Positions 1-64,000 of a stretch of 64,000 nucleotides of DNA are shown here, piece by piece (within the stretch, counting starts at the first letter, position 1; each line of letters starts with the position of its first letter). A program made the position numbers and the translations under genes. Location: positions 926 to 64,925 of the forward strand of contig JAFTKK010000064.1 of NCBI GenBank assembly GCA_017453325.1, given 5' to 3'. The notes under the pieces were generated by a model, which did not search any database, was not told the origin of the DNA, and saw only the letters and a program-made list of their open reading frames with translations. The stretch comes from Clostridia bacterium. GTDB lineage: Bacteria; Bacillota; Clostridia; Oscillospirales; CAG-272.

Positions 1-304
1 AGTTGGCTGCCTGCTCGGGGAAAAGCCCCGTGTGCTTGAAGCCCATGGGTTTAATGAGGAAAGTGAGATCGCGATATTGAATCGTCCATTGCTCGGGCAG
101 ACGGTTCTGCTTCCACGCACCGCCCCCCGCTGAGGAACGGCGGTAAACGGCATCGGCGCGCTTCCACGCGGGATGCGCGGCTACACCGTGCCAAATAATT
201 TGCGGGTCGGGACGCACGAGAATATATTTCCCCCAGCGCTCCAGTCTCTCGCCGTCGGAGGTGTCGAGTAATTCGTAATCTTTCCAATGCTCGGTATAAA
301 ACAT
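1..304 (-). CDS. class I SAM-dependent methyltransferase (RlmI/PF10672-like), N-terminal part; gene runs off the left edge
   Basis: My own translation of the edge-open minus frame from ATG 304 gives MFYTEHWKDYELLDTSDGERLERWGKYILVRPDPQIIW...LIKPMGFKHTGLFPEQAAN. GGAGAG RBS 6 nt upstream. Absent from the ORF track because there is no stop inside the window. Confidence 0.55.
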   Translation of the reverse strand, partial: MFYTEHWKDYELLDTSDGERLERWGKYILVRPDPQIIWHGVAAHPAWKRADAVYRRSSAGGGAWKQNRLPEQWTIQYRDLTFLIKPMGFKHTGLFPEQAAN

Positions 305-319
305 ATCTGCTCTCCAAAA

Positions 320-817
320 TCAGTTATTGAAATATTTTGCCATACGAGATGCGCCGCTATGGCCATGGCAGACCGCAATGGCCAACGCATCGGCAGTATC
401 ATCGGGCTTCGGGGGCTCCTTCAGCCCCAAAATGCTTGTCACCATCGTGATGACCTGCTTTTTCTCGGCACGGCCGTATCCCACCACCGCTTGCTTGACC
501 TGCAAGGGTGTATATTCGGCAATCCGTAAGCCCTTTTGCTCACCGCAAAGCAGCACGATGCCGCGCGCCTCTGCAACACGAATGCCTGTGGTTATGTTGG
601 TGTTGAAAAACAATTCCTCCACCGCCATTTCTTCAGGGTGAAAGTGATCGATAATGGTGTTGAGATCTCGGTAGATCCCCGCCAAGCGTTCCTCGGTGCG
701 CGTGCCCGCAGGTGTCCGAATAGCGCCGTAGCCAAGCGTTTTGAACTTTCCTGCGCGGTAATCCACCACGCCCCAGCCGACAATGGCAAGTCCCGGGTCA
801 ATGCCGAGGATGATCAT
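320..817 (-). CDS. ruvC: crossover junction endodeoxyribonuclease RuvC
   Basis: MIILGIDPGLAIVGWGVV...EELFF...DTADALAIAVCH is the RuvC catalytic pattern. Start moved to ATG 817, behind a GGAAGGAG RBS. Confidence 0.9.
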   Translation of the reverse strand: MIILGIDPGLAIVGWGVVDYRAGKFKTLGYGAIRTPAGTRTEERLAGIYRDLNTIIDHFHPEEMAVEELFFNTNITTGIRVAEARGIVLLCGEQKGLRIAEYTPLQVKQAVVGYGRAEKKQVITMVTSILGLKEPPKPDDTADALAIAVCHGHSGASRMAKYFNN

Positions 818-913
818 CACTTCATCTCCTTCCAAAAATAGATAATATATTATATCATATTTTTGTGCGCACGTAAAGGTATTTTTCAAATAATAAAAAA
901 ATATTATTACTAC

Positions 914-942
914 TTTACAGAAATCGGAAAATGTGCTATACT
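914..942 (+). promoter_or_regulatory. sigma-A-type promoter TTTACA-17-TGcTATACT
   Basis: -35 at 914-919, 17-nt spacer, extended -10 at 937-942, about 48 nt upstream of the DUF951 ATG. Confidence 0.5.
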
Positions 943-990
943 GAAATGTAACGACAAACCAACAGCCGCAAGCTCTTTAAGGAGGACATT

Positions 991-1200
991 ATGCAGATCA
1001 TCAAGCTTTTTCCCGGCATGACCGTGGAGCTGAAAAAGCCGCACCCCTGTGGCGCGCGCCTTTTCAAAATTCTGCGCGTTGGCAGCATTTGCCGTGTGGT
1101 CTGTGCAGGCTGCGGGCGCGACATGGATATCGACCGCTTGAAGCTGGAAAAATCCATCAAGCGCATCCCCGGAGGAGTGCAGAACAACCCCGAAAATTAA
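991..1200 (+). CDS. DUF951 family small protein
   Basis: 69 aa with LKKPHPCG...C..CGR motifs typical of DUF951. AAGGAGG RBS. Confidence 0.7.
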   Translation: MQIIKLFPGMTVELKKPHPCGARLFKILRVGSICRVVCAGCGRDMDIDRLKLEKSIKRIPGGVQNNPEN

Positions 1201-1281
1201 GGACCGATTTAAACAAATAATAGACCGATATTTATTGTTTTTTGATATTTAAAGCGATTTTTTAACCAAAAAGGAGAAAAT

Positions 1282-1908
1282 ATGTTTCATTACATCAGCG
1301 GACCTCTCGCCGCACTTTTGAACGGTGCCGCAGTGGTTGACGCGGGCGGTGTCGGCTTCAAGCTGACGGTCAGCAACAATACTTTAGATAAGATCTCCCC
1401 TGCCGTCGGCAGCGGCGAAAAGGTCAAATTATATACACACCTTGCCGTGCGCGAGGATGACATGGAGCTTTTCGGCTTTGCCACCGAGAGTGAGCTTGAA
1501 ACCTTCCGCTTACTGATCACGGTGTCGGGCGTGGGGCCCAAGGCGGCAATGTCTATCCTTTCTTCCTTTACCCCCGAAAAATTTGCCCTGGCCGTTTGCA
1601 CAGAGGACAAGAAGATCATTGCACGCGCCAACGGCATTGGCCCCAAGACCGCCGCGCGTATCATTCTCGAGCTGCGCGACAAGATGGCTGCGGGCGCAGC
1701 GCTTCCCTCCGCTTTTGAAGCAGCAAGTGCTGCGGTGCCCACCCCGATCGGTGCCGCCGGCGCCGGCGGCAAGATGAGCGAGGCACAGGAAGCCCTGCTG
1801 GTGCTCGGCTATAACCGCACAGAGATACTCACCGTCCTTGGCGGCATTGACACGGCCAACCTCGAGGTGGAAGATATTATTCGTGCAGCCTTGAAAAAAC
1901 TGATGTAA
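1282..1908 (+). CDS. ruvA: Holliday junction branch migration protein RuvA
   Basis: N-terminal OB fold, HhH region (LITVSGVGPKAAMSIL, ANGIGPKTAARII) and C-terminal domain III. Lies directly upstream of ruvB. Confidence 0.9.
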   Translation: MFHYISGPLAALLNGAAVVDAGGVGFKLTVSNNTLDKISPAVGSGEKVKLYTHLAVREDDMELFGFATESELETFRLLITVSGVGPKAAMSILSSFTPEKFALAVCTEDKKIIARANGIGPKTAARIILELRDKMAAGAALPSAFEAASAAVPTPIGAAGAGGKMSEAQEALLVLGYNRTEILTVLGGIDTANLEVEDIIRAALKKLM

Positions 1909-1919
1909 GGAGAGCGTAA

Positions 1920-3017
1920 ATGGATTTTAATCTGGGCATGGATTTTACCTCCGCCGACAATGAATTTGACTTTGAAAACCGTATTCTCTCCACGGGCGAA
2001 ACGAAGGAGGACACGGGCGAGGTTTCGCTGCGTCCCAAAACGCTTGCCGACTACGTAGGCCAGGAAAAGGTGAAGGAGAACCTCAAGGTCTACATTGATG
2101 CCGCCAAAAAACGCGGTGACAGCCTTGACCACGTGCTGCTCTACGGCCCTCCCGGCCTTGGTAAAACAACTCTTTCCAATATTATTGCAAATGAAATGGG
2201 CGTCAACATTCGCGTCACCTCCGGCCCCGCCATTGAAAAGCAGGGCGATCTTGCAGCGCTCCTCACCAATCTCTCAGAGGGAGACGTGCTCTTTATTGAT
2301 GAGATCCACCGTCTTTCCCGTGCCGTGGAGGAGATTCTCTATCCTGCCATGGAGGACTACGCGCTTGATATCATCATCGGCAAAGGTCCTGCTGCACGCA
2401 GCATCCGCATCGACCTGCCCCGCTTTACCCTCATTGGTGCCACCACACGCGCGGGTCAGCTCAGCACACCCTTACGTGACCGCTTTGGCGTGATGCTCAA
2501 GCTTGAGCTTTACACGCCCGAGGAGCTTGCCTTGATCGTGCGCCGCAGCGCCGATCTGTTAGGGCTCTCCATTTCCGATGACGGCGCGATTGAGATTGCC
2601 TCGCGCTCGCGAGGAACGCCGCGTATTGCCAACCGACTTCTCAAGCGCGTGCGCGATTTTGCGCAGATCAAGGGCGACGGTGCCATCACCTCGGATATTG
2701 CCAATTATGCACTTGAAAAGCTTGAAATTGACGAGCTGGGGCTTGACAACATCGACCGCCGCATGCTGCAAACCATTATCAAGTTTTACGACGGAGGCCC
2801 CGTGGGCCTTGAGACCCTTGCCGCCACCATCGGCGAGGAGGCCATTACCCTCGAGGACGTCTACGAGCCCTATCTCATGCAAATCGGCTTTCTCTCCCGC
2901 ACGCCGCGCGGCAGATGCGTGACGCGCCTGGCGTACGAGCACCTGGGGCTTCCCTATCGAAACGTCACCAAGCAGGGCGAGCAACTCGGCTTCTTTGACC
3001 CGCCAAACGGAAAATAA
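1920..3017 (+). CDS. ruvB: Holliday junction DNA helicase RuvB
   Basis: [12 protein letters not shown], Walker [27 protein letters not shown]. Confidence 0.95.
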
Positions 3018-3034
3018 GTGCGATATCGTCCCCC

Positions 3035-3085
3035 AAAAAACAAGAAAGCCCCGTGCGATTTTCATTAGAAAATCGCACGGGGCTT
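3035..3085 (-). terminator. rho-independent terminator between convergent ruvB and the M14-like gene
   Basis: 17-bp stem AAGCCCCGTGCGATTTT/AAAATCGCACGGGGCTT at 3046-3085. The minus-strand reading is followed by TCTTGTTTTTT. Confidence 0.7.
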
Positions 3086-3092
3086 ATTGCTA

Positions 3093-3992
3093 TTATAGCA
3101 TAAACGGAAAGGTGAACAGGGGGCGGCGCAGGGTGTCGTAAAAGAGGGTGCGCGCCTTTTGGTGCGAGTGCTTTTCTGCGTCAAGCGAGAGCGTATACGC
3201 GGGGCGCGAAAGGTTCTCGATGCACCAATCGGGAAGCGTGCCGCTTGGTACCGTCATCACGGGCGTAGGATCTCGGAAGCCCATGGCGCGGCCGAGAATT
3301 CTGCCGGCCGCCATGGTTTTGGCCGAGAGCTTATCACGGCAGCTACAGGTAATTTGTGCGGCTCCCAGCCGCAGCTCAATGAGGCCCTGCAGATCCTCAC
3401 CGTAGCCATGCAAAAGGCGGCAGATCGCCGCGCTTTCTGGCTCGCTTTCGGGATATTCGCCGCCAAATCCGTGGGGGCCGCCACCGATCACGCCGTTTTT
3501 TTGCTCCAACGCCTTCACGGAAGCAAAGCCGACGCGGTAATTGTGGCCGAGATCCACGCCGCGTGCATTCGCCTGCCAGTCCGAAAAATCCTCACTGCCG
3601 TTCATACGGCAAACGCGCTCAAAAAGCGGATTTTCCGCCGTCACCCCCTCCGTAGCATAGGAAATACCGTCGGGGTTCAGCATCGGTATCACCACGATGC
3701 GCCTTTCACCAAACAAATATGGCAGGCCGATATCAAAAATTTTCGACCGCTTCTTGTATTGCTCGCTATAATCCTTGATAAAATCGAAAAGCAGCATTGA
3801 GATCAAGGCCTCACCTCCACCAATGCCGCCAATGAACACCACGGCCTTTTTCCCCTGCCCCAATGTAAAAACGGGAATTTCCCTTCCCAAAATCGAACGG
3901 GTCAGGATGCTGCCCTGCACACCGCAATACGCCTGTGCCTGTTCTGCAATATGAGCAAGCGCACCGTATCCGTCATTGCAATCTGTTGCCAT
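3093..3992 (-). CDS. M14 zinc-carboxypeptidase / gamma-D-glutamyl-diamino-acid endopeptidase I-like protein, probably catalytically degenerate
   Basis: M14 landmarks present: PMLNPDG, ARGVDLGHNY, YPESEPES. The HxxE position reads GGGE and the second His-ligand region reads ELRLGAAQI. Start moved to ATG 3992, behind GGGAGGTGA. Confidence 0.65.
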   Translation of the reverse strand: MATDCNDGYGALAHIAEQAQAYCGVQGSILTRSILGREIPVFTLGQGKKAVVFIGGIGGGEALISMLLFDFIKDYSEQYKKRSKIFDIGLPYLFGERRIVVIPMLNPDGISYATEGVTAENPLFERVCRMNGSEDFSDWQANARGVDLGHNYRVGFASVKALEQKNGVIGGGPHGFGGEYPESEPESAAICRLLHGYGEDLQGLIELRLGAAQITCSCRDKLSAKTMAAGRILGRAMGFRDPTPVMTVPSGTLPDWCIENLSRPAYTLSLDAEKHSHQKARTLFYDTLRRPLFTFPFML

Positions 3993-4109
3993 CCACTCAC
4001 CTCCCATACTGTTTATCTTATGCAAGAATTTACCAAATATGCAAAAAGGATTTGCAATTTTGCTTGATTTGTGGTAAGATGTTAATATATTTCACGTGGG
4101 GAGATCATT

Positions 4110-4862
4110 ATGCCGAAAAAATTTCTCAAAACCGCAGCAATCACCGTTTTTCTCGCAATGGCACTATACGCGTTGATACTGGTACCCGCTTACGAGATCA
4201 TTGCCTGTGACATCATGCTCATGGATACGCTGCTCTTTGATGCCGTGGATCTCGTGATGCAATGGGTGGAGATCTTTGCGTTGGTGCTGATCTGCGCTTT
4301 TCTTGCCGTGGGTGTTCACCGCGCGGGGCACGCCAAGGCCTGCCGCACGCTTTATGTTCTGCTTGGCGGTGCGCTTGTTTTTAAATACGTGGGGGCGATC
4401 CTGGCGCTCTCTGTGGTGCACGGCGCCTTTGACACGACACTCAGCTACGGCAGCTATGCGGTCTCCTTACTTCTTGAGCTGATTCCCGCCGCGCTTACCG
4501 TTTATCTCACGCATCGCTACACCACGGCAACACGCCGCGAAAATGCCGCAAAGGAAAAGGCGGCTGCCACGCTTGGCGTGCCCTTTACCCCCGCAGCCTC
4601 CCCCATTCCCTTTGCGCGCCTGTTTGACCGCACCAATCCTCTGCAAAAGGCGGCATACATCGTGCTTGGCGTGCTTACCGGCATTCGTTTTCTGGCCTTT
4701 GTGGCATCGGAGATCGCCTTTAGTATGATGGGCTTTGCCTATCAGCTCTCGGATCTGCCCGTCACCCTCATCTATTGCTTGCTGCTGGTGCTGCTTCCCG
4801 CATTTATCGGCTATATTCTCTATTTTTACACCGTACGCCTGGCGGATAAGCACTATCGCTAA
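4110..4862 (+). CDS. hypothetical polytopic membrane protein
   Basis: 250 aa with about 6 hydrophobic helices and a GGGGAG RBS. No recognisable family motif. Confidence 0.5.
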   Translation: MPKKFLKTAAITVFLAMALYALILVPAYEIIACDIMLMDTLLFDAVDLVMQWVEIFALVLICAFLAVGVHRAGHAKACRTLYVLLGGALVFKYVGAILALSVVHGAFDTTLSYGSYAVSLLLELIPAALTVYLTHRYTTATRRENAAKEKAAATLGVPFTPAASPIPFARLFDRTNPLQKAAYIVLGVLTGIRFLAFVASEIAFSMMGFAYQLSDLPVTLIYCLLLVLLPAFIGYILYFYTVRLADKHYR

Positions 4863-4883
4863 GGGCCAATCCGGCAACATCCG

Positions 4884-4922
4884 AAAAAAGCGCTTATGGC
4901 AAAAGCCGTAAGCGCTTTTAAT
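4884..4922. terminator. bidirectional terminator hairpin
   Basis: AAAGCGCTTATGGC-AAAA-GCCGTAAGCGCTTT, flanked by an A-run and a T-run, between the convergent membrane-protein gene and glmM. Confidence 0.65.
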
Positions 4923-6269
4923 TTATTTTTCCTGCAAAAAGCCCTCCGCCCCAATGACAGCGGCTATTTTTTCGGTCAGGCTTTGACAAAGCGAGTCCTC
5001 TGCAGCCTCAACCATCACACGTATGACGGGCTCGGTACCGCTTTCGCGCAGGATCACACGCCCCGTGTTCCCCAGCATCTCGCGCACCTCCGTCACCGCC
5101 GCCTGCACGGCCGCATTGCTGCTCACCGCCCGCTTATCTTTGACACGCAAATTGCAGGTATGCTGCGGTAAAAGCGTGAGGGCCGACGCCAGTGCAGCGA
5201 GCGACTTTCCTGCCCGCGCAGCGGCGGCAAGCAAACGAAGGGCCGTGAGAAACCCGTCACCCGTCACGTGATCGGCAAAAATAATGTGCCCCGCCTGCTC
5301 CCCTCCAAGCGAAAAATCGCCCTCGCGCATTTTTTCCGTCACAAAGCGATCTCCAACGGCACTCTCTACCGTAGTCCCCCCCATCGCCTGCAAAGCCCTT
5401 GTAAGCCCGAAATTTGACATCACGGTGACAACCACGGTGTCCCGCTTCAGCTTTCCGCGCGCTTTGAGGTCATTTGCAAGAATATAAAGCATATGGTCGC
5501 CGTTGAGTACCGCCCCTTCGGCCGTGACGGCAATGCAGCGATCGGCATCTCCGTCAAAGGCGAAGCCGACGTCAAGCGAATGCGCGTGCACGTGCTCCGT
5601 AAGTGCCTCGATGTGCAGTGCGCCCGCACCACGATTGATATTGGTGCCGTCGGGCTTGGTGTGAATGGGATAGACATCGGCACCGAGCGCCGCAAACAGT
5701 GCCGGCGCCAGCGCCGAGGCCGCACCGTTTGCTGCATCAAGCCCAACGCGTAAGCCATCAAGTCTGACCCCCGCCTGCGAGATCAAATATGAAAGATATC
5801 GCTCACGTGCTGCGCCATGATCGTACACTCTGCCAATCTCACTTCCCGTGGCAAAGGGGAGCGTGAGATGGGGAGCACCGTCAAGATAGCGTTCGATCTC
5901 ATCGGTCAAGGCATCGTCTGCCTTTGCCCCATCGGGGCCGATCAGCTTGATGCCGTTATCTTGATAGGGGTTATGGCTGGCAGTGATCATCACGCCAAGA
6001 TCGAAACCCTCAGCTGCCACCGTGTAACAAAGGTTTGGCGTGGTAGTCACGTGCAGCACATAGGCGTCTGCCCCCGAGGCCGTAAGCCCTGCGATCAGGG
6101 CATATTCAAGCATATAACAAGAAAGCCGCGTATCCTTTCCCACCGCTACACGCAGGCGGCGTCCCGCGCCGCTTGCACCCAAAAATCTGCCGATGCGATA
6201 GGCGTGTGTGGCGGTCAGCGTCACGCCCGCCTCGCCGCGAAAGCCATCCGTTCCGAAATATTTTCCCAT
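4923..6269 (-). CDS. glmM: phosphoglucosamine mutase
   Basis: MGKYFGTDGFRG start, phosphoserine loop TASHNPYQDNGIK, DGDADR. Start at ATG 6269, behind AGGGAGGG. Confidence 0.9.
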   Translation of the reverse strand: MGKYFGTDGFRGEAGVTLTATHAYRIGRFLGASGAGRRLRVAVGKDTRLSCYMLEYALIAGLTASGADAYVLHVTTTPNLCYTVAAEGFDLGVMITASHNPYQDNGIKLIGPDGAKADDALTDEIERYLDGAPHLTLPFATGSEIGRVYDHGAARERYLSYLISQAGVRLDGLRVGLDAANGAASALAPALFAALGADVYPIHTKPDGTNINRGAGALHIEALTEHVHAHSLDVGFAFDGDADRCIAVTAEGAVLNGDHMLYILANDLKARGKLKRDTVVVTVMSNFGLTRALQAMGGTTVESAVGDRFVTEKMREGDFSLGGEQAGHIIFADHVTGDGFLTALRLLAAAARAGKSLAALASALTLLPQHTCNLRVKDKRAVSSNAAVQAAVTEVREMLGNTGRVILRESGTEPVIRVMVEAAEDSLCQSLTEKIAAVIGAEGFLQEK

Positions 6270-6342
6270 ATCTTTGCCCTCCCTTGATAAAAGCTCCATT
6301 TTACAGAATAGCAATCAAGGGGCAAAATGTGACTGCTTTTAC

Positions 6343-6376
6343 GCAAAAATAGGGCGGCCGGCATAGCCGGCCGCCC
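6343..6376 (-). terminator. rho-independent terminator of rqcH
   Basis: AGGGCGGCCGG-CTAT-GCCGGCCGCCCT, followed by ATTTTTG on the minus strand. Confidence 0.75.
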
Positions 6377-6395
6377 TGCTGCGGGGGTAATAAAT

Positions 6396-8159
6396 TTACT
6401 TCACACGCAGCCGAGCAACTGCCTCCTTATCGGGGGAGACAATGGCGCTCCAGTTGGTGTGATAAATAACGTATCCGGGCTTCGCACCGGGGGTTTTCTT
6501 CAGGTTACGCACCGTGGTGTAATCCACCTCTGTTTGGGGTGCGCCCTCCGCGGCCGAGTAAATGGCGGCGATGGAAGCAGCCTCGGTGAAATCCTTGGCG
6601 GGTGGCTCTTCTCTGCCCTCAAGCAGCATGACCACGTGAGAGCCCGGCATATTTTTGGCATGGAACCAATAATCGTTTTTGGTAGCCAGCTTATGCGTAA
6701 TATACTCGTTTTGCAGATTGTTTTTGCCGCAAAGCACACGGTAGCCGCTTGTCGTGCGGTACTCGGCAAAGGCGGGGGCATTGGTGCCGCGTCCCTTTCG
6801 CTCCTGCGTCTTCACGCGCGAGGCATAACCGCTTTTGGCAAGCTCCTCGCGGATCTCTAAGAGGTCTGTCGGCGTTTCAGCGGTCAGAAGAGCCGTGTTG
6901 ACGGTTTCAAGATAAGCAAGCTCGGCCTCGCCGATGGCGATCTGCTTGGTAAGCTCCACCTGCGCGGTTTTGCTTTTGGTATACTTTTTATAATAGCGCT
7001 GGGCATTGGCCGTGGGCGAAAGGCGTCCGTCAAGCTCAACCTCCACCGTGCCAAAGCTGCCGTCCTCTCGATAGTCCTCATAATCAATCAAGGAAACGCG
7101 CGTTTCGCCGCGCTGCAAGGCATAGCAATTGGCGACGATAAGGTCACCCATGCGCTTATACTCCTCGCCCTTGGCGCAATCGGCAAGCTCGGCGCGCTGC
7201 AGCTCCAGCTTATGGGATATGCGCGTGCGCGCGCTACTTAAAAGATGCAAAATATCGGTGGCGCGCTGCTTCACGCGCGTTTCCTTATCACGTGTACCAA
7301 ACCACACGTCAAGCAACAGGGAGGGGCTCTCAAAGCTGCGATGATCCCCGTACTGCGTGAGGGGCAAAAAGGCATATTCACGCGGCATGCCGCGCTCATC
7401 CGTGACAAGCGAAGGAGAAAAGCGCGCAGCGCCCACATCGGCAAACACGGTGGCAAACACCGCAAAGAGCCGTTCGCACGGGATGGCACAAAGCGGCGTG
7501 TCGGTTTCGCCCGTCGTGCGGAACACGATCTCGCGCGCCACGGTAGCCGAGGTGCCGAGGAAGGTAGCGGTGATCCACTTATCGGCCGGTCGCTCACCGC
7601 CTGCGGCGTAAAGTGCGGCAAAGGCCTTGGCGTCTACCTCCAAGGGGTTGGTTTTATCCTGCGGGGGCGGCAGCTCGTAGCGCATACCGGGCAGCACTTG
7701 CCTTAGGGTACTGGTGGTAAAATCAACGGGACGCAACACCGCCGTGATCTTCCCCTCCCCATCGGTAAAAATGAGGTTACTGTACTTGCCCATCATTTCG
7801 GTGATGAGACGACATTTGGTGGGAAAGCCCATTTCATCACGGGTATCCCACTCGGTCACCAACACGCGCTCAAAGCCCTCCTGCCACACGCGCGAAAGAC
7901 GCGCACCCGACAGGCGCTTGCGCAGCAGCATACAAAACTGCGGCGGATTTTGGGGATTTTCAAGCGGGATTTCGGTAAAGCCGATACGGGGGTTGGCGGA
8001 GCCCGCATTGATCAGCAAGCGTTTGCCACCCGCGAAGGTACGCATCTGGAGCACCACGGCATCACGCTCGGGCTGATAGACCTTTTCCACGGCGGCGCCG
8101 ATGGCGGTCTCTTTCAATTCTGCTGCAACGGCGGCGAGAAATCCTGCATCAAATGCCAT
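6396..8159 (-). CDS. rqcH: NFACT-family ribosome quality control protein (RqcH / fibronectin-binding protein A homolog)
   Basis: 587 aa. N-terminus MAFDAGFLAAVAAEL...KVYQPERD..., C-terminal NFACT-R-like WFHAKNMPGSHVV. Confidence 0.85.
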   Translation of the reverse strand: MAFDAGFLAAVAAELKETAIGAAVEKVYQPERDAVVLQMRTFAGGKRLLINAGSANPRIGFTEIPLENPQNPPQFCMLLRKRLSGARLSRVWQEGFERVLVTEWDTRDEMGFPTKCRLITEMMGKYSNLIFTDGEGKITAVLRPVDFTTSTLRQVLPGMRYELPPPQDKTNPLEVDAKAFAALYAAGGERPADKWITATFLGTSATVAREIVFRTTGETDTPLCAIPCERLFAVFATVFADVGAARFSPSLVTDERGMPREYAFLPLTQYGDHRSFESPSLLLDVWFGTRDKETRVKQRATDILHLLSSARTRISHKLELQRAELADCAKGEEYKRMGDLIVANCYALQRGETRVSLIDYEDYREDGSFGTVEVELDGRLSPTANAQRYYKKYTKSKTAQVELTKQIAIGEAELAYLETVNTALLTAETPTDLLEIREELAKSGYASRVKTQERKGRGTNAPAFAEYRTTSGYRVLCGKNNLQNEYITHKLATKNDYWFHAKNMPGSHVVMLLEGREEPPAKDFTEAASIAAIYSAAEGAPQTEVDYTTVRNLKKTPGAKPGYVIYHTNWSAIVSPDKEAVARLRVK

Positions 8160-8198
8160 GGTATCACTCCTTTCAAAAAAGCATTAGAATGGCGGATA

Positions 8199-9023
8199 TT
8201 ATTTGCCGTAAAGCTCTTGATCCACCTCGTCAAGCGACGGGAAGATATAGTCGGGGCGATCCTTTTCCTCGGCGCGCTCCACATCCTCCATTTTGGTCTC
8301 GCCCGACAGCACCAGCACGGCCGTCACGCCATGACGCTTGCCGACGGCAATGTCGGTATAAAGGCGGTCGCCGAAAATGCACATTTGGTCACAGGAGTAG
8401 CCCGTGGCCTCACAGATCATTTCAATGGTCTCGCGGTAGGGCTTGCCAAAGTAGGTAGGCACCTTGCCCGTGGAGGCCGTGACGAAGGCGGCAATGGCGC
8501 CGCTATCCGGAATGAAGCCGGTTTCCGTGGGACAATTGAAATCGGGATGCGTGGAAAGATACTCAGCGCCGCCGCGCACCAAGCGGCAGGCATTATCCAG
8601 CTTTTCATACGTAAGGGTGGTGTCAAAGCTGGTCACCACAATATCGGCGCTTTCCTCCTTGCCGGTCAGCATGGGGATATGGTTCTCACGGAAGTTCTCC
8701 ACCAGCTCATCGGTGCCGACAAGATAGACGGTCTTACCTGCGCGGTGACGCTTCAGATATTCAATGGTGACGTCGCCCGAGGTCATAATTTCCGAGGGGC
8801 TGGGAGAAAAGCCAAGCTTTTCGAGCTTATTTACGTAATAAGCCGTGGTGTGCGAGGCATTATTGGTGAAAAAAAGCACCTTTTTTCCTGCCGCGCGCAG
8901 ATTGTTGATAAAGCGAATGGCAAACGGAAAGACCTGAAAACCAAGATAAATGGTGCCATCCATATCGAAAATATAGAGCTCCTTATCAGCCAGGGCTGCC
9001 ATATCGGGATTTTTAAAATTCAT
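8199..9023 (-). CDS. HAD-IIA family hydrolase (NagD-like sugar phosphatase)
   Basis: IFDMDGTIYLG, FFTNNAS, GKP..., GDRLYTDI. Start moved to ATG 9023, behind GGGAGGA. Confidence 0.8.
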   Translation of the reverse strand: MNFKNPDMAALADKELYIFDMDGTIYLGFQVFPFAIRFINNLRAAGKKVLFFTNNASHTTAYYVNKLEKLGFSPSPSEIMTSGDVTIEYLKRHRAGKTVYLVGTDELVENFRENHIPMLTGKEESADIVVTSFDTTLTYEKLDNACRLVRGGAEYLSTHPDFNCPTETGFIPDSGAIAAFVTASTGKVPTYFGKPYRETIEMICEATGYSCDQMCIFGDRLYTDIAVGKRHGVTAVLVLSGETKMEDVERAEEKDRPDYIFPSLDEVDQELYGK

Positions 9024-9137
9024 GTGTTTTTCCTCCCATAACATACTTTAATTATGATAACACACTATTGATTTTTTTGCAAGGCTGTGCTACAATAATC
9101 TTTAGAACAAATTTTTTCACCAAAGGAGGCTGCCTTT

Positions 9138-9989
9138 ATGGGAAAAACCGTACTCGGTATTGACGTTGGCGGCAGCGCCACAAAAATAGTTGGATTTCGT
9201 GACATCGGAGGCAAGCAAGAGCTGATTGCCCCGCAATACGTACACGCAAACGATCCCCTCACCTCCATTTACGGGGCGTTTGGCAAATTCACCATGGAAA
9301 ACGGACTTGCCCTCAACGATATTGAGCGCGTCATGATGACGGGCGTTGGCTCTACCTTTGCCGAAAAGCCGCTTTACGAGGGGCTTGATTGCCGTGTGGT
9401 ACCCGAATTTGACAGCGTGGGGCGCGGCGGCCTTTATCTTTCGGGACTTGACGAGGCCATTGTGGTCAGCATGGGCACGGGCACGGCGCTGATCTACGCC
9501 AAGCGCCGGCAAAACAACGATGTGAAAATCGAGTATCTCGGCGGCACGGGTGTTGGCGGCGGTACGCTGATCGGCCTTTCGCGCCTGATGCTCGGCGTGG
9601 ATACCGTAGAGCATATCGAGCAGCTTGCAAAAGAGGGCGACCTTGGAAACATTGACCTGCGCATTGGCGATATGTCGCGCAAAAACCTGCACCCCGATAT
9701 GAACTTAGAGCTCACAGCCTCTAATTTCGGCAAGCTGAATGATCTTGCCGACAAAAACGATATTGCTCTTGGCATTGCCAATCTCGTTGGCGAGACCATC
9801 GGTATGCTTTCGGTTTTTGCCGCACGCAGCTATGGGCTTGACCGCGTGGTGCTGACGGGAAATCTCACAACTTTAGCACCGATTCGCCGCGTGTTTGAGA
9901 TCCTCGAACGCACCTTCCACATTCACTTTATTATTCCCGAAAACGCACAGTACGGCACCGTGATCGGCGCCGCACTCGGTAATATTTAA
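9138..9989 (+). CDS. coaW: type II pantothenate kinase
   Basis: GIDVGGSATKIV, SMGTGTA, GGTGVGGGTLIGL and DLTASNFG align to the staphylococcal CoaW pattern. Confidence 0.75.
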   Translation: MGKTVLGIDVGGSATKIVGFRDIGGKQELIAPQYVHANDPLTSIYGAFGKFTMENGLALNDIERVMMTGVGSTFAEKPLYEGLDCRVVPEFDSVGRGGLYLSGLDEAIVVSMGTGTALIYAKRRQNNDVKIEYLGGTGVGGGTLIGLSRLMLGVDTVEHIEQLAKEGDLGNIDLRIGDMSRKNLHPDMNLELTASNFGKLNDLADKNDIALGIANLVGETIGMLSVFAARSYGLDRVVLTGNLTTLAPIRRVFEILERTFHIHFIIPENAQYGTVIGAALGNI

Positions 9990-10031
9990 AAAAGCACGGG
10001 GAGAACTGAGTTCAGTTCTCCCCGTGTTTTT
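9988..10031. terminator. bidirectional terminator between coaW and lipoprotein paralog 1
   Basis: CACGGGGAGAACTGA/TCAGTTCTCCCCGTG stem, flanked by AAAAAAG and TTTTTG. Confidence 0.8.
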
Positions 10032-10032
10032 G

Positions 10033-12402
10033 TTATCTCTTAATAACGTAAGTACCGTAGGTGATCTTACGGCTTCCCCAAGTATCGCTGGCATTTTTGA
10101 GGCCCTTGGGATTGGTTGCTGCATCGTAAAGCCCATAGTTGGCGCCGCTTGCCTCAACCGTCATGGCAACGTTGTAAAAATCGGAAATGATGATATATTT
10201 TACCGAGGACATAGTCACCGTATGGTAAGAAATATATGCAGAGGAGCCCTTTTGCGAGGTCTTTCCCTTTTCCATCACGTCGTTGTAGGCCTCCACCTTA
10301 TGAGGATACCACACGCACTCGGGCTTGACAAGCTGATAGAGCTCAAGCTCGCAGCCCGTACCGCCATGGTGCGCGATCTGCACCTGGTCACTCTTGAGGT
10401 AGCTGCCGTACATGGCGCGCATACAAGCGCTGCCGCCGTGCTGCGTATCACCAAGCCACAAGGTGGTCAGAGGCTTGCTGCCCGCGGTGATATTGCCCTG
10501 CCCGTCGGTGTGATATACGGTGGTGCGGAGCGCCACGGAGCTATCGTTATAGCGGTGGATCATTTCGGGATAGATATCCTCGTGGGTGTAAAGCACCTCG
10601 ATCTCCACATTGCCGATAAAGAACTTCTGACCGGAATGCACCTTGATATAGGTTACGCCACTCATGGTCTTCACAAACTCATCCAGGTTATTGCTAAGCT
10701 GAAGGTTGGGGTCATAGCAGTTGTAGGTCTGGGTGGCCGAGGGGAAATTGGTGATGATATAATCAAACTTGATCATGCTGTTGTTGTTCTTAGCAAATTC
10801 ATAAAAGTTTGTATAGTGGTCACCGTGACCGTGAGAAAGGTACCAGGCTCTGATGTGGATGGGATTGAATTTGCTCGGCGCGGAGCCCGTCATCTGCTTG
10901 TGCAAGCCGGTGATGGCATCCTGCAGCAGATTGTTGTTATTCTTGCCGCCGAAGCCGCTATCGTACATAATGTAAGAGCCATCCTCCAGCACGATCACGT
11001 AGCAGTTGCCGTAGGAGTCGTTATCATAGTCAAGCTGCACGGCGGTGATGATGGTATCGGTCACGCGCGTGTAGCCCGAGCCGATGGTGAGCAGCTCCTC
11101 GGGAATAAGGTTGATGCGGTTATCATCAAGAGAAGCGGAAACAATGCGGATAGCAGGCTCGTAGAAGGTAACCTTCTGTGCTTCGGCATGCTTATAGGCA
11201 CAGTAAGTCACGTTGAGGGTGATCTTAGCGGCTTCGTTGACATAGGTGCGGAAGATGCTATCCTCAACCTCGTTTTCCATGTAACGGATATAGCCTGCGG
11301 CCTCCAGCTTTTCGCAGTAAGCCTTGTAGGCAGCAGCCGTTACACCGGAACCGGTGTAGTAATATTCAACGGCATTATCGGCAACGTCGGTGGAGCCGGA
11401 AAGCAGAATATTCTCGCCCTCGGGCTTCGGGAAATCGGTTACCCAATCGGTCGTGGCGGTTTGCATGCCAACAAAGCCAACGGGCAGCACGACGGTCTTA
11501 TCCCCTTCCTCGTTTACAAAGCAAGCATCTGCCAGAACATCGCCGAAATAACCGGCGGCCTGGCGCAGCGTCACGTCGCCGGCACCCGCCACAACGACGG
11601 TATCGGCCGACACGGAAATGCCATAGCGATCAACGTTGCCAAGACTATTGATAAAGGCCACGGACTGCTCACGGGTGGTGGGGCCGACCAAAATCTCACC
11701 CTTCACGTTGCTTGCCTTTGCGGTGGCATCGCTATAGGCCTGGTACTGCATTGCGCGGTATTCGGTCACGCTCTCCAGCTTGTTTTTGAGCTGATTGGCA
11801 ACAACAACGGGATAGTCAAAACCCTCCTTGTTGTCAGCAGGCTGTCTGTCGGGCTGCACAGAGTCGGCAGAGGAAGCGTCAAGACGGTCGGAATACACCA
11901 ATCTCCAATCTTTATCAAGGGAAACGACCTCCATCTTCTCACATACCGTTTTTTCAATGGAAAGTACGGAGGAATCGGCCTTTTCACCACAGTATTTGGT
12001 GACAAACTCATCGAGCGCCATACCCGTAAAGAGGTTGGTAGTACCTACAATGACGAGCTTAGAGCCAATCACGGTAATAATGTAACCGTGACCCTTGATC
12101 TTTTTGAGGGCCTTGGCGGTTTCGGGACGGTTGGTGTTACCCACGAGAATTTCAAGCTCCTCACCCTTCTCCTCGGCGGCTCCCGCCTCTACGGCCGAAA
12201 GCTTAATGCGCTCACCCACGGTACCGGAAAGCGTGGTGGCGAAGGCTGTGATCTTATCGCTGAGCAACGTGGAAACATCCTTGGCATAGATCAGCTTATA
12301 ATCAGTAAAGTCAATGTCTTTGGGTTTTGTGCAGGCAGAAAGTGTGACCAGAGAAGTCAGCACCAGCACCAGTGCCAGCACGAGACTGAGTAGCTTTTTC
12401 AT
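10033..12402 (-). CDS. secreted lipoprotein, paralog 1 of the MBL-fold (ComEC/COG2333-type) family with duplicated GH20b-like N-domains
   Basis: Signal peptide with lipobox LSAC. EILVGNTNRPETAKALKKIKGHGYII...VIVGTTN and EILVGPTTRE...YGISV...VVVAG. VVLDGG, SHGHGDHY (10813-10836), KVHSGQKF, LWLGDTQ, IAHHGG. Confidence 0.85.
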   Translation of the reverse strand: MKKLLSLVLALVLVLTSLVTLSACTKPKDIDFTDYKLIYAKDVSTLLSDKITAFATTLSGTVGERIKLSAVEAGAAEEKGEELEILVGNTNRPETAKALKKIKGHGYIITVIGSKLVIVGTTNLFTGMALDEFVTKYCGEKADSSVLSIEKTVCEKMEVVSLDKDWRLVYSDRLDASSADSVQPDRQPADNKEGFDYPVVVANQLKNKLESVTEYRAMQYQAYSDATAKASNVKGEILVGPTTREQSVAFINSLGNVDRYGISVSADTVVVAGAGDVTLRQAAGYFGDVLADACFVNEEGDKTVVLPVGFVGMQTATTDWVTDFPKPEGENILLSGSTDVADNAVEYYYTGSGVTAAAYKAYCEKLEAAGYIRYMENEVEDSIFRTYVNEAAKITLNVTYCAYKHAEAQKVTFYEPAIRIVSASLDDNRINLIPEELLTIGSGYTRVTDTIITAVQLDYDNDSYGNCYVIVLEDGSYIMYDSGFGGKNNNNLLQDAITGLHKQMTGSAPSKFNPIHIRAWYLSHGHGDHYTNFYEFAKNNNSMIKFDYIITNFPSATQTYNCYDPNLQLSNNLDEFVKTMSGVTYIKVHSGQKFFIGNVEIEVLYTHEDIYPEMIHRYNDSSVALRTTVYHTDGQGNITAGSKPLTTLWLGDTQHGGSACMRAMYGSYLKSDQVQIAHHGGTGCELELYQLVKPECVWYPHKVEAYNDVMEKGKTSQKGSSAYISYHTVTMSSVKYIIISDFYNVAMTVEASGANYGLYDAATNPKGLKNASDTWGSRKITYGTYVIKR

Positions 12403-12435
12403 ATTTGTTCTCCTTTATCAAAATTATACAAAGCT

Positions 12436-12464
12436 ATTATAAAACATAATTCCCTATTTGTCAA
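12436..12464 (-). promoter_or_regulatory. consensus sigma-A promoter TTGACA-17-TATAAT for paralog 1
   Basis: Minus strand reads TTGACAaatagggaattatgtttTATAAT, located between the paralog 2 terminator and the paralog 1 RBS (AAAGGAG). Confidence 0.65.
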
Positions 12465-12472
12465 GGCAGAAC

Positions 12473-12505
12473 AAAAAACTGCACCGAATATCGGTGCAGT
12501 TTTTT
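12473..12505 (-). terminator. rho-independent terminator after paralog 2
   Basis: CTGCACCGA-TAT-TCGGTGCAG, flanked by A6 and T6 runs. Confidence 0.8.
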
Positions 12506-12512
12506 GTGTTTA

Positions 12513-14828
12513 TTAAGGCTTGATAAAGTGCGGTGTGCGTGAGGTCACGTAAGACTTGTGACCCGCGTTGTAAATGCCGCCCTCGCCAAAGGTCATATCG
12601 GGGCCGCTTGTCTTGATGGTAACGGTGGCGTTGCCCGCGCTGCCGAGAATGATCTCCTCGACGCTTGCCATCTTCACCAGCTTGGCGTTGTCGTTTCGAT
12701 AGGACTCTGTATTGGCAATGGGCTTGATGATCTCTTTATAATTTTCAAGATACGTCGGCCACCACAGGATCTCTGCCTCGGTCAAGGCATAAAATGCATA
12801 CTCGCAGCCAAGTGAGCCATGGTGAGAGACCTGAACCATATCGGACTTAAGGTAAGAGCCGTACATGGCGCGCATCCATTGGCTGACACGGGTTTGCACG
12901 TCGCCCGTCCATAGCATGGTGGTTGGCGTGTCATTGGCGGCGAAGGCCGTGATGCGCGAGCCGACGCTGCCCGTATCGTGAATGGTCTGCTTGATCACTA
13001 CACCGGTATCGTTAAAGTACTGGATAGCCCAAGGATACATATCCTCGTGCGTATAGAGCACCTCGAACTCGGAATTGCACAAATAGAATTTCTGACCCGT
13101 GTGCACCTTGATGTACTGCATCTCGCCGCCGACCCAGGAACGGATCTCGGCAAATTTGGAATCACGCACGGCGAGGTTCGGGTCGTGGCAGTTGTAGCAT
13201 TCGTCATCCGAGGGGAAATTGGCGATCAGACGGTCGATTTCCACCTTACTGCCGTGATCGTGGCAGAAATTATAGAAAACGGTATGGTGATCACCGTGAG
13301 AATGCGAAAGATACCACATGGAGATCTTCACCTTATTCGTAGAGCTCGGCTGAACCTTCCAAACCTGGTAATACAGGTCGGCAAGCACGTTCCAGAAGGT
13401 GTTTGTCAGCGCCTTTTCGCCCGTGCCACCATCCAGTACGGCAAAGGTGCCGTCTTCGAGCGTGATGATATAAGCGTTGCCGCCGTTTTCATTTTTACCG
13501 TCAAGACAGAGATTGGTGATCTTCGTCTCGGTTTTTTTGGTATAAGGCTGCATGGTGAGCAGCTCCTCGTCAAGGAGCTTGACGGAATTGAGCGAGGCCG
13601 AAACAATGCGGATGCAGGACTCAAACAGGCTCACCTTTTGCTCCTTGGCATAGGTGAAATTATTATACGCCACGTAAAGTGTGGTATTGGCGGCGGTGTT
13701 GACGTAAGTGCGGTAGAGGCTACCCTCGATCTCGCCCGAGGAATGGAGCGTATAGCCGCCCGATGTGAGGGTCTCACAATAGCTCTCATATGCAGCGGCG
13801 TTCACGCCCTTGCCGGTATATAAGAACTCCAGCGAGCCGTCATATACGTCAGCAGAGCCGGAAAGCGCGATGTTGGCGCCCGTGGGACGCGGGAAATCGA
13901 GAACCCAGGAGCTATCGCCCTTCAAGCTTACCTCATACTCGGCGGGAAAGACGGTATAGGTCTTTCTGCCCACCTTGTACGTGCAATCGGTATAAAGATC
14001 GTCAAACATCTTCATCGCGAGAGCGAGCGTGGTATCGTTCATGGCGCCCACCACGATCACGCCGTCCTTGATGGAAATGCCGTAATCATTGGCATCGAGA
14101 TTTGCAAAAAAGCTCTTGGTCGCCTCGCGCAGCACGGGACGGCCGATCTGGATCTCGTTGGCCTGCACCTCGGACTGGTCGTCATAGAGCTTCAGCTCGC
14201 CTGCATGGGAGACGACCTTGTCGGCAAAGGTGCTTGCAAGATAGCGGGCATAGTCCTCGCCCTGCTCATTGGAGGGGCGTCCCCAGTTGATGCCCTGCTC
14301 CGCATAGCTGTTATCCGCCGTGTGGGAAATGACCAGCGCAAAGGAGGAGCTAAGCGAGAGGGTGGGAAGCGCCACGACCTCCTCCTTGATCTTCAGGGAA
14401 GTGGCAGATTTTGCAGAGTCTGCAAAATAGGTGGCGATAAAATCATTCACCGCCTGCATGGCAAAGAAATCGGTGGTGCCGTTCAGCACGATCTTTTTAT
14501 CGATCACACCGATATAATACCCTGCTTCCTCCAAGCTCTCCAAGGCCTCGGCACTTTCCACGCGCCCCGTGTGACCGATTAGGATCTCGCGCTCGGAGTT
14601 GGTGACCCCTTCCTTTTTCTTATCAGCCGTAACCGTCACCTCGGCGCCGGTGGCAAGCTCTAAGACGTTGGCCAGCTCCTTGACCTTAGCCACCATAGTA
14701 TCGGATACGCCATCTGCATACACAATGCTATAGCCCGAAATATCCACCTTGCCGCAGGAGGCAAAAAGGACGACCGTAGAGCAAAGGAGCAGTATAGCAA
14801 GCAATAAGCTGCCGATTCTTTTCATCAT
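12513..14828 (-). CDS. secreted lipoprotein, paralog 2 of the MBL-fold family
   Basis: Lipobox FASC. EILIGHTGRVESAEALESLEEAGYYIGVI...VLNGTTD and EIQIGRPVLRE...YGISI...VVVGA. AVLDGG, SHSHGDHH (13284-13307), KVHTGQKF, LWTGDVQ, VSHHGS. Confidence 0.85.
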   Translation of the reverse strand: MMKRIGSLLLAILLLCSTVVLFASCGKVDISGYSIVYADGVSDTMVAKVKELANVLELATGAEVTVTADKKKEGVTNSEREILIGHTGRVESAEALESLEEAGYYIGVIDKKIVLNGTTDFFAMQAVNDFIATYFADSAKSATSLKIKEEVVALPTLSLSSSFALVISHTADNSYAEQGINWGRPSNEQGEDYARYLASTFADKVVSHAGELKLYDDQSEVQANEIQIGRPVLREATKSFFANLDANDYGISIKDGVIVVGAMNDTTLALAMKMFDDLYTDCTYKVGRKTYTVFPAEYEVSLKGDSSWVLDFPRPTGANIALSGSADVYDGSLEFLYTGKGVNAAAYESYCETLTSGGYTLHSSGEIEGSLYRTYVNTAANTTLYVAYNNFTYAKEQKVSLFESCIRIVSASLNSVKLLDEELLTMQPYTKKTETKITNLCLDGKNENGGNAYIITLEDGTFAVLDGGTGEKALTNTFWNVLADLYYQVWKVQPSSTNKVKISMWYLSHSHGDHHTVFYNFCHDHGSKVEIDRLIANFPSDDECYNCHDPNLAVRDSKFAEIRSWVGGEMQYIKVHTGQKFYLCNSEFEVLYTHEDMYPWAIQYFNDTGVVIKQTIHDTGSVGSRITAFAANDTPTTMLWTGDVQTRVSQWMRAMYGSYLKSDMVQVSHHGSLGCEYAFYALTEAEILWWPTYLENYKEIIKPIANTESYRNDNAKLVKMASVEEIILGSAGNATVTIKTSGPDMTFGEGGIYNAGHKSYVTSRTPHFIKP

Positions 14829-14873
14829 AGTTTTCCTTTCAAGTTAGCAACTGTCAAACTGCTTTACTTTGAT

Positions 14874-17246
14874 TTATTTTTTGATATAGGAGGTGGGGGA
14901 TTTTTTGATCACACCCGACTGCTGCGTGACGTCAGCACCCGCTTCACCTGCGCTGAACACACCCGTCTGGCTGCTGGTACGCAGGGCGTAATCGGGACCG
15001 TTTTTGGTAATGGTCAGCGTGTAGTTGAAATCATCGCTCAAAATAATATATTTGACCGACGTCAGCTTGTAATTGATGTTATAGCAGCAGAGGTTATATC
15101 CCGTGCTGCCCGAGTTATGAGTGGTAGAAGTCCAACGTGCACGGTTGACGGGCCACCACACGCATTCGGGGGCTACGAGCTGATAAAGCTCCCACTCACA
15201 GCCCTGGTAGTTGTGGTGCGCGACCTGTACCATATCACTTTTGAGATAGTCACCGTAGGTCGAGCGCATCCATTTACTGGCATCGAGCTGCGCATCTCCG
15301 AGCCAAAGCATACTGGTTTCGGAGCCGGCAGAGATCTTCCCGTTTTCGGTATGGTAAAGTGTCATGCGGAAAACGGTGGAGGAGTCATTATAGATGTGCA
15401 GACGGTTGGGATACAGATCCTCGTGCGTGAACATAACCTCAAATTCTGCGTTGGCAATGTAGAAACGCTCGCCGGTGTGAACCTTGATAAACTCAATGCC
15501 ACCCTCCTTACCGGGAGCATCCTTAATCATCTCGGAATATTTTTCCCAGCCATCGCGAATGACGTTGCTTGAGAGACCCGAGTTATCGTCCTCCTCGTCC
15601 GAGGCAAAGTTGGCAATGAGACGGTCGATCGTAATATAGTACGTGCCGTAATAGGCCACATATTGCGTGATAAAATCACTCATGATCCGATAGTGGTCGC
15701 CGTGAGCGTGGGAAATCAACCATGCAGAAATGCGGATAGGATCCTCAGCCGTGGGATTGGCACCGCCATGTGTTCTTTGATAAAGGTCAAGCAGCACCTC
15801 GTAAAGGCGAGGTACGTTCATTTCATAGCTCTGGCCGCCGTCATACACGATAAAGGAGCCGTCCTCCAGCGTCACAATGTAATTGTTACCGTAAATATTG
15901 TGTCCGCTTGCCTGGTACTGACTGTTCAGCTTGACGGCCGTAATGGAGGTAAAGGGCGTGGCGGGCTTGGTATAGGAAAGATCCTGCTTTCGCAGCTCCT
16001 CGGGTAGATGCACACCGCTTGACAAGCGCGCGGAAACGATACGCAGGCAGGGCTCATAGAGCGTCACGGCCTGTGTGGTGGCGTGCTTGAAGGCGTTGTA
16101 GGATACAAACAAGATGGCATTTGCCGCTTCGTTTTCATACACGCGGAAAATGCTGCTCTCGGCCGTGTTATCCGACAGAAGCTTGTAGCCGGCGGCCACC
16201 AGCTTCTCGCAATACTTTTCATACACGGAGGAGGAAAGGCTCACGCCCGTGTAATAATACTCCATCTGATCCTCGCTGACGTCGATCGAACCCGTGAGAG
16301 TGAGCGTATCGGGACGCGGGAAATCGGTCAGAAATTGTGTGTTCTTGGTATCGTTGTAAACGCGGGAAAGATCGGCGGGCAGGATAATATTTTTCTTATT
16401 TCCCTTCTCCACCACCGAATCCTGCATGATCTCCAAGAAAAGCGCAAAGGCCTTTTCCATCATGCGGTCGTTGAGCGCCGTGACCATAACTTTACTGTTT
16501 TGAACGCCGACACCGTAGCCGTTGACGTCCATATTCTTAATAAAATCGTTGGTCTCGCGACGGTCCACCAAGCCGACAAGGATCTCGTCGGAGGCAACAT
16601 TGGTATCCTTGATCACGTTCATGGAGCCGCTGAGCACCGAGCTGAAGGTCTTGATCGTGGATTTCAGCGCCACGATCTGCTTGTTGATATAATCCTTGGA
16701 GCCGTCAAGCTCGGAAGAATAGACAAAGTTGAATTTTTCGGCAATCTCGACCGTGCCGAGATTGCTTTCCCTGATCGTTTTAAAATCAATCGTTTCCAGC
16801 TTTTCGTCACCGCCAAGGAATTCCTTGGTGAAACGGTCAAGCGCCAGCGTGGTAAAGATGTTGGTGGTACCGACCAGCACGATCTTCTCACCGATCTTAT
16901 CGATGATGTAGCCCTGCCCCTCGATTTTTTCAAGGGCGGTCTTTGTTTCGGGGCGATTGGTGTTGCCGATGAGAATTTCATGCTCCTCGGCATCGCTGAG
17001 TGCCGCCGTGGCACTCACCTTTTTCACGGAAATGCTACCCTTAATGCTGCGCTTCAAATTGCCCGCAAAATCGGTAAAATACGTAACGGTGCTTGCCGTA
17101 GCGTCTTCACCGTATACAACACGGTAGCCATCAAGCGAAATCCCCTCTGTCTTGCCTACACCATCCTTGTTGCAGGAAGCAAGCAGAAGTACCGTACCGA
17201 GCAGCATGCACACGCACAGCATCAGGCAAAGTAATCTTTTCATCAT
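14874..17246 (-). CDS. secreted lipoprotein, paralog 3 of the MBL-fold family
   Basis: Lipobox LASC. EILIGNTNRPETKTALEKIEGQGYII and EILVGLVDRRE...YGVGV. IVYDGG, SHAHGDHY (15690-15713), KVHTGERF, LWLGDAQ, VAHHNY. Confidence 0.85.
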   Translation of the reverse strand: MMKRLLCLMLCVCMLLGTVLLLASCNKDGVGKTEGISLDGYRVVYGEDATASTVTYFTDFAGNLKRSIKGSISVKKVSATAALSDAEEHEILIGNTNRPETKTALEKIEGQGYIIDKIGEKIVLVGTTNIFTTLALDRFTKEFLGGDEKLETIDFKTIRESNLGTVEIAEKFNFVYSSELDGSKDYINKQIVALKSTIKTFSSVLSGSMNVIKDTNVASDEILVGLVDRRETNDFIKNMDVNGYGVGVQNSKVMVTALNDRMMEKAFALFLEIMQDSVVEKGNKKNIILPADLSRVYNDTKNTQFLTDFPRPDTLTLTGSIDVSEDQMEYYYTGVSLSSSVYEKYCEKLVAAGYKLLSDNTAESSIFRVYENEAANAILFVSYNAFKHATTQAVTLYEPCLRIVSARLSSGVHLPEELRKQDLSYTKPATPFTSITAVKLNSQYQASGHNIYGNNYIVTLEDGSFIVYDGGQSYEMNVPRLYEVLLDLYQRTHGGANPTAEDPIRISAWLISHAHGDHYRIMSDFITQYVAYYGTYYITIDRLIANFASDEEDDNSGLSSNVIRDGWEKYSEMIKDAPGKEGGIEFIKVHTGERFYIANAEFEVMFTHEDLYPNRLHIYNDSSTVFRMTLYHTENGKISAGSETSMLWLGDAQLDASKWMRSTYGDYLKSDMVQVAHHNYQGCEWELYQLVAPECVWWPVNRARWTSTTHNSGSTGYNLCCYNINYKLTSVKYIILSDDFNYTLTITKNGPDYALRTSSQTGVFSAGEAGADVTQQSGVIKKSPTSYIKK

Positions 17247-17273
17247 AAACGGAAAACCTCTTTCTGTAAATCA

Positions 17274-17296
17274 CGGGCGGGCGAATTGCCCGCCCG
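17274..17296 (-). other. GC-rich intercistronic hairpin between paralogs 4 and 3
   Basis: CGGGCGGGC-AATTC-GCCCGCCCG with only a weak U tract (TGATTTAC). It may be a partial terminator or an RNA-stability element. Confidence 0.45.
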
Positions 17297-17304
17297 AATA
17301 AGGG

Positions 17305-19638
17305 TTAGGATTTTTTCATAAAGGAGGTGGTATGGCTCTTGAACGTGCTCATCGACACGCCCTTAGCCTCACCCGCGCTAAAGATACCGGTTTCACCGCC
17401 AATCGAGAAATCGGGGCCGCTTGCGGTGATCTGAACGGTATAGTTGCAATCGTCGCTCATAATGATATACTGCAGCGAGGACAGCTTATGGATCACATTG
17501 TAGCTACAGCCTGCACCCACCTCTGCGGAGCCTGCACTGTAAAAGGTTGTCTCAAAACGGTTTCTGCTGTTGGGCCACCATGCGCACATAGGCTTCACAA
17601 GCTTATAGAAGGACCATTCCACGCTATTCCAGCCGTGGTGACCGATCTGCACCATATCGGTAGCAAGGTAGTCGCCGTATGTGGCGCGCATCCATTTGCT
17701 CGAATCCTCCTGTGCATCACCCAGCCAGAGCATGGAGGTGGAGGAGCCCTCGGTAATGGTGGTGCCGTCGGTGTGGTGAATGTTCATACGGATCACGGTG
17801 GTGGAGTTGTTGTAAACGTGAATTCGTTTCGGATACTGATCCTCGTGCGTGTACATCACCTCAAATTCCACGTTGGCCAGCCAGAATTTCTGACCGGTGT
17901 GCACCTTAATGTACTCCATGCCGGGTTCTTCCCCGTTTTTATCCTTCACAAGTGCGGAAAGCTGAGCGTAGGTGTCACGAACTTGGGTGTTAATAGGATC
18001 ACCCGATTCACTGTTATAGAGTTCCTCGTCCGAGGGGAAATTGGCGATCAGACGGTCAATGGTAATTTTATAGGAGCTGTAATCAGCCACATATTTCTTG
18101 ATAAACAGGCGCATAGCACCGTAGTGGTCACCGTGACCGTGAGAAAGATACCATGCAGCAATACGGATGGGATCGGAGGCGGTAGGCTTGTGACCGTGCG
18201 TCTTTTCATAAAGATCGCTCAGAACCGCATACAGACGCTTGCTGTCTTCCTCGATACCCATACCGCCGTCAAGCACCACGAAAGAACCGTCCTCGAGAGT
18301 CACAACGTAGAAATTACCATAAACGCCATTTTCCAATTGGGCGCTGTAGTTGAGCTTTACAGCGGTGATGGCGGTGAAAGCATTTTCAAGCTTTTCAAAG
18401 GCGGGCATGGTGGCGGAGAGATAGCTGCTGTCAAGCTGGTTGACACAATCAAGGGCAGAAGCAACCACGCGAATGGCCGCCTTGTGCCCGGTTCCCGCTG
18501 TCTCGACATGCTTAAAGGCGTTGTAGGCAACGTAGAGCGTGATATTCTTTTCTACATTATTGTAAATGCGGAAGATGATATCCTCGGCTGTGCTATCGGA
18601 ATAAAGCTCATAGCCGGCTGCTGTCAGCGCTGCACAGTATTTGTTGTAGGCAGCAGCATCTGCACCCTCGTAATAGTATTCCAAGCCGTCGTGCACGTCA
18701 ATGGTAGCGGTAAGCGTGAGCCCCTCGGGACGCGGAAAATCGGTCACGTAACCGGCCTCGGCATCACTATAAAGGCGAAGCAGATCGGCGGGCATAAAGA
18801 TGAGCTTTTGGCCATCAACTACGGAAATCGAATCGCGCAGCATCTCGCGGAAAACGTACATGGCCTTCTGCGTCATCACATCATTCAGACCCGTTACCAC
18901 GATCTTGCCGTTCTTCACAGCTACACCGTAATTATTGGCATTGAAGGTAGCGGTCAGCTCTTTTCTCTCGTTACGCTCAACCACACCAACCAGGATCTCG
19001 GTATCGCCGGCAGCCTCAGCATCGGTCATCAACGCCATAGAGGTAGAACGGACGTCGGAAAATTCGTCAATGATCTTTTTGGTGCTCTTGATATCCTCGG
19101 CAAGGGCGTCCATATCACCGTCAAGATAGGCGGAATAGACGAACTTCCAGTTCTTGGTCACCTCGATCATTTCCATTTTTTGTACCTTTTCGGTCTTGAT
19201 CTCAAGCGTGGTCTGCTTGTCGCCGCCAAAGTAGGTTTCGGCGAAGGTCTCCATTGCCACGGTAGTCAACAGATTGGTGGTACCAACGATAACAAGCTTT
19301 TTACCGATCACGGTAATGATATAGCCGTGACCCTTGATCTTTTTGAGGGCCTTGGCGGTCTCGGGACGGTTGGTGTTACCTACGAGGATCTCAAACTCCT
19401 CGCCGGCATCCTCGTCCGAGGTAGGATCCACCTTTTTGGTGCTGATCTTCTCGCCAACCTTAGCGGCAAAATCAGCCGCAAAGGCCTGAATTTCGGCTGA
19501 GGTGGTATCGGAAACGTCCTTACCGTAGATGAGACGGTAATCGGTGAACTCAACTGCCTTCGCACCGCATGAGGTAAACAACAGTGCGGTGGAGGACAGA
19601 AGTACAACACACAAAATCAAACTCAGTATTCTTTTCAT
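17305..19638 (-). CDS. secreted lipoprotein, paralog 4 of the MBL-fold family
   Basis: Lipobox FTSC. EILVGNTNRPETAKALKKIKGHGYIITVIG is identical to paralog 1 over 29 aa. VVLDGG, SHGHGDHY (18121-18144), KVHTGQKF, LWLGDAQ, IGHHGW. Confidence 0.85.
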   Translation of the reverse strand: MKRILSLILCVVLLSSTALLFTSCGAKAVEFTDYRLIYGKDVSDTTSAEIQAFAADFAAKVGEKISTKKVDPTSDEDAGEEFEILVGNTNRPETAKALKKIKGHGYIITVIGKKLVIVGTTNLLTTVAMETFAETYFGGDKQTTLEIKTEKVQKMEMIEVTKNWKFVYSAYLDGDMDALAEDIKSTKKIIDEFSDVRSTSMALMTDAEAAGDTEILVGVVERNERKELTATFNANNYGVAVKNGKIVVTGLNDVMTQKAMYVFREMLRDSISVVDGQKLIFMPADLLRLYSDAEAGYVTDFPRPEGLTLTATIDVHDGLEYYYEGADAAAYNKYCAALTAAGYELYSDSTAEDIIFRIYNNVEKNITLYVAYNAFKHVETAGTGHKAAIRVVASALDCVNQLDSSYLSATMPAFEKLENAFTAITAVKLNYSAQLENGVYGNFYVVTLEDGSFVVLDGGMGIEEDSKRLYAVLSDLYEKTHGHKPTASDPIRIAAWYLSHGHGDHYGAMRLFIKKYVADYSSYKITIDRLIANFPSDEELYNSESGDPINTQVRDTYAQLSALVKDKNGEEPGMEYIKVHTGQKFWLANVEFEVMYTHEDQYPKRIHVYNNSTTVIRMNIHHTDGTTITEGSSTSMLWLGDAQEDSSKWMRATYGDYLATDMVQIGHHGWNSVEWSFYKLVKPMCAWWPNSRNRFETTFYSAGSAEVGAGCSYNVIHKLSSLQYIIMSDDCNYTVQITASGPDFSIGGETGIFSAGEAKGVSMSTFKSHTTSFMKKS

Positions 19639-19671
19639 GCTTTGTTCCTTTCCGGCTAACTGCCCTTTGGG

Positions 19672-22110
19672 TTAAGAATTATTGTGAAGTGTTTTAATCA
19701 AGGAGCTCGAAATGCTGCCCGTTCCCTTGTTACTCTTATTATTCTCGGTAAGAGAATAGTAAGCCACCTTGGTGCCATCCGCCACGGTGCGCACACCCGA
19801 CTTGTTGGTGATTGCATCGTAAATACCATACTCGGGGCCGTTTGCGGTAATGGTAAGGGTGTAGTTGCAGTCGTCACTCAGAATAATGTACTGCGCGCTC
19901 GTCAGCTTATAATTGATGTTATAGCTTACCTTTTTGTAACCGTCGGACTTGGGATCATGGAAGCCCTCGCGGTAGGATTTGCGGCTGGTAGGCCACCACA
20001 CGCAAACGGGGTTGACCAATTGGTAAAACTCCCATTCACATCCGTTACCGCCGTGGTGCGCAACCTGCACCATATCGCTTTGCAAATATGCGCCGTAGGT
20101 AGCACGCATCCATTTGCTGGCGGCAGTCTGGGCATCACCCGTCCACAGCATCGTGGTCTTGGAGTTGGCCGATACTTCGCCGTTTTCGGTGTGATACATG
20201 GTCATGCGAATCACGGTGGAGGTGTTGTTGTAAACGTGGATCTGCTCGGGATAAAGATCCTCGTGCGTATACATGACCTCAAGCTCGATGTTGGCAAACC
20301 AGAAGCGCTGACCCGTGTGCACCTTGATGTAATCAAAGCCGGTCTTTTCCCCGGGAGCGTCAGACATCCAGGAGGAATATTCGGTCAGCTTATCACGCAC
20401 GGTATGGTTATACTGGGTAGCAAGGTTCCCCGACTCGGAATTATAATATTCTTCATCCGAGGCAAAGTTAGCAATGACGTAGTCAACGGTGATAAATTTG
20501 GTATTATAGCTTTTACAGTAGGTCTTCATAAAGGTGACCATGGAGCCGTAATGATCGTTGTGGCCGTGCGAGAGATACCAGGCCGTGATACGAATGGGAT
20601 CATTTGTGGTGGGGCCGTTGCCGTTATGCCCTTCCTTATAGAGCTCAAGCAAAACGTTGTAAATACGATCTGCATCGGTCGAATTGGGTGCACCGCCGTC
20701 AAGCACGATGAAGGAGCCATCCTCAAGAGTAACGACATAGAGATTGCCGAAGATTCTGGCAACGCCTTGCTCCTGCTCCTCTTTCGTGGGGAAGGTATAG
20801 CTGAGCTTGAGCGAGGTAATGGAGGAATCCTGCTTTTTCTCATAGGCGCCGCGAGACAAATACTCGGTAGCAAGCTGCTTGGTAGCACCAAGCGGCGAGG
20901 CCACGATGCGGATAGCGGGCTCGTGCGAGGTCACGCCCTGTGCGCTCGCGTGCTTAAAGGCGTTGTAAGCCACGTAGAGCGAAATGTTCTCGGCTTGATC
21001 GTTATAAATGCGGAAGATGCTGCCTTCTGCCTCGCTGCCGGAATAAAGCGTGTAGCCTGCAGCCTCCAGCGTCTTGCAGTAGGCGGTGTAGGTCTCGACG
21101 CCAAGAGAGCTGCCCGTGTAGTAATACTCCATGGCGCTGTCATGCACGTCGATACTGCCGGAAAGCACCGCACCCTCGGGACGCGGGAAATCGGTGACGT
21201 GCTTCTTATTGGAGGTGTCGGAATAAATACGGGAGAATTCGGCAGGCAGGAAGATACGGTTCTTTTCCTTACCGTCCTCTTCCACCGCGCAAACAGAATC
21301 CTTCAGGACGTCGGTAAACAAGGCGAAGGCCTTTTGCTGCATGGTATCGTTGAGGGCGGTGACAAGGATCTTGCCGTTTTTCACACCCACACCGTAATTG
21401 TTGATATCCATGCCCGCAATAAAGGCATCGGTCTCCTCTCGGTCAACAAGACCCACCAACACCTCTGGCGAGATGTTGAAGCCCTTATCCGAAACCGTGC
21501 CCATGGCCGAGCCGGTGATATCGGAGAACTTGCCGATCGCGGCCTTGCATTCGGTGATCAAAGAGTTGATGTAGTCGCGCTTGCCATCGAGACGGTTCGA
21601 ATAGATAAAGGCCCAGCTGCCGGTAAACTCCAGCATTTCCATTTCATCTACCACGGTGCGCGTCACGGTCAGCGAGGAGCCATCAAGTGCCGTGGGAAGG
21701 ATCTCGTCCTCAAAATGGTCAATTGCCATGGCGGTGAGCAACGGCGTGGTGCCGGCAATAACCAGCTTCTTCCCTACCGTCATAATCACGTAGCCGTGAC
21801 CCTTCACCTTTTTGAGGGCCTTTTGTGTTTCGGCACGATTGGTGTTGCCGATCAAAATCTCGGCATCCTGCTCGTCGGCCACGGCATCGTCAGCCTTGAC
21901 CTTCGAGGCTTCAAAATCACAGTCTGCCTTTTTCTCAAGTGTGCTGACAAAGGTGCGGATCAGGTCAGCGGTGGTATCGGTGACCTCGCTGCCCCAAACA
22001 ACACTGTATCCCTCAAGGTCAACGGACTTTTTACCGCACGAGGAGAACAGTATAGCTGTGGAGGCCAGCATACACAAACACAGCAAAAGGCAAAGGATTC
22101 TTCTTTTCAT
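19672..22110 (-). CDS. secreted lipoprotein, paralog 5 of the MBL-fold family
   Basis: Start moved to ATG 22110 (MKRRILCLLL...), behind GGGAGG. Lipobox FSSC. EILIGNTNRAETQKALKKVKGHGYVI. IVLDGG, SHGHNDHY (20548-20571), KVHTGQRF, LWTGDAQ, VAHHGG. Confidence 0.85.
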   Translation of the reverse strand: MKRRILCLLLCLCMLASTAILFSSCGKKSVDLEGYSVVWGSEVTDTTADLIRTFVSTLEKKADCDFEASKVKADDAVADEQDAEILIGNTNRAETQKALKKVKGHGYVIMTVGKKLVIAGTTPLLTAMAIDHFEDEILPTALDGSSLTVTRTVVDEMEMLEFTGSWAFIYSNRLDGKRDYINSLITECKAAIGKFSDITGSAMGTVSDKGFNISPEVLVGLVDREETDAFIAGMDINNYGVGVKNGKILVTALNDTMQQKAFALFTDVLKDSVCAVEEDGKEKNRIFLPAEFSRIYSDTSNKKHVTDFPRPEGAVLSGSIDVHDSAMEYYYTGSSLGVETYTAYCKTLEAAGYTLYSGSEAEGSIFRIYNDQAENISLYVAYNAFKHASAQGVTSHEPAIRIVASPLGATKQLATEYLSRGAYEKKQDSSITSLKLSYTFPTKEEQEQGVARIFGNLYVVTLEDGSFIVLDGGAPNSTDADRIYNVLLELYKEGHNGNGPTTNDPIRITAWYLSHGHNDHYGSMVTFMKTYCKSYNTKFITVDYVIANFASDEEYYNSESGNLATQYNHTVRDKLTEYSSWMSDAPGEKTGFDYIKVHTGQRFWFANIELEVMYTHEDLYPEQIHVYNNTSTVIRMTMYHTENGEVSANSKTTMLWTGDAQTAASKWMRATYGAYLQSDMVQVAHHGGNGCEWEFYQLVNPVCVWWPTSRKSYREGFHDPKSDGYKKVSYNINYKLTSAQYIILSDDCNYTLTITANGPEYGIYDAITNKSGVRTVADGTKVAYYSLTENNKSNKGTGSISSSLIKTLHNNS

Positions 22111-22167
22111 AAAAACCTCCCGTTTGCGAAACATTGCATAAACAATGCTGCCATATTAAATCATCTT

Positions 22168-22196
22168 ATTATACCATCCATCACCTTTCTTTGCAA
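22168..22196 (-). promoter_or_regulatory. sigma-A promoter TTGCAA-17-TGgTATAAT for the paralog 5-4-3-2 transcription unit
   Basis: Minus strand reads TTGCAAagaaaggtgatggatggTATAAT, about 58 nt upstream of ATG 22110. Confidence 0.6.
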
Positions 22197-22342
22197 GTAA
22201 AGACAAAAATGTTTCACATTCCCATCAAAATTTTCATCACTTTAAACAAATTACATCCGTCACTTTTGCGCCATCTGCCCATGGCTATTTTATATAATGA
22301 TATTTATTTTGGTTTTTTGAGGAAGAAAACCGCATTGCATAC

Positions 22343-22371
22343 TTGACGAAAGGGCAAAAGAGTGCTATAAT
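22343..22371 (+). promoter_or_regulatory. sigma-A promoter TTGACG-17-TGcTATAAT for alaS
   Basis: -35 at 22343-22348, -10 at 22366-22371, 39 nt upstream of the alaS ATG. Confidence 0.65.
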
Positions 22372-22409
22372 ATTTTCAATATTTTTTCAATGACGAAAGG
22401 CCTGTTATT

Positions 22410-25055
22410 ATGAAATGGACTTCTCTTAACGAGCTGCGCGAAAAATATCTTGCTTTCTTTGAAAGCAAGGGTCATTTGCGCCTGCCCTCCTATCCCCTCG
22501 TACCCATCAACGACAAATCGCTGTTGCTCATCAACTCCGGCATGGCACCCATGAAAAAGTTTTTCACGGGTGAGGAGGAGCCCCCTCGCAACCGCGTAAC
22601 CACCTGCCAGAAATGCATCCGCACCCCCGACCTTGACCGCGTGGGTCACACGGCAAGACACGGCACCTTTTTTGAGATGCTGGGTAACTTCTCCTTCGGA
22701 GATTACTTCAAGGAGGAGGCAATTCCGTGGGCTTGGGAGTTTCTGACCGAAACGCTGGAGATCCCCGGCGAGCTGCTCTGGCCCTCTATTTACGAAAACG
22801 ACGAGGAAGCGTTTGAGATCTGGAACAAGAAGATCGGCGTACCTGCCGAGCGCATCACCCGTCTTGGCAAAGCCGACAACTTCTGGGAGCACGGCTCCGG
22901 CCCCTGCGGCCCCTGCTCCGAGATCTATTTTGACCGCGGCATCAAATACGGCTGCGGCAGCAAGGACTGCCGCCCCGGCTGCGACTGTGACCGCTATATG
23001 GAGATCTGGAACAACGTATTCTCCCAGTTCAATAACGACGGTCACGGCAACTATACCGAGCTGACGCAGAAAAACATTGACACCGGCATGGGTCTTGAGC
23101 GCCTTGCTTGCGTCATGCAGGGTGTTGACAATATGTTTGAGGTTGACAGCATCCGCAAGATCCTTGATACCGTTTGCGAAATCGCAGGTAAGACCTACGG
23201 CGCCGACAAGGAGAACGACATTTCTATCCGCGTATGCACCGACCATATCAAGAGCGCCATGTTCATGATTGCGGACGGCGTCATTCCCTCCAACGAGGGA
23301 CGCGGCTACGTGTTGCGCCGCATCATTCGCCGCGCCTGCCGCCACGGCAAGCTGCTTGGCATCAATCACGCATTCCTTTGTGATCTGTGCCGCGTGGCCA
23401 TCGGTGAAAACCGCGACGCTTATCCCGAGCTGATCGAAAAGGCAGATTATATCCTGAAGGTCATTTCGATGGAGGAGGAGCGCTTTGACGCCACCATCGA
23501 TGCCGGCCTCTCCATTCTCTCCACCTATATTGAAGCAGCCAAGACCGAGGGCAAGACCGTGATCTCGGGCGAGGATGTATTCAAGCTTTACGATACCTTC
23601 GGCTTCCCGCTTGATCTGACAAAGGAGATCCTTGCCGAGAACGGCCTCAGCTCTGATGACGAGACCTTCACCAAGCTGATGAAGGAGCAGCGTGAGCGCG
23701 CGCGTGCCGCACGCGGCAACATCAGCGGTTGGGACAACGCCGCCAAGAATCTGATCTCCGACCTCCCTGCCACCAACTTCCGCGGCTTCGACAGCTTCCG
23801 CACCGATGACGCAAAGGTACTGGCTATCTTTGTGGAGGACGAGGACGGCACCAAGGCAGTTAACGAGATCAGCGAGGGTGAGTGCACCGTGGTGCTCGAC
23901 AAAACCGTATTCTACGGTGAGGGCGGCGGTCAGATCGGTGATAGCGGTACGCTGACCTCAAAGGGCGCCGAGCTGCACGTAGGTGACACCAAGAAGACCG
24001 ACGGCGTTTATTTGCATCTTGCCACCGTTACGAATGGCGTGCTGCACGTAGGTGATGCCGTATGCGCGCGCATTGACGAGGACAAGCGTCTTGCCACCGC
24101 ACGCAACCACTCCGTAGCGCACCTTCTGCAGGCAGCGCTTCGCGAGGTGCTTGGCAACCACGTAGAGCAGGCAGGCTCTCTTGTTGATACCGAAAAATGT
24201 CGCTTTGACTTTACCCACTTTGCCGCCCTCACCGCAGAGGAGCTTGCAAAGGTTGAAGCCATTGTCAACCAATACATCTTTGCAGGTGTGCCGATCTCCA
24301 TGACGGAAATGCTCCTTGAGGACGCCAAAAAGCTTGGTGCTACTGCCCTGTTTGGCGAAAAATACGGCAAGATCGTGCGCGTGGTGCGCATGGGCACCTT
24401 CTCGATCGAATTCTGCGGCGGTACGCACTTGAACAACACCGCACGCATCGGTCTTTTCAAGATCACATCCGAGAGCTCGGTTGCCGCAGGCGTGCGCCGC
24501 ATTGAGGCCGTCACTGGCGACGGCGTATTGGCTCTGCTTGCCACACGCGAGAAGCTTCTCGCAGACACCGCAAGTGCCCTCAAGGCGCAGAATGTGCTGG
24601 ATGTTGCCAAGCGTGCGCATGCCGTGCAAGAAGAGGTAAAGGAGCTTCACCGTGAGCTGGATTCCCTCAACCAAAAGCTGGCCTCCTCCAAGCTTGACGA
24701 GGTGCTGGCAGGCAGCGTTGAGGTAGGTGGCATTCGCTTGGCGGTTGCTCGCTTTGACGGAATGCAACCCGACGTGGCACGCAGCCTGGCAGACGATATC
24801 AAGGCAAACAATGATAGCACCGTAGCCGTTCTGGCCATTGCAGACGGCGCGCGCATCAGCTTTATTGCCGTTGCAGGTAAGGATGCCGTTGCCAAGGGCG
24901 CACACGCCGGCAAGCTGGTGGGTGCCGTTGCAGCCATCACGGGCGGCAAGGGCGGCGGACGCCCCGACAATGCCATGGCAGGCGGCAAGGATGCCGACAA
25001 GATCACCGAGGCGCTTGATGCTGCCAAGGATATTTTGGCAGGACAACTGAAATAA
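22410..25055 (+). CDS. alaS: alanine--tRNA ligase
   Basis: 881 aa. FFESKGH, class II motifs, editing-domain HSVAHLL...GGTH, C-terminal DHHA1-like GGGRPD. Confidence 0.97.
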   Translation: MKWTSLNELREKYLAFFESKGHLRLPSYPLVPINDKSLLLINSGMAPMKKFFTGEEEPPRNRVTTCQKCIRTPDLDRVGHTARHGTFFEMLGNFSFGDYFKEEAIPWAWEFLTETLEIPGELLWPSIYENDEEAFEIWNKKIGVPAERITRLGKADNFWEHGSGPCGPCSEIYFDRGIKYGCGSKDCRPGCDCDRYMEIWNNVFSQFNNDGHGNYTELTQKNIDTGMGLERLACVMQGVDNMFEVDSIRKILDTVCEIAGKTYGADKENDISIRVCTDHIKSAMFMIADGVIPSNEGRGYVLRRIIRRACRHGKLLGINHAFLCDLCRVAIGENRDAYPELIEKADYILKVISMEEERFDATIDAGLSILSTYIEAAKTEGKTVISGEDVFKLYDTFGFPLDLTKEILAENGLSSDDETFTKLMKEQRERARAARGNISGWDNAAKNLISDLPATNFRGFDSFRTDDAKVLAIFVEDEDGTKAVNEISEGECTVVLDKTVFYGEGGGQIGDSGTLTSKGAELHVGDTKKTDGVYLHLATVTNGVLHVGDAVCARIDEDKRLATARNHSVAHLLQAALREVLGNHVEQAGSLVDTEKCRFDFTHFAALTAEELAKVEAIVNQYIFAGVPISMTEMLLEDAKKLGATALFGEKYGKIVRVVRMGTFSIEFCGGTHLNNTARIGLFKITSESSVAAGVRRIEAVTGDGVLALLATREKLLADTASALKAQNVLDVAKRAHAVQEEVKELHRELDSLNQKLASSKLDEVLAGSVEVGGIRLAVARFDGMQPDVARSLADDIKANNDSTVAVLAIADGARISFIAVAGKDAVAKGAHAGKLVGAVAAITGGKGGGRPDNAMAGGKDADKITEALDAAKDILAGQLK

Positions 25056-25068
25056 TACAGATATAGCC

Positions 25069-25112
25069 CAGCCCCGCCCCTCGCGTTTCGAGGGGCGGGG
25101 CTGAGATTTTTT
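25069..25112 (+). terminator. rho-independent terminator of alaS
   Basis: 15-bp GC stem CAGCCCCGCCCCTCG/CGAGGGGCGGGGCTG followed by AGATTTTTT. Confidence 0.85.
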
Positions 25113-25114
25113 GC

Positions 25115-25147
25115 ATAAAAAGAGCAGGCTTGCCATCGCAAGCCTGC
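25115..25147 (-). terminator. rho-independent terminator of ftsZ
   Basis: GCAGGCTTGC-GATG-GCAAGCCTGC followed by TCTTTTTAT on the minus strand. Confidence 0.75.
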
Positions 25148-25162
25148 GCTTTTTGATACTGA

Positions 25163-26398
25163 TTAATAATCGCCTCTGTTGCGACGACCGCGATTGCGGA
25201 AAATGCTCATAATGCTGTCAAAGTCATCCTCGGAGATCGAAGAATCCTCGCTGGCGGCATCATATTTGGGGGCATGCGCGGCGGGTGCGGGCTCTGCCAC
25301 GGGTGCTGCCTGCTCGGGTGCAGGGGCAGCCTGTTGAACAGGAGCTACGTAAACGGGAGCTGCCTGCTGAACGGGAGCAGCGTATGCGGGTGCTGCGGGA
25401 GCAGCCTGCTCCACAACGGGTGCGGGCTCTTCCACCTGCTCCTGCTTCTCAAAGCCGGTCGCAATGATGGTGACGCGCATTTCGTCGTCAAGAGCATCGT
25501 CAAAGGCAAGACCCCAGATCACGTTTGCGTCGGGATGAGCCTCGTGCGAGATCATAGAGGAGGCAAGATCCACTTCCTCAAGGCCTACATCGTGCGAAGC
25601 GGTAATGCTGATCAGAATACCGTGTGCGCCGTGAATAGAGGTTTCGAGCAGAGGGCTGGAAATAGCAGCGCGCGCAGCCAGCTCAGCCTTGTCGGCACCG
25701 GTGGCACCGCCCACGCCCATGTGCGCGTAGCCGGCATTCTTCATCACGGAGGTCACGTCAGCAAAGTCAAGGTTGATAAAGCCGGGAACGTTGATCAGCT
25801 CGGAAATGCTCTGCACACCGCGGCGAAGCACGTCATCGGCAATTTCGAAGGCGTTGCCGAGGGTGATGCGGGTATCGGATACCTGCTTGAGCTTCTCGTT
25901 GGGGATCACGACCAGGGAGTCCACGTACTGGCGAAGCTCCTTGATGCCCTGCTCTGCCTGCTCAAGACGGCGCTTGCCCTCAAAGCTGAAGGGCTTGGTC
26001 ACGATACCGATGGTGAGAATGCCCATCTCGTGTGCCAGACGTGCCACAACGGGAGCTGCACCCGTACCGGTGCCGCCGCCCATGCCTGCGGTTACAAACA
26101 CCATGTCGGCACCCGACAGCATCTGCTTGATCTCATCGATCGATTCCTCTGCAGCGCGTGCACCCACCTCGGGGTTTGCACCTGCGCCAAAGCCCTTGGT
26201 GATCTTTTCACCAATCACCATCTGTACGGGCGCCTCAGATTTGCGAAGCGCCTGTCTGTCGGTATTTACAGTTACAAATTCCACACCGCGAATATTGGCG
26301 GCGATCATGCGATTGACGGCGTTATTGCCGCCTCCGCCTACACCGATGACGCGGATCACTACACCGCTTTCGCAGTTATTATCGCGTTCAAAAGTCAT
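25163..26398 (-). CDS. ftsZ: cell division protein FtsZ
   Basis: VIGVGGGGNNAVNRM, GGGTGTGAAPV, P/A/Q-rich linker and C-terminal DDFDSIMSIF peptide. Start at ATG 26398, behind GGAGGA. Confidence 0.95.
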   Translation of the reverse strand: MTFERDNNCESGVVIRVIGVGGGGNNAVNRMIAANIRGVEFVTVNTDRQALRKSEAPVQMVIGEKITKGFGAGANPEVGARAAEESIDEIKQMLSGADMVFVTAGMGGGTGTGAAPVVARLAHEMGILTIGIVTKPFSFEGKRRLEQAEQGIKELRQYVDSLVVIPNEKLKQVSDTRITLGNAFEIADDVLRRGVQSISELINVPGFINLDFADVTSVMKNAGYAHMGVGGATGADKAELAARAAISSPLLETSIHGAHGILISITASHDVGLEEVDLASSMISHEAHPDANVIWGLAFDDALDDEMRVTIIATGFEKQEQVEEPAPVVEQAAPAAPAYAAPVQQAAPVYVAPVQQAAPAPEQAAPVAEPAPAAHAPKYDAASEDSSISEDDFDSIMSIFRNRGRRNRGDY

Positions 26399-26464
26399 AT
26401 GTATATCCTCCGTTATTCTTGACCGCGTGCAAGCACGCATTTTTACGTCATAGTTATTTATTAT

Positions 26465-26493
26465 ATTTTAATATATCTTGACTCATTTTGCAA
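26465..26493 (-). promoter_or_regulatory. candidate ftsZ promoter TTGCAA-17-TAAAAT
   Basis: Found in the AT-rich 168-bp spacer between murG and ftsZ. Leader is about 65 nt. Confidence 0.4.
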
Positions 26494-26566
26494 GATGTTT
26501 TTATAATAATTTTTAAAATTTTAAATACATATTTCGATATTTTTTATCACGTTTTCTCTTTTCCGC

Positions 26567-27661
26567 TTATTGCCTGCCCGTAAGCAGCAGGATATCGGCC
26601 AAGATCTTTCTGCCGGCATCGGGATGGGAAAAGGCCTTCACGGCCATCTCCACCTCTCGGCGCGCCGCATCATCGGTGAGCAGGCGTCGCACCGCGCGTG
26701 TCAAGTCACCGCCGTCAAGCCGATGCTCCTCTACAACCACCGCCGCCCCCGCGTCTGCCAAAGCGGCCGCATTTTTTAGCTGATGATCCCCCGTAACATT
26801 GGGGGATGGGATCAGCACGGCGGCGCGTCCCGCGGCAGCCACCTCTCCTAAGGTCATAGCGCCTGCGCGGGAGATCACGACCGTTGCCTCACGCATACGG
26901 CGCGGCATATCAGAAATAAAGGGCAGCACCTCAAGACGGGGATCGCCCGAAAGGCCGGCCGCGGCAAGCTCGCGAGAAAAACCTTCCCATTCGCGCTTGC
27001 CCGTTGCGTGCACAAAGCGTATCTGCGGCATATCGCGCAGCTCCGCCATCAGCGAAAGCACCGCACGGTTCATGGCGGGAGCACCGAGGCTGCCGCCAAA
27101 GGAAAGCACCGTTTTTTGGCTTTGCCCCATCGGGCGTGTCCCCCCGCGCCACAAAGCACTATCTCTGACGGGGTTCCCCACCACCAGCGTCTTGGCACGC
27201 CGCGGCAAATGCGCTCTCGCCGCCTCAAAGCCAAGCCAAACGCGCGAGAGCTTTGTTGCCAGCATACGCACGGCAAGACCCGGCACGGCATTGGACTCGT
27301 GTACCGCCGTGGGTGTGCCGCGGCGATAGGCGGAAAGAAGCGCGGGATAGCAAGCGTACCCACCCGTGCCGATGACGATATCGGGATGAAAGACATCTAT
27401 GATGTTGCCTGCCGCGCGGACGGCAGCACGCAACAGCTTCAGCGCGGCAAGCGCCTCTTTCGGGTGCCGACGGGAAAGCCCCTTCACGCTAATGGCACAG
27501 ATCTCGTATCCCGCCGCACGCACCATCTCATTTTCCATGCCACCCACCGTGCCGATAAACAGGATTTCGCAATCGGCAACCGTTTTTTGCAACAGATCGG
27601 CAATGGCAAGCGCGGGCGTAACGTGTCCGCCCGTACCGCCGCAAGCAATAACCACTCTCAT
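26567..27661 (-). CDS. murG: UDP-N-acetylglucosamine--N-acetylmuramyl-(pentapeptide) pyrophosphoryl-undecaprenol GlcNAc transferase
   Basis: MRVVIACGGTGGHVTPALAIA with a GT28 C-terminal domain. ATGA overlap with the upstream ftsW-family gene. Confidence 0.9.
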   Translation of the reverse strand: MRVVIACGGTGGHVTPALAIADLLQKTVADCEILFIGTVGGMENEMVRAAGYEICAISVKGLSRRHPKEALAALKLLRAAVRAAGNIIDVFHPDIVIGTGGYACYPALLSAYRRGTPTAVHESNAVPGLAVRMLATKLSRVWLGFEAARAHLPRRAKTLVVGNPVRDSALWRGGTRPMGQSQKTVLSFGGSLGAPAMNRAVLSLMAELRDMPQIRFVHATGKREWEGFSRELAAAGLSGDPRLEVLPFISDMPRRMREATVVISRAGAMTLGEVAAAGRAAVLIPSPNVTGDHQLKNAAALADAGAAVVVEEHRLDGGDLTRAVRRLLTDDAARREVEMAVKAFSHPDAGRKILADILLLTGRQ

Positions 27662-28830
27662 ACCCTTTTTCCCGTGCTGTATCTCGAAATTGAGAGCACG
27701 ATCCCCATTTCAAAAATTTGTATAGCCAAAAATGTACCGCCCGAGCTGAAAAACGGCAGCGACACGCCCGTGTTGGGCATGGAATTGGTCACCACGGCAA
27801 GATTGAGCGCCGCCTGCAGGGCCAGCTTCAATGAGATGCCGAACACCGCCAGCGAGCAAAAGCGATCGGGTGTGCGTGCGGCAATGCGGAAGCCGCGCAA
27901 AACAAGACACAAAAAAAGCAAGATCACCGAAAGCGCGCCCACGAACCCAAGCTCCTCGCAAATGACGGTGAAAATAAAATCGTTTTGCGGCTGAGAAACG
28001 TATCCGTGCTTCTGCAGGCCTTGCCCAAGCCCCTTGCCGAAAAGTCCCCCCGCACCGATGGCATAAAGTCCCTGCAGGGTCTGCCAAGCAGCCCCCAGCG
28101 GATCGACCTCCTCTATGTGCAGCCAGGTATCCACACGCACCTGTGCGTAGGAGGAGACCAGCACAAGCAAAACGCCTGCCGCGGCCACCACGCCCGCCAT
28201 GATGCCAAGGTATTTGAGGCGTGTACCACCCAAAAACATCACCGCAACCCCCAGCATACCGATGATCAAAAGCCCCGAAATGTGCTTTTCTGCCGCCACC
28301 AGCACTCCCACCGCGCCAATAAGCGCACCCGGCAAAAGCACACCGTAGCGAAAGCTGCCGCCGCGCGGTCGCTTTGAGGTCACTTTATCCTCGTTTTGTG
28401 TCATCACCAAGGCGAGCATCAAAATCAGCGCGGGCTTTGCCACCTCGGAGGGCTGTATCGTCAACGGCCCCAGCACAAGCCAACGCTGCGCCCCGCCCCC
28501 GACGGTGCCGATCAGCAAAACCAGCACCAGCAGCAACAACGCCCCCGCGTACAGTCCTACCCCGAAATAGCGCCAAAAGCGCGGCGTGGCAAAAAACACA
28601 AAGGGGGCGGTGAGCGCGATCGAAAGCAGGGCGAAGAGCACGTAGCGCTTCAAAAAGTAAAAGCCGTCACCGTAAAACTGCGCACCGTATACCGTGCTCG
28701 CGCTATACGACATCACGGTGCCGAAAAGCAAGCAGAGGCAAACCAAGAGCAAAAAGCAAAAATCGATCCGCCCACCGCCATCCTCTGCCGTTTTCACATA
28801 CCTTTGCCAGCGCTCCCTTATCCCAACCAT
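27658..28830 (-). CDS. ftsW: FtsW/RodA/SpoVE-family peptidoglycan glycosyltransferase
   Basis: 390 aa, about 10 TM segments, SEVAKPALIL, PNTGVSLPFFSSGG. Confidence 0.85.
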   Translation of the reverse strand: MVGIRERWQRYVKTAEDGGGRIDFCFLLLVCLCLLFGTVMSYSASTVYGAQFYGDGFYFLKRYVLFALLSIALTAPFVFFATPRFWRYFGVGLYAGALLLLVLVLLIGTVGGGAQRWLVLGPLTIQPSEVAKPALILMLALVMTQNEDKVTSKRPRGGSFRYGVLLPGALIGAVGVLVAAEKHISGLLIIGMLGVAVMFLGGTRLKYLGIMAGVVAAAGVLLVLVSSYAQVRVDTWLHIEEVDPLGAAWQTLQGLYAIGAGGLFGKGLGQGLQKHGYVSQPQNDFIFTVICEELGFVGALSVILLFLCLVLRGFRIAARTPDRFCSLAVFGISLKLALQAALNLAVVTNSMPNTGVSLPFFSSGGTFLAIQIFEMGIVLSISRYSTGKRV

Positions 28831-28833
28831 ATT

Positions 28834-29829
28834 TTACCTCCCCAGCAGCATCAAACAGCACAAAATAGCCGTCACGAGCGAAAACAGCACCACAACGGTA
28901 TTTTCCGAATAGCCCTTTTTTTCGAGATGATGATGAAAGGGTGCCATTAAAAACAGACGGCGACCGTGCGTCAGCTTAAAATACGCGACCTGCAATATCA
29001 CGCTGCCCGCCTCGGCAAGGTAAATGCCGCCCGCACCCAGCACAGTCAGCGGCTGCGCCGAGAGCAATCCCACACTCGCCACAACACCGCCAAGAAACAA
29101 GGAACCCGTATCCCCCATGAACACACGTGCGGGATGGTGATTGAACACCAGAAAGCCGAGCATTGCCGCTGTCAAAAGTGCACCGAAGAAAGAAAACAGA
29201 CCCTCCCCGCGCAAATTGCCGTACAAGAAGAAAAAAACACCAAGAACCGCCACCGTGGAGGCGAGCAGACCGTCAAGCCCGTCGGTTAAGTTGAGTGCGT
29301 TGACCATTCCCGTCAAAAAAAGCAGGGCAAGCGGATAATATAGAATTCCAAGCTCAAGCTCACGCGCGGTAAACGGCAGCGCGATCGCGGTATCGATCAG
29401 CTCCAAATATCGCGCGGCAAAGAGCAAGGCCGCAGACACCAGCAGCTGCAGCAGATATTTGTGCATGGCACAAAGCCCCTCGTTTTGACGCTTGCAAAGC
29501 TTGCGATAATCGTCAAAAAAGCCAATGGCACCGCAAGCGGCGGCATATAGGATCACCAGCACGGGCGCAAGCAGCGAGGCGCGCTCGCCGCGCAGCAAAA
29601 GCCACGCCGCATAGGAGAGAAAAACGGCGAGCAGCGCCATGATAAAGGCAAGACCGCCCATCGTCGGCGTGCCCGATTTTGACATATGCCACACGGGCCC
29701 GATCGTCAGAATGGGCTGATCTGCACGGTAACGGCAGAGCACGGGAATGAGCACACGCTCCAGCAGCACCGTCAAGATCAAAACAGCGGCAAAAAGCGCA
29801 GCATAAGTATAAATTCCTTCGGTTTTCAT
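28834..29829 (-). CDS. mraY: phospho-N-acetylmuramoyl-pentapeptide transferase
   Basis: PTMGG, NLTDGLDGL, VFMGDTGSL, APFHHH. Confidence 0.9.
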   Translation of the reverse strand: MKTEGIYTYAALFAAVLILTVLLERVLIPVLCRYRADQPILTIGPVWHMSKSGTPTMGGLAFIMALLAVFLSYAAWLLLRGERASLLAPVLVILYAAACGAIGFFDDYRKLCKRQNEGLCAMHKYLLQLLVSAALLFAARYLELIDTAIALPFTARELELGILYYPLALLFLTGMVNALNLTDGLDGLLASTVAVLGVFFFLYGNLRGEGLFSFFGALLTAAMLGFLVFNHHPARVFMGDTGSLFLGGVVASVGLLSAQPLTVLGAGGIYLAEAGSVILQVAYFKLTHGRRLFLMAPFHHHLEKKGYSENTVVVLFSLVTAILCCLMLLGR

Positions 29830-31226
29830 CGTTCCCTCCTCAGCGCCTCGATCACACGCTCAAGTGCGGTCTTGCGGCTGGCTTTCAATAAAATGTACGT
29901 TCCCTTTGGCGTGGCGCTTAAAAGAGCTGAAGCCAGCTCCGCCTCCTGCCCTGCGGCAAAGGTTTTGATGCACGCCTTCGGCATCCCACCCTCCTGTGCG
30001 CCAGCCGCCAGTACGGAGGCATATTCGCCATAAAGAAAGAGTTGCGCAAGGCCGCACCCGGCGGCGCATCTCCCCACGGTACGGTGCAGCGTAGCGGCCT
30101 GCTCCCCAAGCTCACCGATATCACCGAGAACTGCGGCACGGGGGGCATCTTTTCCAAGATAGCAAAGTGCTTCAAGCGAGGCAACTACGGCCTCGGGAGA
30201 GGCGTTATAGGTATCATCGATCAACACACGCCCCGCCACCTCAATGCGTTGCATACGCGGCGAGGTCCTAACGGCCTTGGCGATTCCGTGGCGGATCGCT
30301 GCGTCAGGAACCTCCAAAAGCGTGCCTACCGCCGCGGCAATAGCAAGACAGGACGTCCCGATGCTTCCGGGAATATGCCAACAAAGCCCGTTTAATGCGC
30401 GGGCGGGCGTCAAAATATCGGCCGTGACACCCAGCTCATGCGAAACGGCACGGCACACGCGAACATCACACCCTTGTGTACTCCCAAAACGTAACATAGG
30501 TGACGAAATGCCACTCAGCGCCGCTTTTGGAATACTGTCGGGCAGAACAAGCACGCCGTTTTCCCTAAGCCCGCAGGAGAGCTTCAGCTTTTCCTCAAGC
30601 AGCGTGGCATAATTACCGTATTGCCCGATGTGCGCGGTTCCCACGTTGGTAAGCACGGCAATATCGGGCGCAAGCGCGCGGGAAAGCGGCTCCATCTCAT
30701 TTTTGTGATTGATACCGATCTCCAGTACAAAATAATCGGCCTCCTCCATACCGAGCAACGACAAGGGCATACCAACCGTGCTGTTATAGTTGCCGGCGCT
30801 GCTTTGCACCGTTCCAACCTCTCCGAGCACGGTGGCAAGAAGCTCCTTCACGGTCGTCTTTCCCGTGCTGCCGCTGACCGCGATCACGGTGGCACGCGTT
30901 TTTTGCCGTCGCGCGGCAGCAGCGGCCAAAAGGGCGGCGTCACAATCGGGAACACGCAGCCATAGGCAGTTTTCCGCGTAAAATGGCGGCTCGGTCTCGG
31001 CGAGCACCGCACACGCGCCGCGCGCGAGTGCCTCACCGATAAAATCCAGCCCATTTTGCCCCCGCCCTTTGCGTGCCACAAACAAATCTCCCGCTTCGGT
31101 TCGGCGAGAATCTGTGGTAATACCGCCGATGACAGAGCAAACGCATCCCCGTGCCTGCAAGGTAGCACCCAGCGCCGCCGCAAGACGGCTCGGCTCCCGA
31201 AAAACCGAGGCAAGTGAAATCCTCAT
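29826..31226 (-). CDS. murF: UDP-N-acetylmuramoyl-tripeptide--D-alanyl-D-alanine ligase
   Basis: Mur ligase pattern GSTGKTT and DDTYNASP. 4-nt overlaps on both sides. Confidence 0.85.
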   Translation of the reverse strand: MRISLASVFREPSRLAAALGATLQARGCVCSVIGGITTDSRRTEAGDLFVARKGRGQNGLDFIGEALARGACAVLAETEPPFYAENCLWLRVPDCDAALLAAAAARRQKTRATVIAVSGSTGKTTVKELLATVLGEVGTVQSSAGNYNSTVGMPLSLLGMEEADYFVLEIGINHKNEMEPLSRALAPDIAVLTNVGTAHIGQYGNYATLLEEKLKLSCGLRENGVLVLPDSIPKAALSGISSPMLRFGSTQGCDVRVCRAVSHELGVTADILTPARALNGLCWHIPGSIGTSCLAIAAAVGTLLEVPDAAIRHGIAKAVRTSPRMQRIEVAGRVLIDDTYNASPEAVVASLEALCYLGKDAPRAAVLGDIGELGEQAATLHRTVGRCAAGCGLAQLFLYGEYASVLAAGAQEGGMPKACIKTFAAGQEAELASALLSATPKGTYILLKASRKTALERVIEALRRER

Positions 31227-32704
31227 GCCTCAAACTCCCGCTGCTTTTCTGCCATGCAGGCGGTAACGATATCACGCTCCGAGAAGGCGAGCCGTTCTCT
31301 GCCCCTGATCTCGTATTCCTCGTGCCCCTTTCCCGCCAAAAGCAAAATGTCTCCCGGCCTCGCAACATTTACGGCAAAGGCAATAGCCTCTCTCCGATCC
31401 TCAATTATTTTGTACGGTTTTTCCTTGTCTATACCCTTGACGATATCGGCAATGATGGCGCTCGGCGACTCGCTGCGCGGATTATCCGACGTAATGACCG
31501 TGAGGTCCGCGAGGCGCGTGGCGATCCTGCCCATTTTGCGCCGCTTGCTGCGGTCTCGGTCGCCGCCGCAGCCGAACAGCAAAATGATCCTTTGCCGAGG
31601 CAAGCGAAACCGCCTGACCGATAGCAGCAGCTTTTCAAGTGCATCGGGGGTATGCGCATAATCAAGAAACACGCTGATATCAAGATCGTTTTGGGCCACA
31701 CGCTCCATTCTGCCGCAAACGCCGCCGAAATCCGCCAGCGCAGCCCTCACCGTCTTAGCTTCCACTCCGAGCGAAAGCGCGGTCATGGCGGCAAGTGCTG
31801 CGTTTTCAACGCTGAAATCCCCCGGAACGGGCAAAGAAAGCTCTATTGCCTCCCCTTCATGCAGGAGCGTAAAGCAAACGCCCGTGGCGCCGTTTGCCAG
31901 AACCTTTGTCACGTTGCCGCGCCCAACCGTTAAAAACGGGGCGGTGATGCTATCGGAAAGAGATTGACCATACGCACCGAACAAAGAGATCACACCCATT
32001 TCGCAGCGGGAAAAGAGCTTACGCTTTTCCATAAAATAGCCCGCCATATCACCGTGCAGATCAAGGTGATCGGGCGTGAGATTGGTAAAGACGGCGCGCT
32101 TGAAAAATAGCGGCTCCACCTTATCAAAGCAAAGCGCGTGCGAGGTAACCTCCATCAGAACATACCGAGCCCCGGCATCACGCATATCGGCAAGCAAGCG
32201 GTAAAGCTCGGCAGGGTCGGGGGTGGTCATATTGGCGAGCTTATCGGCATTTGGTGCCGATATGACCTGCCCGTTGCAGCGGGCCGCCACCGTGCCGATC
32301 ACACCGCAGGTATGCCCCGCAGCAAGGAGAATTGCCTCCAGCATGGAAAGCGTGGAGGTCTTGCCGTTCGTACCCGTAATGCCAATCAAGGAAAGATTGG
32401 CTGCAGGGTGACCGTACCAGGCATCAAAAAGCCGAGAGAGTGCCGCACGTGCGCTGCCAACGACGAGCGAGGGTATCCCTGCCACGCGGCGCTCTGCCAC
32501 CACAAAAACAGCTCCGCGAGAGATCGCCTCGCCAATATGCACATAGCCATCCGCATGCAGCCCTCTGATCGCCACAAAAACATTCCCTTGTGCCACGCGG
32601 CGGGAATCGGAGGAAATACCGCTGACCTCGATTTCGCCAATGGCATCGCTCACCTCATAACCTGCTGACCGCAAAAGCTCCTTTAGCTTCATCATGTCCC
32701 TCAC
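31223..32704 (-). CDS. murE: UDP-N-acetylmuramoyl-L-alanyl-D-glutamate--2,6-diaminopimelate ligase
   Basis: GITGTNGKTS, DYAHTPDAL, and the DNPR motif (ITSDNPRSE) that indicates meso-DAP specificity. Confidence 0.9.
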   Translation of the reverse strand: MRDMMKLKELLRSAGYEVSDAIGEIEVSGISSDSRRVAQGNVFVAIRGLHADGYVHIGEAISRGAVFVVAERRVAGIPSLVVGSARAALSRLFDAWYGHPAANLSLIGITGTNGKTSTLSMLEAILLAAGHTCGVIGTVAARCNGQVISAPNADKLANMTTPDPAELYRLLADMRDAGARYVLMEVTSHALCFDKVEPLFFKRAVFTNLTPDHLDLHGDMAGYFMEKRKLFSRCEMGVISLFGAYGQSLSDSITAPFLTVGRGNVTKVLANGATGVCFTLLHEGEAIELSLPVPGDFSVENAALAAMTALSLGVEAKTVRAALADFGGVCGRMERVAQNDLDISVFLDYAHTPDALEKLLLSVRRFRLPRQRIILLFGCGGDRDRSKRRKMGRIATRLADLTVITSDNPRSESPSAIIADIVKGIDKEKPYKIIEDRREAIAFAVNVARPGDILLLAGKGHEEYEIRGRERLAFSERDIVTACMAEKQREFEA

Positions 32705-34941
32705 TCCTCCTCTTGTTCATACGGAAACCAAAGCGTGACCAAGCCCCCTTGTGCCAAGGGGGTTCCCGCCGCAGGTGACTGTGCCGTCACCGTTTTATCT
32801 ACCATAAAGTAATCCTTCGCGCCACTCACCGCAACGTTGAAGCCTTGATCGATCAAAAGTTGATTGGCCTGTGAGGCCGTCAACCCCACGACGTTTGGCA
32901 CGCTGCGGGAGGTCTCAGCGCCGCCGCTGCCAACCGTCAGCACCACGTTGGCGCCGCTTTTGCGGATACGACTGCCCGCCAAAGGCTGCTGCGCGACAAC
33001 CGTGTCGCCCTCACCAGTCAGCCGTACCGCGATACCGCCTGCTGCCAGCAGCTTTTCCGCTTCGCTTGCGCTGAGCCCCGTGCAATCGGGCACGGTGACG
33101 GTCAGATTTTCTGCCTCCTGCTCGGTGTAGACGGGCTCAACGCCAAGATACGGCAGCACCGCCTCAAACACGTTGCCAACATAGGGAGCAGCCACCACGC
33201 TGCCGTATTTGCTGCCGTCCGTCGGCTCATCCACCACGATGATCACGGCAATTTCGGGATCGTCCGCGGGTGCGAAGCCGACGCAGGAGCCGATACGCGC
33301 GCTTTTGTCGTCACCGATCTTCTCCGAGGTGCCCGTCTTTGCCGCCACGCGGTAGCCAGCCACGTAGGCATTTTTTGCACCGCCGTCACCTGCGACACCG
33401 CCCGCCAAAATCTCCTTGACGGTATTGGCTGTCTCCTCGCTGATCACCTGTCTTTTTACCTCCGTCTCATGTTGCCACACCGCATTTCCCTCCGCATCGG
33501 TGATGCGCTCCACCACATAAGGCGTAAGCAGCTTACCGCCGTTTGCCACGGCCGAAATTGCCGTGATCATTTGCAGAACCGAAACCTTAAAATTTTGCCC
33601 AAAGGATGCGGTGGCAAGATCAAGCGCGGTAAAATTTGAGGCGGCGTGAAAAATGGAATTTCCCTCGCCCGGCAGATCAATACCTGTTTTTTCAAGCAAT
33701 CCAAACCCTTTGACGTAATTGTAAAAGCAATCCGTACCGATGCGCGCAGCAATCGTCATCATCACGGGATTGCAGGAGTTTTGCAGCCCCTCCGTGAAGG
33801 TCAGACTGCCGTGGCCGCCCACCTTGTGACAATGAATCAAGCGGTCTGCAACTGCCAGCGCGCCGCTGCAAAAAAAGCGCTCCTCCAGATTGGTGACGGC
33901 GTCCTCCTCCAGTACCATAGAGCAGGTGAGCGCCTTAAAGGTAGAGCCCGGCATATAGATCTCTGTCACCGCCTTGTTTGACCAGCTCTCCAGCAAAAGT
34001 GCACGCTTTGTAGCAGCATATTCCTCGCTGTCCTCGCGCAGCCCGAGCGCCTTGAGCTCAGCCTCGGCATACTGATTGAGTGTAAAGGGATCGTTCAAGT
34101 CAAATGTGGGAGCCGTTGCCATAGCCAATACCGCACCCGTATTGACATTCATCACAATGCCGCATACGCGGTTGGCAGCACCGCTTTCGATCATGGTAGC
34201 CTCAAGCTGCTCCTCCAAGACAGCCTGCACGTAAGCATCGATGGTGGTGTGCAGCGTTTGCCCATCGGTGGCGGGCACGTAGGCCTCATAACGGTTGGGT
34301 AAGCGATTCCCCGTGGAATCGCGCGCGGTAATATAGGAGCCCGCCACCCCGGAAAGCGCGGTGTTATATTGTAACTCGAGACCGTAAAGCCCCTGCCCGT
34401 CACTACCCGTAAAGCCAAGCACCTGCGCCGCCAGACTCTCGTAGGGATAATAGCGGTCGCTCACCGCCTCCACCGTCAGCATATCGGAAAGCCCCTCCTC
34501 GGCAATAAAGGCAAGCACCTGCCGCGCTGTTTCGGCATCCGTGCTTTTGACCACGGTACGGGAAAGCTCTTTGGTGTGAGAGATATGCTCCATGACCTTC
34601 TCGCTTGTCAACCCGGTGACAAGCGAAGATAACCCCTCGGCCACCGTGTTCGCGCAGGATTCCCCTGCCTTGGCAATAGCTGCGGGATAAAGCGAAATGC
34701 GATAAGCGGTGCGATTGGTGGCAAGCACGCGCCCTGCGGCATCGAGAATTTCACCGCGTGCCGCGCGCACGGTAGATTCGGTGGTAAGCTGGTCGAAGAC
34801 CTTTTTTTGATATCGTTCAAAATCAAAAAATTGAATAAAAAAGATACGCACCGTCAAAAAAGCAAACACAAAAACCAAAAAAAGTGCCACGACCGAGGAA
34901 CGCTTCACGGTAATGGCGGAAAACTGCCGTTTTTTCATCAT
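32701..34941 (-). CDS. class B penicillin-binding protein (FtsI/PBP2B/SpoVD family) with two C-terminal PASTA domains
   Basis: N-terminal TM segment. STFK (PGSTFKALT), SCN (NSCNP), KTGT (AAKTGTSE). Two PASTA-like repeats at the C-terminus. Confidence 0.88.
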   Translation of the reverse strand: MMKKRQFSAITVKRSSVVALFLVFVFAFLTVRIFFIQFFDFERYQKKVFDQLTTESTVRAARGEILDAAGRVLATNRTAYRISLYPAAIAKAGESCANTVAEGLSSLVTGLTSEKVMEHISHTKELSRTVVKSTDAETARQVLAFIAEEGLSDMLTVEAVSDRYYPYESLAAQVLGFTGSDGQGLYGLELQYNTALSGVAGSYITARDSTGNRLPNRYEAYVPATDGQTLHTTIDAYVQAVLEEQLEATMIESGAANRVCGIVMNVNTGAVLAMATAPTFDLNDPFTLNQYAEAELKALGLREDSEEYAATKRALLLESWSNKAVTEIYMPGSTFKALTCSMVLEEDAVTNLEERFFCSGALAVADRLIHCHKVGGHGSLTFTEGLQNSCNPVMMTIAARIGTDCFYNYVKGFGLLEKTGIDLPGEGNSIFHAASNFTALDLATASFGQNFKVSVLQMITAISAVANGGKLLTPYVVERITDAEGNAVWQHETEVKRQVISEETANTVKEILAGGVAGDGGAKNAYVAGYRVAAKTGTSEKIGDDKSARIGSCVGFAPADDPEIAVIIVVDEPTDGSKYGSVVAAPYVGNVFEAVLPYLGVEPVYTEQEAENLTVTVPDCTGLSASEAEKLLAAGGIAVRLTGEGDTVVAQQPLAGSRIRKSGANVVLTVGSGGAETSRSVPNVVGLTASQANQLLIDQGFNVAVSGAKDYFMVDKTVTAQSPAAGTPLAQGGLVTLWFPYEQEEE

Positions 34942-34949
34942 GCTCCCCT

Positions 34950-35057
34950 AAAAAAATTCCTGTCGGAAAGAATAAGGGGCGGCGAAGTCCGCTTTCACGG
35001 AGCTCGCCGCCCAAGATGGCGACCTGTGCCGCGCATCCTTATTCTATTCCCGACAGG
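34950..35057 (-). promoter_or_regulatory. large Y-shaped hairpin plus U7 tract immediately upstream of the PBP RBS (candidate attenuator or internal terminator)
   Basis: Outer stem pairs 35037-35057 with 34959-34977 (8 bp + 9 bp). Inner hairpin at 34978-35011 (GGCGGCGA..TCCG-TGAAAG-CGGA..TCGCCGCC). Then AATTTTTTT, then AGGGGAGC, then ATG 34941. Confidence 0.55.
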
Positions 35058-35073
35058 GATAATTTAGACCAGT

Positions 35074-35745
35074 TTACCAAAGGTAGGAGAGTGCATTGAG
35101 AAGTGCATCAAGACCGCTTTCGGGAGCCTTTGTCTCATACACCTCAACGGTGTTTTGATCGGCTGCGGTCAGATAGCCGTCAGAGACCGTTGAAGCGCTG
35201 CCCTCAGCGGAAAGCAGCTCGGCAGTCATAACCACCTCGGTGTGCTCTGCCGTCTCCTTGGATTGCGCGAGTGCGGTCTCGCTGTTTTGCAGCATCACAC
35301 CCGATGCAGCCAGCAAAGCAATAGACATCATCAAAATAAAAGCAAACAATGCGTTCACGAGCATCACGTGACGTCTTGCAAAACGCATACGGCAGGAAAA
35401 GGCAGCCTCGCGTGCGGCCTCTCTTTTCTGCTTCTTTGCCGCCTTGTTTTTCTCCACCTTTTGTGCGGCACTCGAAAGTGCGGTACGCACGGCGCCGATG
35501 CGATCGCTGCCGCCGTAACGGCGATTAAAATACTCCACAAAGTCGCCCGTAGAAATGCGCACGCCGCCATCGGGCTCGTCGTGCAGATACACGATGGTCG
35601 TGGCGTTGGGAGTGGGAGCGTGGTCAACCGCGCTTTTTTTCAGCGCACGCTGAGTGCGGTCGCGATAACGGCTGCGCAGCGCTTCGATCTGATCTTTATA
35701 GTTTTCTTGAAAATATACTTTATCATATACTTCTGTTCCGTACAT
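35074..35745 (-). CDS. hypothetical single-pass membrane protein in the ftsL position of the dcw cluster
   Basis: 223 aa. Cytoplasmic part of about 125 aa with a K/R-rich stretch, TM helix MLVNALFAFILMMSIALLAASGVML, and an extracellular tail of about 75 aa. Lies between rsmH and the PBP gene. Confidence 0.45.
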   Translation of the reverse strand: MYGTEVYDKVYFQENYKDQIEALRSRYRDRTQRALKKSAVDHAPTPNATTIVYLHDEPDGGVRISTGDFVEYFNRRYGGSDRIGAVRTALSSAAQKVEKNKAAKKQKREAAREAAFSCRMRFARRHVMLVNALFAFILMMSIALLAASGVMLQNSETALAQSKETAEHTEVVMTAELLSAEGSASTVSDGYLTAADQNTVEVYETKAPESGLDALLNALSYLW

Positions 35746-35772
35746 AATGCAGCCTCCTGTTTGTCTGTTTTC

Positions 35773-36711
35773 TCAAAGCTTTTCTGCCACACGGAGCTTG
35801 GCGCTGCGCGCGCGCGGGTTTTCATCTAACTCAGTTTGGCTTGGCAGGATCGGTTTCTTTGTAATGATCTTAGCGGTGGGCTTATTGCCGCACACGCATA
35901 TGGGCAAGCTTTTGGGGCACGTGCAACCCTCGGCCATGGCGGCGAAGGTCTGCTTCACAATGCGATCCTCGAGGGAATGAAAGGTAATGACCGCCAATCT
36001 GCCGCCCGGATTCATGCGTACCATAGCGCTGCGCAGCGCGGGCACGATGGCGTCAAGCTCTCCGTTTACCTCAATGCGAATTGCCTGAAAGGAGCGCTTG
36101 GCAGGATGATGCCCTCCCTCGCGTGCCGCAGCAGGCATGGCGCTTTTGATCAGGTCGGATAACTGACGCGTAGTGGCGATGGGCGCCTTTTCGCGCTCCT
36201 CCACGATCTTTCTTGCAATGCGAGCCGAGAATTTTTCTTCACCGTAGGTGAAAAGGATATGCTTCAGCTCCTGCTCGCTGTATGTGTTTACGACGGTATA
36301 CGCAGTTTTTTCCGAACGGCGATCCATGCGCATATCAAGCGGTGCATCCGCTTGGTAGGAAAAGCCGCGCTCGGCCGTGTCGAGCTGATGGGAGGAGACA
36401 CCAAGATCAAGGAGCATACCGTCGATCCTGTCAACGCCAAGCGCGTCGAGCACCTCGGCCACCTCGGAAAAATTACTGCGATATACGGTTGCGCGCTCTG
36501 AAAAGGGGGAAAGTCGCGCGGTTGCGGCGGCGATGGCCGACGCGTCACGGTCAATGGCAATCAGCTTGCCTGTGGTCAGTTTTTCTGCGATATGGTAAGA
36601 GTGGCCGCCACCGCCTGCGGTTCCGTCGACGTAAACGCCGTCCGCACGAATGGCAAGACCCTCGATACACTCATCAAGCAATACAGAACGGTGAGAAAAT
36701 TGTTCCGACAT
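35773..36711 (-). CDS. rsmH: 16S rRNA (cytosine1402-N4)-methyltransferase
   Basis: [13 protein letters not shown]..., [20 protein letters not shown]. Start moved to ATG 36711, one nt after the mraZ stop. Confidence 0.9.
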
Positions 36712-36712
36712 A

Positions 36713-37159
36713 TCAAAGCCCGCTTTCTTCGAGTGCACGGCGAATGGCATCCAGATCAATGCTTGCCACGCGTGCATCGTAGTTCTGCTCAAGCCAGATC
36801 TCGCCGAAATCGCCGCAACCGACGATGGCCAGCGTTCTGGTAGCGCCCTCCTCTGCCTTGAGTGCCACACCTGCAAACTCAAGCAAGCTGTTGGGAATGA
36901 GCACACGACCGAGAGAATCGGGAGTGACCTGTGCTGCATCGTGATAAAGATACCAGAAGATATCCTCGGAGTTCTTACGTGCCATTTCCTTAATGGGCTT
37001 TACGTATTCCTCCCATGCAGCAGCGGAATAAAATCTCAGACATTTGCCGCGCAGGCTGCGGGCGATGACAAAATTCTCACCCAGCTCATCACGCAGCTTT
37101 GCAGGAACGGAAACGCGATTTTTTGCATCAAGAGAATGACGGTATTCACCGAACAGCAT
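36713..37159 (-). CDS. mraZ: transcriptional regulator MraZ
   Basis: [23 protein letters not shown] and a second SpoVT/AbrB-like half ([10 protein letters not shown]). Start at ATG 37159. Confidence 0.9.
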
Positions 37160-37239
37160 ATTTGCGTCCCCCTTCCCTTTTTTGTGGTTTTGCGGCAAAA
37201 TTTCTTAACATTTTGCCCCACAACTTACCACTTGACTAT

Positions 37240-37269
37240 ATTATATGATAAAATCCATCCCCTTGTCAA
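37240..37269 (-). promoter_or_regulatory. dcw cluster promoter TTGACA-18-TATAAT upstream of mraZ
   Basis: Minus strand reads TTGACAaggggatggattttatcaTATAAT. Leader is about 75 nt. Confidence 0.6.
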
Positions 37270-37361
37270 CCCCTCAAGACTAATTTTTTTGTTGTTTTTT
37301 ACATTTTTTCAAAAATTTTTTTGGCTTTTTTGCAGGAAATGGGATAGCGTGGAAAAAATTC

Positions 37362-37406
37362 ACAAAAAAAGAGCCGCGACACACAACATTTGTGTGTCGC
37401 GGCTCT
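37362..37406 (-). terminator. rho-independent terminator of the radical SAM gene
   Basis: AGAGCCGCGACACACA/TGTGTGTCGCGGCTCT stem followed by TTTTTTTGTG on the minus strand. Confidence 0.8.
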
Positions 37407-37416
37407 TTGTTGAAAA

Positions 37417-38391
37417 TCAGCTTTCCAACCGGCTATGCTTTCCTTGCCACGTGTTTCTTGCAACCAGCAGCTTATCAATATCATTCAGAACAGTCAGCTT
37501 TTTGCGGCTCCACAAAGGCGCAAGGAGCGTGTCGGGTGCACCGTCACCCGTCAGACGCCCCAAAACCGTTTCGGGAGGCAGCAGCTCAATGGCATCGGCA
37601 ACCAACGCGATATATCGCTCGCGCTCAAGGGCCTTGTATTCTCCCCTGAGGAAAAGATCTGCCAAAACGGTTCCCTCCACGACATAGAGTAAATGGAGCT
37701 TGACCTCATCGGGGCGAAGTGCCGCCACGCGGCGCACGGTATCGAGCATCCTCTCATCGTCCTCACCCGGCAAGCCGAAAATCAGATGCACGCCGATTCG
37801 CGCGCGCGGCGCACGCGTGCGGATGCGTGAATAAGTATGAAGAAAGGTCGCAAAATCGTGCCCGCGATTGATAAGTGCGGCCGTGTCATCGTGTACCGTC
37901 TGGAGGCCAAGCTCTATGGTAAGCACGGTGCGCTCGGACAGTACGGCGAGGTAGTCAAGCACATCATCGGGCAAGCAATCAGCACGGGTGGCAATATTGA
38001 GCCCCACCGCGTCGGGAAGTGTGAGCGCCTCCTCAAAAAGCGCCGTCAAGCGCGACAAGGGCGCATAGGTATTGGTGTGCGCCTGAAAGTACGGAATACA
38101 TTTTTCCACCTGCCATTTCAGGCTCATTTTCTCGCGTTGCACACGATACTGCTCGGCAAGCGAGAGCGCAGAAGATGCCGTAAAATCGCCGCTGCCGTGC
38201 GACGAGCAATAGATACACCCTCCCGTACCGCAGGTGCCGTCGATATTCGGGCAGGTAAAGCCGCCGTCAAGGGTCAGCTTTGCCACCTTGCCGCCGAAGG
38301 TGTGGCGCAAATAATAATCGTAGGTATGATAGCGCTTATTGGTATCGGAGTACCGAAAGGGGTTTTGTGCCGACTGTGTGATTTTGCTCAT
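37417..38391 (-). CDS. TIGR01212-family radical SAM protein (YhcC-like)
   Basis: LDGGFTCPNIDGTCGTGGCIYCS cluster motif near the N-terminus. 324 aa. Confidence 0.8.
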   Translation of the reverse strand: MSKITQSAQNPFRYSDTNKRYHTYDYYLRHTFGGKVAKLTLDGGFTCPNIDGTCGTGGCIYCSSHGSGDFTASSALSLAEQYRVQREKMSLKWQVEKCIPYFQAHTNTYAPLSRLTALFEEALTLPDAVGLNIATRADCLPDDVLDYLAVLSERTVLTIELGLQTVHDDTAALINRGHDFATFLHTYSRIRTRAPRARIGVHLIFGLPGEDDERMLDTVRRVAALRPDEVKLHLLYVVEGTVLADLFLRGEYKALERERYIALVADAIELLPPETVLGRLTGDGAPDTLLAPLWSRKKLTVLNDIDKLLVARNTWQGKHSRLES

Positions 38392-38585
38392 ATTTCACCT
38401 ACATGGAATAAATAACGTGCAAAGCTGTATTCAACTTCCCAAAACCCAAAATGGGGGGAGGAGCTTAGCCGCCTTATAGCTTGATTATAACACCTCACCC
38501 CCAAAAAAGCAAGACTTCGCGCCGGCTCTTGACTTTTTCCCGCGTGTGTGCTACGATAAACACAGACCCCGAAAGGAGCAACTGT

Positions 38586-39920
38586 ATGCTGAACTGTAAT
38601 GTAAAAGAACACGGAGCCATCGGAGACGGTGTACACTTGGATACGGCGGCCATCCAAGCCGCCATAGATGCCTGCGCCGCCGAGGGAGGCGGGCGCGTTT
38701 CTCTGGAAGGAGGACGCTTTTTGTGCGGCAGAATTGATTTGAGAAGCGGCGTAGAGCTGCGCATTGAACGAGATGCCGTACTGCTCGGCTCCACCAACGC
38801 AGATGACTTCCCCGACGTTGTGACCGATTTTTGGGACACGGAATACGCCCCTCGTTTCAATCAGCGCTGCTTTATTTACGCGGAAAATTGCGAGGACGTT
38901 GCCATTACGGGTCGCGGTGCCATTGATTGCCAAGGATGGGCATATGTGGATCCAATGACCGAAGAGCAGCAAGCGCAGCGCCCCTTGATGTCCTTTGTGC
39001 GCAAGCCGCGCCCCCTGCCCGAGGGCAGCGCCCCTCTTTCGGAGGCAACGACCATGGTAGGCTCTTACCCGCATCCGCTTGATCCGCGCAACACAAGCCT
39101 CGCGCCCGCGCGGGTAGTCATGATGATCGGCTGCAAAAACGTGCTGGTAGAGGACGTGACCATGCGCAATCAGCCCGCAGGATGGAGCTACTGGATCTGC
39201 GGCTGCTATAACGTTCACTTTCACCGCGCGCAAATTCTTGCCGCAGTGGATATGCCCAACAACGACGGCATTCACATCAACTGCTGCCAAAACGTGACCG
39301 TTTCAGATTGCAATATTACCTGCGGAGATGATTGCATCGTTGTGCGCGCATACTCCGCACCGCTTGGACGCAACACCGTTTGCGAAAAAGTAGCGGTAAC
39401 CAACTGCAACCTCACCAGTCACACCTGCGCGGTGCGTATCGGTTGGATCAATGACGGCGTGATGCGCGATTGCACCTTCTCCAATCTGAACATCACCGAA
39501 TCAAACTGCGGCCTTTGTATGTATCTGCCGGCCAATCCCGCAAAGGCACGCATGAGCGATCAGGGCTTTGAAGCAACGCTGATTGAAAACATCAGCTTTT
39601 CCGGAATCACCATGGACAGGGGCTACGGTGCACCCATCCGCATCGAGATCGACCCCGACAATCTCTGCACCGCCATCCGTCACATCTATTTCAGCGGCAT
39701 CCACGCCCGCACCGCCGGCATGCCCGTGATTTGCGGCCGCGAGGATTGCCACGTGCAAAACGTTTATTTTAACGATTGCCATTTTGCTCAGCTTCGCCAC
39801 GGGGATATCCCCACCGAATTTGCCGCGCGCTTAGCCAAATTGCGGTGCCCGACCCAAGAGCCGGTATTCCGCAGAGTGGATAATCTTTATTTGAACAGCA
39901 CATTTTTTACAATACTGTAA
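38586..39920 (+). CDS. glycoside hydrolase family 28 (polygalacturonase-like)
   Basis: VKEHGAIGDGVHLDTAAIQAAIDA N-terminus, NNDGIH, GDDCIVV, SHTCAVRIG, beta-helix repeat pattern. Start moved to ATG 38586, behind AAAGGAG. Confidence 0.75.
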   Translation: MLNCNVKEHGAIGDGVHLDTAAIQAAIDACAAEGGGRVSLEGGRFLCGRIDLRSGVELRIERDAVLLGSTNADDFPDVVTDFWDTEYAPRFNQRCFIYAENCEDVAITGRGAIDCQGWAYVDPMTEEQQAQRPLMSFVRKPRPLPEGSAPLSEATTMVGSYPHPLDPRNTSLAPARVVMMIGCKNVLVEDVTMRNQPAGWSYWICGCYNVHFHRAQILAAVDMPNNDGIHINCCQNVTVSDCNITCGDDCIVVRAYSAPLGRNTVCEKVAVTNCNLTSHTCAVRIGWINDGVMRDCTFSNLNITESNCGLCMYLPANPAKARMSDQGFEATLIENISFSGITMDRGYGAPIRIEIDPDNLCTAIRHIYFSGIHARTAGMPVICGREDCHVQNVYFNDCHFAQLRHGDIPTEFAARLAKLRCPTQEPVFRRVDNLYLNSTFFTIL

Positions 39921-39930
39921 TCTTCACACA

Positions 39931-39970
39931 AAAGAAATCCGCAGTTCGAACGAACTGCGGATTTCTTTTG
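39931..39970. terminator. bidirectional terminator between GH28 and the aminotransferase gene
   Basis: AAAGAAATCCGCAGTTCG/CGAACTGCGGATTTCTTT palindrome with a T-run on either strand. Confidence 0.8.
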
Positions 39971-39978
39971 TATTTGAA

Positions 39979-41268
39979 TTATGCTGCAAGCAGCTTTTCT
40001 ACTGCTGCGATCTTCACGCAGAGCGTGAGCACGTGCATAGCGGCCTCCAGATCCTCGTCGGAGGGATAGGTGGGCGCAATGCGGATATTGCTGTCGTCGG
40101 GATCCTTGCCGTAAGGATAGGTAGCGCCTACGGTAGTAAGGGTCACGCCTGCCTCCTTGCAAAGCGCATATGCGCGCTTAGCGCAGCCGTTCATCGTGTA
40201 AAGGCTGATGAAGTAACCGCCGCGGGGAGAGGTCCAGCGTGCGGTACCCGTGCCGCCGAGATCCTCGTTGAGGATGCGGTCAACAGTCTCAAACTTGGGG
40301 CGAATGATATCGGCCAGCACCTTCATGTGCGCCATCATATTCTCAGCGCTCTTGAAGTAGCGTACGTGACGGATCTGGTTCAGCTTGTCAAAGCCGATGG
40401 TCTGTGCGCTCATCACGGACTTGATCTGCTTGATGTTTGCCTCAGAGGCAGCAACCATAGCAAGACCTGCACCGGGGAAGGAGATCTTGGAGGTGGAAGC
40501 AAAGTAGAATACGCGATCCTCGTTCCCCGCCTCGCGGCATGCGGCAAAGATATCGTAAAGGGTATCCATGCCCTCGGCCTTATAAAGGTCGTGCACCACG
40601 TATGCGTTATCCCAGAAGATGCGGAAGTCGGGTGCGCCGGTCTCCATAGCGGCAAGACGTTTTACGGTCTCGTCGGAATAGGTAATGCCATCGGGATTGG
40701 AATACTTGGGGTTGCACCAGATGCCCTTCACGGCAGGATCCTTGGCAAGTGCCTCCACAGCATCCATATCGGGGCCGGTCTCGGTCATGGCTACGTTGAT
40801 CATCTCAATGCCAAGAGACTGGCACACGCCAAAGTGACGGTCATAGCCGGGCACGGGGCAGATGAATTTCACCTTTTCTTCCTTACCCCAGGGACGCTCG
40901 CTGCCGACCACACCGTAAAGCATGGCGCGCGCCATAGCATCATACATCAGGTTCAGGGAGGAGTTACCGCCCACAATGATATTGGCTACGGGAATATCCA
41001 AAAGATCGGAAAAGAGCTGCTTTGCCTCGGGAATACCGTCAAGCACGCCGTAGTTACGGTTATCAAAGCCGTTGGCGGACTTGCAATCCGCAGGGGTCTT
41101 GAGGCAGGTGAGCATATCGGTCAAAAGGTCTACCTGCTTGGCGCCGGGCTTGCCGCGCGAGAGGTCAAGAGAGAGGCCCTTGTCGCAATAGGCCTTGTAT
41201 TGTGCTTGCAGACCCGCCAGCTCCTTTTGCAGATCGGCTTTACTCATGGTCGTGTAATTCATATTCAA
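39979..41268 (-). CDS. PLP-dependent aminotransferase (class I/II fold)
   Basis: 429 aa. [14 protein letters not shown] and SKISFPGAG (Lys in a SK context) are typical of the aspartate/aromatic-like aminotransferase group. Confidence 0.7.
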
Positions 41269-41351
41269 ATCTCCTTTACGTCTTTCGGTGAAATGCAGCG
41301 TTTCGCAAATAAAATCTTAAAAAGTTGCAAAAAACGCAATCACTATCATTC

Positions 41352-41380
41352 AGTATAGCATAAATTCGCAAGAATTGCAA
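41352..41380 (-). promoter_or_regulatory. promoter TTGCAA-17-TGcTATACT for the aminotransferase gene
   Basis: Minus strand reads TTGCAAttcttgcgaatttatgcTATACT. Confidence 0.5.
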
Positions 41381-41417
41381 GTGGAAATTGCATTTTTCTA
41401 TAATATTTTATGATGTT

Positions 41418-43838
41418 TTAATTTTCTGCGTCCTCCCAAAAGCGAGCAACGCGGTGCGCAAGGGAGGCGGCATCTCCTGCGGCGGTAATGCCCTGCCAAT
41501 GTGCGGGATACAGATGCAGATAAGGCTCCTCGGCATAGCGACTGTCGATGAGTACCACAACGCCCTTGTCCTCCTCGCGCCGTATCACACGCCCCGCGGC
41601 CTGCAGCACGCGGTTCATGCCGGGATAGGTATACGCATAGTCATACCCACGCTCACATTTGTTTTCGTAATAATCGCGCAGGATATTGCGCTCATTCGAA
41701 AGCCCGGGGATCCCCACGCCGACGATGATACTGCCAATCAGGCGGCTGCCGGGCAGATCGACACCCTCGGAAAAGCTGCCGCCGAGCACGCAAAAGCCCA
41801 CGCGCAAATGCCCTTCGTCAGCCTTGAAGGAGGCGAGAAACTGTTCACGCTCTCGCGCACTCATGCCGGGGCGCTGAACGATACACGTCACATGGGGATA
41901 ACGCGCGATAAACTTCTCATACACATGGTCAAGATAATCGTAGGAAGGAAAATACACCATGTAATTCCCCGCCCTCGCGCTGACGGCCGCGGCAATATAG
42001 GTAGCCACGCGCTTATAGGATTTTTCTCTGTCCTCCATGCGCGTGCTGATCGAGGGCACGACGGTAAGGGAAAGATTTTCGGGTGCATAGGGTGAGGGCA
42101 AGGCTAACGTAAGAGCCCCTTTACCGCCACCCATCACATCAACAAAATAATCAAGGGGGGTGAGTGTTGCCGAGAAGAACACGGCAGCCTTAGCCCGATT
42201 GGCGGCGCTATGCAGCACGCCCGCGGGGTCAAGACAGTAAAGCTTGAGGGAAAACGCGCCGTGGCAAAGCACGGCAAAGGTCAAAAAGCGCGTATCGTAA
42301 TATTCGGCAATGCCGACAAAGCGCTTGAGGGTGGCGACAAGCTCATCAAGCTCGGGCACGAGAGGATGGTCGGGGTTTGCCTTTGTCCACGAGACAAGCG
42401 CACGGCGGCAAAGGTCGGCCTGCTCCTGAAAGGAGAGCGACGGCTCGCGATTGAGATAATAGCCACTCTCGGTGCCATCCTCGTGCTTTTGATGATTCTC
42501 GGTACAAAGCAAGGCCATGCGCGAGAGCGCCGTAACAAAGCCCCCGAGTGCCTCCTCCAGCTTGTCATCGGCCACGGGATCAACACGTGCATAAACAGCC
42601 TCGAAGGGGGCTGCGGTAAGATCGGCGGAATACATATCCCGTGCTCGGTCCGGCAGGTTGTGTGCCTCGTCCACCAAAAATACGTATTCGCCGCGCTCGC
42701 CCTCGTTCTCATCAAAGAAGCGACGCAGATAGACGGTGGGGTCAAACACATAATTATAGTCGCATATAATGATCTCGCAAAGGAGCGCCAGATCGAGCGA
42801 GAGCTCATAGGGACAAATGCGGTGCCTTTTGGCCACATCTTCTATCAGAATACGTGGGAAACCGTTGGCGGAGCCGAGCAGCTCCTTGAGTGCCCCATCC
42901 ACACGATCGTAATAGCCGCGCGCATAGGGACATTCATCGGGATTGCAGCGCGAGGCGGTGCCACGCTTGCAGCCACCCTCATTTGAGCACAGCTGCTCCT
43001 TGGCATAGAGCACCACAGTACGGAGATTGCCGCCCACCGAAAAGATCTTTGCGGCGGCAGCATAGGCCTCGCGTCTGGTGCTGGCCTTGGCGGTCAGATA
43101 AAAAATGCGGTCACAATGCCCTGCCCCCAATGCCTTGACGGCGGGATAAAGCGTGGACATCGTTTTGCCGATGCCCGTGGGTGCTTGCGCAAACAAGCGC
43201 TTGCCCTTACGCACCGTACGAAAGACAGTTTCAGCAAGCTCGGTCTGCCCCTCACGGGGATTTTCATACGGAAAGCCGATCGCATCGACGGAGGGCAGAT
43301 ACTCGGTCTTTCGTCTCATTTCAAACTCGGCAAACCAGGCAATGCGCGCAAGCAGCGCGTGATAAAAGCGCCGCAGCTCCTCAGCACTCATTTCGCTGTA
43401 ATGATCTCGCACGGTGTCGCGGTCGGGATCAAACAGTCGCATGCGCATACGCACACGGGGCAAATGTCGGCTTTCGCACAAAAAATATGCATAGCATCGA
43501 AGCTGAGAGTAGGCATCGTCACGCACGCACGCACCTTGGCCGCGCACGGTCTTGATCTCCTCCACCGTCAGCTTGCCGTCCTCCTCCAGCACGCCGTCCG
43601 CGCGCCCTGTGACGGTATAGTAAAGCCCCTCGTAAAGCGTGGTGTTGCACAGCGGCACCTCGGCACGGTAATGAGGGCCCTCACGTGACTGCAGGCGTCG
43701 GTGCGCCTCGCTGCCCTTTTGCAGAAGTGCGGTGCTTTTCGGGGGGCGGCGTGCATCAAGATGACCGCTTTTATGCGCCATGGCGCAAAGCTCACGCACA
43801 CTCAGCTCCACCGCAGCCGTTTCGGTATTGTATCGCAC
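41418..43838 (-). CDS. XPD/DinG-family Fe-S DNA helicase with an N-terminal PD-(D/E)XK (RecB/Cas4-like) nuclease motif set
   Basis: N-terminus: GRADGV...VEEIKT...QLRCYAYF. Then APTGIGKT (Walker A), a 4-Cys stretch CSNEGGCKRGTASRCNPDECPYARGYY, ICPYELS, DEAHNL, and C-terminal GRVIRRE. Confidence 0.8.
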   Translation of the reverse strand: MRYNTETAAVELSVRELCAMAHKSGHLDARRPPKSTALLQKGSEAHRRLQSREGPHYRAEVPLCNTTLYEGLYYTVTGRADGVLEEDGKLTVEEIKTVRGQGACVRDDAYSQLRCYAYFLCESRHLPRVRMRMRLFDPDRDTVRDHYSEMSAEELRRFYHALLARIAWFAEFEMRRKTEYLPSVDAIGFPYENPREGQTELAETVFRTVRKGKRLFAQAPTGIGKTMSTLYPAVKALGAGHCDRIFYLTAKASTRREAYAAAAKIFSVGGNLRTVVLYAKEQLCSNEGGCKRGTASRCNPDECPYARGYYDRVDGALKELLGSANGFPRILIEDVAKRHRICPYELSLDLALLCEIIICDYNYVFDPTVYLRRFFDENEGERGEYVFLVDEAHNLPDRARDMYSADLTAAPFEAVYARVDPVADDKLEEALGGFVTALSRMALLCTENHQKHEDGTESGYYLNREPSLSFQEQADLCRRALVSWTKANPDHPLVPELDELVATLKRFVGIAEYYDTRFLTFAVLCHGAFSLKLYCLDPAGVLHSAANRAKAAVFFSATLTPLDYFVDVMGGGKGALTLALPSPYAPENLSLTVVPSISTRMEDREKSYKRVATYIAAAVSARAGNYMVYFPSYDYLDHVYEKFIARYPHVTCIVQRPGMSAREREQFLASFKADEGHLRVGFCVLGGSFSEGVDLPGSRLIGSIIVGVGIPGLSNERNILRDYYENKCERGYDYAYTYPGMNRVLQAAGRVIRREEDKGVVVLIDSRYAEEPYLHLYPAHWQGITAAGDAASLAHRVARFWEDAEN

Positions 43839-44025
43839 GGCACTCCCCCCTTTTCGTTATATTATACTTATACTTTAATATATTTTAACATAGTGCAATA
43901 GGAAAGTCAACGGCGGCAAGATGCAAAATTTCCATTATTTTAGGGGTAGCCGCAAGCGCGGTTTTGGCTTATAATGATAGTACTGTGAAAGAGCGTGAAA
44001 ATTTATGTGAAAGGCGGTGATATTG

Positions 44026-44616
44026 ATGGAATGGATCAAGATCAATCACAACAAGCTCAAGATCATGCTCACACGAGAGGATGCCGCGCGCTATGCCCTC
44101 TCTACCGACACCGCCGATTATACCAACACCGAGACCAAGCGCGCCTTTAAGGCAATTCTGACCGACATGCGTGAAAAAACGGGCTTCGATGCGGCCGAGG
44201 ATAAGGTCTACATACAAATGTACCCCTCACGCGAGGGGGGCTGCGAGCTCTTTATTACGAAAATGGGAATGGAAACCGCACCGAAAAAAGCGGCCTGTGA
44301 CAAGGAAAAGGTCTCTCCCGCGCGCCAACGCCGCAGCCTTGTATTTTGCTTTGAGAATATGACGCGCCTGATTGCGGTTTGCCGCAGGCTGAGCGAGGTT
44401 CACTACAAGGGAGAAAGCTGCGCTTGGCTGGATGATTGCCATCGCTATTGGCTATATCTGACGGAGGATGGCAACCCGCTCACCGCCCGCCGCGACTATG
44501 CGTTTGTGAGCGAATACGGTGATATGGAAAGCCGAGAAAACGCCGATCTCATGCTCCCTGAGCACGGCAAAACGCTTTGCGCCTGCCATGCGGTAGAAAC
44601 ACTTGGCACGCTATAG
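44026..44616 (+). CDS. mecA: adaptor protein MecA-like
   Basis: MEWIKINHNKLKIMLTREDA..., ...CELFITKMG, and C-terminal LPEHGKTLCACHAVETL parallel the Bacillus MecA layout. ATG 44026 follows AAGGCGG. Confidence 0.65.
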   Translation: MEWIKINHNKLKIMLTREDAARYALSTDTADYTNTETKRAFKAILTDMREKTGFDAAEDKVYIQMYPSREGGCELFITKMGMETAPKKAACDKEKVSPARQRRSLVFCFENMTRLIAVCRRLSEVHYKGESCAWLDDCHRYWLYLTEDGNPLTARRDYAFVSEYGDMESRENADLMLPEHGKTLCACHAVETLGTL

Positions 44617-44663
44617 CCGAAGAGGGTCGAACCTTGTGAGTTCGGCTCTCTTCGCCTATAAAA

Positions 44664-44706
44664 GGAACGGCATCTGTGTTCCGACACAGATGCCGTCCCT
44701 TTTTTG
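44664..44706 (+). terminator. rho-independent terminator of mecA-like gene
   Basis: ACGGCATCTGTG/CACAGATGCCGT stem plus TTTTTTTG. A second long imperfect hairpin at 44616-44656 precedes it. Confidence 0.75.
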
Positions 44707-44726
44707 TAATATTTTGTAATTTTAAT

Positions 44727-44755
44727 TTGACAAACCGTTGGAAATATGCTATAAA
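44727..44755 (+). promoter_or_regulatory. promoter TTGACA-17-TGcTATAAA for the eutH-like gene
   Basis: -35 at 44727-44732, -10 at 44750-44755. Confidence 0.55.
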
Positions 44756-44821
44756 TACATAGGCATGCATATCATGCAAGAAAAAAACAAAGGGGATGGC
44801 GGCAATCCCGCCTGAAGGATC

Positions 44822-45904
44822 ATGAGCGTTTTATCTGTTATCGTCGTGATATTTTCTATTCTCGCTGCCACAGACTATGTCATTGGAAACAAGCTCGGGC
44901 TCGGCGCAGAATTTGAGAAAAGCTTTACACTCCTTGGCATCATGGCCTTGTCCATGATCGGTATGATCGTCATTGCACCGCTGGTTGCCGAGCTTCTTTC
45001 TCCTTTTTTTGATTTTGTTTACAGCGTGTTCTCGATAGATCCCTCTGTCATTCCCGCGATGATCTTTTCAAACGATATGGGAGGCGCCCCTCTTGCCACC
45101 AGCGTAGCAAGGGATGCCGAGATCGGACGGTGGAGCGCCTTGGTCGTATCCTCCATGATGGGTGCCACGATCTCCTACACCATCCCTGTTTCCCTCGGAC
45201 TCGTCAAATCGGAAAATCACCGCTATCTCCTTTACGGTTTGCTTTGCGGCGTTGTAACCGTACCCATCGGCTGCTTTGTAAGCGGTCTCATGTGCGGCAT
45301 AAAAGTCGGTGCACTTCTTATCAATCTCATCCCCCTGCTCCTCTTTTCCCTCATGATCGGTGTGGGGCTGATACTCTTCCCTACTGTCTGTGTCAAAATA
45401 TTCAGCGGCTTTGCCTACGTGATAAAGCTACTTGTTATGCTTGGATTTTCGCTCGGCATCATCAATTTCCTGGCCGACAAGCCCGTGATAGCAGGCATTG
45501 CCACCATAGAAGAGGGCGCGCTCATTTGCTTCAACGCTTGCATTGTTATGACGGGCATGTTCCCACTCATCAGTATTGCCTCAAGGCTCTTGAAAAAACC
45601 GCTTCAAGCCTTTGGCAGCCGTGTGGGAATCAATGAGGTTGCCGCGCTGGGGCTTATAACTTCTCTTGCCACGGGAACAGCCACTTACGGCCTGATGAAC
45701 GATATGAACGGCAAGGGTATTACGGTCAATGCAGCCTTCGCCGTATCGGGCGCCTTTACCTTTGCGGCACACCTTGCATTTACTATGGCGTTTGATGCGA
45801 CCTACCTCCTGCCTGTGATCGTTGGCAAGCTGATATCGGGCGTAGCGGGATTGATCCTTGCATTTTTGATTTTCGATCGTTTCGGCAAAGAAAAACACAC
45901 ATAA
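44822..45904 (+). CDS. eutH: EutH-family transporter (ethanolamine utilisation protein EutH homolog)
   Basis: Aligns by eye along E. coli EutH: SNDMGGAPLA, SMMGATISYTIPVSLG, VPIGC, NAAFAVSGAF, VIVGKLISGV. Confidence 0.75.
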   Translation: MSVLSVIVVIFSILAATDYVIGNKLGLGAEFEKSFTLLGIMALSMIGMIVIAPLVAELLSPFFDFVYSVFSIDPSVIPAMIFSNDMGGAPLATSVARDAEIGRWSALVVSSMMGATISYTIPVSLGLVKSENHRYLLYGLLCGVVTVPIGCFVSGLMCGIKVGALLINLIPLLLFSLMIGVGLILFPTVCVKIFSGFAYVIKLLVMLGFSLGIINFLADKPVIAGIATIEEGALICFNACIVMTGMFPLISIASRLLKKPLQAFGSRVGINEVAALGLITSLATGTATYGLMNDMNGKGITVNAAFAVSGAFTFAAHLAFTMAFDATYLLPVIVGKLISGVAGLILAFLIFDRFGKEKHT

Positions 45905-45905
45905 C

Positions 45906-45950
45906 AAAAAGAGGCTGTCTCAAATTGCAATTTGAGACAGCCTCTTTTTT
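45906..45950. terminator. bidirectional terminator, GTCTCAAAT-type palindrome
   Basis: Perfect 16-bp arms GAGGCTGTCTCAAATT-GC-AATTTGAGACAGCCTC, flanked by A5 and T6. Confidence 0.85.
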
Positions 45951-45957
45951 GTTGAAA

Positions 45958-47034
45958 TCATCTTAAAATCGGGCGCAGCGTCTCTTCAAAACGGCAGGCA
46001 AAGCGATAAAAGCCAAGGTCGTTGGGATGGCCGCCGTCAACGGTGCAGGCATCCCATGCGTCGCCTGCAAAGATTTCGGCACCGTCAATAAAATAGACGT
46101 TTTGATCACCTGCGGCGAGTGCGCGCTCATAGGTCTCGCGGATGATCTCGCGGCGCACGCGACGGTCGCCCGACGGCAAAATCGGACGCAGAAGAATGCC
46201 CGGATTGCTGACAAAAACGATCGGCAACGTGGGCTGTGCGTCACGAATGATGCGATAGAAGGGATAGTGTGTGTTGCGTAACCACTCCTCGGAGGGGGCG
46301 TTACTGTCATAATCCATCACGAAAATGCTCATATCGAGCGTGGCAATATACGCAGCCATCTCGGGTTCACCGAGACCGTTGCCCGAAAAGCCGAGATTGA
46401 CGTGATCGACACCAAGGGTACGCGACAGCATGGCCTGATAAGAGTTACCGGGACGGGAGGCGCAGCCGCCCTGCGTGATCGAGCTGCCGTAATAAACGAT
46501 TGGTTTTTCGTGTTGGTAAGGCGTGGGGGCTGCAAGCTGCGCATCGTGCTTGATGGCCACGTAAAGCTCCTTCACACCGTCATAAAGCGGAAAATTGATG
46601 GTATAATCTGTCATTTCACGCGGGGTAAAGATCCCCGAGGAATACCCGTCGGTCAGATCACGGGGCGGCACAAAGCTGCGATAATAGGTGTCTCTGCCCT
46701 CCACCACGTGGTAAAGATCAAAGCCCGATTGACCCGTCAGGGGCATATGAGACATATTTTTCACATGATCCATCACGGCGCGAATGGCAATATACTGCGA
46801 GTTGGTGCGAAAACGCACGCGACCGCCCGCCGTGTGACGGTTGAGGCCGCCGCGCACACCCTTTGAGATGCCGTTGGCCGTTTCCTGCGGCACGCGCAGA
46901 TAACAACCCTGCTCCTCATCGTAAAGCACACCGTAGATCACAAAGGGTAGCTCGCGCACATTGAACCAAACAAGATCGGGCTCGGTAATATCGGTGTCAA
47001 CCTTTAGATTTTTATCAAAATCCTCAATTTTCAT
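45958..47034 (-). CDS. SGNH/GDSL hydrolase with N-terminal GxDLY domain, paralog C (last in operon)
   Basis: PLTGQSGFDLY, YYGSSITQGGCASRPGN, LGFSGN, DGGHPND. Start ATG 47034 overlaps the upstream stop (ATGA). Confidence 0.8.
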   Translation of the reverse strand: MKIEDFDKNLKVDTDITEPDLVWFNVRELPFVIYGVLYDEEQGCYLRVPQETANGISKGVRGGLNRHTAGGRVRFRTNSQYIAIRAVMDHVKNMSHMPLTGQSGFDLYHVVEGRDTYYRSFVPPRDLTDGYSSGIFTPREMTDYTINFPLYDGVKELYVAIKHDAQLAAPTPYQHEKPIVYYGSSITQGGCASRPGNSYQAMLSRTLGVDHVNLGFSGNGLGEPEMAAYIATLDMSIFVMDYDSNAPSEEWLRNTHYPFYRIIRDAQPTLPIVFVSNPGILLRPILPSGDRRVRREIIRETYERALAAGDQNVYFIDGAEIFAGDAWDACTVDGGHPNDLGFYRFACRFEETLRPILR

Positions 47035-48119
47035 TTCTTCAATGCCTTTCTGACATCGCGGCCAATGCGCGTTGCCATGCGCACGAAGCCGCAATCATTG
47101 GGGTGCGTACCGTCAACCGTGCAAGCATCCCAGTTATCGCCGCCAAACAGCTGCACACCATCGATAAAATAAACATTGTCATCACCTGCGATGCGCGCAT
47201 GCTCATAGGTGCGGCGAATGATATTACGTCGTGTAAAGAATCTGCCTCGCCCAAAATAATTCATATTTCCACGCAGCTTTGTGTTCGGTGCGGTCACAAA
47301 AACAACGGGCAGATCCGGATGCTTGGCACGCACAGTCTTGAAAAAGAGCTCGTGCGTTGCCAAGAGATGCTCCTCGCTGGGGGTGTTATGATCGTAATCA
47401 AGAACAAACACGCTCATATCAAGCGTAGCAATGTATTCTGCCATGGCAAGCTCGCCCTTGGCGTTGCCCGAAAAGCCGAGATTGATATGATCTGCATCGA
47501 GCTCGCGGCCGATGATGGCCTGATAGGCATTACCGGGACGCGAGGCACAACCGCCTTGCGTGATCGAGCTGCCGTAATACACCACGGGCTTTTCGATGGC
47601 ATAGGGCGTGGGGGCGCTTAGATGTGCGCCCTTTTTGAGCGCAATATGCAGTTCCTTCACGCCGTCGTAAAGCGGAAAATTGATGGTGTAATCGCAGTAC
47701 GTGCCATCGGTTCTGTGACCCGAGGAATAGCCCTCGGTCATACCGTGGGGCGGCACGAATGTCTGATAATAGATCTCCTTGCCTGCCGCGTTTCTGTGAT
47801 AGAGATCAAATCCCGACTGACCCGTCAGAGGAATATGCGACATCGGGGTGCCGTTGTGCATCACCGCGTGAATGGCAATATACGGAGAATCCGTACGAAA
47901 CCGCACACGGCCGCCTGCGGTATGGCGGCAAAGCTTTGCCACAGGCTGCGACACGGTCTGCGCCACGGCAATCGGCATACGCACGTAGCAGCCCGCACCC
48001 TCGTCATAACTGACCCCATAAAGCCGAAAAGGGGCTTGCTTTGCGTCAAACCATACAAGGTCGGGCTCCGTGAGCGCGGTCTCTACCTTTAAATTTTGGT
48101 CAAGATCCTCAATTTTCAT
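47031..48119 (-). CDS. SGNH/GDSL hydrolase with N-terminal GxDLY domain, paralog B
   Basis: Same motif set (PLTGQSGFDLY, YYGSSITQGG, DGTHPND). ATGA overlaps at both ends. Confidence 0.8.
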   Translation of the reverse strand: MKIEDLDQNLKVETALTEPDLVWFDAKQAPFRLYGVSYDEGAGCYVRMPIAVAQTVSQPVAKLCRHTAGGRVRFRTDSPYIAIHAVMHNGTPMSHIPLTGQSGFDLYHRNAAGKEIYYQTFVPPHGMTEGYSSGHRTDGTYCDYTINFPLYDGVKELHIALKKGAHLSAPTPYAIEKPVVYYGSSITQGGCASRPGNAYQAIIGRELDADHINLGFSGNAKGELAMAEYIATLDMSVFVLDYDHNTPSEEHLLATHELFFKTVRAKHPDLPVVFVTAPNTKLRGNMNYFGRGRFFTRRNIIRRTYEHARIAGDDNVYFIDGVQLFGGDNWDACTVDGTHPNDCGFVRMATRIGRDVRKALKK

Positions 48120-49204
48120 TTAAGAAGCACCTTTCTCACATCTTTTCCGATACGCGTGGCCATGCGGAAAAATCCAAGATCGTTGGGGTGGGTGCCATCC
48201 ACCGTGCAGGCATCCCAATCTTCGCCCTTGAAAAGCTGCGCGCCGTCAATGAAATATACGTTTTTATCACCTGCGATCAGCGCGTTTTCATAGGTGCGCC
48301 GAACGATGGCACGACGCGCGGTAAAGCGGCCGTAGCTGAATTTTTCATCGCCCTTTAAAAGAACATTGGGAGCGCTGACAATGATGATGGGGAGCGTGGG
48401 ATGGGCGGCGCGCACGGCTTTGAAGAAGGGCTCGTGTGTTTGCTTCAAATGCTCCTCGTTATTGGTATTGTGATCGTAATCCATCACAAAGGCGCTCATA
48501 TCAAGCGTGGCAATATACTCTGCCATACCAAGCTCACCCTTGGCGCTTCCCGAAAAGCCGAGATTGATGTGGTCAACACCAAGATGGCGGGAAATGATGG
48601 CCTGGTAAGCGTTACCGGGACGGGAGGCACAGCCGCCCTGCGTGATCGAGCTGCCGTAATAGACAACGGGCTTTTCGATGGCATAGGGCGTGGGCTCACT
48701 CAGATGTGCATTGCGCTTGAGAGCCACGTAAAGTTCCTTCACGCCGTCATAAAGCGGGAAATTGATGGTATAATCCGCCTCGGTGCCCTCTACCCAATGC
48801 GCAGAGGAATAGCCCTCGGTCATACCGCGGGGCGGCACAAAGGTACGATAATAAAGATCCTTTCCCTTTTTGTCAACGCGGTAAAGATCAAAGCCGGACT
48901 GACCCGTCAGGGGCATATGTACCATGGGGCTGCCGTTTTTCATCACGGCCTTGATGGCAATATAGCGCGAATCGGTGCGGAAGCGCACGCGGCCGCCTGC
49001 CGTGCAGCGATTAAGGCTTCCCGAAACGTTTTGAGAGATGGCCTCGGCCGTAGCCTGCGGCATACGCACGTAGCAGCCCATAGTTTCGTCGTAAATGACG
49101 CCGTAAAGCCGAAACGGCAGCTCGCGCACGTTAAACCAAACAAGATCGGGCTCGGTAATGGTGGTTTCCACCACAAGGTTTTTGTCGATATCTTCAATTC
49201 TCAT
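48116..49204 (-). CDS. SGNH/GDSL hydrolase with N-terminal GxDLY domain, paralog A (first in operon)
   Basis: Same motif set. Start moved to ATG 49204 (MRIEDIDKN), behind AAAGGGA. Confidence 0.8.
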   Translation of the reverse strand: MRIEDIDKNLVVETTITEPDLVWFNVRELPFRLYGVIYDETMGCYVRMPQATAEAISQNVSGSLNRCTAGGRVRFRTDSRYIAIKAVMKNGSPMVHMPLTGQSGFDLYRVDKKGKDLYYRTFVPPRGMTEGYSSAHWVEGTEADYTINFPLYDGVKELYVALKRNAHLSEPTPYAIEKPVVYYGSSITQGGCASRPGNAYQAIISRHLGVDHINLGFSGSAKGELGMAEYIATLDMSAFVMDYDHNTNNEEHLKQTHEPFFKAVRAAHPTLPIIIVSAPNVLLKGDEKFSYGRFTARRAIVRRTYENALIAGDKNVYFIDGAQLFKGEDWDACTVDGTHPNDLGFFRMATRIGKDVRKVLLK

Positions 49205-49267
49205 ACAAATTCCCTTTCCGCGCTTGCGGGAGAAAATATGCCCGCCGCACATAGCTTTTTCACCGTT

Positions 49268-49296
49268 ATTTTAGCATAACACAAACAAAAAGTAAA
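49268..49296 (-). promoter_or_regulatory. promoter TTTACT-17-TGcTAAAAT for the SGNH triple operon
   Basis: Minus strand reads TTTACTttttgtttgtgttatgcTAAAAT. Confidence 0.5.
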
Positions 49297-49324
49297 CCTT
49301 TTTCAAGAAAAATAATACAGGATA

Positions 49325-49353
49325 TTGCTTTCGAAAAAAATATTTGCTATAAT
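49325..49353 (+). promoter_or_regulatory. promoter TTGCTT-17-TGcTATAAT for udg-AEC operon
   Basis: -35 at 49325-49330, -10 at 49348-49353. Confidence 0.55.
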
Positions 49354-49391
49354 ATTTGCATATTTACTGAAAAATAAAGGAAGTATGTCAA

Positions 49392-49943
49392 ATGGATTGG
49401 GAAACGCTGGAAAGCACCTGCCGTGCCTGCCACAAATGTGCGCTTGGAGATACACGCACCAACTGCGTATTCGGTACCGGGAACCGCGAGGCTGAGCTTT
49501 TGTTCGTCGGTGAGGCACCCGGTGAGCAGGAGGATCTTTCGGGCACGCCGTTCGTCGGGCGCGCCGGGCAGCTTTTAAACAAATTTCTTGATGCGGTGGA
49601 TATCCCGCGTGAAAAGGTATATATTGCAAACATTTTAAAATGCCGTCCGCCGCAAAATCGCGATCCCCTGCCCGAGGAGGCGGCGGCTTGCATTGACTAT
49701 CTGCGTGAGCAGGTGCGTCTCATTCGCCCCAAGGTGATCGTTTGCCTCGGGCGCATTTCGGCCATGAAGCTGATCAAGCCCGATTTCCGCATCACCAAGG
49801 AGCACGGCGAGTGGTTTGAGAAAAACGGCTATCTGATGACCGCCGTGTACCACCCCGCCTATCTCTTGCGCGATCCGCGCAAAAAAGAGGATATGCTCAC
49901 CGATATGAAGCGCCTGCGCGCTAAGCTTGACGAAATACAGTGA
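49392..49943 (+). CDS. uracil-DNA glycosylase, family 4
   Basis: C..C..C cluster near the N-terminus, GEAPG(E)QED, F.GRAGQLL, NILKCRPP. Confidence 0.85.
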   Translation: MDWETLESTCRACHKCALGDTRTNCVFGTGNREAELLFVGEAPGEQEDLSGTPFVGRAGQLLNKFLDAVDIPREKVYIANILKCRPPQNRDPLPEEAAACIDYLREQVRLIRPKVIVCLGRISAMKLIKPDFRITKEHGEWFEKNGYLMTAVYHPAYLLRDPRKKEDMLTDMKRLRAKLDEIQ

Positions 49944-49951
49944 GGTAAACC

Positions 49952-50917
49952 ATGGATAGCACTACTTTTTTCAATCTGCTCACCATCATCGGTGTGCTGT
50001 TTCTTGTGATGGCGGTCGGCTTTTTGTGCCGCAAGCGCGGCATCATCAACGACGTGGCCTCTAACCGCATGTCAAAGCTCATTATCGAGGTGGGACAGCC
50101 ACTCTTGATCATCGGATCGCTCATTAGCAAGGAATTCAGCTGGGAGCTTTTTCGCGGCGGTCTGCTCTACCTCGGCATCGGCCTGATCATCCACCCTGTG
50201 ATGGGTGTGATCGCCATGCTGTGCGGACGCGCTTTTACCGACCCCGACGAAAAAAAGCTTTCGCAATTTGCCCTTACCTTTACCAACTGCGCCTTTATCG
50301 GCTTCCCGATTTTGGCTGCCGTCTTCCCCGAAACAGGCGTATTCTACGGCTCGTTTTTCGTTATTGGCTTCCATATTTATATTTGGACGCTCGGCATCTA
50401 CCTGCTCTCTCGCGGGCGTGAGGATATCCGACTGACACCCAAAAAGGCCGTTCTCAATTTCGGCACCGTGCCCTGCGCCATCGGTTTTGTGCTTTACCTC
50501 TTAAAGGCCGTCATACCGATGCCTGCGTTGGTAGTGGATTTTTGCAGCTATATGGGCAGCCTTTGTATGCCCATCTCGGTGCTCATCACAGGTGCGCTGC
50601 TTGCCACGCAAAAGCCGAGAGAAATTCTGCAAAATCCCCGTATTTACCTCTTCAATGCCATCAAGCTGCTGATCCTGCCCCTCATTGTCTGTGCACTGGC
50701 CAAGCTCTGCACGCTGGGGCTTTCGAACAGCTATGAGATCGTGATGTTCTGCACCGTGATCGCAGCGCTCCCCAGCGCCTCTACCATCACCATGCTGGCA
50801 GAGCTTTACGGCATCAAGCCGGGCTATGCCGCGCAGACCGTGGGAACCTCCTCCCTCATTTCGGTCGCCACGCTGCCGCTGATGTACTTTATCGGAGATT
50901 TTGTGGCAAAGCTGTAA
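49952..50917 (+). CDS. AEC (auxin efflux carrier) family transporter
   Basis: 321 aa, about 10 TM segments, two-repeat layout typical of AEC permeases. Begins 8 nt after udg. Confidence 0.7.
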   Translation: MDSTTFFNLLTIIGVLFLVMAVGFLCRKRGIINDVASNRMSKLIIEVGQPLLIIGSLISKEFSWELFRGGLLYLGIGLIIHPVMGVIAMLCGRAFTDPDEKKLSQFALTFTNCAFIGFPILAAVFPETGVFYGSFFVIGFHIYIWTLGIYLLSRGREDIRLTPKKAVLNFGTVPCAIGFVLYLLKAVIPMPALVVDFCSYMGSLCMPISVLITGALLATQKPREILQNPRIYLFNAIKLLILPLIVCALAKLCTLGLSNSYEIVMFCTVIAALPSASTITMLAELYGIKPGYAAQTVGTSSLISVATLPLMYFIGDFVAKL

Positions 50918-50932
50918 TGCACCGTTCAAAAC

Positions 50933-50967
50933 AAAAAACCTCACCGCCGCGTGCGGTGAGGTTTTTT
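50933..50967. terminator. bidirectional terminator between the AEC transporter and the giant protein gene
   Basis: CCTCACCGC/GCGGTGAGG stem, flanked by A6 and T6. Confidence 0.8.
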
Positions 50968-50992
50968 GTTTGATTAGTTGATCTTGAAAAAA

Positions 50993-53900
50993 TTATCCTA
51001 CGATCTCAACGATGCCGCCTGTGAAGATATCATACTTACCGTCGATCTCATCGAAGATATCGGGAGCGGGCATTTCAAAATTGAAGTTGCCGCGCCAGAG
51101 AATGATGCCGAGACCCTCGTAGGTGGCAGCTACGCCATCCTCATCGTTAAAGATGCCCGTGCCCCATGTAAAGGAGGTACCTGCAGAGCCGGGGTACACG
51201 TTGGTAATGGCTGCGATAAAGGCGTTGGCATTCTCCTCACCCTCGCCAAGACCGGTGATACCGTCCTTCGAGAGCGTCATAGTGGGATTGTAATGGTAGT
51301 TGTCACCGGGCGTAGCACCAAGAGGCTGACCCGTGAAGATATAAAGCCAGTTGGTATTCTTGATCCACTCGATGTTTTCTGCGTTATAGACTGTGCTGCT
51401 GGGGATGTCAAGATGGCCCTTCACACCGTCCGCGCAATGCGACCAAAGAATGACCTGTGCATCGATCAGCTCGTAGCACTCGCTCTCGATACCGTTGCCG
51501 CCGTGGTGCGCAGACAGAACCATATCGGACTTGAGATAATCACCCCACAGCGCACGTATCACCATGCTGCCACGCACCTGGAGGTCACCGAGGATCAAAT
51601 TGCTGATGGCACCGGTTCCGGTCAGGATGTTGCCGCTACCGTCGGTCTCGTGTGCGGTGAGACGGATGACGGTGGAGGTGTTGTTATAGTAGATCATGCT
51701 CCAAGGATGAATATCCTCGTGGGTATACATCACCTCAAACTCAAGATTACCGATGAAGAACTTCTGGCCGGTGTGTACCTTGTAGTAAGGAATATCCGTG
51801 CCGTTATTCTTATACCAGCTCAAGGTGCCGAGCTTGTTGGCTACGGTCTGGTTGGGGTCCATCGAGTTGTAGATCTCGTCGTTGGAGGCGAAGTTGGCAA
51901 TGATGGCATTGACCTGAACCTTGGAGGTGTAGCCGCTAGACAAGGAGAACGCATTGCAATAGGTGCTGATGAATTTATCCATCATGCCGTAATGGTCGCC
52001 GTGGCCGTGCGAGAGATACCATGCAGCGATCTGAATCTTGTTACTCTTGCTGGGAGCAGTACCGTGCACCTCTTCATACAGCGCCGCCAGCACATTGTAA
52101 AGACGCGCGGCATCGGTGGAGTTGTAGGCACCGCCGCCACCATCCAGCACCACAAAGGTACCGTCCTCAAGGGTGTAGATGTAACAGTAACCGAAGTTAC
52201 CTTCCTTGTTAGTGAGATTATAGCTCACCTCCATGGAGGTCAGCTTGGTAACAGTCTTTTTGCCCGTGGCCGCCACCTGCTTAAAGCTTTCGGGCAGAAG
52301 ATTGACATAGGTGCCGTCCACCTTTGCGGCGATAATACGGAGGGTGGGCGTAAACATCTTCGCGAGTGTGCCACTCTCACCGAGCTTTTCGGCTGCGGCG
52401 TGCGTGTAGGCGGTATACATCACGTGAATCGTGATCTTAGTGGAGGAGTTGTAATAGGTGACAAAGTAGTTGCCCTCAGCCGAGCGCTCGGTCATGTAAA
52501 CCGTAAAGCCCTTGCTTTCAAGCAACGCGCAATAAGCCTTGTAGTTTGCAACGGTTGCATTCTGATAGTAATATTCAAGCGAGTTGCTGTCTACGTTGAC
52601 CACGCCCGAAAGCTGGAGACCTGCGGGACGCGGGCACAGGGTGGTGTCAGTCACCAGAGCCTTTACCTCTTCGGCCACGTTGCCGGTGCCGGTAGCGCCT
52701 TCCACACTGTCAAAGGCACCCGTAAAGCCGTCGGTGCCGCTCTTCTCTACCGTGTAATCAACGGGCAGCATGTAAACGCCGCTATCGGTTGCGAAGTCCG
52801 CAAGGTCCGCGAGGAACAGATCCTTGGCAAGACGCAAAGTGGAATCGTCAAAGGCGGTGATGAAAATATCGCCATCCTTGATCACATAACCGTAATAGCC
52901 TGCGTCGTGACCGAGCAACGCGTTGGCAAGCGCCTCTTTGGTGATACCGATCTGAATGGTGTGGTCATCCAGATTGAAGTTGTCGGGCACGTAGGTGAAG
53001 TTGTAGCCGGAAGCGTCAAGCTGGTCGCCGATTTTCATCGCAGCAAACACGGGATAGTCCACGTAAGTCTGCTCATTGCCCTCTTTGTTGTAAAGGTGAT
53101 CGGTAGAACTTTGAATAAAGTTGAAGGATTCGTAAATTCTGGTACCGCCGCCGGTATAGGGCTCCCAGATGTTACCGTCACGCGTATGGGAGAATACGAT
53201 AGGCGTATCACTGCTCAGCGATACCAATTCGACATTGGAGGCAACACACTCCGAAACGATGAGCTTGCCGTCATCCCCTGCCTCGGGCAGAATGGTATTT
53301 TGGAAAACGGAAAGCGCCTGCATCGTCAGCGCATTGGTGGTACCCACGATCACAATCTTGCCGTTGATCACGCCGATGTAATAACCCTCGCCCTCGATCT
53401 CGGAGAGTGCGGTGGTGGTTTCGGCTTCGCCCGTGTTACCGACAAGGATGGCGGCACCGGAAGCGGTGTAGCCCTTGGCGCTCAGCGCATTTTTCAGCGT
53501 GGTGGTTGCTGCTGTGGTGAGATTGGCGCTGGCATCACTACCTACCGTAACGGCAGTAGAAGGAGTGACGGTACTGACATCATAAGTGTGCTCGTAGCCA
53601 CAGTAGCTCTTGAGAATTTTCTGCTCCTCGACGTCAAACGAGGTAAAGCCGTACGGATTGTAAATCGAGGTCACCATGTGATTCTCATCGGGCACGGAAA
53701 CCGTGGTGGTGTAGGCCATTTTTGCCACGTGAGCCATGGTGGAGGCATTGCTCACAACATCGAAATCGCTGTAGTAGTAAACGCCGTCAACCAACACGTA
53801 CGCAACAGCCGCCAAATTACGGGTATAGTTCTGAATGGAGATCAGCGCCGCGCTGAAGGCGATGCTGCCATCGGACATTTTCACAATACTGTATTTGGCA

Positions 53901-56386
53901 GGAACATCCACAAAGGCCGTACCGTAAGAGGGGTTCTCCTTTTGCCACTCCTCAAGCAGCGCGTGCGTAAAGCCGCCTGCAGCCAGCACGTAATCCGCAG
54001 GGGCGATCAGCGTACCGAAGCTATAGCCCTCGGGCAGCGCGGAAACAACGCCGGCGGGGATATAGGAGGTAAAGCGGATACCCTCGTAATTGGTAGTGAC
54101 GGCAACGGCGGCGCCGTTATCCATCACGGGTGCATAAGTGCTGTCGGCAGAGGCGTCAGCCGAATAGCAATAGTAGTTTTGGTTATTGTACTTACAAGTC
54201 GCAGAGCTCTCGTACAAGCGCACATCGGTGCCAACAAGATCGTTCACGTCGATCATATAGAGCTGCACGTAACGGGAAAGCAGCACGGCGCCGTCCACGA
54301 TCACGCGGGAGGTACCGACGCTGGCATCAATGATCTGGCTGTTGTTCTCGCGGTTATCGATAAACACACCGCCAAGAAGGTTGATATCCGCACCGGAGAT
54401 AGCGTAAATGTTCGTGGGGTCGTAATACTGGCCTACGTTTTGCGGAACGACGGACACACCCGTACGAATGATCGCGCCGCCGAAGGTAGCGGAGCTATTA
54501 TTGAGACGGAAGGTGCCGCCCTGAATGGTGAGAGAGCCGGCGCCCTCGGGAATGAGCATTTTAATCAGGCAAGCGCTGGTACCGGTAAAGCTGCCGTTTT
54601 CCACGGTCACGGTACCCGCACCAAGGTTCAGGATCGAGGAGCTGTCAACTGCAGTAAAGGTGCCGTTCAAAATATTCAGCGTGGCGCCCTGCGCCTTCAT
54701 AGCAATAATATCAGCAGTGGATTGCGCAGTAAAGGTCGCATTGGAAACGGTTACTGTGGAAGCACCCGTTACCTGAATACCATCGACATTATCCTTGACG
54801 GTAAGCAAACCGCCCAAGACGCTGACGGTAGCACCGTCGGCATTGACACGGATGAGCGAGCCCTCACCGGACTTGGTATAGGTGCCGCCCGAGGTACAAT
54901 CGTAGCTCTTTCCGTCCACGGTAAAGGTGCCCTTGGAAAGAATCAGCGTGCCGCCCACGTTTTCATCGGTCTCCATGCCGAAGATGGCACCGGTCGTGCT
55001 GGTGCCGGCCAGTTTGAAGGTGCCGCCGTACACGTAAGCCTTGCCCGCTTTTTCAAAATGCAGTACTGCACCGGTGCTGATGTTGGCGGCAGAAACGTAA
55101 GTGCCGTCAAAGTTACCGCCGTAGATCTTGAGTACCGCGGAAGCGCTGCGGATATCAACGATCTTGGCATTGAGTTGGCCGGGGTTGTGATAGAAGTTAC
55201 CGCCGGTAACACTCACAGTACCGTCAACGGAAAGTGCACGGTGACCGAAGAAGGTACCGCCCGACACAATCGCATTGGTACAGGTAGGACCCAGGCGAAG
55301 GGCCTGCTGGCTATCACCGCCCATGAAGGTACCGCCGCTGATGCGAACGGGCTTCGAGGTAGCAACATAAACACCGTTGCAGCAGGAAAAACCAAGCGAA
55401 TTGGAATACTTGGTATCTACCAGGGTGATATCAATCTCTGAAGGATCGGTCAAGGTGTCAACATAGGTAAAGAAGCCGTCGGTAATGGTCACCGTAGTGC
55501 CGTCATAGGCTCTGAGAATATAGGCACCCGACAAGGAGTAAAAGCGACCGCCGTTGACCGTAAGCTCACCCAACTGAGAGTTAACAGGATAGTACGAGCC
55601 GGAGCCGCTGGCAGTAACCACGGGATCCTTACTGCTATCATCCGGATTGCCGTTAATGGTAAGATGGCCGGTGCTGGTCGACATATAGATTGCGGCGCCG
55701 CCGGAGTAGCTACCGGTTGTGAAATCCCAGGTAAACGTACCGCCGTTGATGGTAAAGGCAGTATACTGCCTTGCCAAACGCACCAAATAGGAAGCACCCG
55801 TATTCTTGGTGTTCTGCGAAAAAGTACCGCCATTGATGGTCAGTACGGTATCCTGCGTCGACGTGCCGCCGGTGGAGCCTGCGTCCGAGGCATAGGTGCC
55901 TACCGCACCGACGAAGGTGCCGTCGCTGATCGTCACCGTCGCTGAGCCGTCAACGGTGACGGCTGCGGCCACCTCGGTCGTAGTACCCTGCGAGGTGTAG
56001 GAACCGCTTTCGATGGTCACCACGGTGGAAGCGCCGTTGATCATCACCGCGTTATCCTGCTTGGAAAGCACGGTAATGCTCTTGAGCGTGACCGTACCCG
56101 CATTGATGCAAAGGCTGCCGCTTGAAAGCGTAATGGTGACGCTCTCGCTGCTGCCCGTGACCGTGTAGGACTTAGCCTCACTCAAGGCGATATCACCTGC
56201 TACGGTAACGTTTTCGGTTACCGTGACGGTTCCGCCATTGGCTACGGCCGCAACCGCTTCCTCAAGCGTAGCATAAGAGCTCCCTCCCGTGCTGAACGGG
56301 GTGGCAGCAGAGGCTACCACCGCGGTGACGGTGACCAAAAGAAGCACCATAACCGCGAAGAGAATCACACGCAATTGTTTTTTCAT
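50993..56386 (-). CDS. giant secreted protein: Sec signal peptide, about 18 GGTF-type beta-helix-like repeats, then the same GH20b-like x2 plus ComEC-type MBL module as the five lipoproteins (paralog 6)
   Basis: Start moved to ATG 56386 (MKKQLRVILFAVMVLLL...VASA|A), behind AAAGGAG. Repeats include TINGGTFSQN, TINGGTFTWD, VNGGRFYS, ISGGTFMGG, VSGGTFFGH, VTGGNFYHN, IYGGNFDG, VYGGTFKL, IQGGTFRL and others. C-terminal part: AILVGNTGEAETTTALSEIEGEGYYIGVI, VVLDGGGG, SHGHGDHY (51989-52012), KVHTGQKF, LILGDLQ, SAHHGG. Confidence 0.85.
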   Translation of the reverse strand: MKKQLRVILFAVMVLLLVTVTAVVASAATPFSTGGSSYATLEEAVAAVANGGTVTVTENVTVAGDIALSEAKSYTVTGSSESVTITLSSGSLCINAGTVTLKSITVLSKQDNAVMINGASTVVTIESGSYTSQGTTTEVAAAVTVDGSATVTISDGTFVGAVGTYASDAGSTGGTSTQDTVLTINGGTFSQNTKNTGASYLVRLARQYTAFTINGGTFTWDFTTGSYSGGAAIYMSTSTGHLTINGNPDDSSKDPVVTASGSGSYYPVNSQLGELTVNGGRFYSLSGAYILRAYDGTTVTITDGFFTYVDTLTDPSEIDITLVDTKYSNSLGFSCCNGVYVATSKPVRISGGTFMGGDSQQALRLGPTCTNAIVSGGTFFGHRALSVDGTVSVTGGNFYHNPGQLNAKIVDIRSASAVLKIYGGNFDGTYVSAANISTGAVLHFEKAGKAYVYGGTFKLAGTSTTGAIFGMETDENVGGTLILSKGTFTVDGKSYDCTSGGTYTKSGEGSLIRVNADGATVSVLGGLLTVKDNVDGIQVTGASTVTVSNATFTAQSTADIIAMKAQGATLNILNGTFTAVDSSSILNLGAGTVTVENGSFTGTSACLIKMLIPEGAGSLTIQGGTFRLNNSSATFGGAIIRTGVSVVPQNVGQYYDPTNIYAISGADINLLGGVFIDNRENNSQIIDASVGTSRVIVDGAVLLSRYVQLYMIDVNDLVGTDVRLYESSATCKYNNQNYYCYSADASADSTYAPVMDNGAAVAVTTNYEGIRFTSYIPAGVVSALPEGYSFGTLIAPADYVLAAGGFTHALLEEWQKENPSYGTAFVDVPAKYSIVKMSDGSIAFSAALISIQNYTRNLAAVAYVLVDGVYYYSDFDVVSNASTMAHVAKMAYTTTVSVPDENHMVTSIYNPYGFTSFDVEEQKILKSYCGYEHTYDVSTVTPSTAVTVGSDASANLTTAATTTLKNALSAKGYTASGAAILVGNTGEAETTTALSEIEGEGYYIGVINGKIVIVGTTNALTMQALSVFQNTILPEAGDDGKLIVSECVASNVELVSLSSDTPIVFSHTRDGNIWEPYTGGGTRIYESFNFIQSSTDHLYNKEGNEQTYVDYPVFAAMKIGDQLDASGYNFTYVPDNFNLDDHTIQIGITKEALANALLGHDAGYYGYVIKDGDIFITAFDDSTLRLAKDLFLADLADFATDSGVYMLPVDYTVEKSGTDGFTGAFDSVEGATGTGNVAEEVKALVTDTTLCPRPAGLQLSGVVNVDSNSLEYYYQNATVANYKAYCALLESKGFTVYMTERSAEGNYFVTYYNSSTKITIHVMYTAYTHAAAEKLGESGTLAKMFTPTLRIIAAKVDGTYVNLLPESFKQVAATGKKTVTKLTSMEVSYNLTNKEGNFGYCYIYTLEDGTFVVLDGGGGAYNSTDAARLYNVLAALYEEVHGTAPSKSNKIQIAAWYLSHGHGDHYGMMDKFISTYCNAFSLSSGYTSKVQVNAIIANFASNDEIYNSMDPNQTVANKLGTLSWYKNNGTDIPYYKVHTGQKFFIGNLEFEVMYTHEDIHPWSMIYYNNTSTVIRLTAHETDGSGNILTGTGAISNLILGDLQVRGSMVIRALWGDYLKSDMVLSAHHGGNGIESECYELIDAQVILWSHCADGVKGHLDIPSSTVYNAENIEWIKNTNWLYIFTGQPLGATPGDNYHYNPTMTLSKDGITGLGEGEENANAFIAAITNVYPGSAGTSFTWGTGIFNDEDGVAATYEGLGIILWRGNFNFEMPAPDIFDEIDGKYDIFTGGIVEIVG

Positions 56387-56436
56387 GTTCTTTCTCCTTT
56401 CCTGATGCGGAAATGCGCATAGCACGCGCGCTGGCA

Positions 56437-56461
56437 GCGCGTATGCATGCGCGTATATATA
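56437..56461. repeat. 25-bp perfect alternating purine-pyrimidine tract in the leader of the giant gene
   Basis: GCGCGTATGCATGCGCGTATATATA, embedded in a palindrome-rich leader (ACGCGC, GCATGC, ATGCGCAT, CGCGCTG-C-CAGCGCG). Confidence 0.7.
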
Positions 56462-56472
56462 ATACATAATAA

Positions 56473-56501
56473 ATAATACCACTCTCTTTTTTGGCTGTCA
56501 A
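56473..56501 (-). promoter_or_regulatory. promoter TTGACA-17-TGgTATTAT for the giant gene
   Basis: Minus strand reads TTGACAgccaaaaaagagagtggTATTAT. Leader is about 80 nt. Confidence 0.6.
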
Positions 56502-56691
56502 GCACAGCATTTGCATTTTCTCTCTTTTTACCAATTTTAAGAATAAAATTATTTTTCAAAACGTGGCACCATAAGGGTTTGGCGCATCTGCTTATTTTTT
56601 CATTTTGTTTAAATTCACCAAATGCATTTCAGCAAGAGCCCTCGCCTCACAAGCAAAGCCACTATTTCAAGCAGTGCTTGCCACAACCACC

Positions 56692-56727
56692 AAAGCCTCT
56701 GCTTTCGGTTAGGAAAGCAGAGGCTTT
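56692..56727 (-). terminator. hairpin terminator after the 168-aa gene
   Basis: AAAGCCTCTGCTTTC/GAAAGCAGAGGCTTT stem. Only a moderate U tract on the minus strand (TTTGGTGGTT). Confidence 0.45.
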
Positions 56728-56729
56728 TT

Positions 56730-57236
56730 TCATCCGTTTGACAGCAGCTGCTGCATGAGAGTATAGAGTGTGTCGTACACCACGGCGTCCTTGGGGGTAA
56801 AGCAAAAGGCGGTGCCGTCAGCGTAAAAATAGATTTCATTTTCAGTAAAATACAGTTCCGCGCGCGTACCGTCGGCCGCACGGAGCTGCCACTTGAGATC
56901 CCAGGCTCCTGACAGCATTTTGCGGTTTTCGGTATTGTGAAATCCCGCCCGCACAACAACCGCCAGCTTTTCGCGCAAGGCCGTCACATCCTGCGCACGC
57001 AGCAAGACCTCCTTGCCGCGCGAGGCAAGCGGATCATCGGTTTTAAAAAGCGGGTCTATGAGCAGCGCTTCTTCATAACCGCCAAATCGAAGCTGCTCCA
57101 CGCGGTCATAAAACATACGGTTTTCACGGGTATAGGGTACGAATATCGTCAAAAAAATGATGATGACGGCAAGTGCCAGTACCACAATGCCGGCAAGTGT
57201 CACGCCATATCCCTTTTGGGATGTCTTTTTTTGCAT
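56730..57236 (-). CDS. hypothetical N-terminally anchored membrane protein
   Basis: 168 aa. TM segment VTLAGIVVLALAVIIIFLTIFV followed by a soluble domain. Lies 54 nt downstream of the GerA/SpoVAF-family gene. Confidence 0.45.
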   Translation of the reverse strand: MQKKTSQKGYGVTLAGIVVLALAVIIIFLTIFVPYTRENRMFYDRVEQLRFGGYEEALLIDPLFKTDDPLASRGKEVLLRAQDVTALREKLAVVVRAGFHNTENRKMLSGAWDLKWQLRAADGTRAELYFTENEIYFYADGTAFCFTPKDAVVYDTLYTLMQQLLSNG

Positions 57237-57290
57237 CTTGCTCTCCTGTTTTTGATGTTTGATATATTATACCAAACGCAGCATCAAAAG

Positions 57291-58694
57291 TCAAGATTGC
57301 TTTTTGCGACGGACAAAGAGCGAGAGCAAGGCCTTGAGGTCAAACGGGATCAAGGGATAAAGATAGCTGTGAGTGCCGTTAACCGTTTTATTGGAAAGGA
57401 TCAGCAGCAGGATCAGCAGCACACCGATGACAAAGCCCCAGATGTTGAAAAAGGCGATCAGCGTGAGCAGGAGGATGCGCATGAATTTCAACGCGTATCC
57501 CAGCTCAAAGCTGGTTTGGGTAAAGTTGGCAATGGCAACAAAGGCCATATAGAGTATCACCTCGGGGATAAGCCAACCGACACCGACGGCAAAATCACCG
57601 AGAATGAGGCCGCCCACCACAGAAAGCGAGTTGGCAAGCATATCGGGTGTATTCATGGAGGCCATGCGCAATCCGTCGATCACAAATTCCGTGAGCAGCA
57701 GCTGCAAGTAAATGGGCAGCTTTCCCCGTTCCTCCGGGAGCGCAAACGCAAGCCACTCCGGCACCATCTCGGGGTTCAGCACGCCAAGAAACCATAGCGG
57801 CGTCATAAAAAGCGTGAGCCAAAGCACCGCGTGGCGCACAAAGCGCAAATACGTGCCCGTGAGGGGCGGCAGATAAAAATCACTGCTCTCCTGCAAAAAA
57901 TCAAAAATGGCGGTGGGCAATATCATGGCGGCAGGAGAGTTGTCGAGCAGCACGATCACACTTCCCTCTAACAGATGTGCCGAGGCCACGTCGGGACGCT
58001 CTGTATAGCGAATTTTGGGAAAGGGATTGTACCAACGGCTTTTGATCAGCGTTTCAGCCAATGATTCATGCCCCATCGTTAAGGCATCGGTTTTTATGCT
58101 GCTGATCTTATCCTTCACGTGCCTCACCAGCTTGGGATCGGCGCGGTCCTTCATATAGCAGATCACAATATCGCTTTTCGAAGCCTTACCCATGGTGGTA
58201 TAGTGCATGGTGAGTGCCGTATCGCGAATGCGGCGACGAATGAGGGCGGTGTTAAAGACAAGCGTTTCCACAAAGCCGTCTCGCGGGCCGCGCATAACGC
58301 GGTCGTTTTCGGGCTCGGCCGTCTCTCTTGCGGGATAGGTGCGCGCGTCGATCACCATGCCCTCGGCGCCAAATGTGCTGCCAAAAAGCGCCGTCGCACC
58401 CGATAGCACCATTTGCTGCAGCAGCTTCACATCGGAGGTAACATCGCATTCGACGTACGGCATATTTTTTTCCAAAAAATCGGTGGCGGTCGGCGGCAGC
58501 TGCTTCAGCGACAGCAAATAGATAAACAGCTTTTGCATTGCCCCGTCCTTGATCAGCCCGTCAATATAAAAAAGCGTGACCTCATCCTCCCCGATCCTCA
58601 GCACCTTTTTGATGATGTCAAAATTTTCCTGCACACGGAGCGTGCGCTCAAACAACGCCACATTCTCGCTGTATTTTTCCTGTAATTCAAGCAT
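57291..58694 (-). CDS. GerA-family spore germination protein, stand-alone (SpoVAF-like)
   Basis: 467 aa. GerAA-type soluble N-domain (TLFYIDGLIKDG, RGPRDGFVE, ALIRRRI) plus a C-terminal membrane domain. No adjacent GerAB or GerAC genes. Confidence 0.75.
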   Translation of the reverse strand: MLELQEKYSENVALFERTLRVQENFDIIKKVLRIGEDEVTLFYIDGLIKDGAMQKLFIYLLSLKQLPPTATDFLEKNMPYVECDVTSDVKLLQQMVLSGATALFGSTFGAEGMVIDARTYPARETAEPENDRVMRGPRDGFVETLVFNTALIRRRIRDTALTMHYTTMGKASKSDIVICYMKDRADPKLVRHVKDKISSIKTDALTMGHESLAETLIKSRWYNPFPKIRYTERPDVASAHLLEGSVIVLLDNSPAAMILPTAIFDFLQESSDFYLPPLTGTYLRFVRHAVLWLTLFMTPLWFLGVLNPEMVPEWLAFALPEERGKLPIYLQLLLTEFVIDGLRMASMNTPDMLANSLSVVGGLILGDFAVGVGWLIPEVILYMAFVAIANFTQTSFELGYALKFMRILLLTLIAFFNIWGFVIGVLLILLLILSNKTVNGTHSYLYPLIPFDLKALLSLFVRRKKQS

Positions 58695-58716
58695 AGCAAT
58701 CCCTCCCGTTTTGGGT

Positions 58717-58745
58717 AGTATGTGCCAAAACGGGGTGAAAAATAC
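58717..58745 (-). promoter_or_regulatory. forespore-type (sigma-F/G-like) promoter candidate GTATT-17-CATACTA
   Basis: Minus strand reads GTATTttcaccccgttttggcaCATACTA, 22 nt upstream of the ATG and just before the GGGAGGG RBS. Confidence 0.35.
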
Positions 58746-58780
58746 AAAAAACGGGCTGCATCAAATGACGCAGCCCGTTT
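58744..58780 (-). terminator. rho-independent terminator of pfp
   Basis: AAACGGGCTGC/GCAGCCCGTTT stem followed by TTTTTTGTATTTTT on the minus strand. Confidence 0.75.
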
Positions 58781-58790
58781 GGGGCAAAGA

Positions 58791-60032
58791 TCAATCAATG
58801 ATAAAAAACTGCGGCAGACCCTGGGCGTAAGCAGGTGTGCCCTCGCCCGCAATCAAGGGCAGCAGATATTCGGCACACTCCTTTGTGATGTGGTTGGCAC
58901 GCGCGTTGATGAACTCAGCGGGCACTTCCTTGATCTGATTGGCGATCTTGGATACGTCGCTGTGGTCAACGTGATAGGTATAAGGCTTGGTGCTGTCACG
59001 TACGATGATCATCATCTCGCGCGTCACGCCCTCGCTGGCTGCTTTTACGGCGGCGCGGCCGACAGTCACCGATTCGGCAAGGTCGGTAGCCGAAGCAATA
59101 TGTGCACCGCAGCGCTGGGAAATATTCAGCTCGACCGAGCGCACCTTGCAGCCAAGCTCTGCCTTAACGGCATGCTCCAGCGCCTTGCCTGTACCCGAAA
59201 GCTGCTTGTGGCCAAAGGCATCGGTGGAAGCAATGCCAAAGCCCTCGCAAACATAAGTGCCGTCGGCGAAGCGAATACCCTCGGATACCGCAATCACCAC
59301 GTTGGGGTGCTTGGCAAGCACTGCACGCACATCCTCAAAGAACTCCTCTTTGTTAAATGCGCGCTCGGGCAGATAGATCAGATCCGGCACGATACCGTTG
59401 GCAGCAAGACCGATGCCCGCAGCAGCGGTCAGCCAGCCCGCGTCACGGCCCATGATCTCCACAATGGTCACGGCGGGGGTGGTATATACGGCACAGTCGC
59501 GAATGATCTCCTGCATGGTTACCGCAATATATTTGGCAGCAGAACCGAAGCCGGGTGTGTGGTCAGTTACCACAAGGTCGTTATCGATGGTCTTCGGCAC
59601 GCCCATAATGCACATTTCATAGTCATGCCCCTTGGTATAGGCAGAAAGCTTAGCGACGGTATCCATCGAATCATTGCCGCCAATGTAAAAGAAATAGCGA
59701 ATATTGTATTTTTTAAAGATGGCAAGGAGCTTTTCGTAAACCGCATCGTTCTCCCCTGCCTTGGGCAGCTTTTTGCGGCAGGAGCCGAGCGCCGCTGCGG
59801 GCGTATGCTCCAGCATATCAATATTTTTTTCATCAGCAAAGAGCTCATTGAGATTGACAAGGCGCTCCTCAAGCAAGCCCTCCACGCCGTTTCTCATACC
59901 GTATAGGGTCTTAATGGCTCCATCGCCCACATTTTCAAGCACGCCGCGAATAACACCGGCGAGCGTAGCGTTGATGGCGGCGGTGGGGCCGCCGGATTGG
60001 CCGACAACGGCATTACCGATTAATTTTTTCAT
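58791..60032 (-). CDS. pfp: pyrophosphate-dependent 6-phosphofructokinase (diphosphate--fructose-6-phosphate 1-phosphotransferase)
   Basis: GQSGGPTAAINA. GGNDS has Asp at the Gly/Asp discriminator position, and PKTIDND has Lys at the second discriminator position. Both are PPi-type signatures. Confidence 0.8.
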   Translation of the reverse strand: MKKLIGNAVVGQSGGPTAAINATLAGVIRGVLENVGDGAIKTLYGMRNGVEGLLEERLVNLNELFADEKNIDMLEHTPAAALGSCRKKLPKAGENDAVYEKLLAIFKKYNIRYFFYIGGNDSMDTVAKLSAYTKGHDYEMCIMGVPKTIDNDLVVTDHTPGFGSAAKYIAVTMQEIIRDCAVYTTPAVTIVEIMGRDAGWLTAAAGIGLAANGIVPDLIYLPERAFNKEEFFEDVRAVLAKHPNVVIAVSEGIRFADGTYVCEGFGIASTDAFGHKQLSGTGKALEHAVKAELGCKVRSVELNISQRCGAHIASATDLAESVTVGRAAVKAASEGVTREMMIIVRDSTKPYTYHVDHSDVSKIANQIKEVPAEFINARANHITKECAEYLLPLIAGEGTPAYAQGLPQFFIID

Positions 60033-60162
60033 CTTAGGACCTCCAAAGATAACATTGCGTTAAAATTATACCAAAAAAAGTGGTACATGTCAAGCGAAAA
60101 CGCCGCATTATTCGTTATTTTGGACAGGCGGCGGCACATATGGTAAGGCGGAGGTGATTTAC

Positions 60163-60840
60163 ATGTTTTCTTATCTGCTCTCTCTTATCCTTGGCGCCGT
60201 TCATCTTTTGCTTGGCATCGGCACGCCGCAAAAATTTCCGCCGCCCCTCACCGCCGCCGAGGAACGCGAGGCCTTTGCTGCCAAGGCGCGGGGGGACGAT
60301 GCGGCAAGGGAAAAGCTGATCCTGCACAATTTGCGTCTGGTAGCACACATCGTGCGCAAATACTACGGCGCTGCCAAAAACGCGGAGGATCTCGTTTCGA
60401 TCGGCACCATCGGTCTCATCAAGGCCGTGGATACCTTTAACCCCGCCAACGGTGCGCGTTTTGCCACCTACGCCGCCAAATGCATTCAAAACGAGATCCT
60501 GATGCATTTTCGTGCACAAAAGAAGCTCTCGGCCGAGGTCTCGATCAACGAGACCATTGACGTGGACAGAGATGGCAATCCTCTGACCTACATCGACGTG
60601 ATCGCCACGGAGGACAACGTGGAGGAAGAGGTGGACAAAGCCATCAAATCCACGCGTGTGCGCCGCCTGGTAACAACCGTGCTTGACGCGCGCGAGCGCG
60701 AGATCATTTCCCTGCGCTACGGCCTCACGGGCAAGCCGCCCCTCACGCAACGCGAGGTCGCAGAGCTGCTGCACATTTCACGCTCCTACGTCAGCCGCAT
60801 TGAAAAGGGCGCACTTGAAACGCTACGGGAACATTGCTGA
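60163..60840 (+). CDS. sigK: sporulation sigma factor SigK (pro-sigma-K, uninterrupted)
   Basis: Hydrophobic pro-sequence MFSYLLSLILGAVHLLLG, FPPPLTAAEE, HNLRLVAHIVRKY, GTIGLIKAV, ISRSYVSRIEKGAL. ATG 60163 is 8 nt after GGAGG. Confidence 0.8.
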   Translation: MFSYLLSLILGAVHLLLGIGTPQKFPPPLTAAEEREAFAAKARGDDAAREKLILHNLRLVAHIVRKYYGAAKNAEDLVSIGTIGLIKAVDTFNPANGARFATYAAKCIQNEILMHFRAQKKLSAEVSINETIDVDRDGNPLTYIDVIATEDNVEEEVDKAIKSTRVRRLVTTVLDAREREIISLRYGLTGKPPLTQREVAELLHISRSYVSRIEKGALETLREHC

Positions 60841-60850
60841 AAATAAACAC

Positions 60851-60905
60851 GGGGCTGTCTCAAATGCCACGGCATTTGGTCGACAAGCCCCTATGGTTTT
60901 TGTTT
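60851..60905 (+). terminator. sigK terminator, imperfect GTCTCAAAT-type hairpin
   Basis: GGGGCTGTCTCAAATGCC...GGCATTTGGTCGACAAGCCCC followed by TATGGTTTTTGTTT. Confidence 0.55.
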
Positions 60906-60927
60906 GGCGGCTAAACACCGCCATGTT

Positions 60928-61206
60928 TAGCCGTAGCGAAATCGAACACATAAGGTTTTGAGGGGCAAATTTTTCCCTATACTTCACCGAATTTTTCTTA
61001 AATATCCGCATATTTCTCAAAAAATTCGATTTGTCTATGAAAAAATTTGCACGCTCAAAACTGCTCCGCACCATACGGCGAATAAATTTTTGACGGATTT
61101 TGCCGCAGCTTGCCAAAGTCAAGTGCGGACTTTACAAGGCAAGATGTGGTAAAAGACGCGGAAATTTATCGCCGTAGGGCTTATGTGTTCGACTCCGCTA
61201 CGGCTA
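60928..61206. repeat. 279-bp element bounded by 27-bp inverted repeats (25/27 match)
   Basis: The reverse complement of TAGCCGTAGCGAAATCGAACACATAAG (60928-60954) matches CTTATGTGTTCGACTCCGCTACGGCTA (61180-61206) at all but 2 positions. The interior is AT-rich and holds further hairpins. Confidence 0.7.
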
Positions 61207-61274
61207 CCCGATAAACGGGTAAAAAACACAAATTCCCGGCGTCAAAAAGCCTACCGTCGCCTTTTTGACGCGAA

Positions 61275-61308
61275 GAGGGTGTCTCAAATTTCAATTTGAG
61301 ACACCCTC
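61275..61308 (-). terminator. GTCTCAAAT-type palindromic hairpin downstream of the GH20 gene
   Basis: GAGGGTGTCTCAAATT-TC-AATTTGAGACACCCTC. U tracts are weak on both strands. Confidence 0.45.
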
Positions 61309-61317
61309 GTAATTTTA

Positions 61318-63195
61318 TCAGAGATAAATGCAGGGTGTGACAACACGCCCCCAGCAACGGATAAAGGCAACATAAGGGCTTTCCTCTACCGTGCGAGGCT
61401 GGAACGGCAGCACCTCTTCGTCAAGCTCGGGCAGGCTGCTGACAGCGCCCGTCAAATACTCGTTGATGCGGTCAACCGTTGTCACAAGGCGCATACGCAG
61501 ACCGCCGAGACGCTGCTCCTGCACCTCAAAGCCGAAGGGCTTGCTTTCGGTGTACCATTGGCGACGGTGAGAGGCGTGGAACACATCCAGCTTCTCGACT
61601 ATCACGGGGATTTCGGCTGCAAGAGCCTTCAAGGCTTCCTTGTCGCCTGCCTTGTATGCGCGGCGCAGGCGCACCGAGAAATCAGCCTTTTGCACCAGGA
61701 TCGCGCAAAGATTGGCAAGGTTTTCAAAGATGTATCCAAATCTCTTATGCCCTGCAAGCGCACGCAGACGCGCTTCATTGGCACGGTAAGCATCGGCTAC
61801 CGTATCGGGATTCATATGCAGGTTGAAAAGACCCTCAATGGGATCGTTATACAGAAGATATTTGCAAGGATTGATGGGGTTTTTCACAAAGCTCTCCGTG
61901 CCGGGCAGCTCATTGGGAGCATCCACCGTCAAAAACTCCTCAAAGCCAATGTCAAAGCAGGCACGGGCGCGGGCCTCAAGCTGCTCCTTAGTGGGCTTTG
62001 TAGTGCTGTATGCCGCCTCGGCAAAATACAGCAGCGTGGGATAGTGGGCAAAATGAGAGGTCTCGCTGCCGTTATCGCCCCAAGCGGTCACAATGATATC
62101 GTTGATGCCGCGCTTGAAGCACTCCTCACATTGCATTTCGCTGTAATAAAGCGAGAAACGGTTGCGCGGCGCAAAGGTGCCCCAGCGCCAAGCGCCGCCC
62201 GCAAAGGCCACGGGCACGCCCTGAAGCTTCGTGTGACAATCGACCATATGGCCAAAGAATTCGCTATCCTTTGCGTAATAGTCCCAATAGATAAGCGTGA
62301 CGTCACGCGGGATCTTGGCAGCGACCTCGGCGGGGATCTCACCCTCGCGCACGTAATATTTATGGTCAAAGGCCATGCGGAAGAACATATCGCTCCACAT
62401 CATGGGGGCCAGTTCATACTTCTTGCAAAGCTCCACCACACGCGTCAGGTGCTCAAGAATGATCTCGTGTGCGGGACGATATCCGTTCTGATCAAGATAT
62501 TTGCCGCGACCGAGGTTGTGCGCCTCATCCATGCCGATGTTGATACGGCGGGAACGGAAGGTCTTTGACATGGTAGCGATCATCGTTTCGATCAGCTTAT
62601 CCGTTTCGGGGTTGCCTACCAGCAAAATATCATCCATATCGTTGATGGGGGTAAAGACATTCCAGTTCAGCGCCTGCTTCATGTGCGCGAGAGTTTGAAT
62701 ACAGGGAATGACCTCAATACCGAGGGCGTATGCATAATCGTCGATCTCACGCAGCTCGGCAAGAGAGTATTTACCGCGCATATAACCGAAATAAGGATAA
62801 TCGGGCAGCTCGTAGGTATCCTCGGTATAGAGCATCAAGCTATCATAGCCCATCAAAGCAAGATCGCGAAGCATCTGCTTGACACCGTCCATATGCATGA
62901 CCGCGTTACGGGACATATCCTCCATCAGGCAGAGCGTGGTAGCACGGCAGCGCTCGGTGATATCGGCACCGCCGTCAAGCTTTGACTTCAAATGCGAAAG
63001 TGCGCGAAAAAAATCGGTCGCGCGCTCGGCGGTGATCACAAGTGAATCCCCCTCCGAGGTCAGCGCAAGGCCCTTGCCGCGCTTCACCGTAACGGGGGTA
63101 CCGTCAGCGGCGGTGGTAAGACCAAGCTCGGGCAGAAGCTCGGCGGTTCCCTGCTTCCATTCCTCGGGCAGGTTCAAAAAACGGATTTTACTCAT
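61318..63195 (-). CDS. glycoside hydrolase family 20 (beta-N-acetylhexosaminidase-like)
   Basis: N-terminal GH20b-like domain followed by a TIM barrel with INIGMDEAHNLG (catalytic D-E pair). Start moved to ATG 63195, behind AAAGGAG. Confidence 0.75.
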   Translation of the reverse strand: MSKIRFLNLPEEWKQGTAELLPELGLTTAADGTPVTVKRGKGLALTSEGDSLVITAERATDFFRALSHLKSKLDGGADITERCRATTLCLMEDMSRNAVMHMDGVKQMLRDLALMGYDSLMLYTEDTYELPDYPYFGYMRGKYSLAELREIDDYAYALGIEVIPCIQTLAHMKQALNWNVFTPINDMDDILLVGNPETDKLIETMIATMSKTFRSRRINIGMDEAHNLGRGKYLDQNGYRPAHEIILEHLTRVVELCKKYELAPMMWSDMFFRMAFDHKYYVREGEIPAEVAAKIPRDVTLIYWDYYAKDSEFFGHMVDCHTKLQGVPVAFAGGAWRWGTFAPRNRFSLYYSEMQCEECFKRGINDIIVTAWGDNGSETSHFAHYPTLLYFAEAAYSTTKPTKEQLEARARACFDIGFEEFLTVDAPNELPGTESFVKNPINPCKYLLYNDPIEGLFNLHMNPDTVADAYRANEARLRALAGHKRFGYIFENLANLCAILVQKADFSVRLRRAYKAGDKEALKALAAEIPVIVEKLDVFHASHRRQWYTESKPFGFEVQEQRLGGLRMRLVTTVDRINEYLTGAVSSLPELDEEVLPFQPRTVEESPYVAFIRCWGRVVTPCIYL

Positions 63196-63240
63196 GGCGT
63201 ACTCCTTTCTAAGAGGGCAATCATTCATGAATTTTACAAA

Positions 63241-63270
63241 AACATTATATATCGTAACATTATATATCGT
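63241..63270. repeat. perfect 15-bp tandem duplication AACATTATATATCGT x2 that duplicates a TATAAT box
   Basis: Copy A is 63241-63255 and copy B is 63256-63270. The minus strand reads ACGATATATAATGTT twice. Confidence 0.9.
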
Positions 63271-63287
63271 CCGCAAGAGCAAGTCAA
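63259..63287 (-). promoter_or_regulatory. promoter TTGACT-17-TATAAT for the GH20 gene
   Basis: Minus strand reads TTGACTtgctcttgcggacgataTATAAT. The -10 lies in repeat copy B. Confidence 0.55.
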
Positions 63288-63395
63288 CAAACGATGTTGC
63301 GCTTTTGTGGCACAAACTTGCTGATCCACACCATTTTATCACGCCTTTTCGCCGAAAAACAAGCTATATTTTGCTATTTAAAGATCAAAGTTGTA

Positions 63396-64000
63396 TTATA
63401 TTGACATCGTGGGCGAATTTTGCGGTGACATCAGCCGCCGAAGAAACAGGAGGCGTAACGCGACCACAACCGCAAAGCCGCCAAGGTACCCAAGCGCCGC
63501 ACCGAATGCCCCGCATCCGAAATAAATGAGGACCAGAGTGAGTGCCACGTTAAAAGCAGCACCCAAAAGGGTGGATAGCGTCAATAGCCCCGTGCGCTGC
63601 AGCGTGCCAAAGAGAGGCTCTAAAAAATCGGCCAGAACCGATAGGAGTGCGCCCACAAGAATGGGCGGAATGAGTGCGCGCGCACCGTCATAAGCAGGTG
63701 CAATAAAATTCGGAAAAATCCATAGCCCAAGGTATACCGCGGGAATCAAAGCAAGCGCTGCGAGCAGCAGCACGCAGCAAAGCAGCTTCAGCTTGTGCGT
63801 ATAATACGCCTTATCTGTCCTCTGCCCCGCCTCCCCGTAGCCCTTGGCAAAGGAGTACTCCTGCCAGGCAAAGCGAAAGGCACTCCCCACCAAAAAGGCG
63901 ATCTGCGCAAACTTCATGGCTACGGCAAATTCACCGCCCGCCGACGCGCCCACCCAGAGCGTGACCAGCACGCGATTGCAGGAGGAAAGCAGCAGAAAGG
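63396..64000 (-). CDS. MOP/Wzx-type polysaccharide flippase-like membrane protein, C-terminal part (gene runs off the right edge)
   Basis: Frame is open to the window end (...FLLLSSCNRVLVTLWVG...). Multiple TM helices match the C-terminal half of oligosaccharide flippases. Confidence 0.45.
   Translation of the reverse strand, partial: FLLLSSCNRVLVTLWVGASAGGEFAVAMKFAQIAFLVGSAFRFAWQEYSFAKGYGEAGQRTDKAYYTHKLKLLCCVLLLAALALIPAVYLGLWIFPNFIAPAYDGARALIPPILVGALLSVLADFLEPLFGTLQRTGLLTLSTLLGAAFNVALTLVLIYFGCGAFGAALGYLGGFAVVVALRLLFLRRLMSPQNSPTMSI

Follow-up and report, generated by a model that had tools for sequence, protein, structure and literature searches.

A putatively secreted MBL-fold protein with a predicted beta-helix stalk, and its five lipoprotein paralogues, in an uncultured gut Clostridia bacterium

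The C-terminal MBL domain of ComEC/Rec2 (COG2333) is a proven Mn-dependent phosphodiesterase/nuclease in which one motif II His has given way to Asp and the motif III His to Asn (PMC8579336). Its nearest solved relative is Pce, a teichoic-acid phosphorylcholine esterase (PMC8579336); the pneumococcal protein (Pce/CbpE, PDB 1wra) is a surface MBL enzyme with canonical Zn ligands and a separate cell-surface targeting module. COG2333-type MBL domains are also contained in haloarchaeal surface nuclease homologues (PMC3929857). MBL-type sulfatases include 8gyg, from Pseudoalteromonas, and the alkyl/aryl-sulfatase YjcS (4pdx). Right-handed parallel beta-helices form passengers, stalks and tailspikes (pertactin 1dab, Ag43 7ko9, EspP and the PL6 lyases) that are extracellular and adjoin a functional head.

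Both folds are predicted in a single protein of 1797 aa encoded in the DNA analysed here (the window, a stretch of 64,000 nucleotides in all). Its open reading frame runs on the minus strand from an ATG at 56386 to a stop at 50993-50995, and in this uncultured gut Clostridia bacterium 50993-56386 is a real, monocistronic gene for a protein that is predicted to be secreted. The start was placed at 56386 because every orthologue begins with MKKQLR and the RBS GGAAAGGAG lies before this codon; a GTG at 56482 was rejected as an upstream start on the same grounds. An antisense open reading frame of 1487 aa (50978-55441, plus strand) was likewise rejected as a gene, as it shares the codon register of the real gene and is open because that gene avoids TTA, CTA and TCA codons.

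We read the product as a secreted or wall-associated, beta-helix-stalked binuclear-metal ester hydrolase, probably a phosphodiesterase, and assign this reading a probability of roughly 0.55. The mature protein would consist of four parts, namely a stalk of ~11 nm (aa 28-745), a junction, a four-domain module and an extension specific to the stalked, or long, forms. The segments of the protein are as follows.

56306..56386, minus strand: signal peptide, aa 1-27; MKKQLR, hydrophobic core and ASA↓A, without a lipobox
54152..56305, minus strand: predicted right-handed parallel beta-helix stalk, aa 28-~745 (AF2, Foldseek and BFVD)
53570..54151, minus strand: junction region, aa ~746-939, containing ...GIRFTSYIP...FGTLIAPADY...
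53267..53569, minus strand: module domain 1, aa ~940-1040; predicted beta-alpha-beta-alpha-beta-beta-alpha, first EIL.G (AF2 pLDDT >90)
52787..53266, minus strand: module domain 2, aa ~1041-1200; second EIL.G alpha/beta copy, with a disordered insertion specific to long forms
52265..52786, minus strand: linker and beta-beta-alpha-beta4 middle domain, aa ~1201-1374; AF2 high confidence, conserved in all paralogues
51245..52264, minus strand: MBL-fold domain, putatively catalytic, aa ~1375-1714 (Foldseek, profiles and invariant ligands)
50996..51244, minus strand: C-terminal extension, aa ~1715-1797; long-stalk forms only, conserved LWRGN...P..P...D

An earlier note on this DNA had described a signal ending in VASA↓A with no lipobox Cys, and the sequence indeed reads VVASA↓A, with the first Cys at residue 93. 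The signal peptide is of the Sec/SPase-I type by rule (a hydrophobic core of 18-21 residues, then ASA↓A) and is modelled by AF2 as a helix over aa 3-26; no other segment of the protein is hydrophobic. Orthologues share the A-x-S-A↓A site, and we infer Sec export with cleavage at ASA↓A. A regex search of the 1797-aa protein found no LPXTG-type sortase motif or C-terminal hydrophobic segment, and Pfam found no SLH, LysM, CWB, dockerin or other anchoring domain. The five paralogues of the protein lie in a tandem array.

10033-12402, minus strand: lipoprotein paralogue
12513-14828, minus strand: lipoprotein paralogue
14874-17246, minus strand: lipoprotein paralogue
17305-19638, minus strand: lipoprotein paralogue
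19672-22134, minus strand: lipoprotein paralogue

All five have a lipobox (SAC, ASC, TSC or SSC), whereas the pattern [LVI][ASTVI][GAS]C is absent from the end of the signal peptide in the 1797-aa protein. The contrast between five lipoprotein copies and one Sec-signal copy, as first described, is clear from the sequence.

The proposed likeness of the C-terminal part to these lipoproteins survived proper alignment (E 1e-90 to 1e-110). BLASTP alignments of the 1797-aa protein with the five paralogues covered 690-777 positions at 31-36% identity (E 3e-90 to 1e-110) and spanned its aa ~946-1715; tblastn across the window found exactly six copies of the module. The gene (50993) lies 28.9 kb from the end of the array (22134), in keeping with the ~29 kb given before. 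Both EIL.G modules are present (aa 979-1018 and 1143-1181), as are the middle domain and every MBL string that the earlier note had listed: VVLDGGGG at 1412, SHGHGDHY at 1459, KVHTGQKF at 1536, LILGDLQ at 1597 and SAHHGG at 1625. In each of the five tandem lipoproteins, the mature protein consists entirely of the four-domain module. The AF2 model of the module in the 1797-aa protein (858 aa) had a pLDDT of 84 and a pTM of 0.85; within it, the elements of the middle domain occupy model residues 320-416 (about aa 1259-1355) and gave no confident fold match.

The junction of ~200 aa, the C-terminal extension of ~80 aa and two insertions specific to long forms had been left out of the earlier description. 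AF2 confidence in the junction was low, with an alignment of 13 sequences, and Pfam gave no match there; over aa 732-876 the sequence shares 44% identity with a segment of P0007, a protein with a Metallophos head instead. The C-terminal extension is acidic, not hydrophobic, and was modelled as a partly ordered segment with a disordered tail.

The MBL ligands are D1414, H1459-x-H1461-x-D1463-H1464, H1538, D1601 and H1627/H1628. In an alignment of 41 family sequences the HxHxDH, D and HH positions are invariant and the motif III His is kept in at least 90%, and further family motifs (NF.S..E.YN, THED..P and N..S) lie around the active site. Foldseek searches with the module model gave 21 matches at E <= 1e-3, all of the MBL fold (arylsulfatase 8gyg, PNGM-1, ELAC2, 2az4); these ranged from E ~1e-7 to 3e-4, with a TM of about 0.5 over the MBL domain only. 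Pfam Lactamase_B matched 28 of the 41 family members at E <= 0.01; paralogues p1 and p4 scored 30.5 and 27.3 bits against a cutoff of 22.7 bits. The 1797-aa protein alone gave no Pfam match at E <= 0.1 and nothing in a direct sequence search of the PDB, and NCBIfam and Pfam searches with it and with its stalk, junction and tail segments gave nothing useful. NCBIfam returned only ComEC/Rec2 and metal-dependent hydrolase hints. As modelled, the module is a member of the MBL fold superfamily, with the full canonical set of binuclear-metal ligands.

Searches of PDB sequences with an MBL-only profile (A5) matched four ComEC/Rec2 entries (1.3e-5 to 0.08), YjcS (2e-4) and Pce (0.04); a whole-module profile (A3) matched ComEC/Rec2 (5.2e-5 and 6.5e-5), YjcS (7e-4) and Pce (0.028). 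By sequence, no solved structure came closer than the ComEC/Rec2 MBL domain (E 1.3e-5 to 5e-5), the match covering the second half of the domain, where the common pattern is N[DN]xS...GD...LKSD..Q.aHHG. Both the ComEC domain and the family module have a binuclear-metal MBL fold, and both would lie outside the cytoplasmic membrane. Unlike ComEC, the family has no competence channel or OB fold (one hydrophobic segment, and no Competence or DUF4131 match in Pfam), has three extra N-terminal domains, to which the 1797-aa protein adds the stalk, and keeps the canonical SHGHGDH and the His in KVHTG. Paralogue p5 scored 19.9 bits against a TIGR00361 cutoff of 190 and 21.6 against a PRK11539 cutoff of 969, and the 1797-aa protein matched neither. 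The likeness to Pce is marginal: the family profile aligns over most of the Pce MBL domain (E 0.03-0.04), whereas the family lacks choline-binding repeats and differs in accessory domains and size. A phosphodiester is favoured as the bond cleaved because the nearest solved relatives, ComEC-CTD and Pce, are surface phosphodiesterases, although every enzyme with a known substrate is only distantly similar (E 1e-5 or worse, TM about 0.5).

The ComEC/Rec2 match, which is best in NCBIfam as well as among solved structures, could also be taken to indicate an extracellular nuclease, with a stalk-displayed ComEC-type MBL domain degrading environmental DNA or RNA in nutrition or biofilm remodelling. 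ComEC-CTD has nuclease activity, RNase Z/ELAC2 is among the Foldseek matches, and the haloarchaeal homologues cited above have the same type of domain. We nevertheless regard a nuclease as doubtful. The family does not have the ComEC-specific ligand changes, Pfam detected no OB-fold or other nucleic-acid-binding domain, the accessory domains are glycosidase-like, and six divergent paralogues are hard to square with a non-specific nuclease. The proteins are also very acidic (pI 4.5-5.1). This last point bears on the phosphodiesterase reading too, as the 1797-aa protein, with a pI of 4.5, a net charge of -84 and an MBL domain of pI 5.3, would fit poorly with polyanions such as DNA or teichoic acid. 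The existence of six or more divergent paralogues argues against one simple activity and suggests many substrates or antigenic diversification.

In agreement with the earlier proposal of a beta-helix, structure prediction of the N-terminal half gave a continuous run of short beta strands with beta-helix matches in the PDB. Between aa 52 and 742, the AF2 model has about 71 strands, each 3-7 residues long, in ~23 rungs of three strands and about 29 aa each, with a long-hairpin excursion at aa 229-307; most 10-residue blocks from aa 30 to ~640 had a pLDDT >90. The best 50 Foldseek matches of the stalk model in the PDB were all right-handed parallel beta-helices (pertactin, Ag43, tailspikes, PL6 lyases), and the best matches among the viral structures of BFVD were mostly of this class too. 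Because these matches score weakly (E 2.7e-3 at best, TM <= 0.30), only a fold class was assigned: the model shows aa 28-~745 to belong to the beta-helix class and not to one specific beta-helix family, with right-handedness read from the class of the matched structures. No Pfam or NCBIfam family, including Beta_helix/PbH1 and pectate lyase, matched the stalk even at E <= 1. The stalk shares its predicted fold class, extracellular location and adjoining head with the beta-helix systems introduced above. It differs from them in that the protein has no autotransporter barrel, the host is a Firmicute and the stalk is N-terminal to the enzyme and lacks a PbH1/Beta_helix or pectate-lyase signature; its structural scores are weak.

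The N-terminal half had been described as ~18 GGTF-like repeats spaced 35-45 aa apart. A looser motif does give 18 matches, but for the strict form [TI][IV].[GN]G.F only 6 instances were counted in aa 1-800 (shuffle mean 0.02), and the actual spacing is irregular, at 7-76 aa with a mean of ~36. A regular 35-45-aa spacing was rejected because the rungs are irregular: in BLOSUM autocorrelation of the stalk no one repeat length dominated, and the highest z was 3.4, at offsets 97 and 83.

The beta-helix might itself be active on polysaccharides, as a lyase, glycosidase or depolymerase, in a bifunctional protein, given that its fold matches include PL6 alginate lyases, GH110, AlgG and phage tailspike depolymerases. 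This is unlikely. All such matches are weak (E at least 2.7e-3, TM <= 0.3), non-catalytic autotransporter-type beta-helices match equally well, and the stalk carries no Pfam/NCBIfam signature. Searches by tblastn with the stalk and with the module found no match among 50,697 phage genomes, so a phage tailspike origin is unsupported. The stalk is the least conserved part among orthologues (~50% identity, against ~62% for the module), and its length differs by ~500 aa among long forms of 1253-1829 aa in total. In related bacteria the same signal peptide and stalk precede other, unrelated heads (Metallophos/LamG, SASA esterase), which supports the stalk as a carrier.

The EIL.G modules have the same secondary-structure order as GH20 domain 2, the GH84 N-domain (BT_4395) and the GH67 N-domain. 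The family profile matched the N-domain of the BT_4395 O-GlcNAcase (residues 42-111) at E 0.0025; Pfam Glyco_hydro_20b matched 2 of the 41 family members (best 1.1e-6) and GH67N matched one (7e-4). Paralogue p2 scored E 0.03, and the 1797-aa protein alone gave no match. The EIL.G domains may accordingly be GH20b/GH84-N-like, the evidence for the 1797-aa protein itself being weak. The two EIL.G copies also resemble each other across proteins, as module 1 of the 1797-aa protein aligns with module 2 of paralogue p4 (E 2.6e-4). In contrast to the glycosidases, the EIL.G domain is duplicated and joined to an MBL domain instead of a TIM barrel, and no glycosidase catalytic domain was detected in any family member examined.

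The glycosidase-like accessory domains, the gut habitat and the GH20C and SGNH esterase genes nearby in the window would suit an MBL-type sulfatase acting on host or dietary glycans, with the paralogue expansion mirroring different sulfated glycans. The best Foldseek match was to arylsulfatase 8gyg (E 1.4e-7, TM 0.50 normalised to target), and YjcS was the second-best match by sequence (E 2e-4, over the first half of the MBL domain). Such an activity is nonetheless quite improbable. The identity to MBL-type sulfatases is 10% and the TM only ~0.5 on target; 8gyg leads the tRNase Z-like and PNGM-1 matches by a small margin, and the YjcS match lies mainly over the generic HxHxDH half. The dimerisation and SCP2-like C-terminal domains of SdsA1/YjcS are lacking (no Alkyl_sulf_dimr or Alkyl_sulf_C match in Pfam). 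The gene context has no sulfatase link; the neighbourhoods of the long-form gene, of the array and of distant family members are housekeeping and gave no clue to a substrate, nor any from an operon.

A profile search recovered 5419 cluster representatives with E <= 1e-3, of which 1189 passed a stricter limit of 1e-30; by this measure the module defines a large protein family without annotation, on which we found no paper. Loci retrieved with family-specific peptide patterns were nearly all from uncultured gut Oscillospiraceae/Clostridia. Family genes typically stand in tandem arrays of varying copy number, and in other proteins the module is found behind BspA-LRR and Listeria-Bacteroides repeats. 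Around the long-form gene, the order PFK-GerA-orf168-gene-Mem_trans-GxDLY-helicase is conserved. The stalk form is an old, syntenic lineage, monophyletic in an NJ tree that suggests a single-fusion origin, and not a recent local fusion. Flanking genes are 84-92% identical where the long-form gene is 41-58% identical, a fast divergence that fits an exposed surface protein. A role chiefly as an adhesin or variable surface antigen, with the MBL module as a binding head and not a catalyst, would match this divergence, the resemblance of the stalk to pertactin and Ag43, the joining of the module to BspA-type and other repeats and the variable arrays, but it is highly improbable, as every metal ligand is invariant in 41 diverse members that also share further active-site motifs, which indicates selection for catalysis.

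The elements flanking the coding sequence were as follows.

56514..56534, minus strand: box TTGGTAAAAAGAGAGAAAATG, directly upstream of the -35
56473..56501, minus strand: sigma-70-type promoter; TTGACA, 17-nt spacer and extended -10 TGnTATTAT
56387..56466, minus strand: leader of ~80 nt, with a GC-rich alternating purine/pyrimidine hairpin at 56415-56452 and the RBS
50933..50966, both directions: bidirectional intrinsic terminator, stem CCTCACCGC...GCGGTGAGG between A-runs and T-runs

The near-consensus promoter that had been proposed was found, with 11 of 12 consensus positions (TTGACA-17-TGnTATTAT, 56501-56473). The 21-nt box occurs once in the window, against a chance expectation of 0, and its core, TTGG(T/C)-A-rich-AGA, does not vary among 6 loci where it precedes the orthologous gene; the box is possibly an UP element or a regulator site. 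Transcription is predicted to start near 56466. The 87-nt stretch 56380-56466 has a folding energy of -31.7 kcal/mol (z -2.7 against shuffles). CG/TG-alternating tracts are present in 5 of 6 orthologous leaders, whose sequence itself is not conserved, and Rfam matched no known riboswitch or leader RNA across the whole window. The terminator, of which a scan found a shorter version, is common to the long-form gene and the convergent Mem_trans transporter gene. No cis-element common to the long-form promoter and the lipoprotein array was found. Because the box is found at the long-form gene only, and is absent from the separate promoter of the array, co-regulation with the array is unsupported by sequence.

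The reading as a stalked ester hydrolase implies the following scheme. A metal-bridged hydroxide in the MBL domain would cleave an extracellular substrate by hydrolysis of an ester bond, most likely a phosphodiester and, as a second choice, a sulfate ester. In the lipoproteins a lipid anchor would hold the module at the membrane; in the 1797-aa protein the beta-helix would take the position of the anchor and may target or space the catalytic head, either at the cell wall or at a polymeric (glycan) substrate. More tentatively, the family could possibly represent an unnamed class of Gram-positive surface enzymes in which a ComEC/Pce-like MBL domain and two glycosidase-type domains cleave phosphodiesters or sulfate esters of glycopolymers, with the stalk as a glycan-binding scaffold reused across MBL, Metallophos and SASA heads. 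If so, these proteins would be an MBL-based counterpart of the sulfatase and phosphodiesterase repertoires of Bacteroides, with host, dietary or microbial glycopolymers as targets, and gut Oscillospiraceae would attach the stalk to several hydrolase heads.

No established concept is overturned by these findings, and the biochemical function is one that we infer. The proteins are predicted to be surface-exposed metallo-hydrolases, catalytically intact as judged from their residues, in abundant and poorly understood gut anaerobes. The stalked form is an example of the reuse of a beta-helix scaffold with different enzyme heads, and it would give one catalytic module two deployments per cell, lipid-tethered and beta-helix-carried. 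The substrate, once found, would add a new activity to extracellular polymer processing by gut Clostridia.

The long protein, encoded at 50993-56386 on the minus strand (1797 aa), is a secreted modular protein in which a beta-helix stalk precedes a four-domain module with an intact metallo-beta-lactamase (MBL) active site, strongly conserved. The earlier note's overall interpretation of this protein was supported, with minor corrections. That note had proposed that the C-terminal part aligns with five tandem lipoproteins, p1 to p5, encoded as follows:

10033-12402, minus strand: tandem paralogue
12513-14828, minus strand: tandem paralogue
14874-17246, minus strand: tandem paralogue
17305-19638, minus strand: tandem paralogue
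19672-22134, minus strand: tandem paralogue p5, first gene of the array

Pairwise BLASTP confirmed the relationship, with 31-36% identity to the five paralogues over 690-777 aligned positions (E 3e-90 to 1e-110); in the long protein the matches spanned residues ~946-1715, and in the lipoproteins almost all of the mature chain. The quoted motif strings were all found where they had been placed. A tblastn scan of the window located the module six times in all and the N-terminal half only in the long gene. Alignment of 41 sequences showed no variation in the MBL ligands H-x-H-x-D-H, in the Asp of motif IV or in the HH of motif V; the His of motif III was kept in at least 90%. An AlphaFold2 model of residues 940-1797, built with 41 homologues, reached pLDDT 84 and pTM 0.85. 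Secondary structure and alignments divided the module into the following five parts:

aa ~940-1040 and ~1041-1200: two alpha/beta domains (EIL.G modules)
ordered part of aa ~1201-1374: small beta-beta-alpha-beta4 domain
aa ~1375-1714: MBL domain
C-terminal extension of ~80 residues: long forms (orthologues with a stalk) only

Two insertions were likewise peculiar to long forms. The EIL.G modules were internal duplicates (module 1 of the long protein against module 2 of p4, E 2.6e-4) and resembled an N-terminal domain found in glycosidases of GH20, GH84 and GH67: BT_4395 residues 42-111 were matched by the family profile (E 0.0025), and Pfam detected Glyco_hydro_20b (down to 1.1e-6) and GH67N (7e-4) in family members.

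When the module was submitted to Foldseek, the MBL part alone was matched, by arylsulfatase 8gyg (E 1.4e-7), PNGM-1 and RNase Z/ELAC2. PDB sequence searches with a whole-module profile and an MBL-only profile gave ComEC/Rec2 as the top match (in four separate entries, at best with E 1.3e-5), followed by the YjcS sulfatase (2e-4) and Pce/CbpE (0.03-0.04), and NCBIfam gave sub-threshold ComEC/Rec2 matches for a paralogue. The C-terminal domain of ComEC (ComEC-CTD) is an extracellular Mn-dependent phosphodiesterase/nuclease whose nearest solved relative is Pce, and in ComEC one His of motif II is replaced by Asp and the His of motif III by Asn (PMC8579336). In contrast, the module family keeps the canonical ligands and lacks the ComEC channel domain, which places it as a neighbour of ComEC-CTD and Pce outside the ComEC family.

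The N-terminal half had been described as a beta-helix-like or adhesin-like stalk with about 18 degenerate repeats spaced 35-45 aa apart. In an AlphaFold2 model of residues 1-960 built with 13 homologues, ~71 strands of 3-7 residues each occupied residues 52-742, and, between residue 30 and ~640, pLDDT exceeded 90 in most 10-residue blocks. Counting three strands to a rung, this gives about 23 rungs of ~29 residues and, with a rise of 4.8 A for each, an estimated length of ~11 nm. The best 50 Foldseek matches in the PDB were all right-handed parallel beta-helices, including pertactin, Ag43, EspP, IgA1 protease, tailspikes, PL6 lyases, AlgG and GH110, but scores were weak (best E 2.7e-3, TM <= 0.30); the modelled fold thus supports the right-handed parallel beta-helix class and not a particular beta-helix family. 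A viral structure library again gave mostly beta-helices, no phage relative was found by sequence, and Pfam and NCBIfam matched nothing in the stalk even at E <= 1. The repeat count stood in part: the strict pattern [TI][IV].[GN]G.F occurred six times in residues 1-800, far above chance (shuffle mean 0.02), and 18 matches were obtained with a looser pattern, but their spacing was irregular (7-76 residues, mean ~36), with no dominant single period in the stalk.

Residues ~746-939 form a junction that AlphaFold2 modelled poorly. Residues 732-876, covering the stalk end and part of this junction, were 44% identical to a stretch of the metagenome protein P0007, in which a like signal peptide and stalk carry Metallophos and Laminin_G_3 domains as the head; P0010 joins a similar stalk to a SASA esterase (sialate-O-acetylesterase-like) head. 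Because both bear other heads behind it, the stalk looks like a reusable carrier. P0007 and P0008-P0010, which come from related metagenomes, are very large (1853-2984 aa), with an MKKQLR...ASA signal peptide, stalk-like repeats and other heads.

Signal-peptide cleavage and final location were assigned by rule-based prediction. The N-terminus begins with the charged stretch MKKQLR, followed by a hydrophobic core of 18-21 residues and an ASA|A site kept in orthologues; no other segment of the protein is hydrophobic. As previously proposed, no lipobox Cys is present: the first Cys is residue 93, and lipoboxes occur in five of five paralogues. The contrast between a Sec signal in the long protein and lipoprotein signals in p1 to p5 is thus, as read from sequence, real. 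The suggested check for anchoring signals was negative, with no LPXTG-like motif and, by Pfam, no wall-binding domain detected in the long protein.

The open reading frame runs on the minus strand from GTG 56482 to the stop at 50993, and translation from ATG 56386, preceded by GGAAAGGAG, yields the 1797-aa protein; an equivalent MKKQLR starts every orthologue. The gene was flanked by these elements:

56514-56534, minus strand: 21-nt box TTGGTAAAAAGAGAGAAAATG, directly upstream of the -35 hexamer
56501-56473, minus strand: promoter TTGACA-17-TGnTATTAT
56415-56452, minus strand: GC-rich leader hairpin with alternating purine/pyrimidine CG/CA/TG steps, within a leader of ~80 nt
~50933-50966: strong bidirectional terminator, between the long gene and the convergent Mem_trans transporter gene

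The promoter matched 11 of 12 consensus positions, in agreement with the near-consensus promoter claimed earlier. Since the 168-codon gene upstream ends in its own hairpin and the terminator lies downstream, the long gene is monocistronic. An 87-nt leader stretch had a fold energy of -31.7 kcal/mol (z -2.7) and matched no Rfam family; CG/TG-alternating tracts recurred in five of six orthologous leaders, and the leader sequence itself was not conserved. The alternating steps are Z-DNA-prone at the DNA level, and a further small hairpin extends over part of the ribosome-binding site. The core of the 21-nt box, TTGG...A-rich...AGA, was invariant upstream of orthologous genes in five other loci from metagenome-assembled genomes (MAGs), and the box may be an UP element or regulator site. 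It occurred once in the window and was absent from the lipoprotein-array promoter, giving no sequence support for co-regulation with the array. p5 has its own promoter, TTGCAA ... TGGTATAAT, at about 22160-22195, and its likely start codon is the second ATG, at 22110 (MKRRIL...), with GGGAGG before it, which would give 812 aa, not 820 (22110-22134, minus strand).

Antisense open reading frames of up to 1487 codons lay opposite family genes, in register with their codons, and were rejected as shadow ORFs, not genes:

50978-55441, plus strand: shadow ORF
10024-12393, plus strand: shadow ORF
17332-19500, plus strand: shadow ORF
19684-22200, plus strand: shadow ORF

TTA, CTA and TCA codons were almost absent (3 in the 1797 codons of the long gene, 0 in p5) and were likewise avoided in housekeeping genes of the window.

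A search of 1.84 billion cluster representatives with the module profile recovered 5419 proteins at E <= 1e-3, of which 1189 reached E <= 1e-30. Family members were annotated only as "hypothetical protein" or "MBL fold metallo-hydrolase". Most of the best matches were 730-840 aa long; many others were long with the module C-terminal (1250-1980 aa, up to 3153 and 6405 aa). Such a C-terminal module was seen in P0121 (6405 aa), P0166 (3153 aa; no Pfam match) and P0138 (1978 aa; five BspA-type leucine-rich-repeat regions in front). Loci found by family-specific peptide patterns came nearly all from uncultured Oscillospiraceae, Clostridia or Eubacteriales MAGs of animal guts, and lipoprotein tandem arrays of 2-4 copies recurred in relatives.

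Gene order was conserved in related MAGs (PFK-GerA-orf168-gene-Mem_trans-(UDG)-GxDLY esterases-helicase), where GerA and PFK were 84-92% identical whereas the stalk protein was 41-58% identical and 1253-1829 aa long. Full-length orthologues shared 48-53% identity in the stalk half versus 58-66% in the module. The 168-aa protein (56730-57236, minus strand; one N-terminal transmembrane helix, no Pfam family), which every syntenic relative has in the interval from GerA to the long gene, likewise diverges quickly relative to GerA and PFK, at 48-53% identity. At a distance of 1.7 kb from the long gene are three tandem paralogous genes for GxDLY plus SGNH (Lipase_GDSL_3) esterases (45958-49252, minus strand; about 1 to 3 copies in syntenic relatives), and a GH20-type hexosaminidase with a Glyco_H_20C_C domain (61318-63342, minus strand) is another glycan-processing gene of the neighbourhood. 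In a neighbour-joining tree of module columns, computed without support values, all long-stalk forms made one clade, sister to lipoprotein p2, which suggests one old, vertically inherited fusion. An Oscillospiraceae SIG675 contig (locus L049, 10001-24020) carried two adjacent long-stalk genes (1339 and 1341 aa), indicating that the long form also undergoes tandem duplication; a third large gene beyond GerA (at least 1601 aa, running to the locus end) makes two or three long-form genes around GerA.

A binuclear metal centre would activate water for ester hydrolysis in an extracellular substrate. Since the module's closest relatives, ComEC-CTD and Pce, act as phosphodiesterases at the cell surface, the likeliest bond to be cleaved would be a phosphodiester; a sulfate ester, suggested by 8gyg and YjcS, would come second. 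Glycosidase-type accessory domains, many paralogues and very acidic charge (pI 4.5 and net -84 for the long protein, pI ~5.1 for the lipoproteins) weakly favour glycopolymer-linked esters over a generic nuclease. The beta-helix, which sits where the paralogues have a lipid anchor, would target or space the catalytic head; a catalytic role of the stalk itself is less likely. Its occurrence with other heads points to one display scaffold used by several hydrolases. Architecturally, the long protein is a novel form among MBL-superfamily proteins; the family to which it belongs is large, uncharacterised and found in gut Clostridia.
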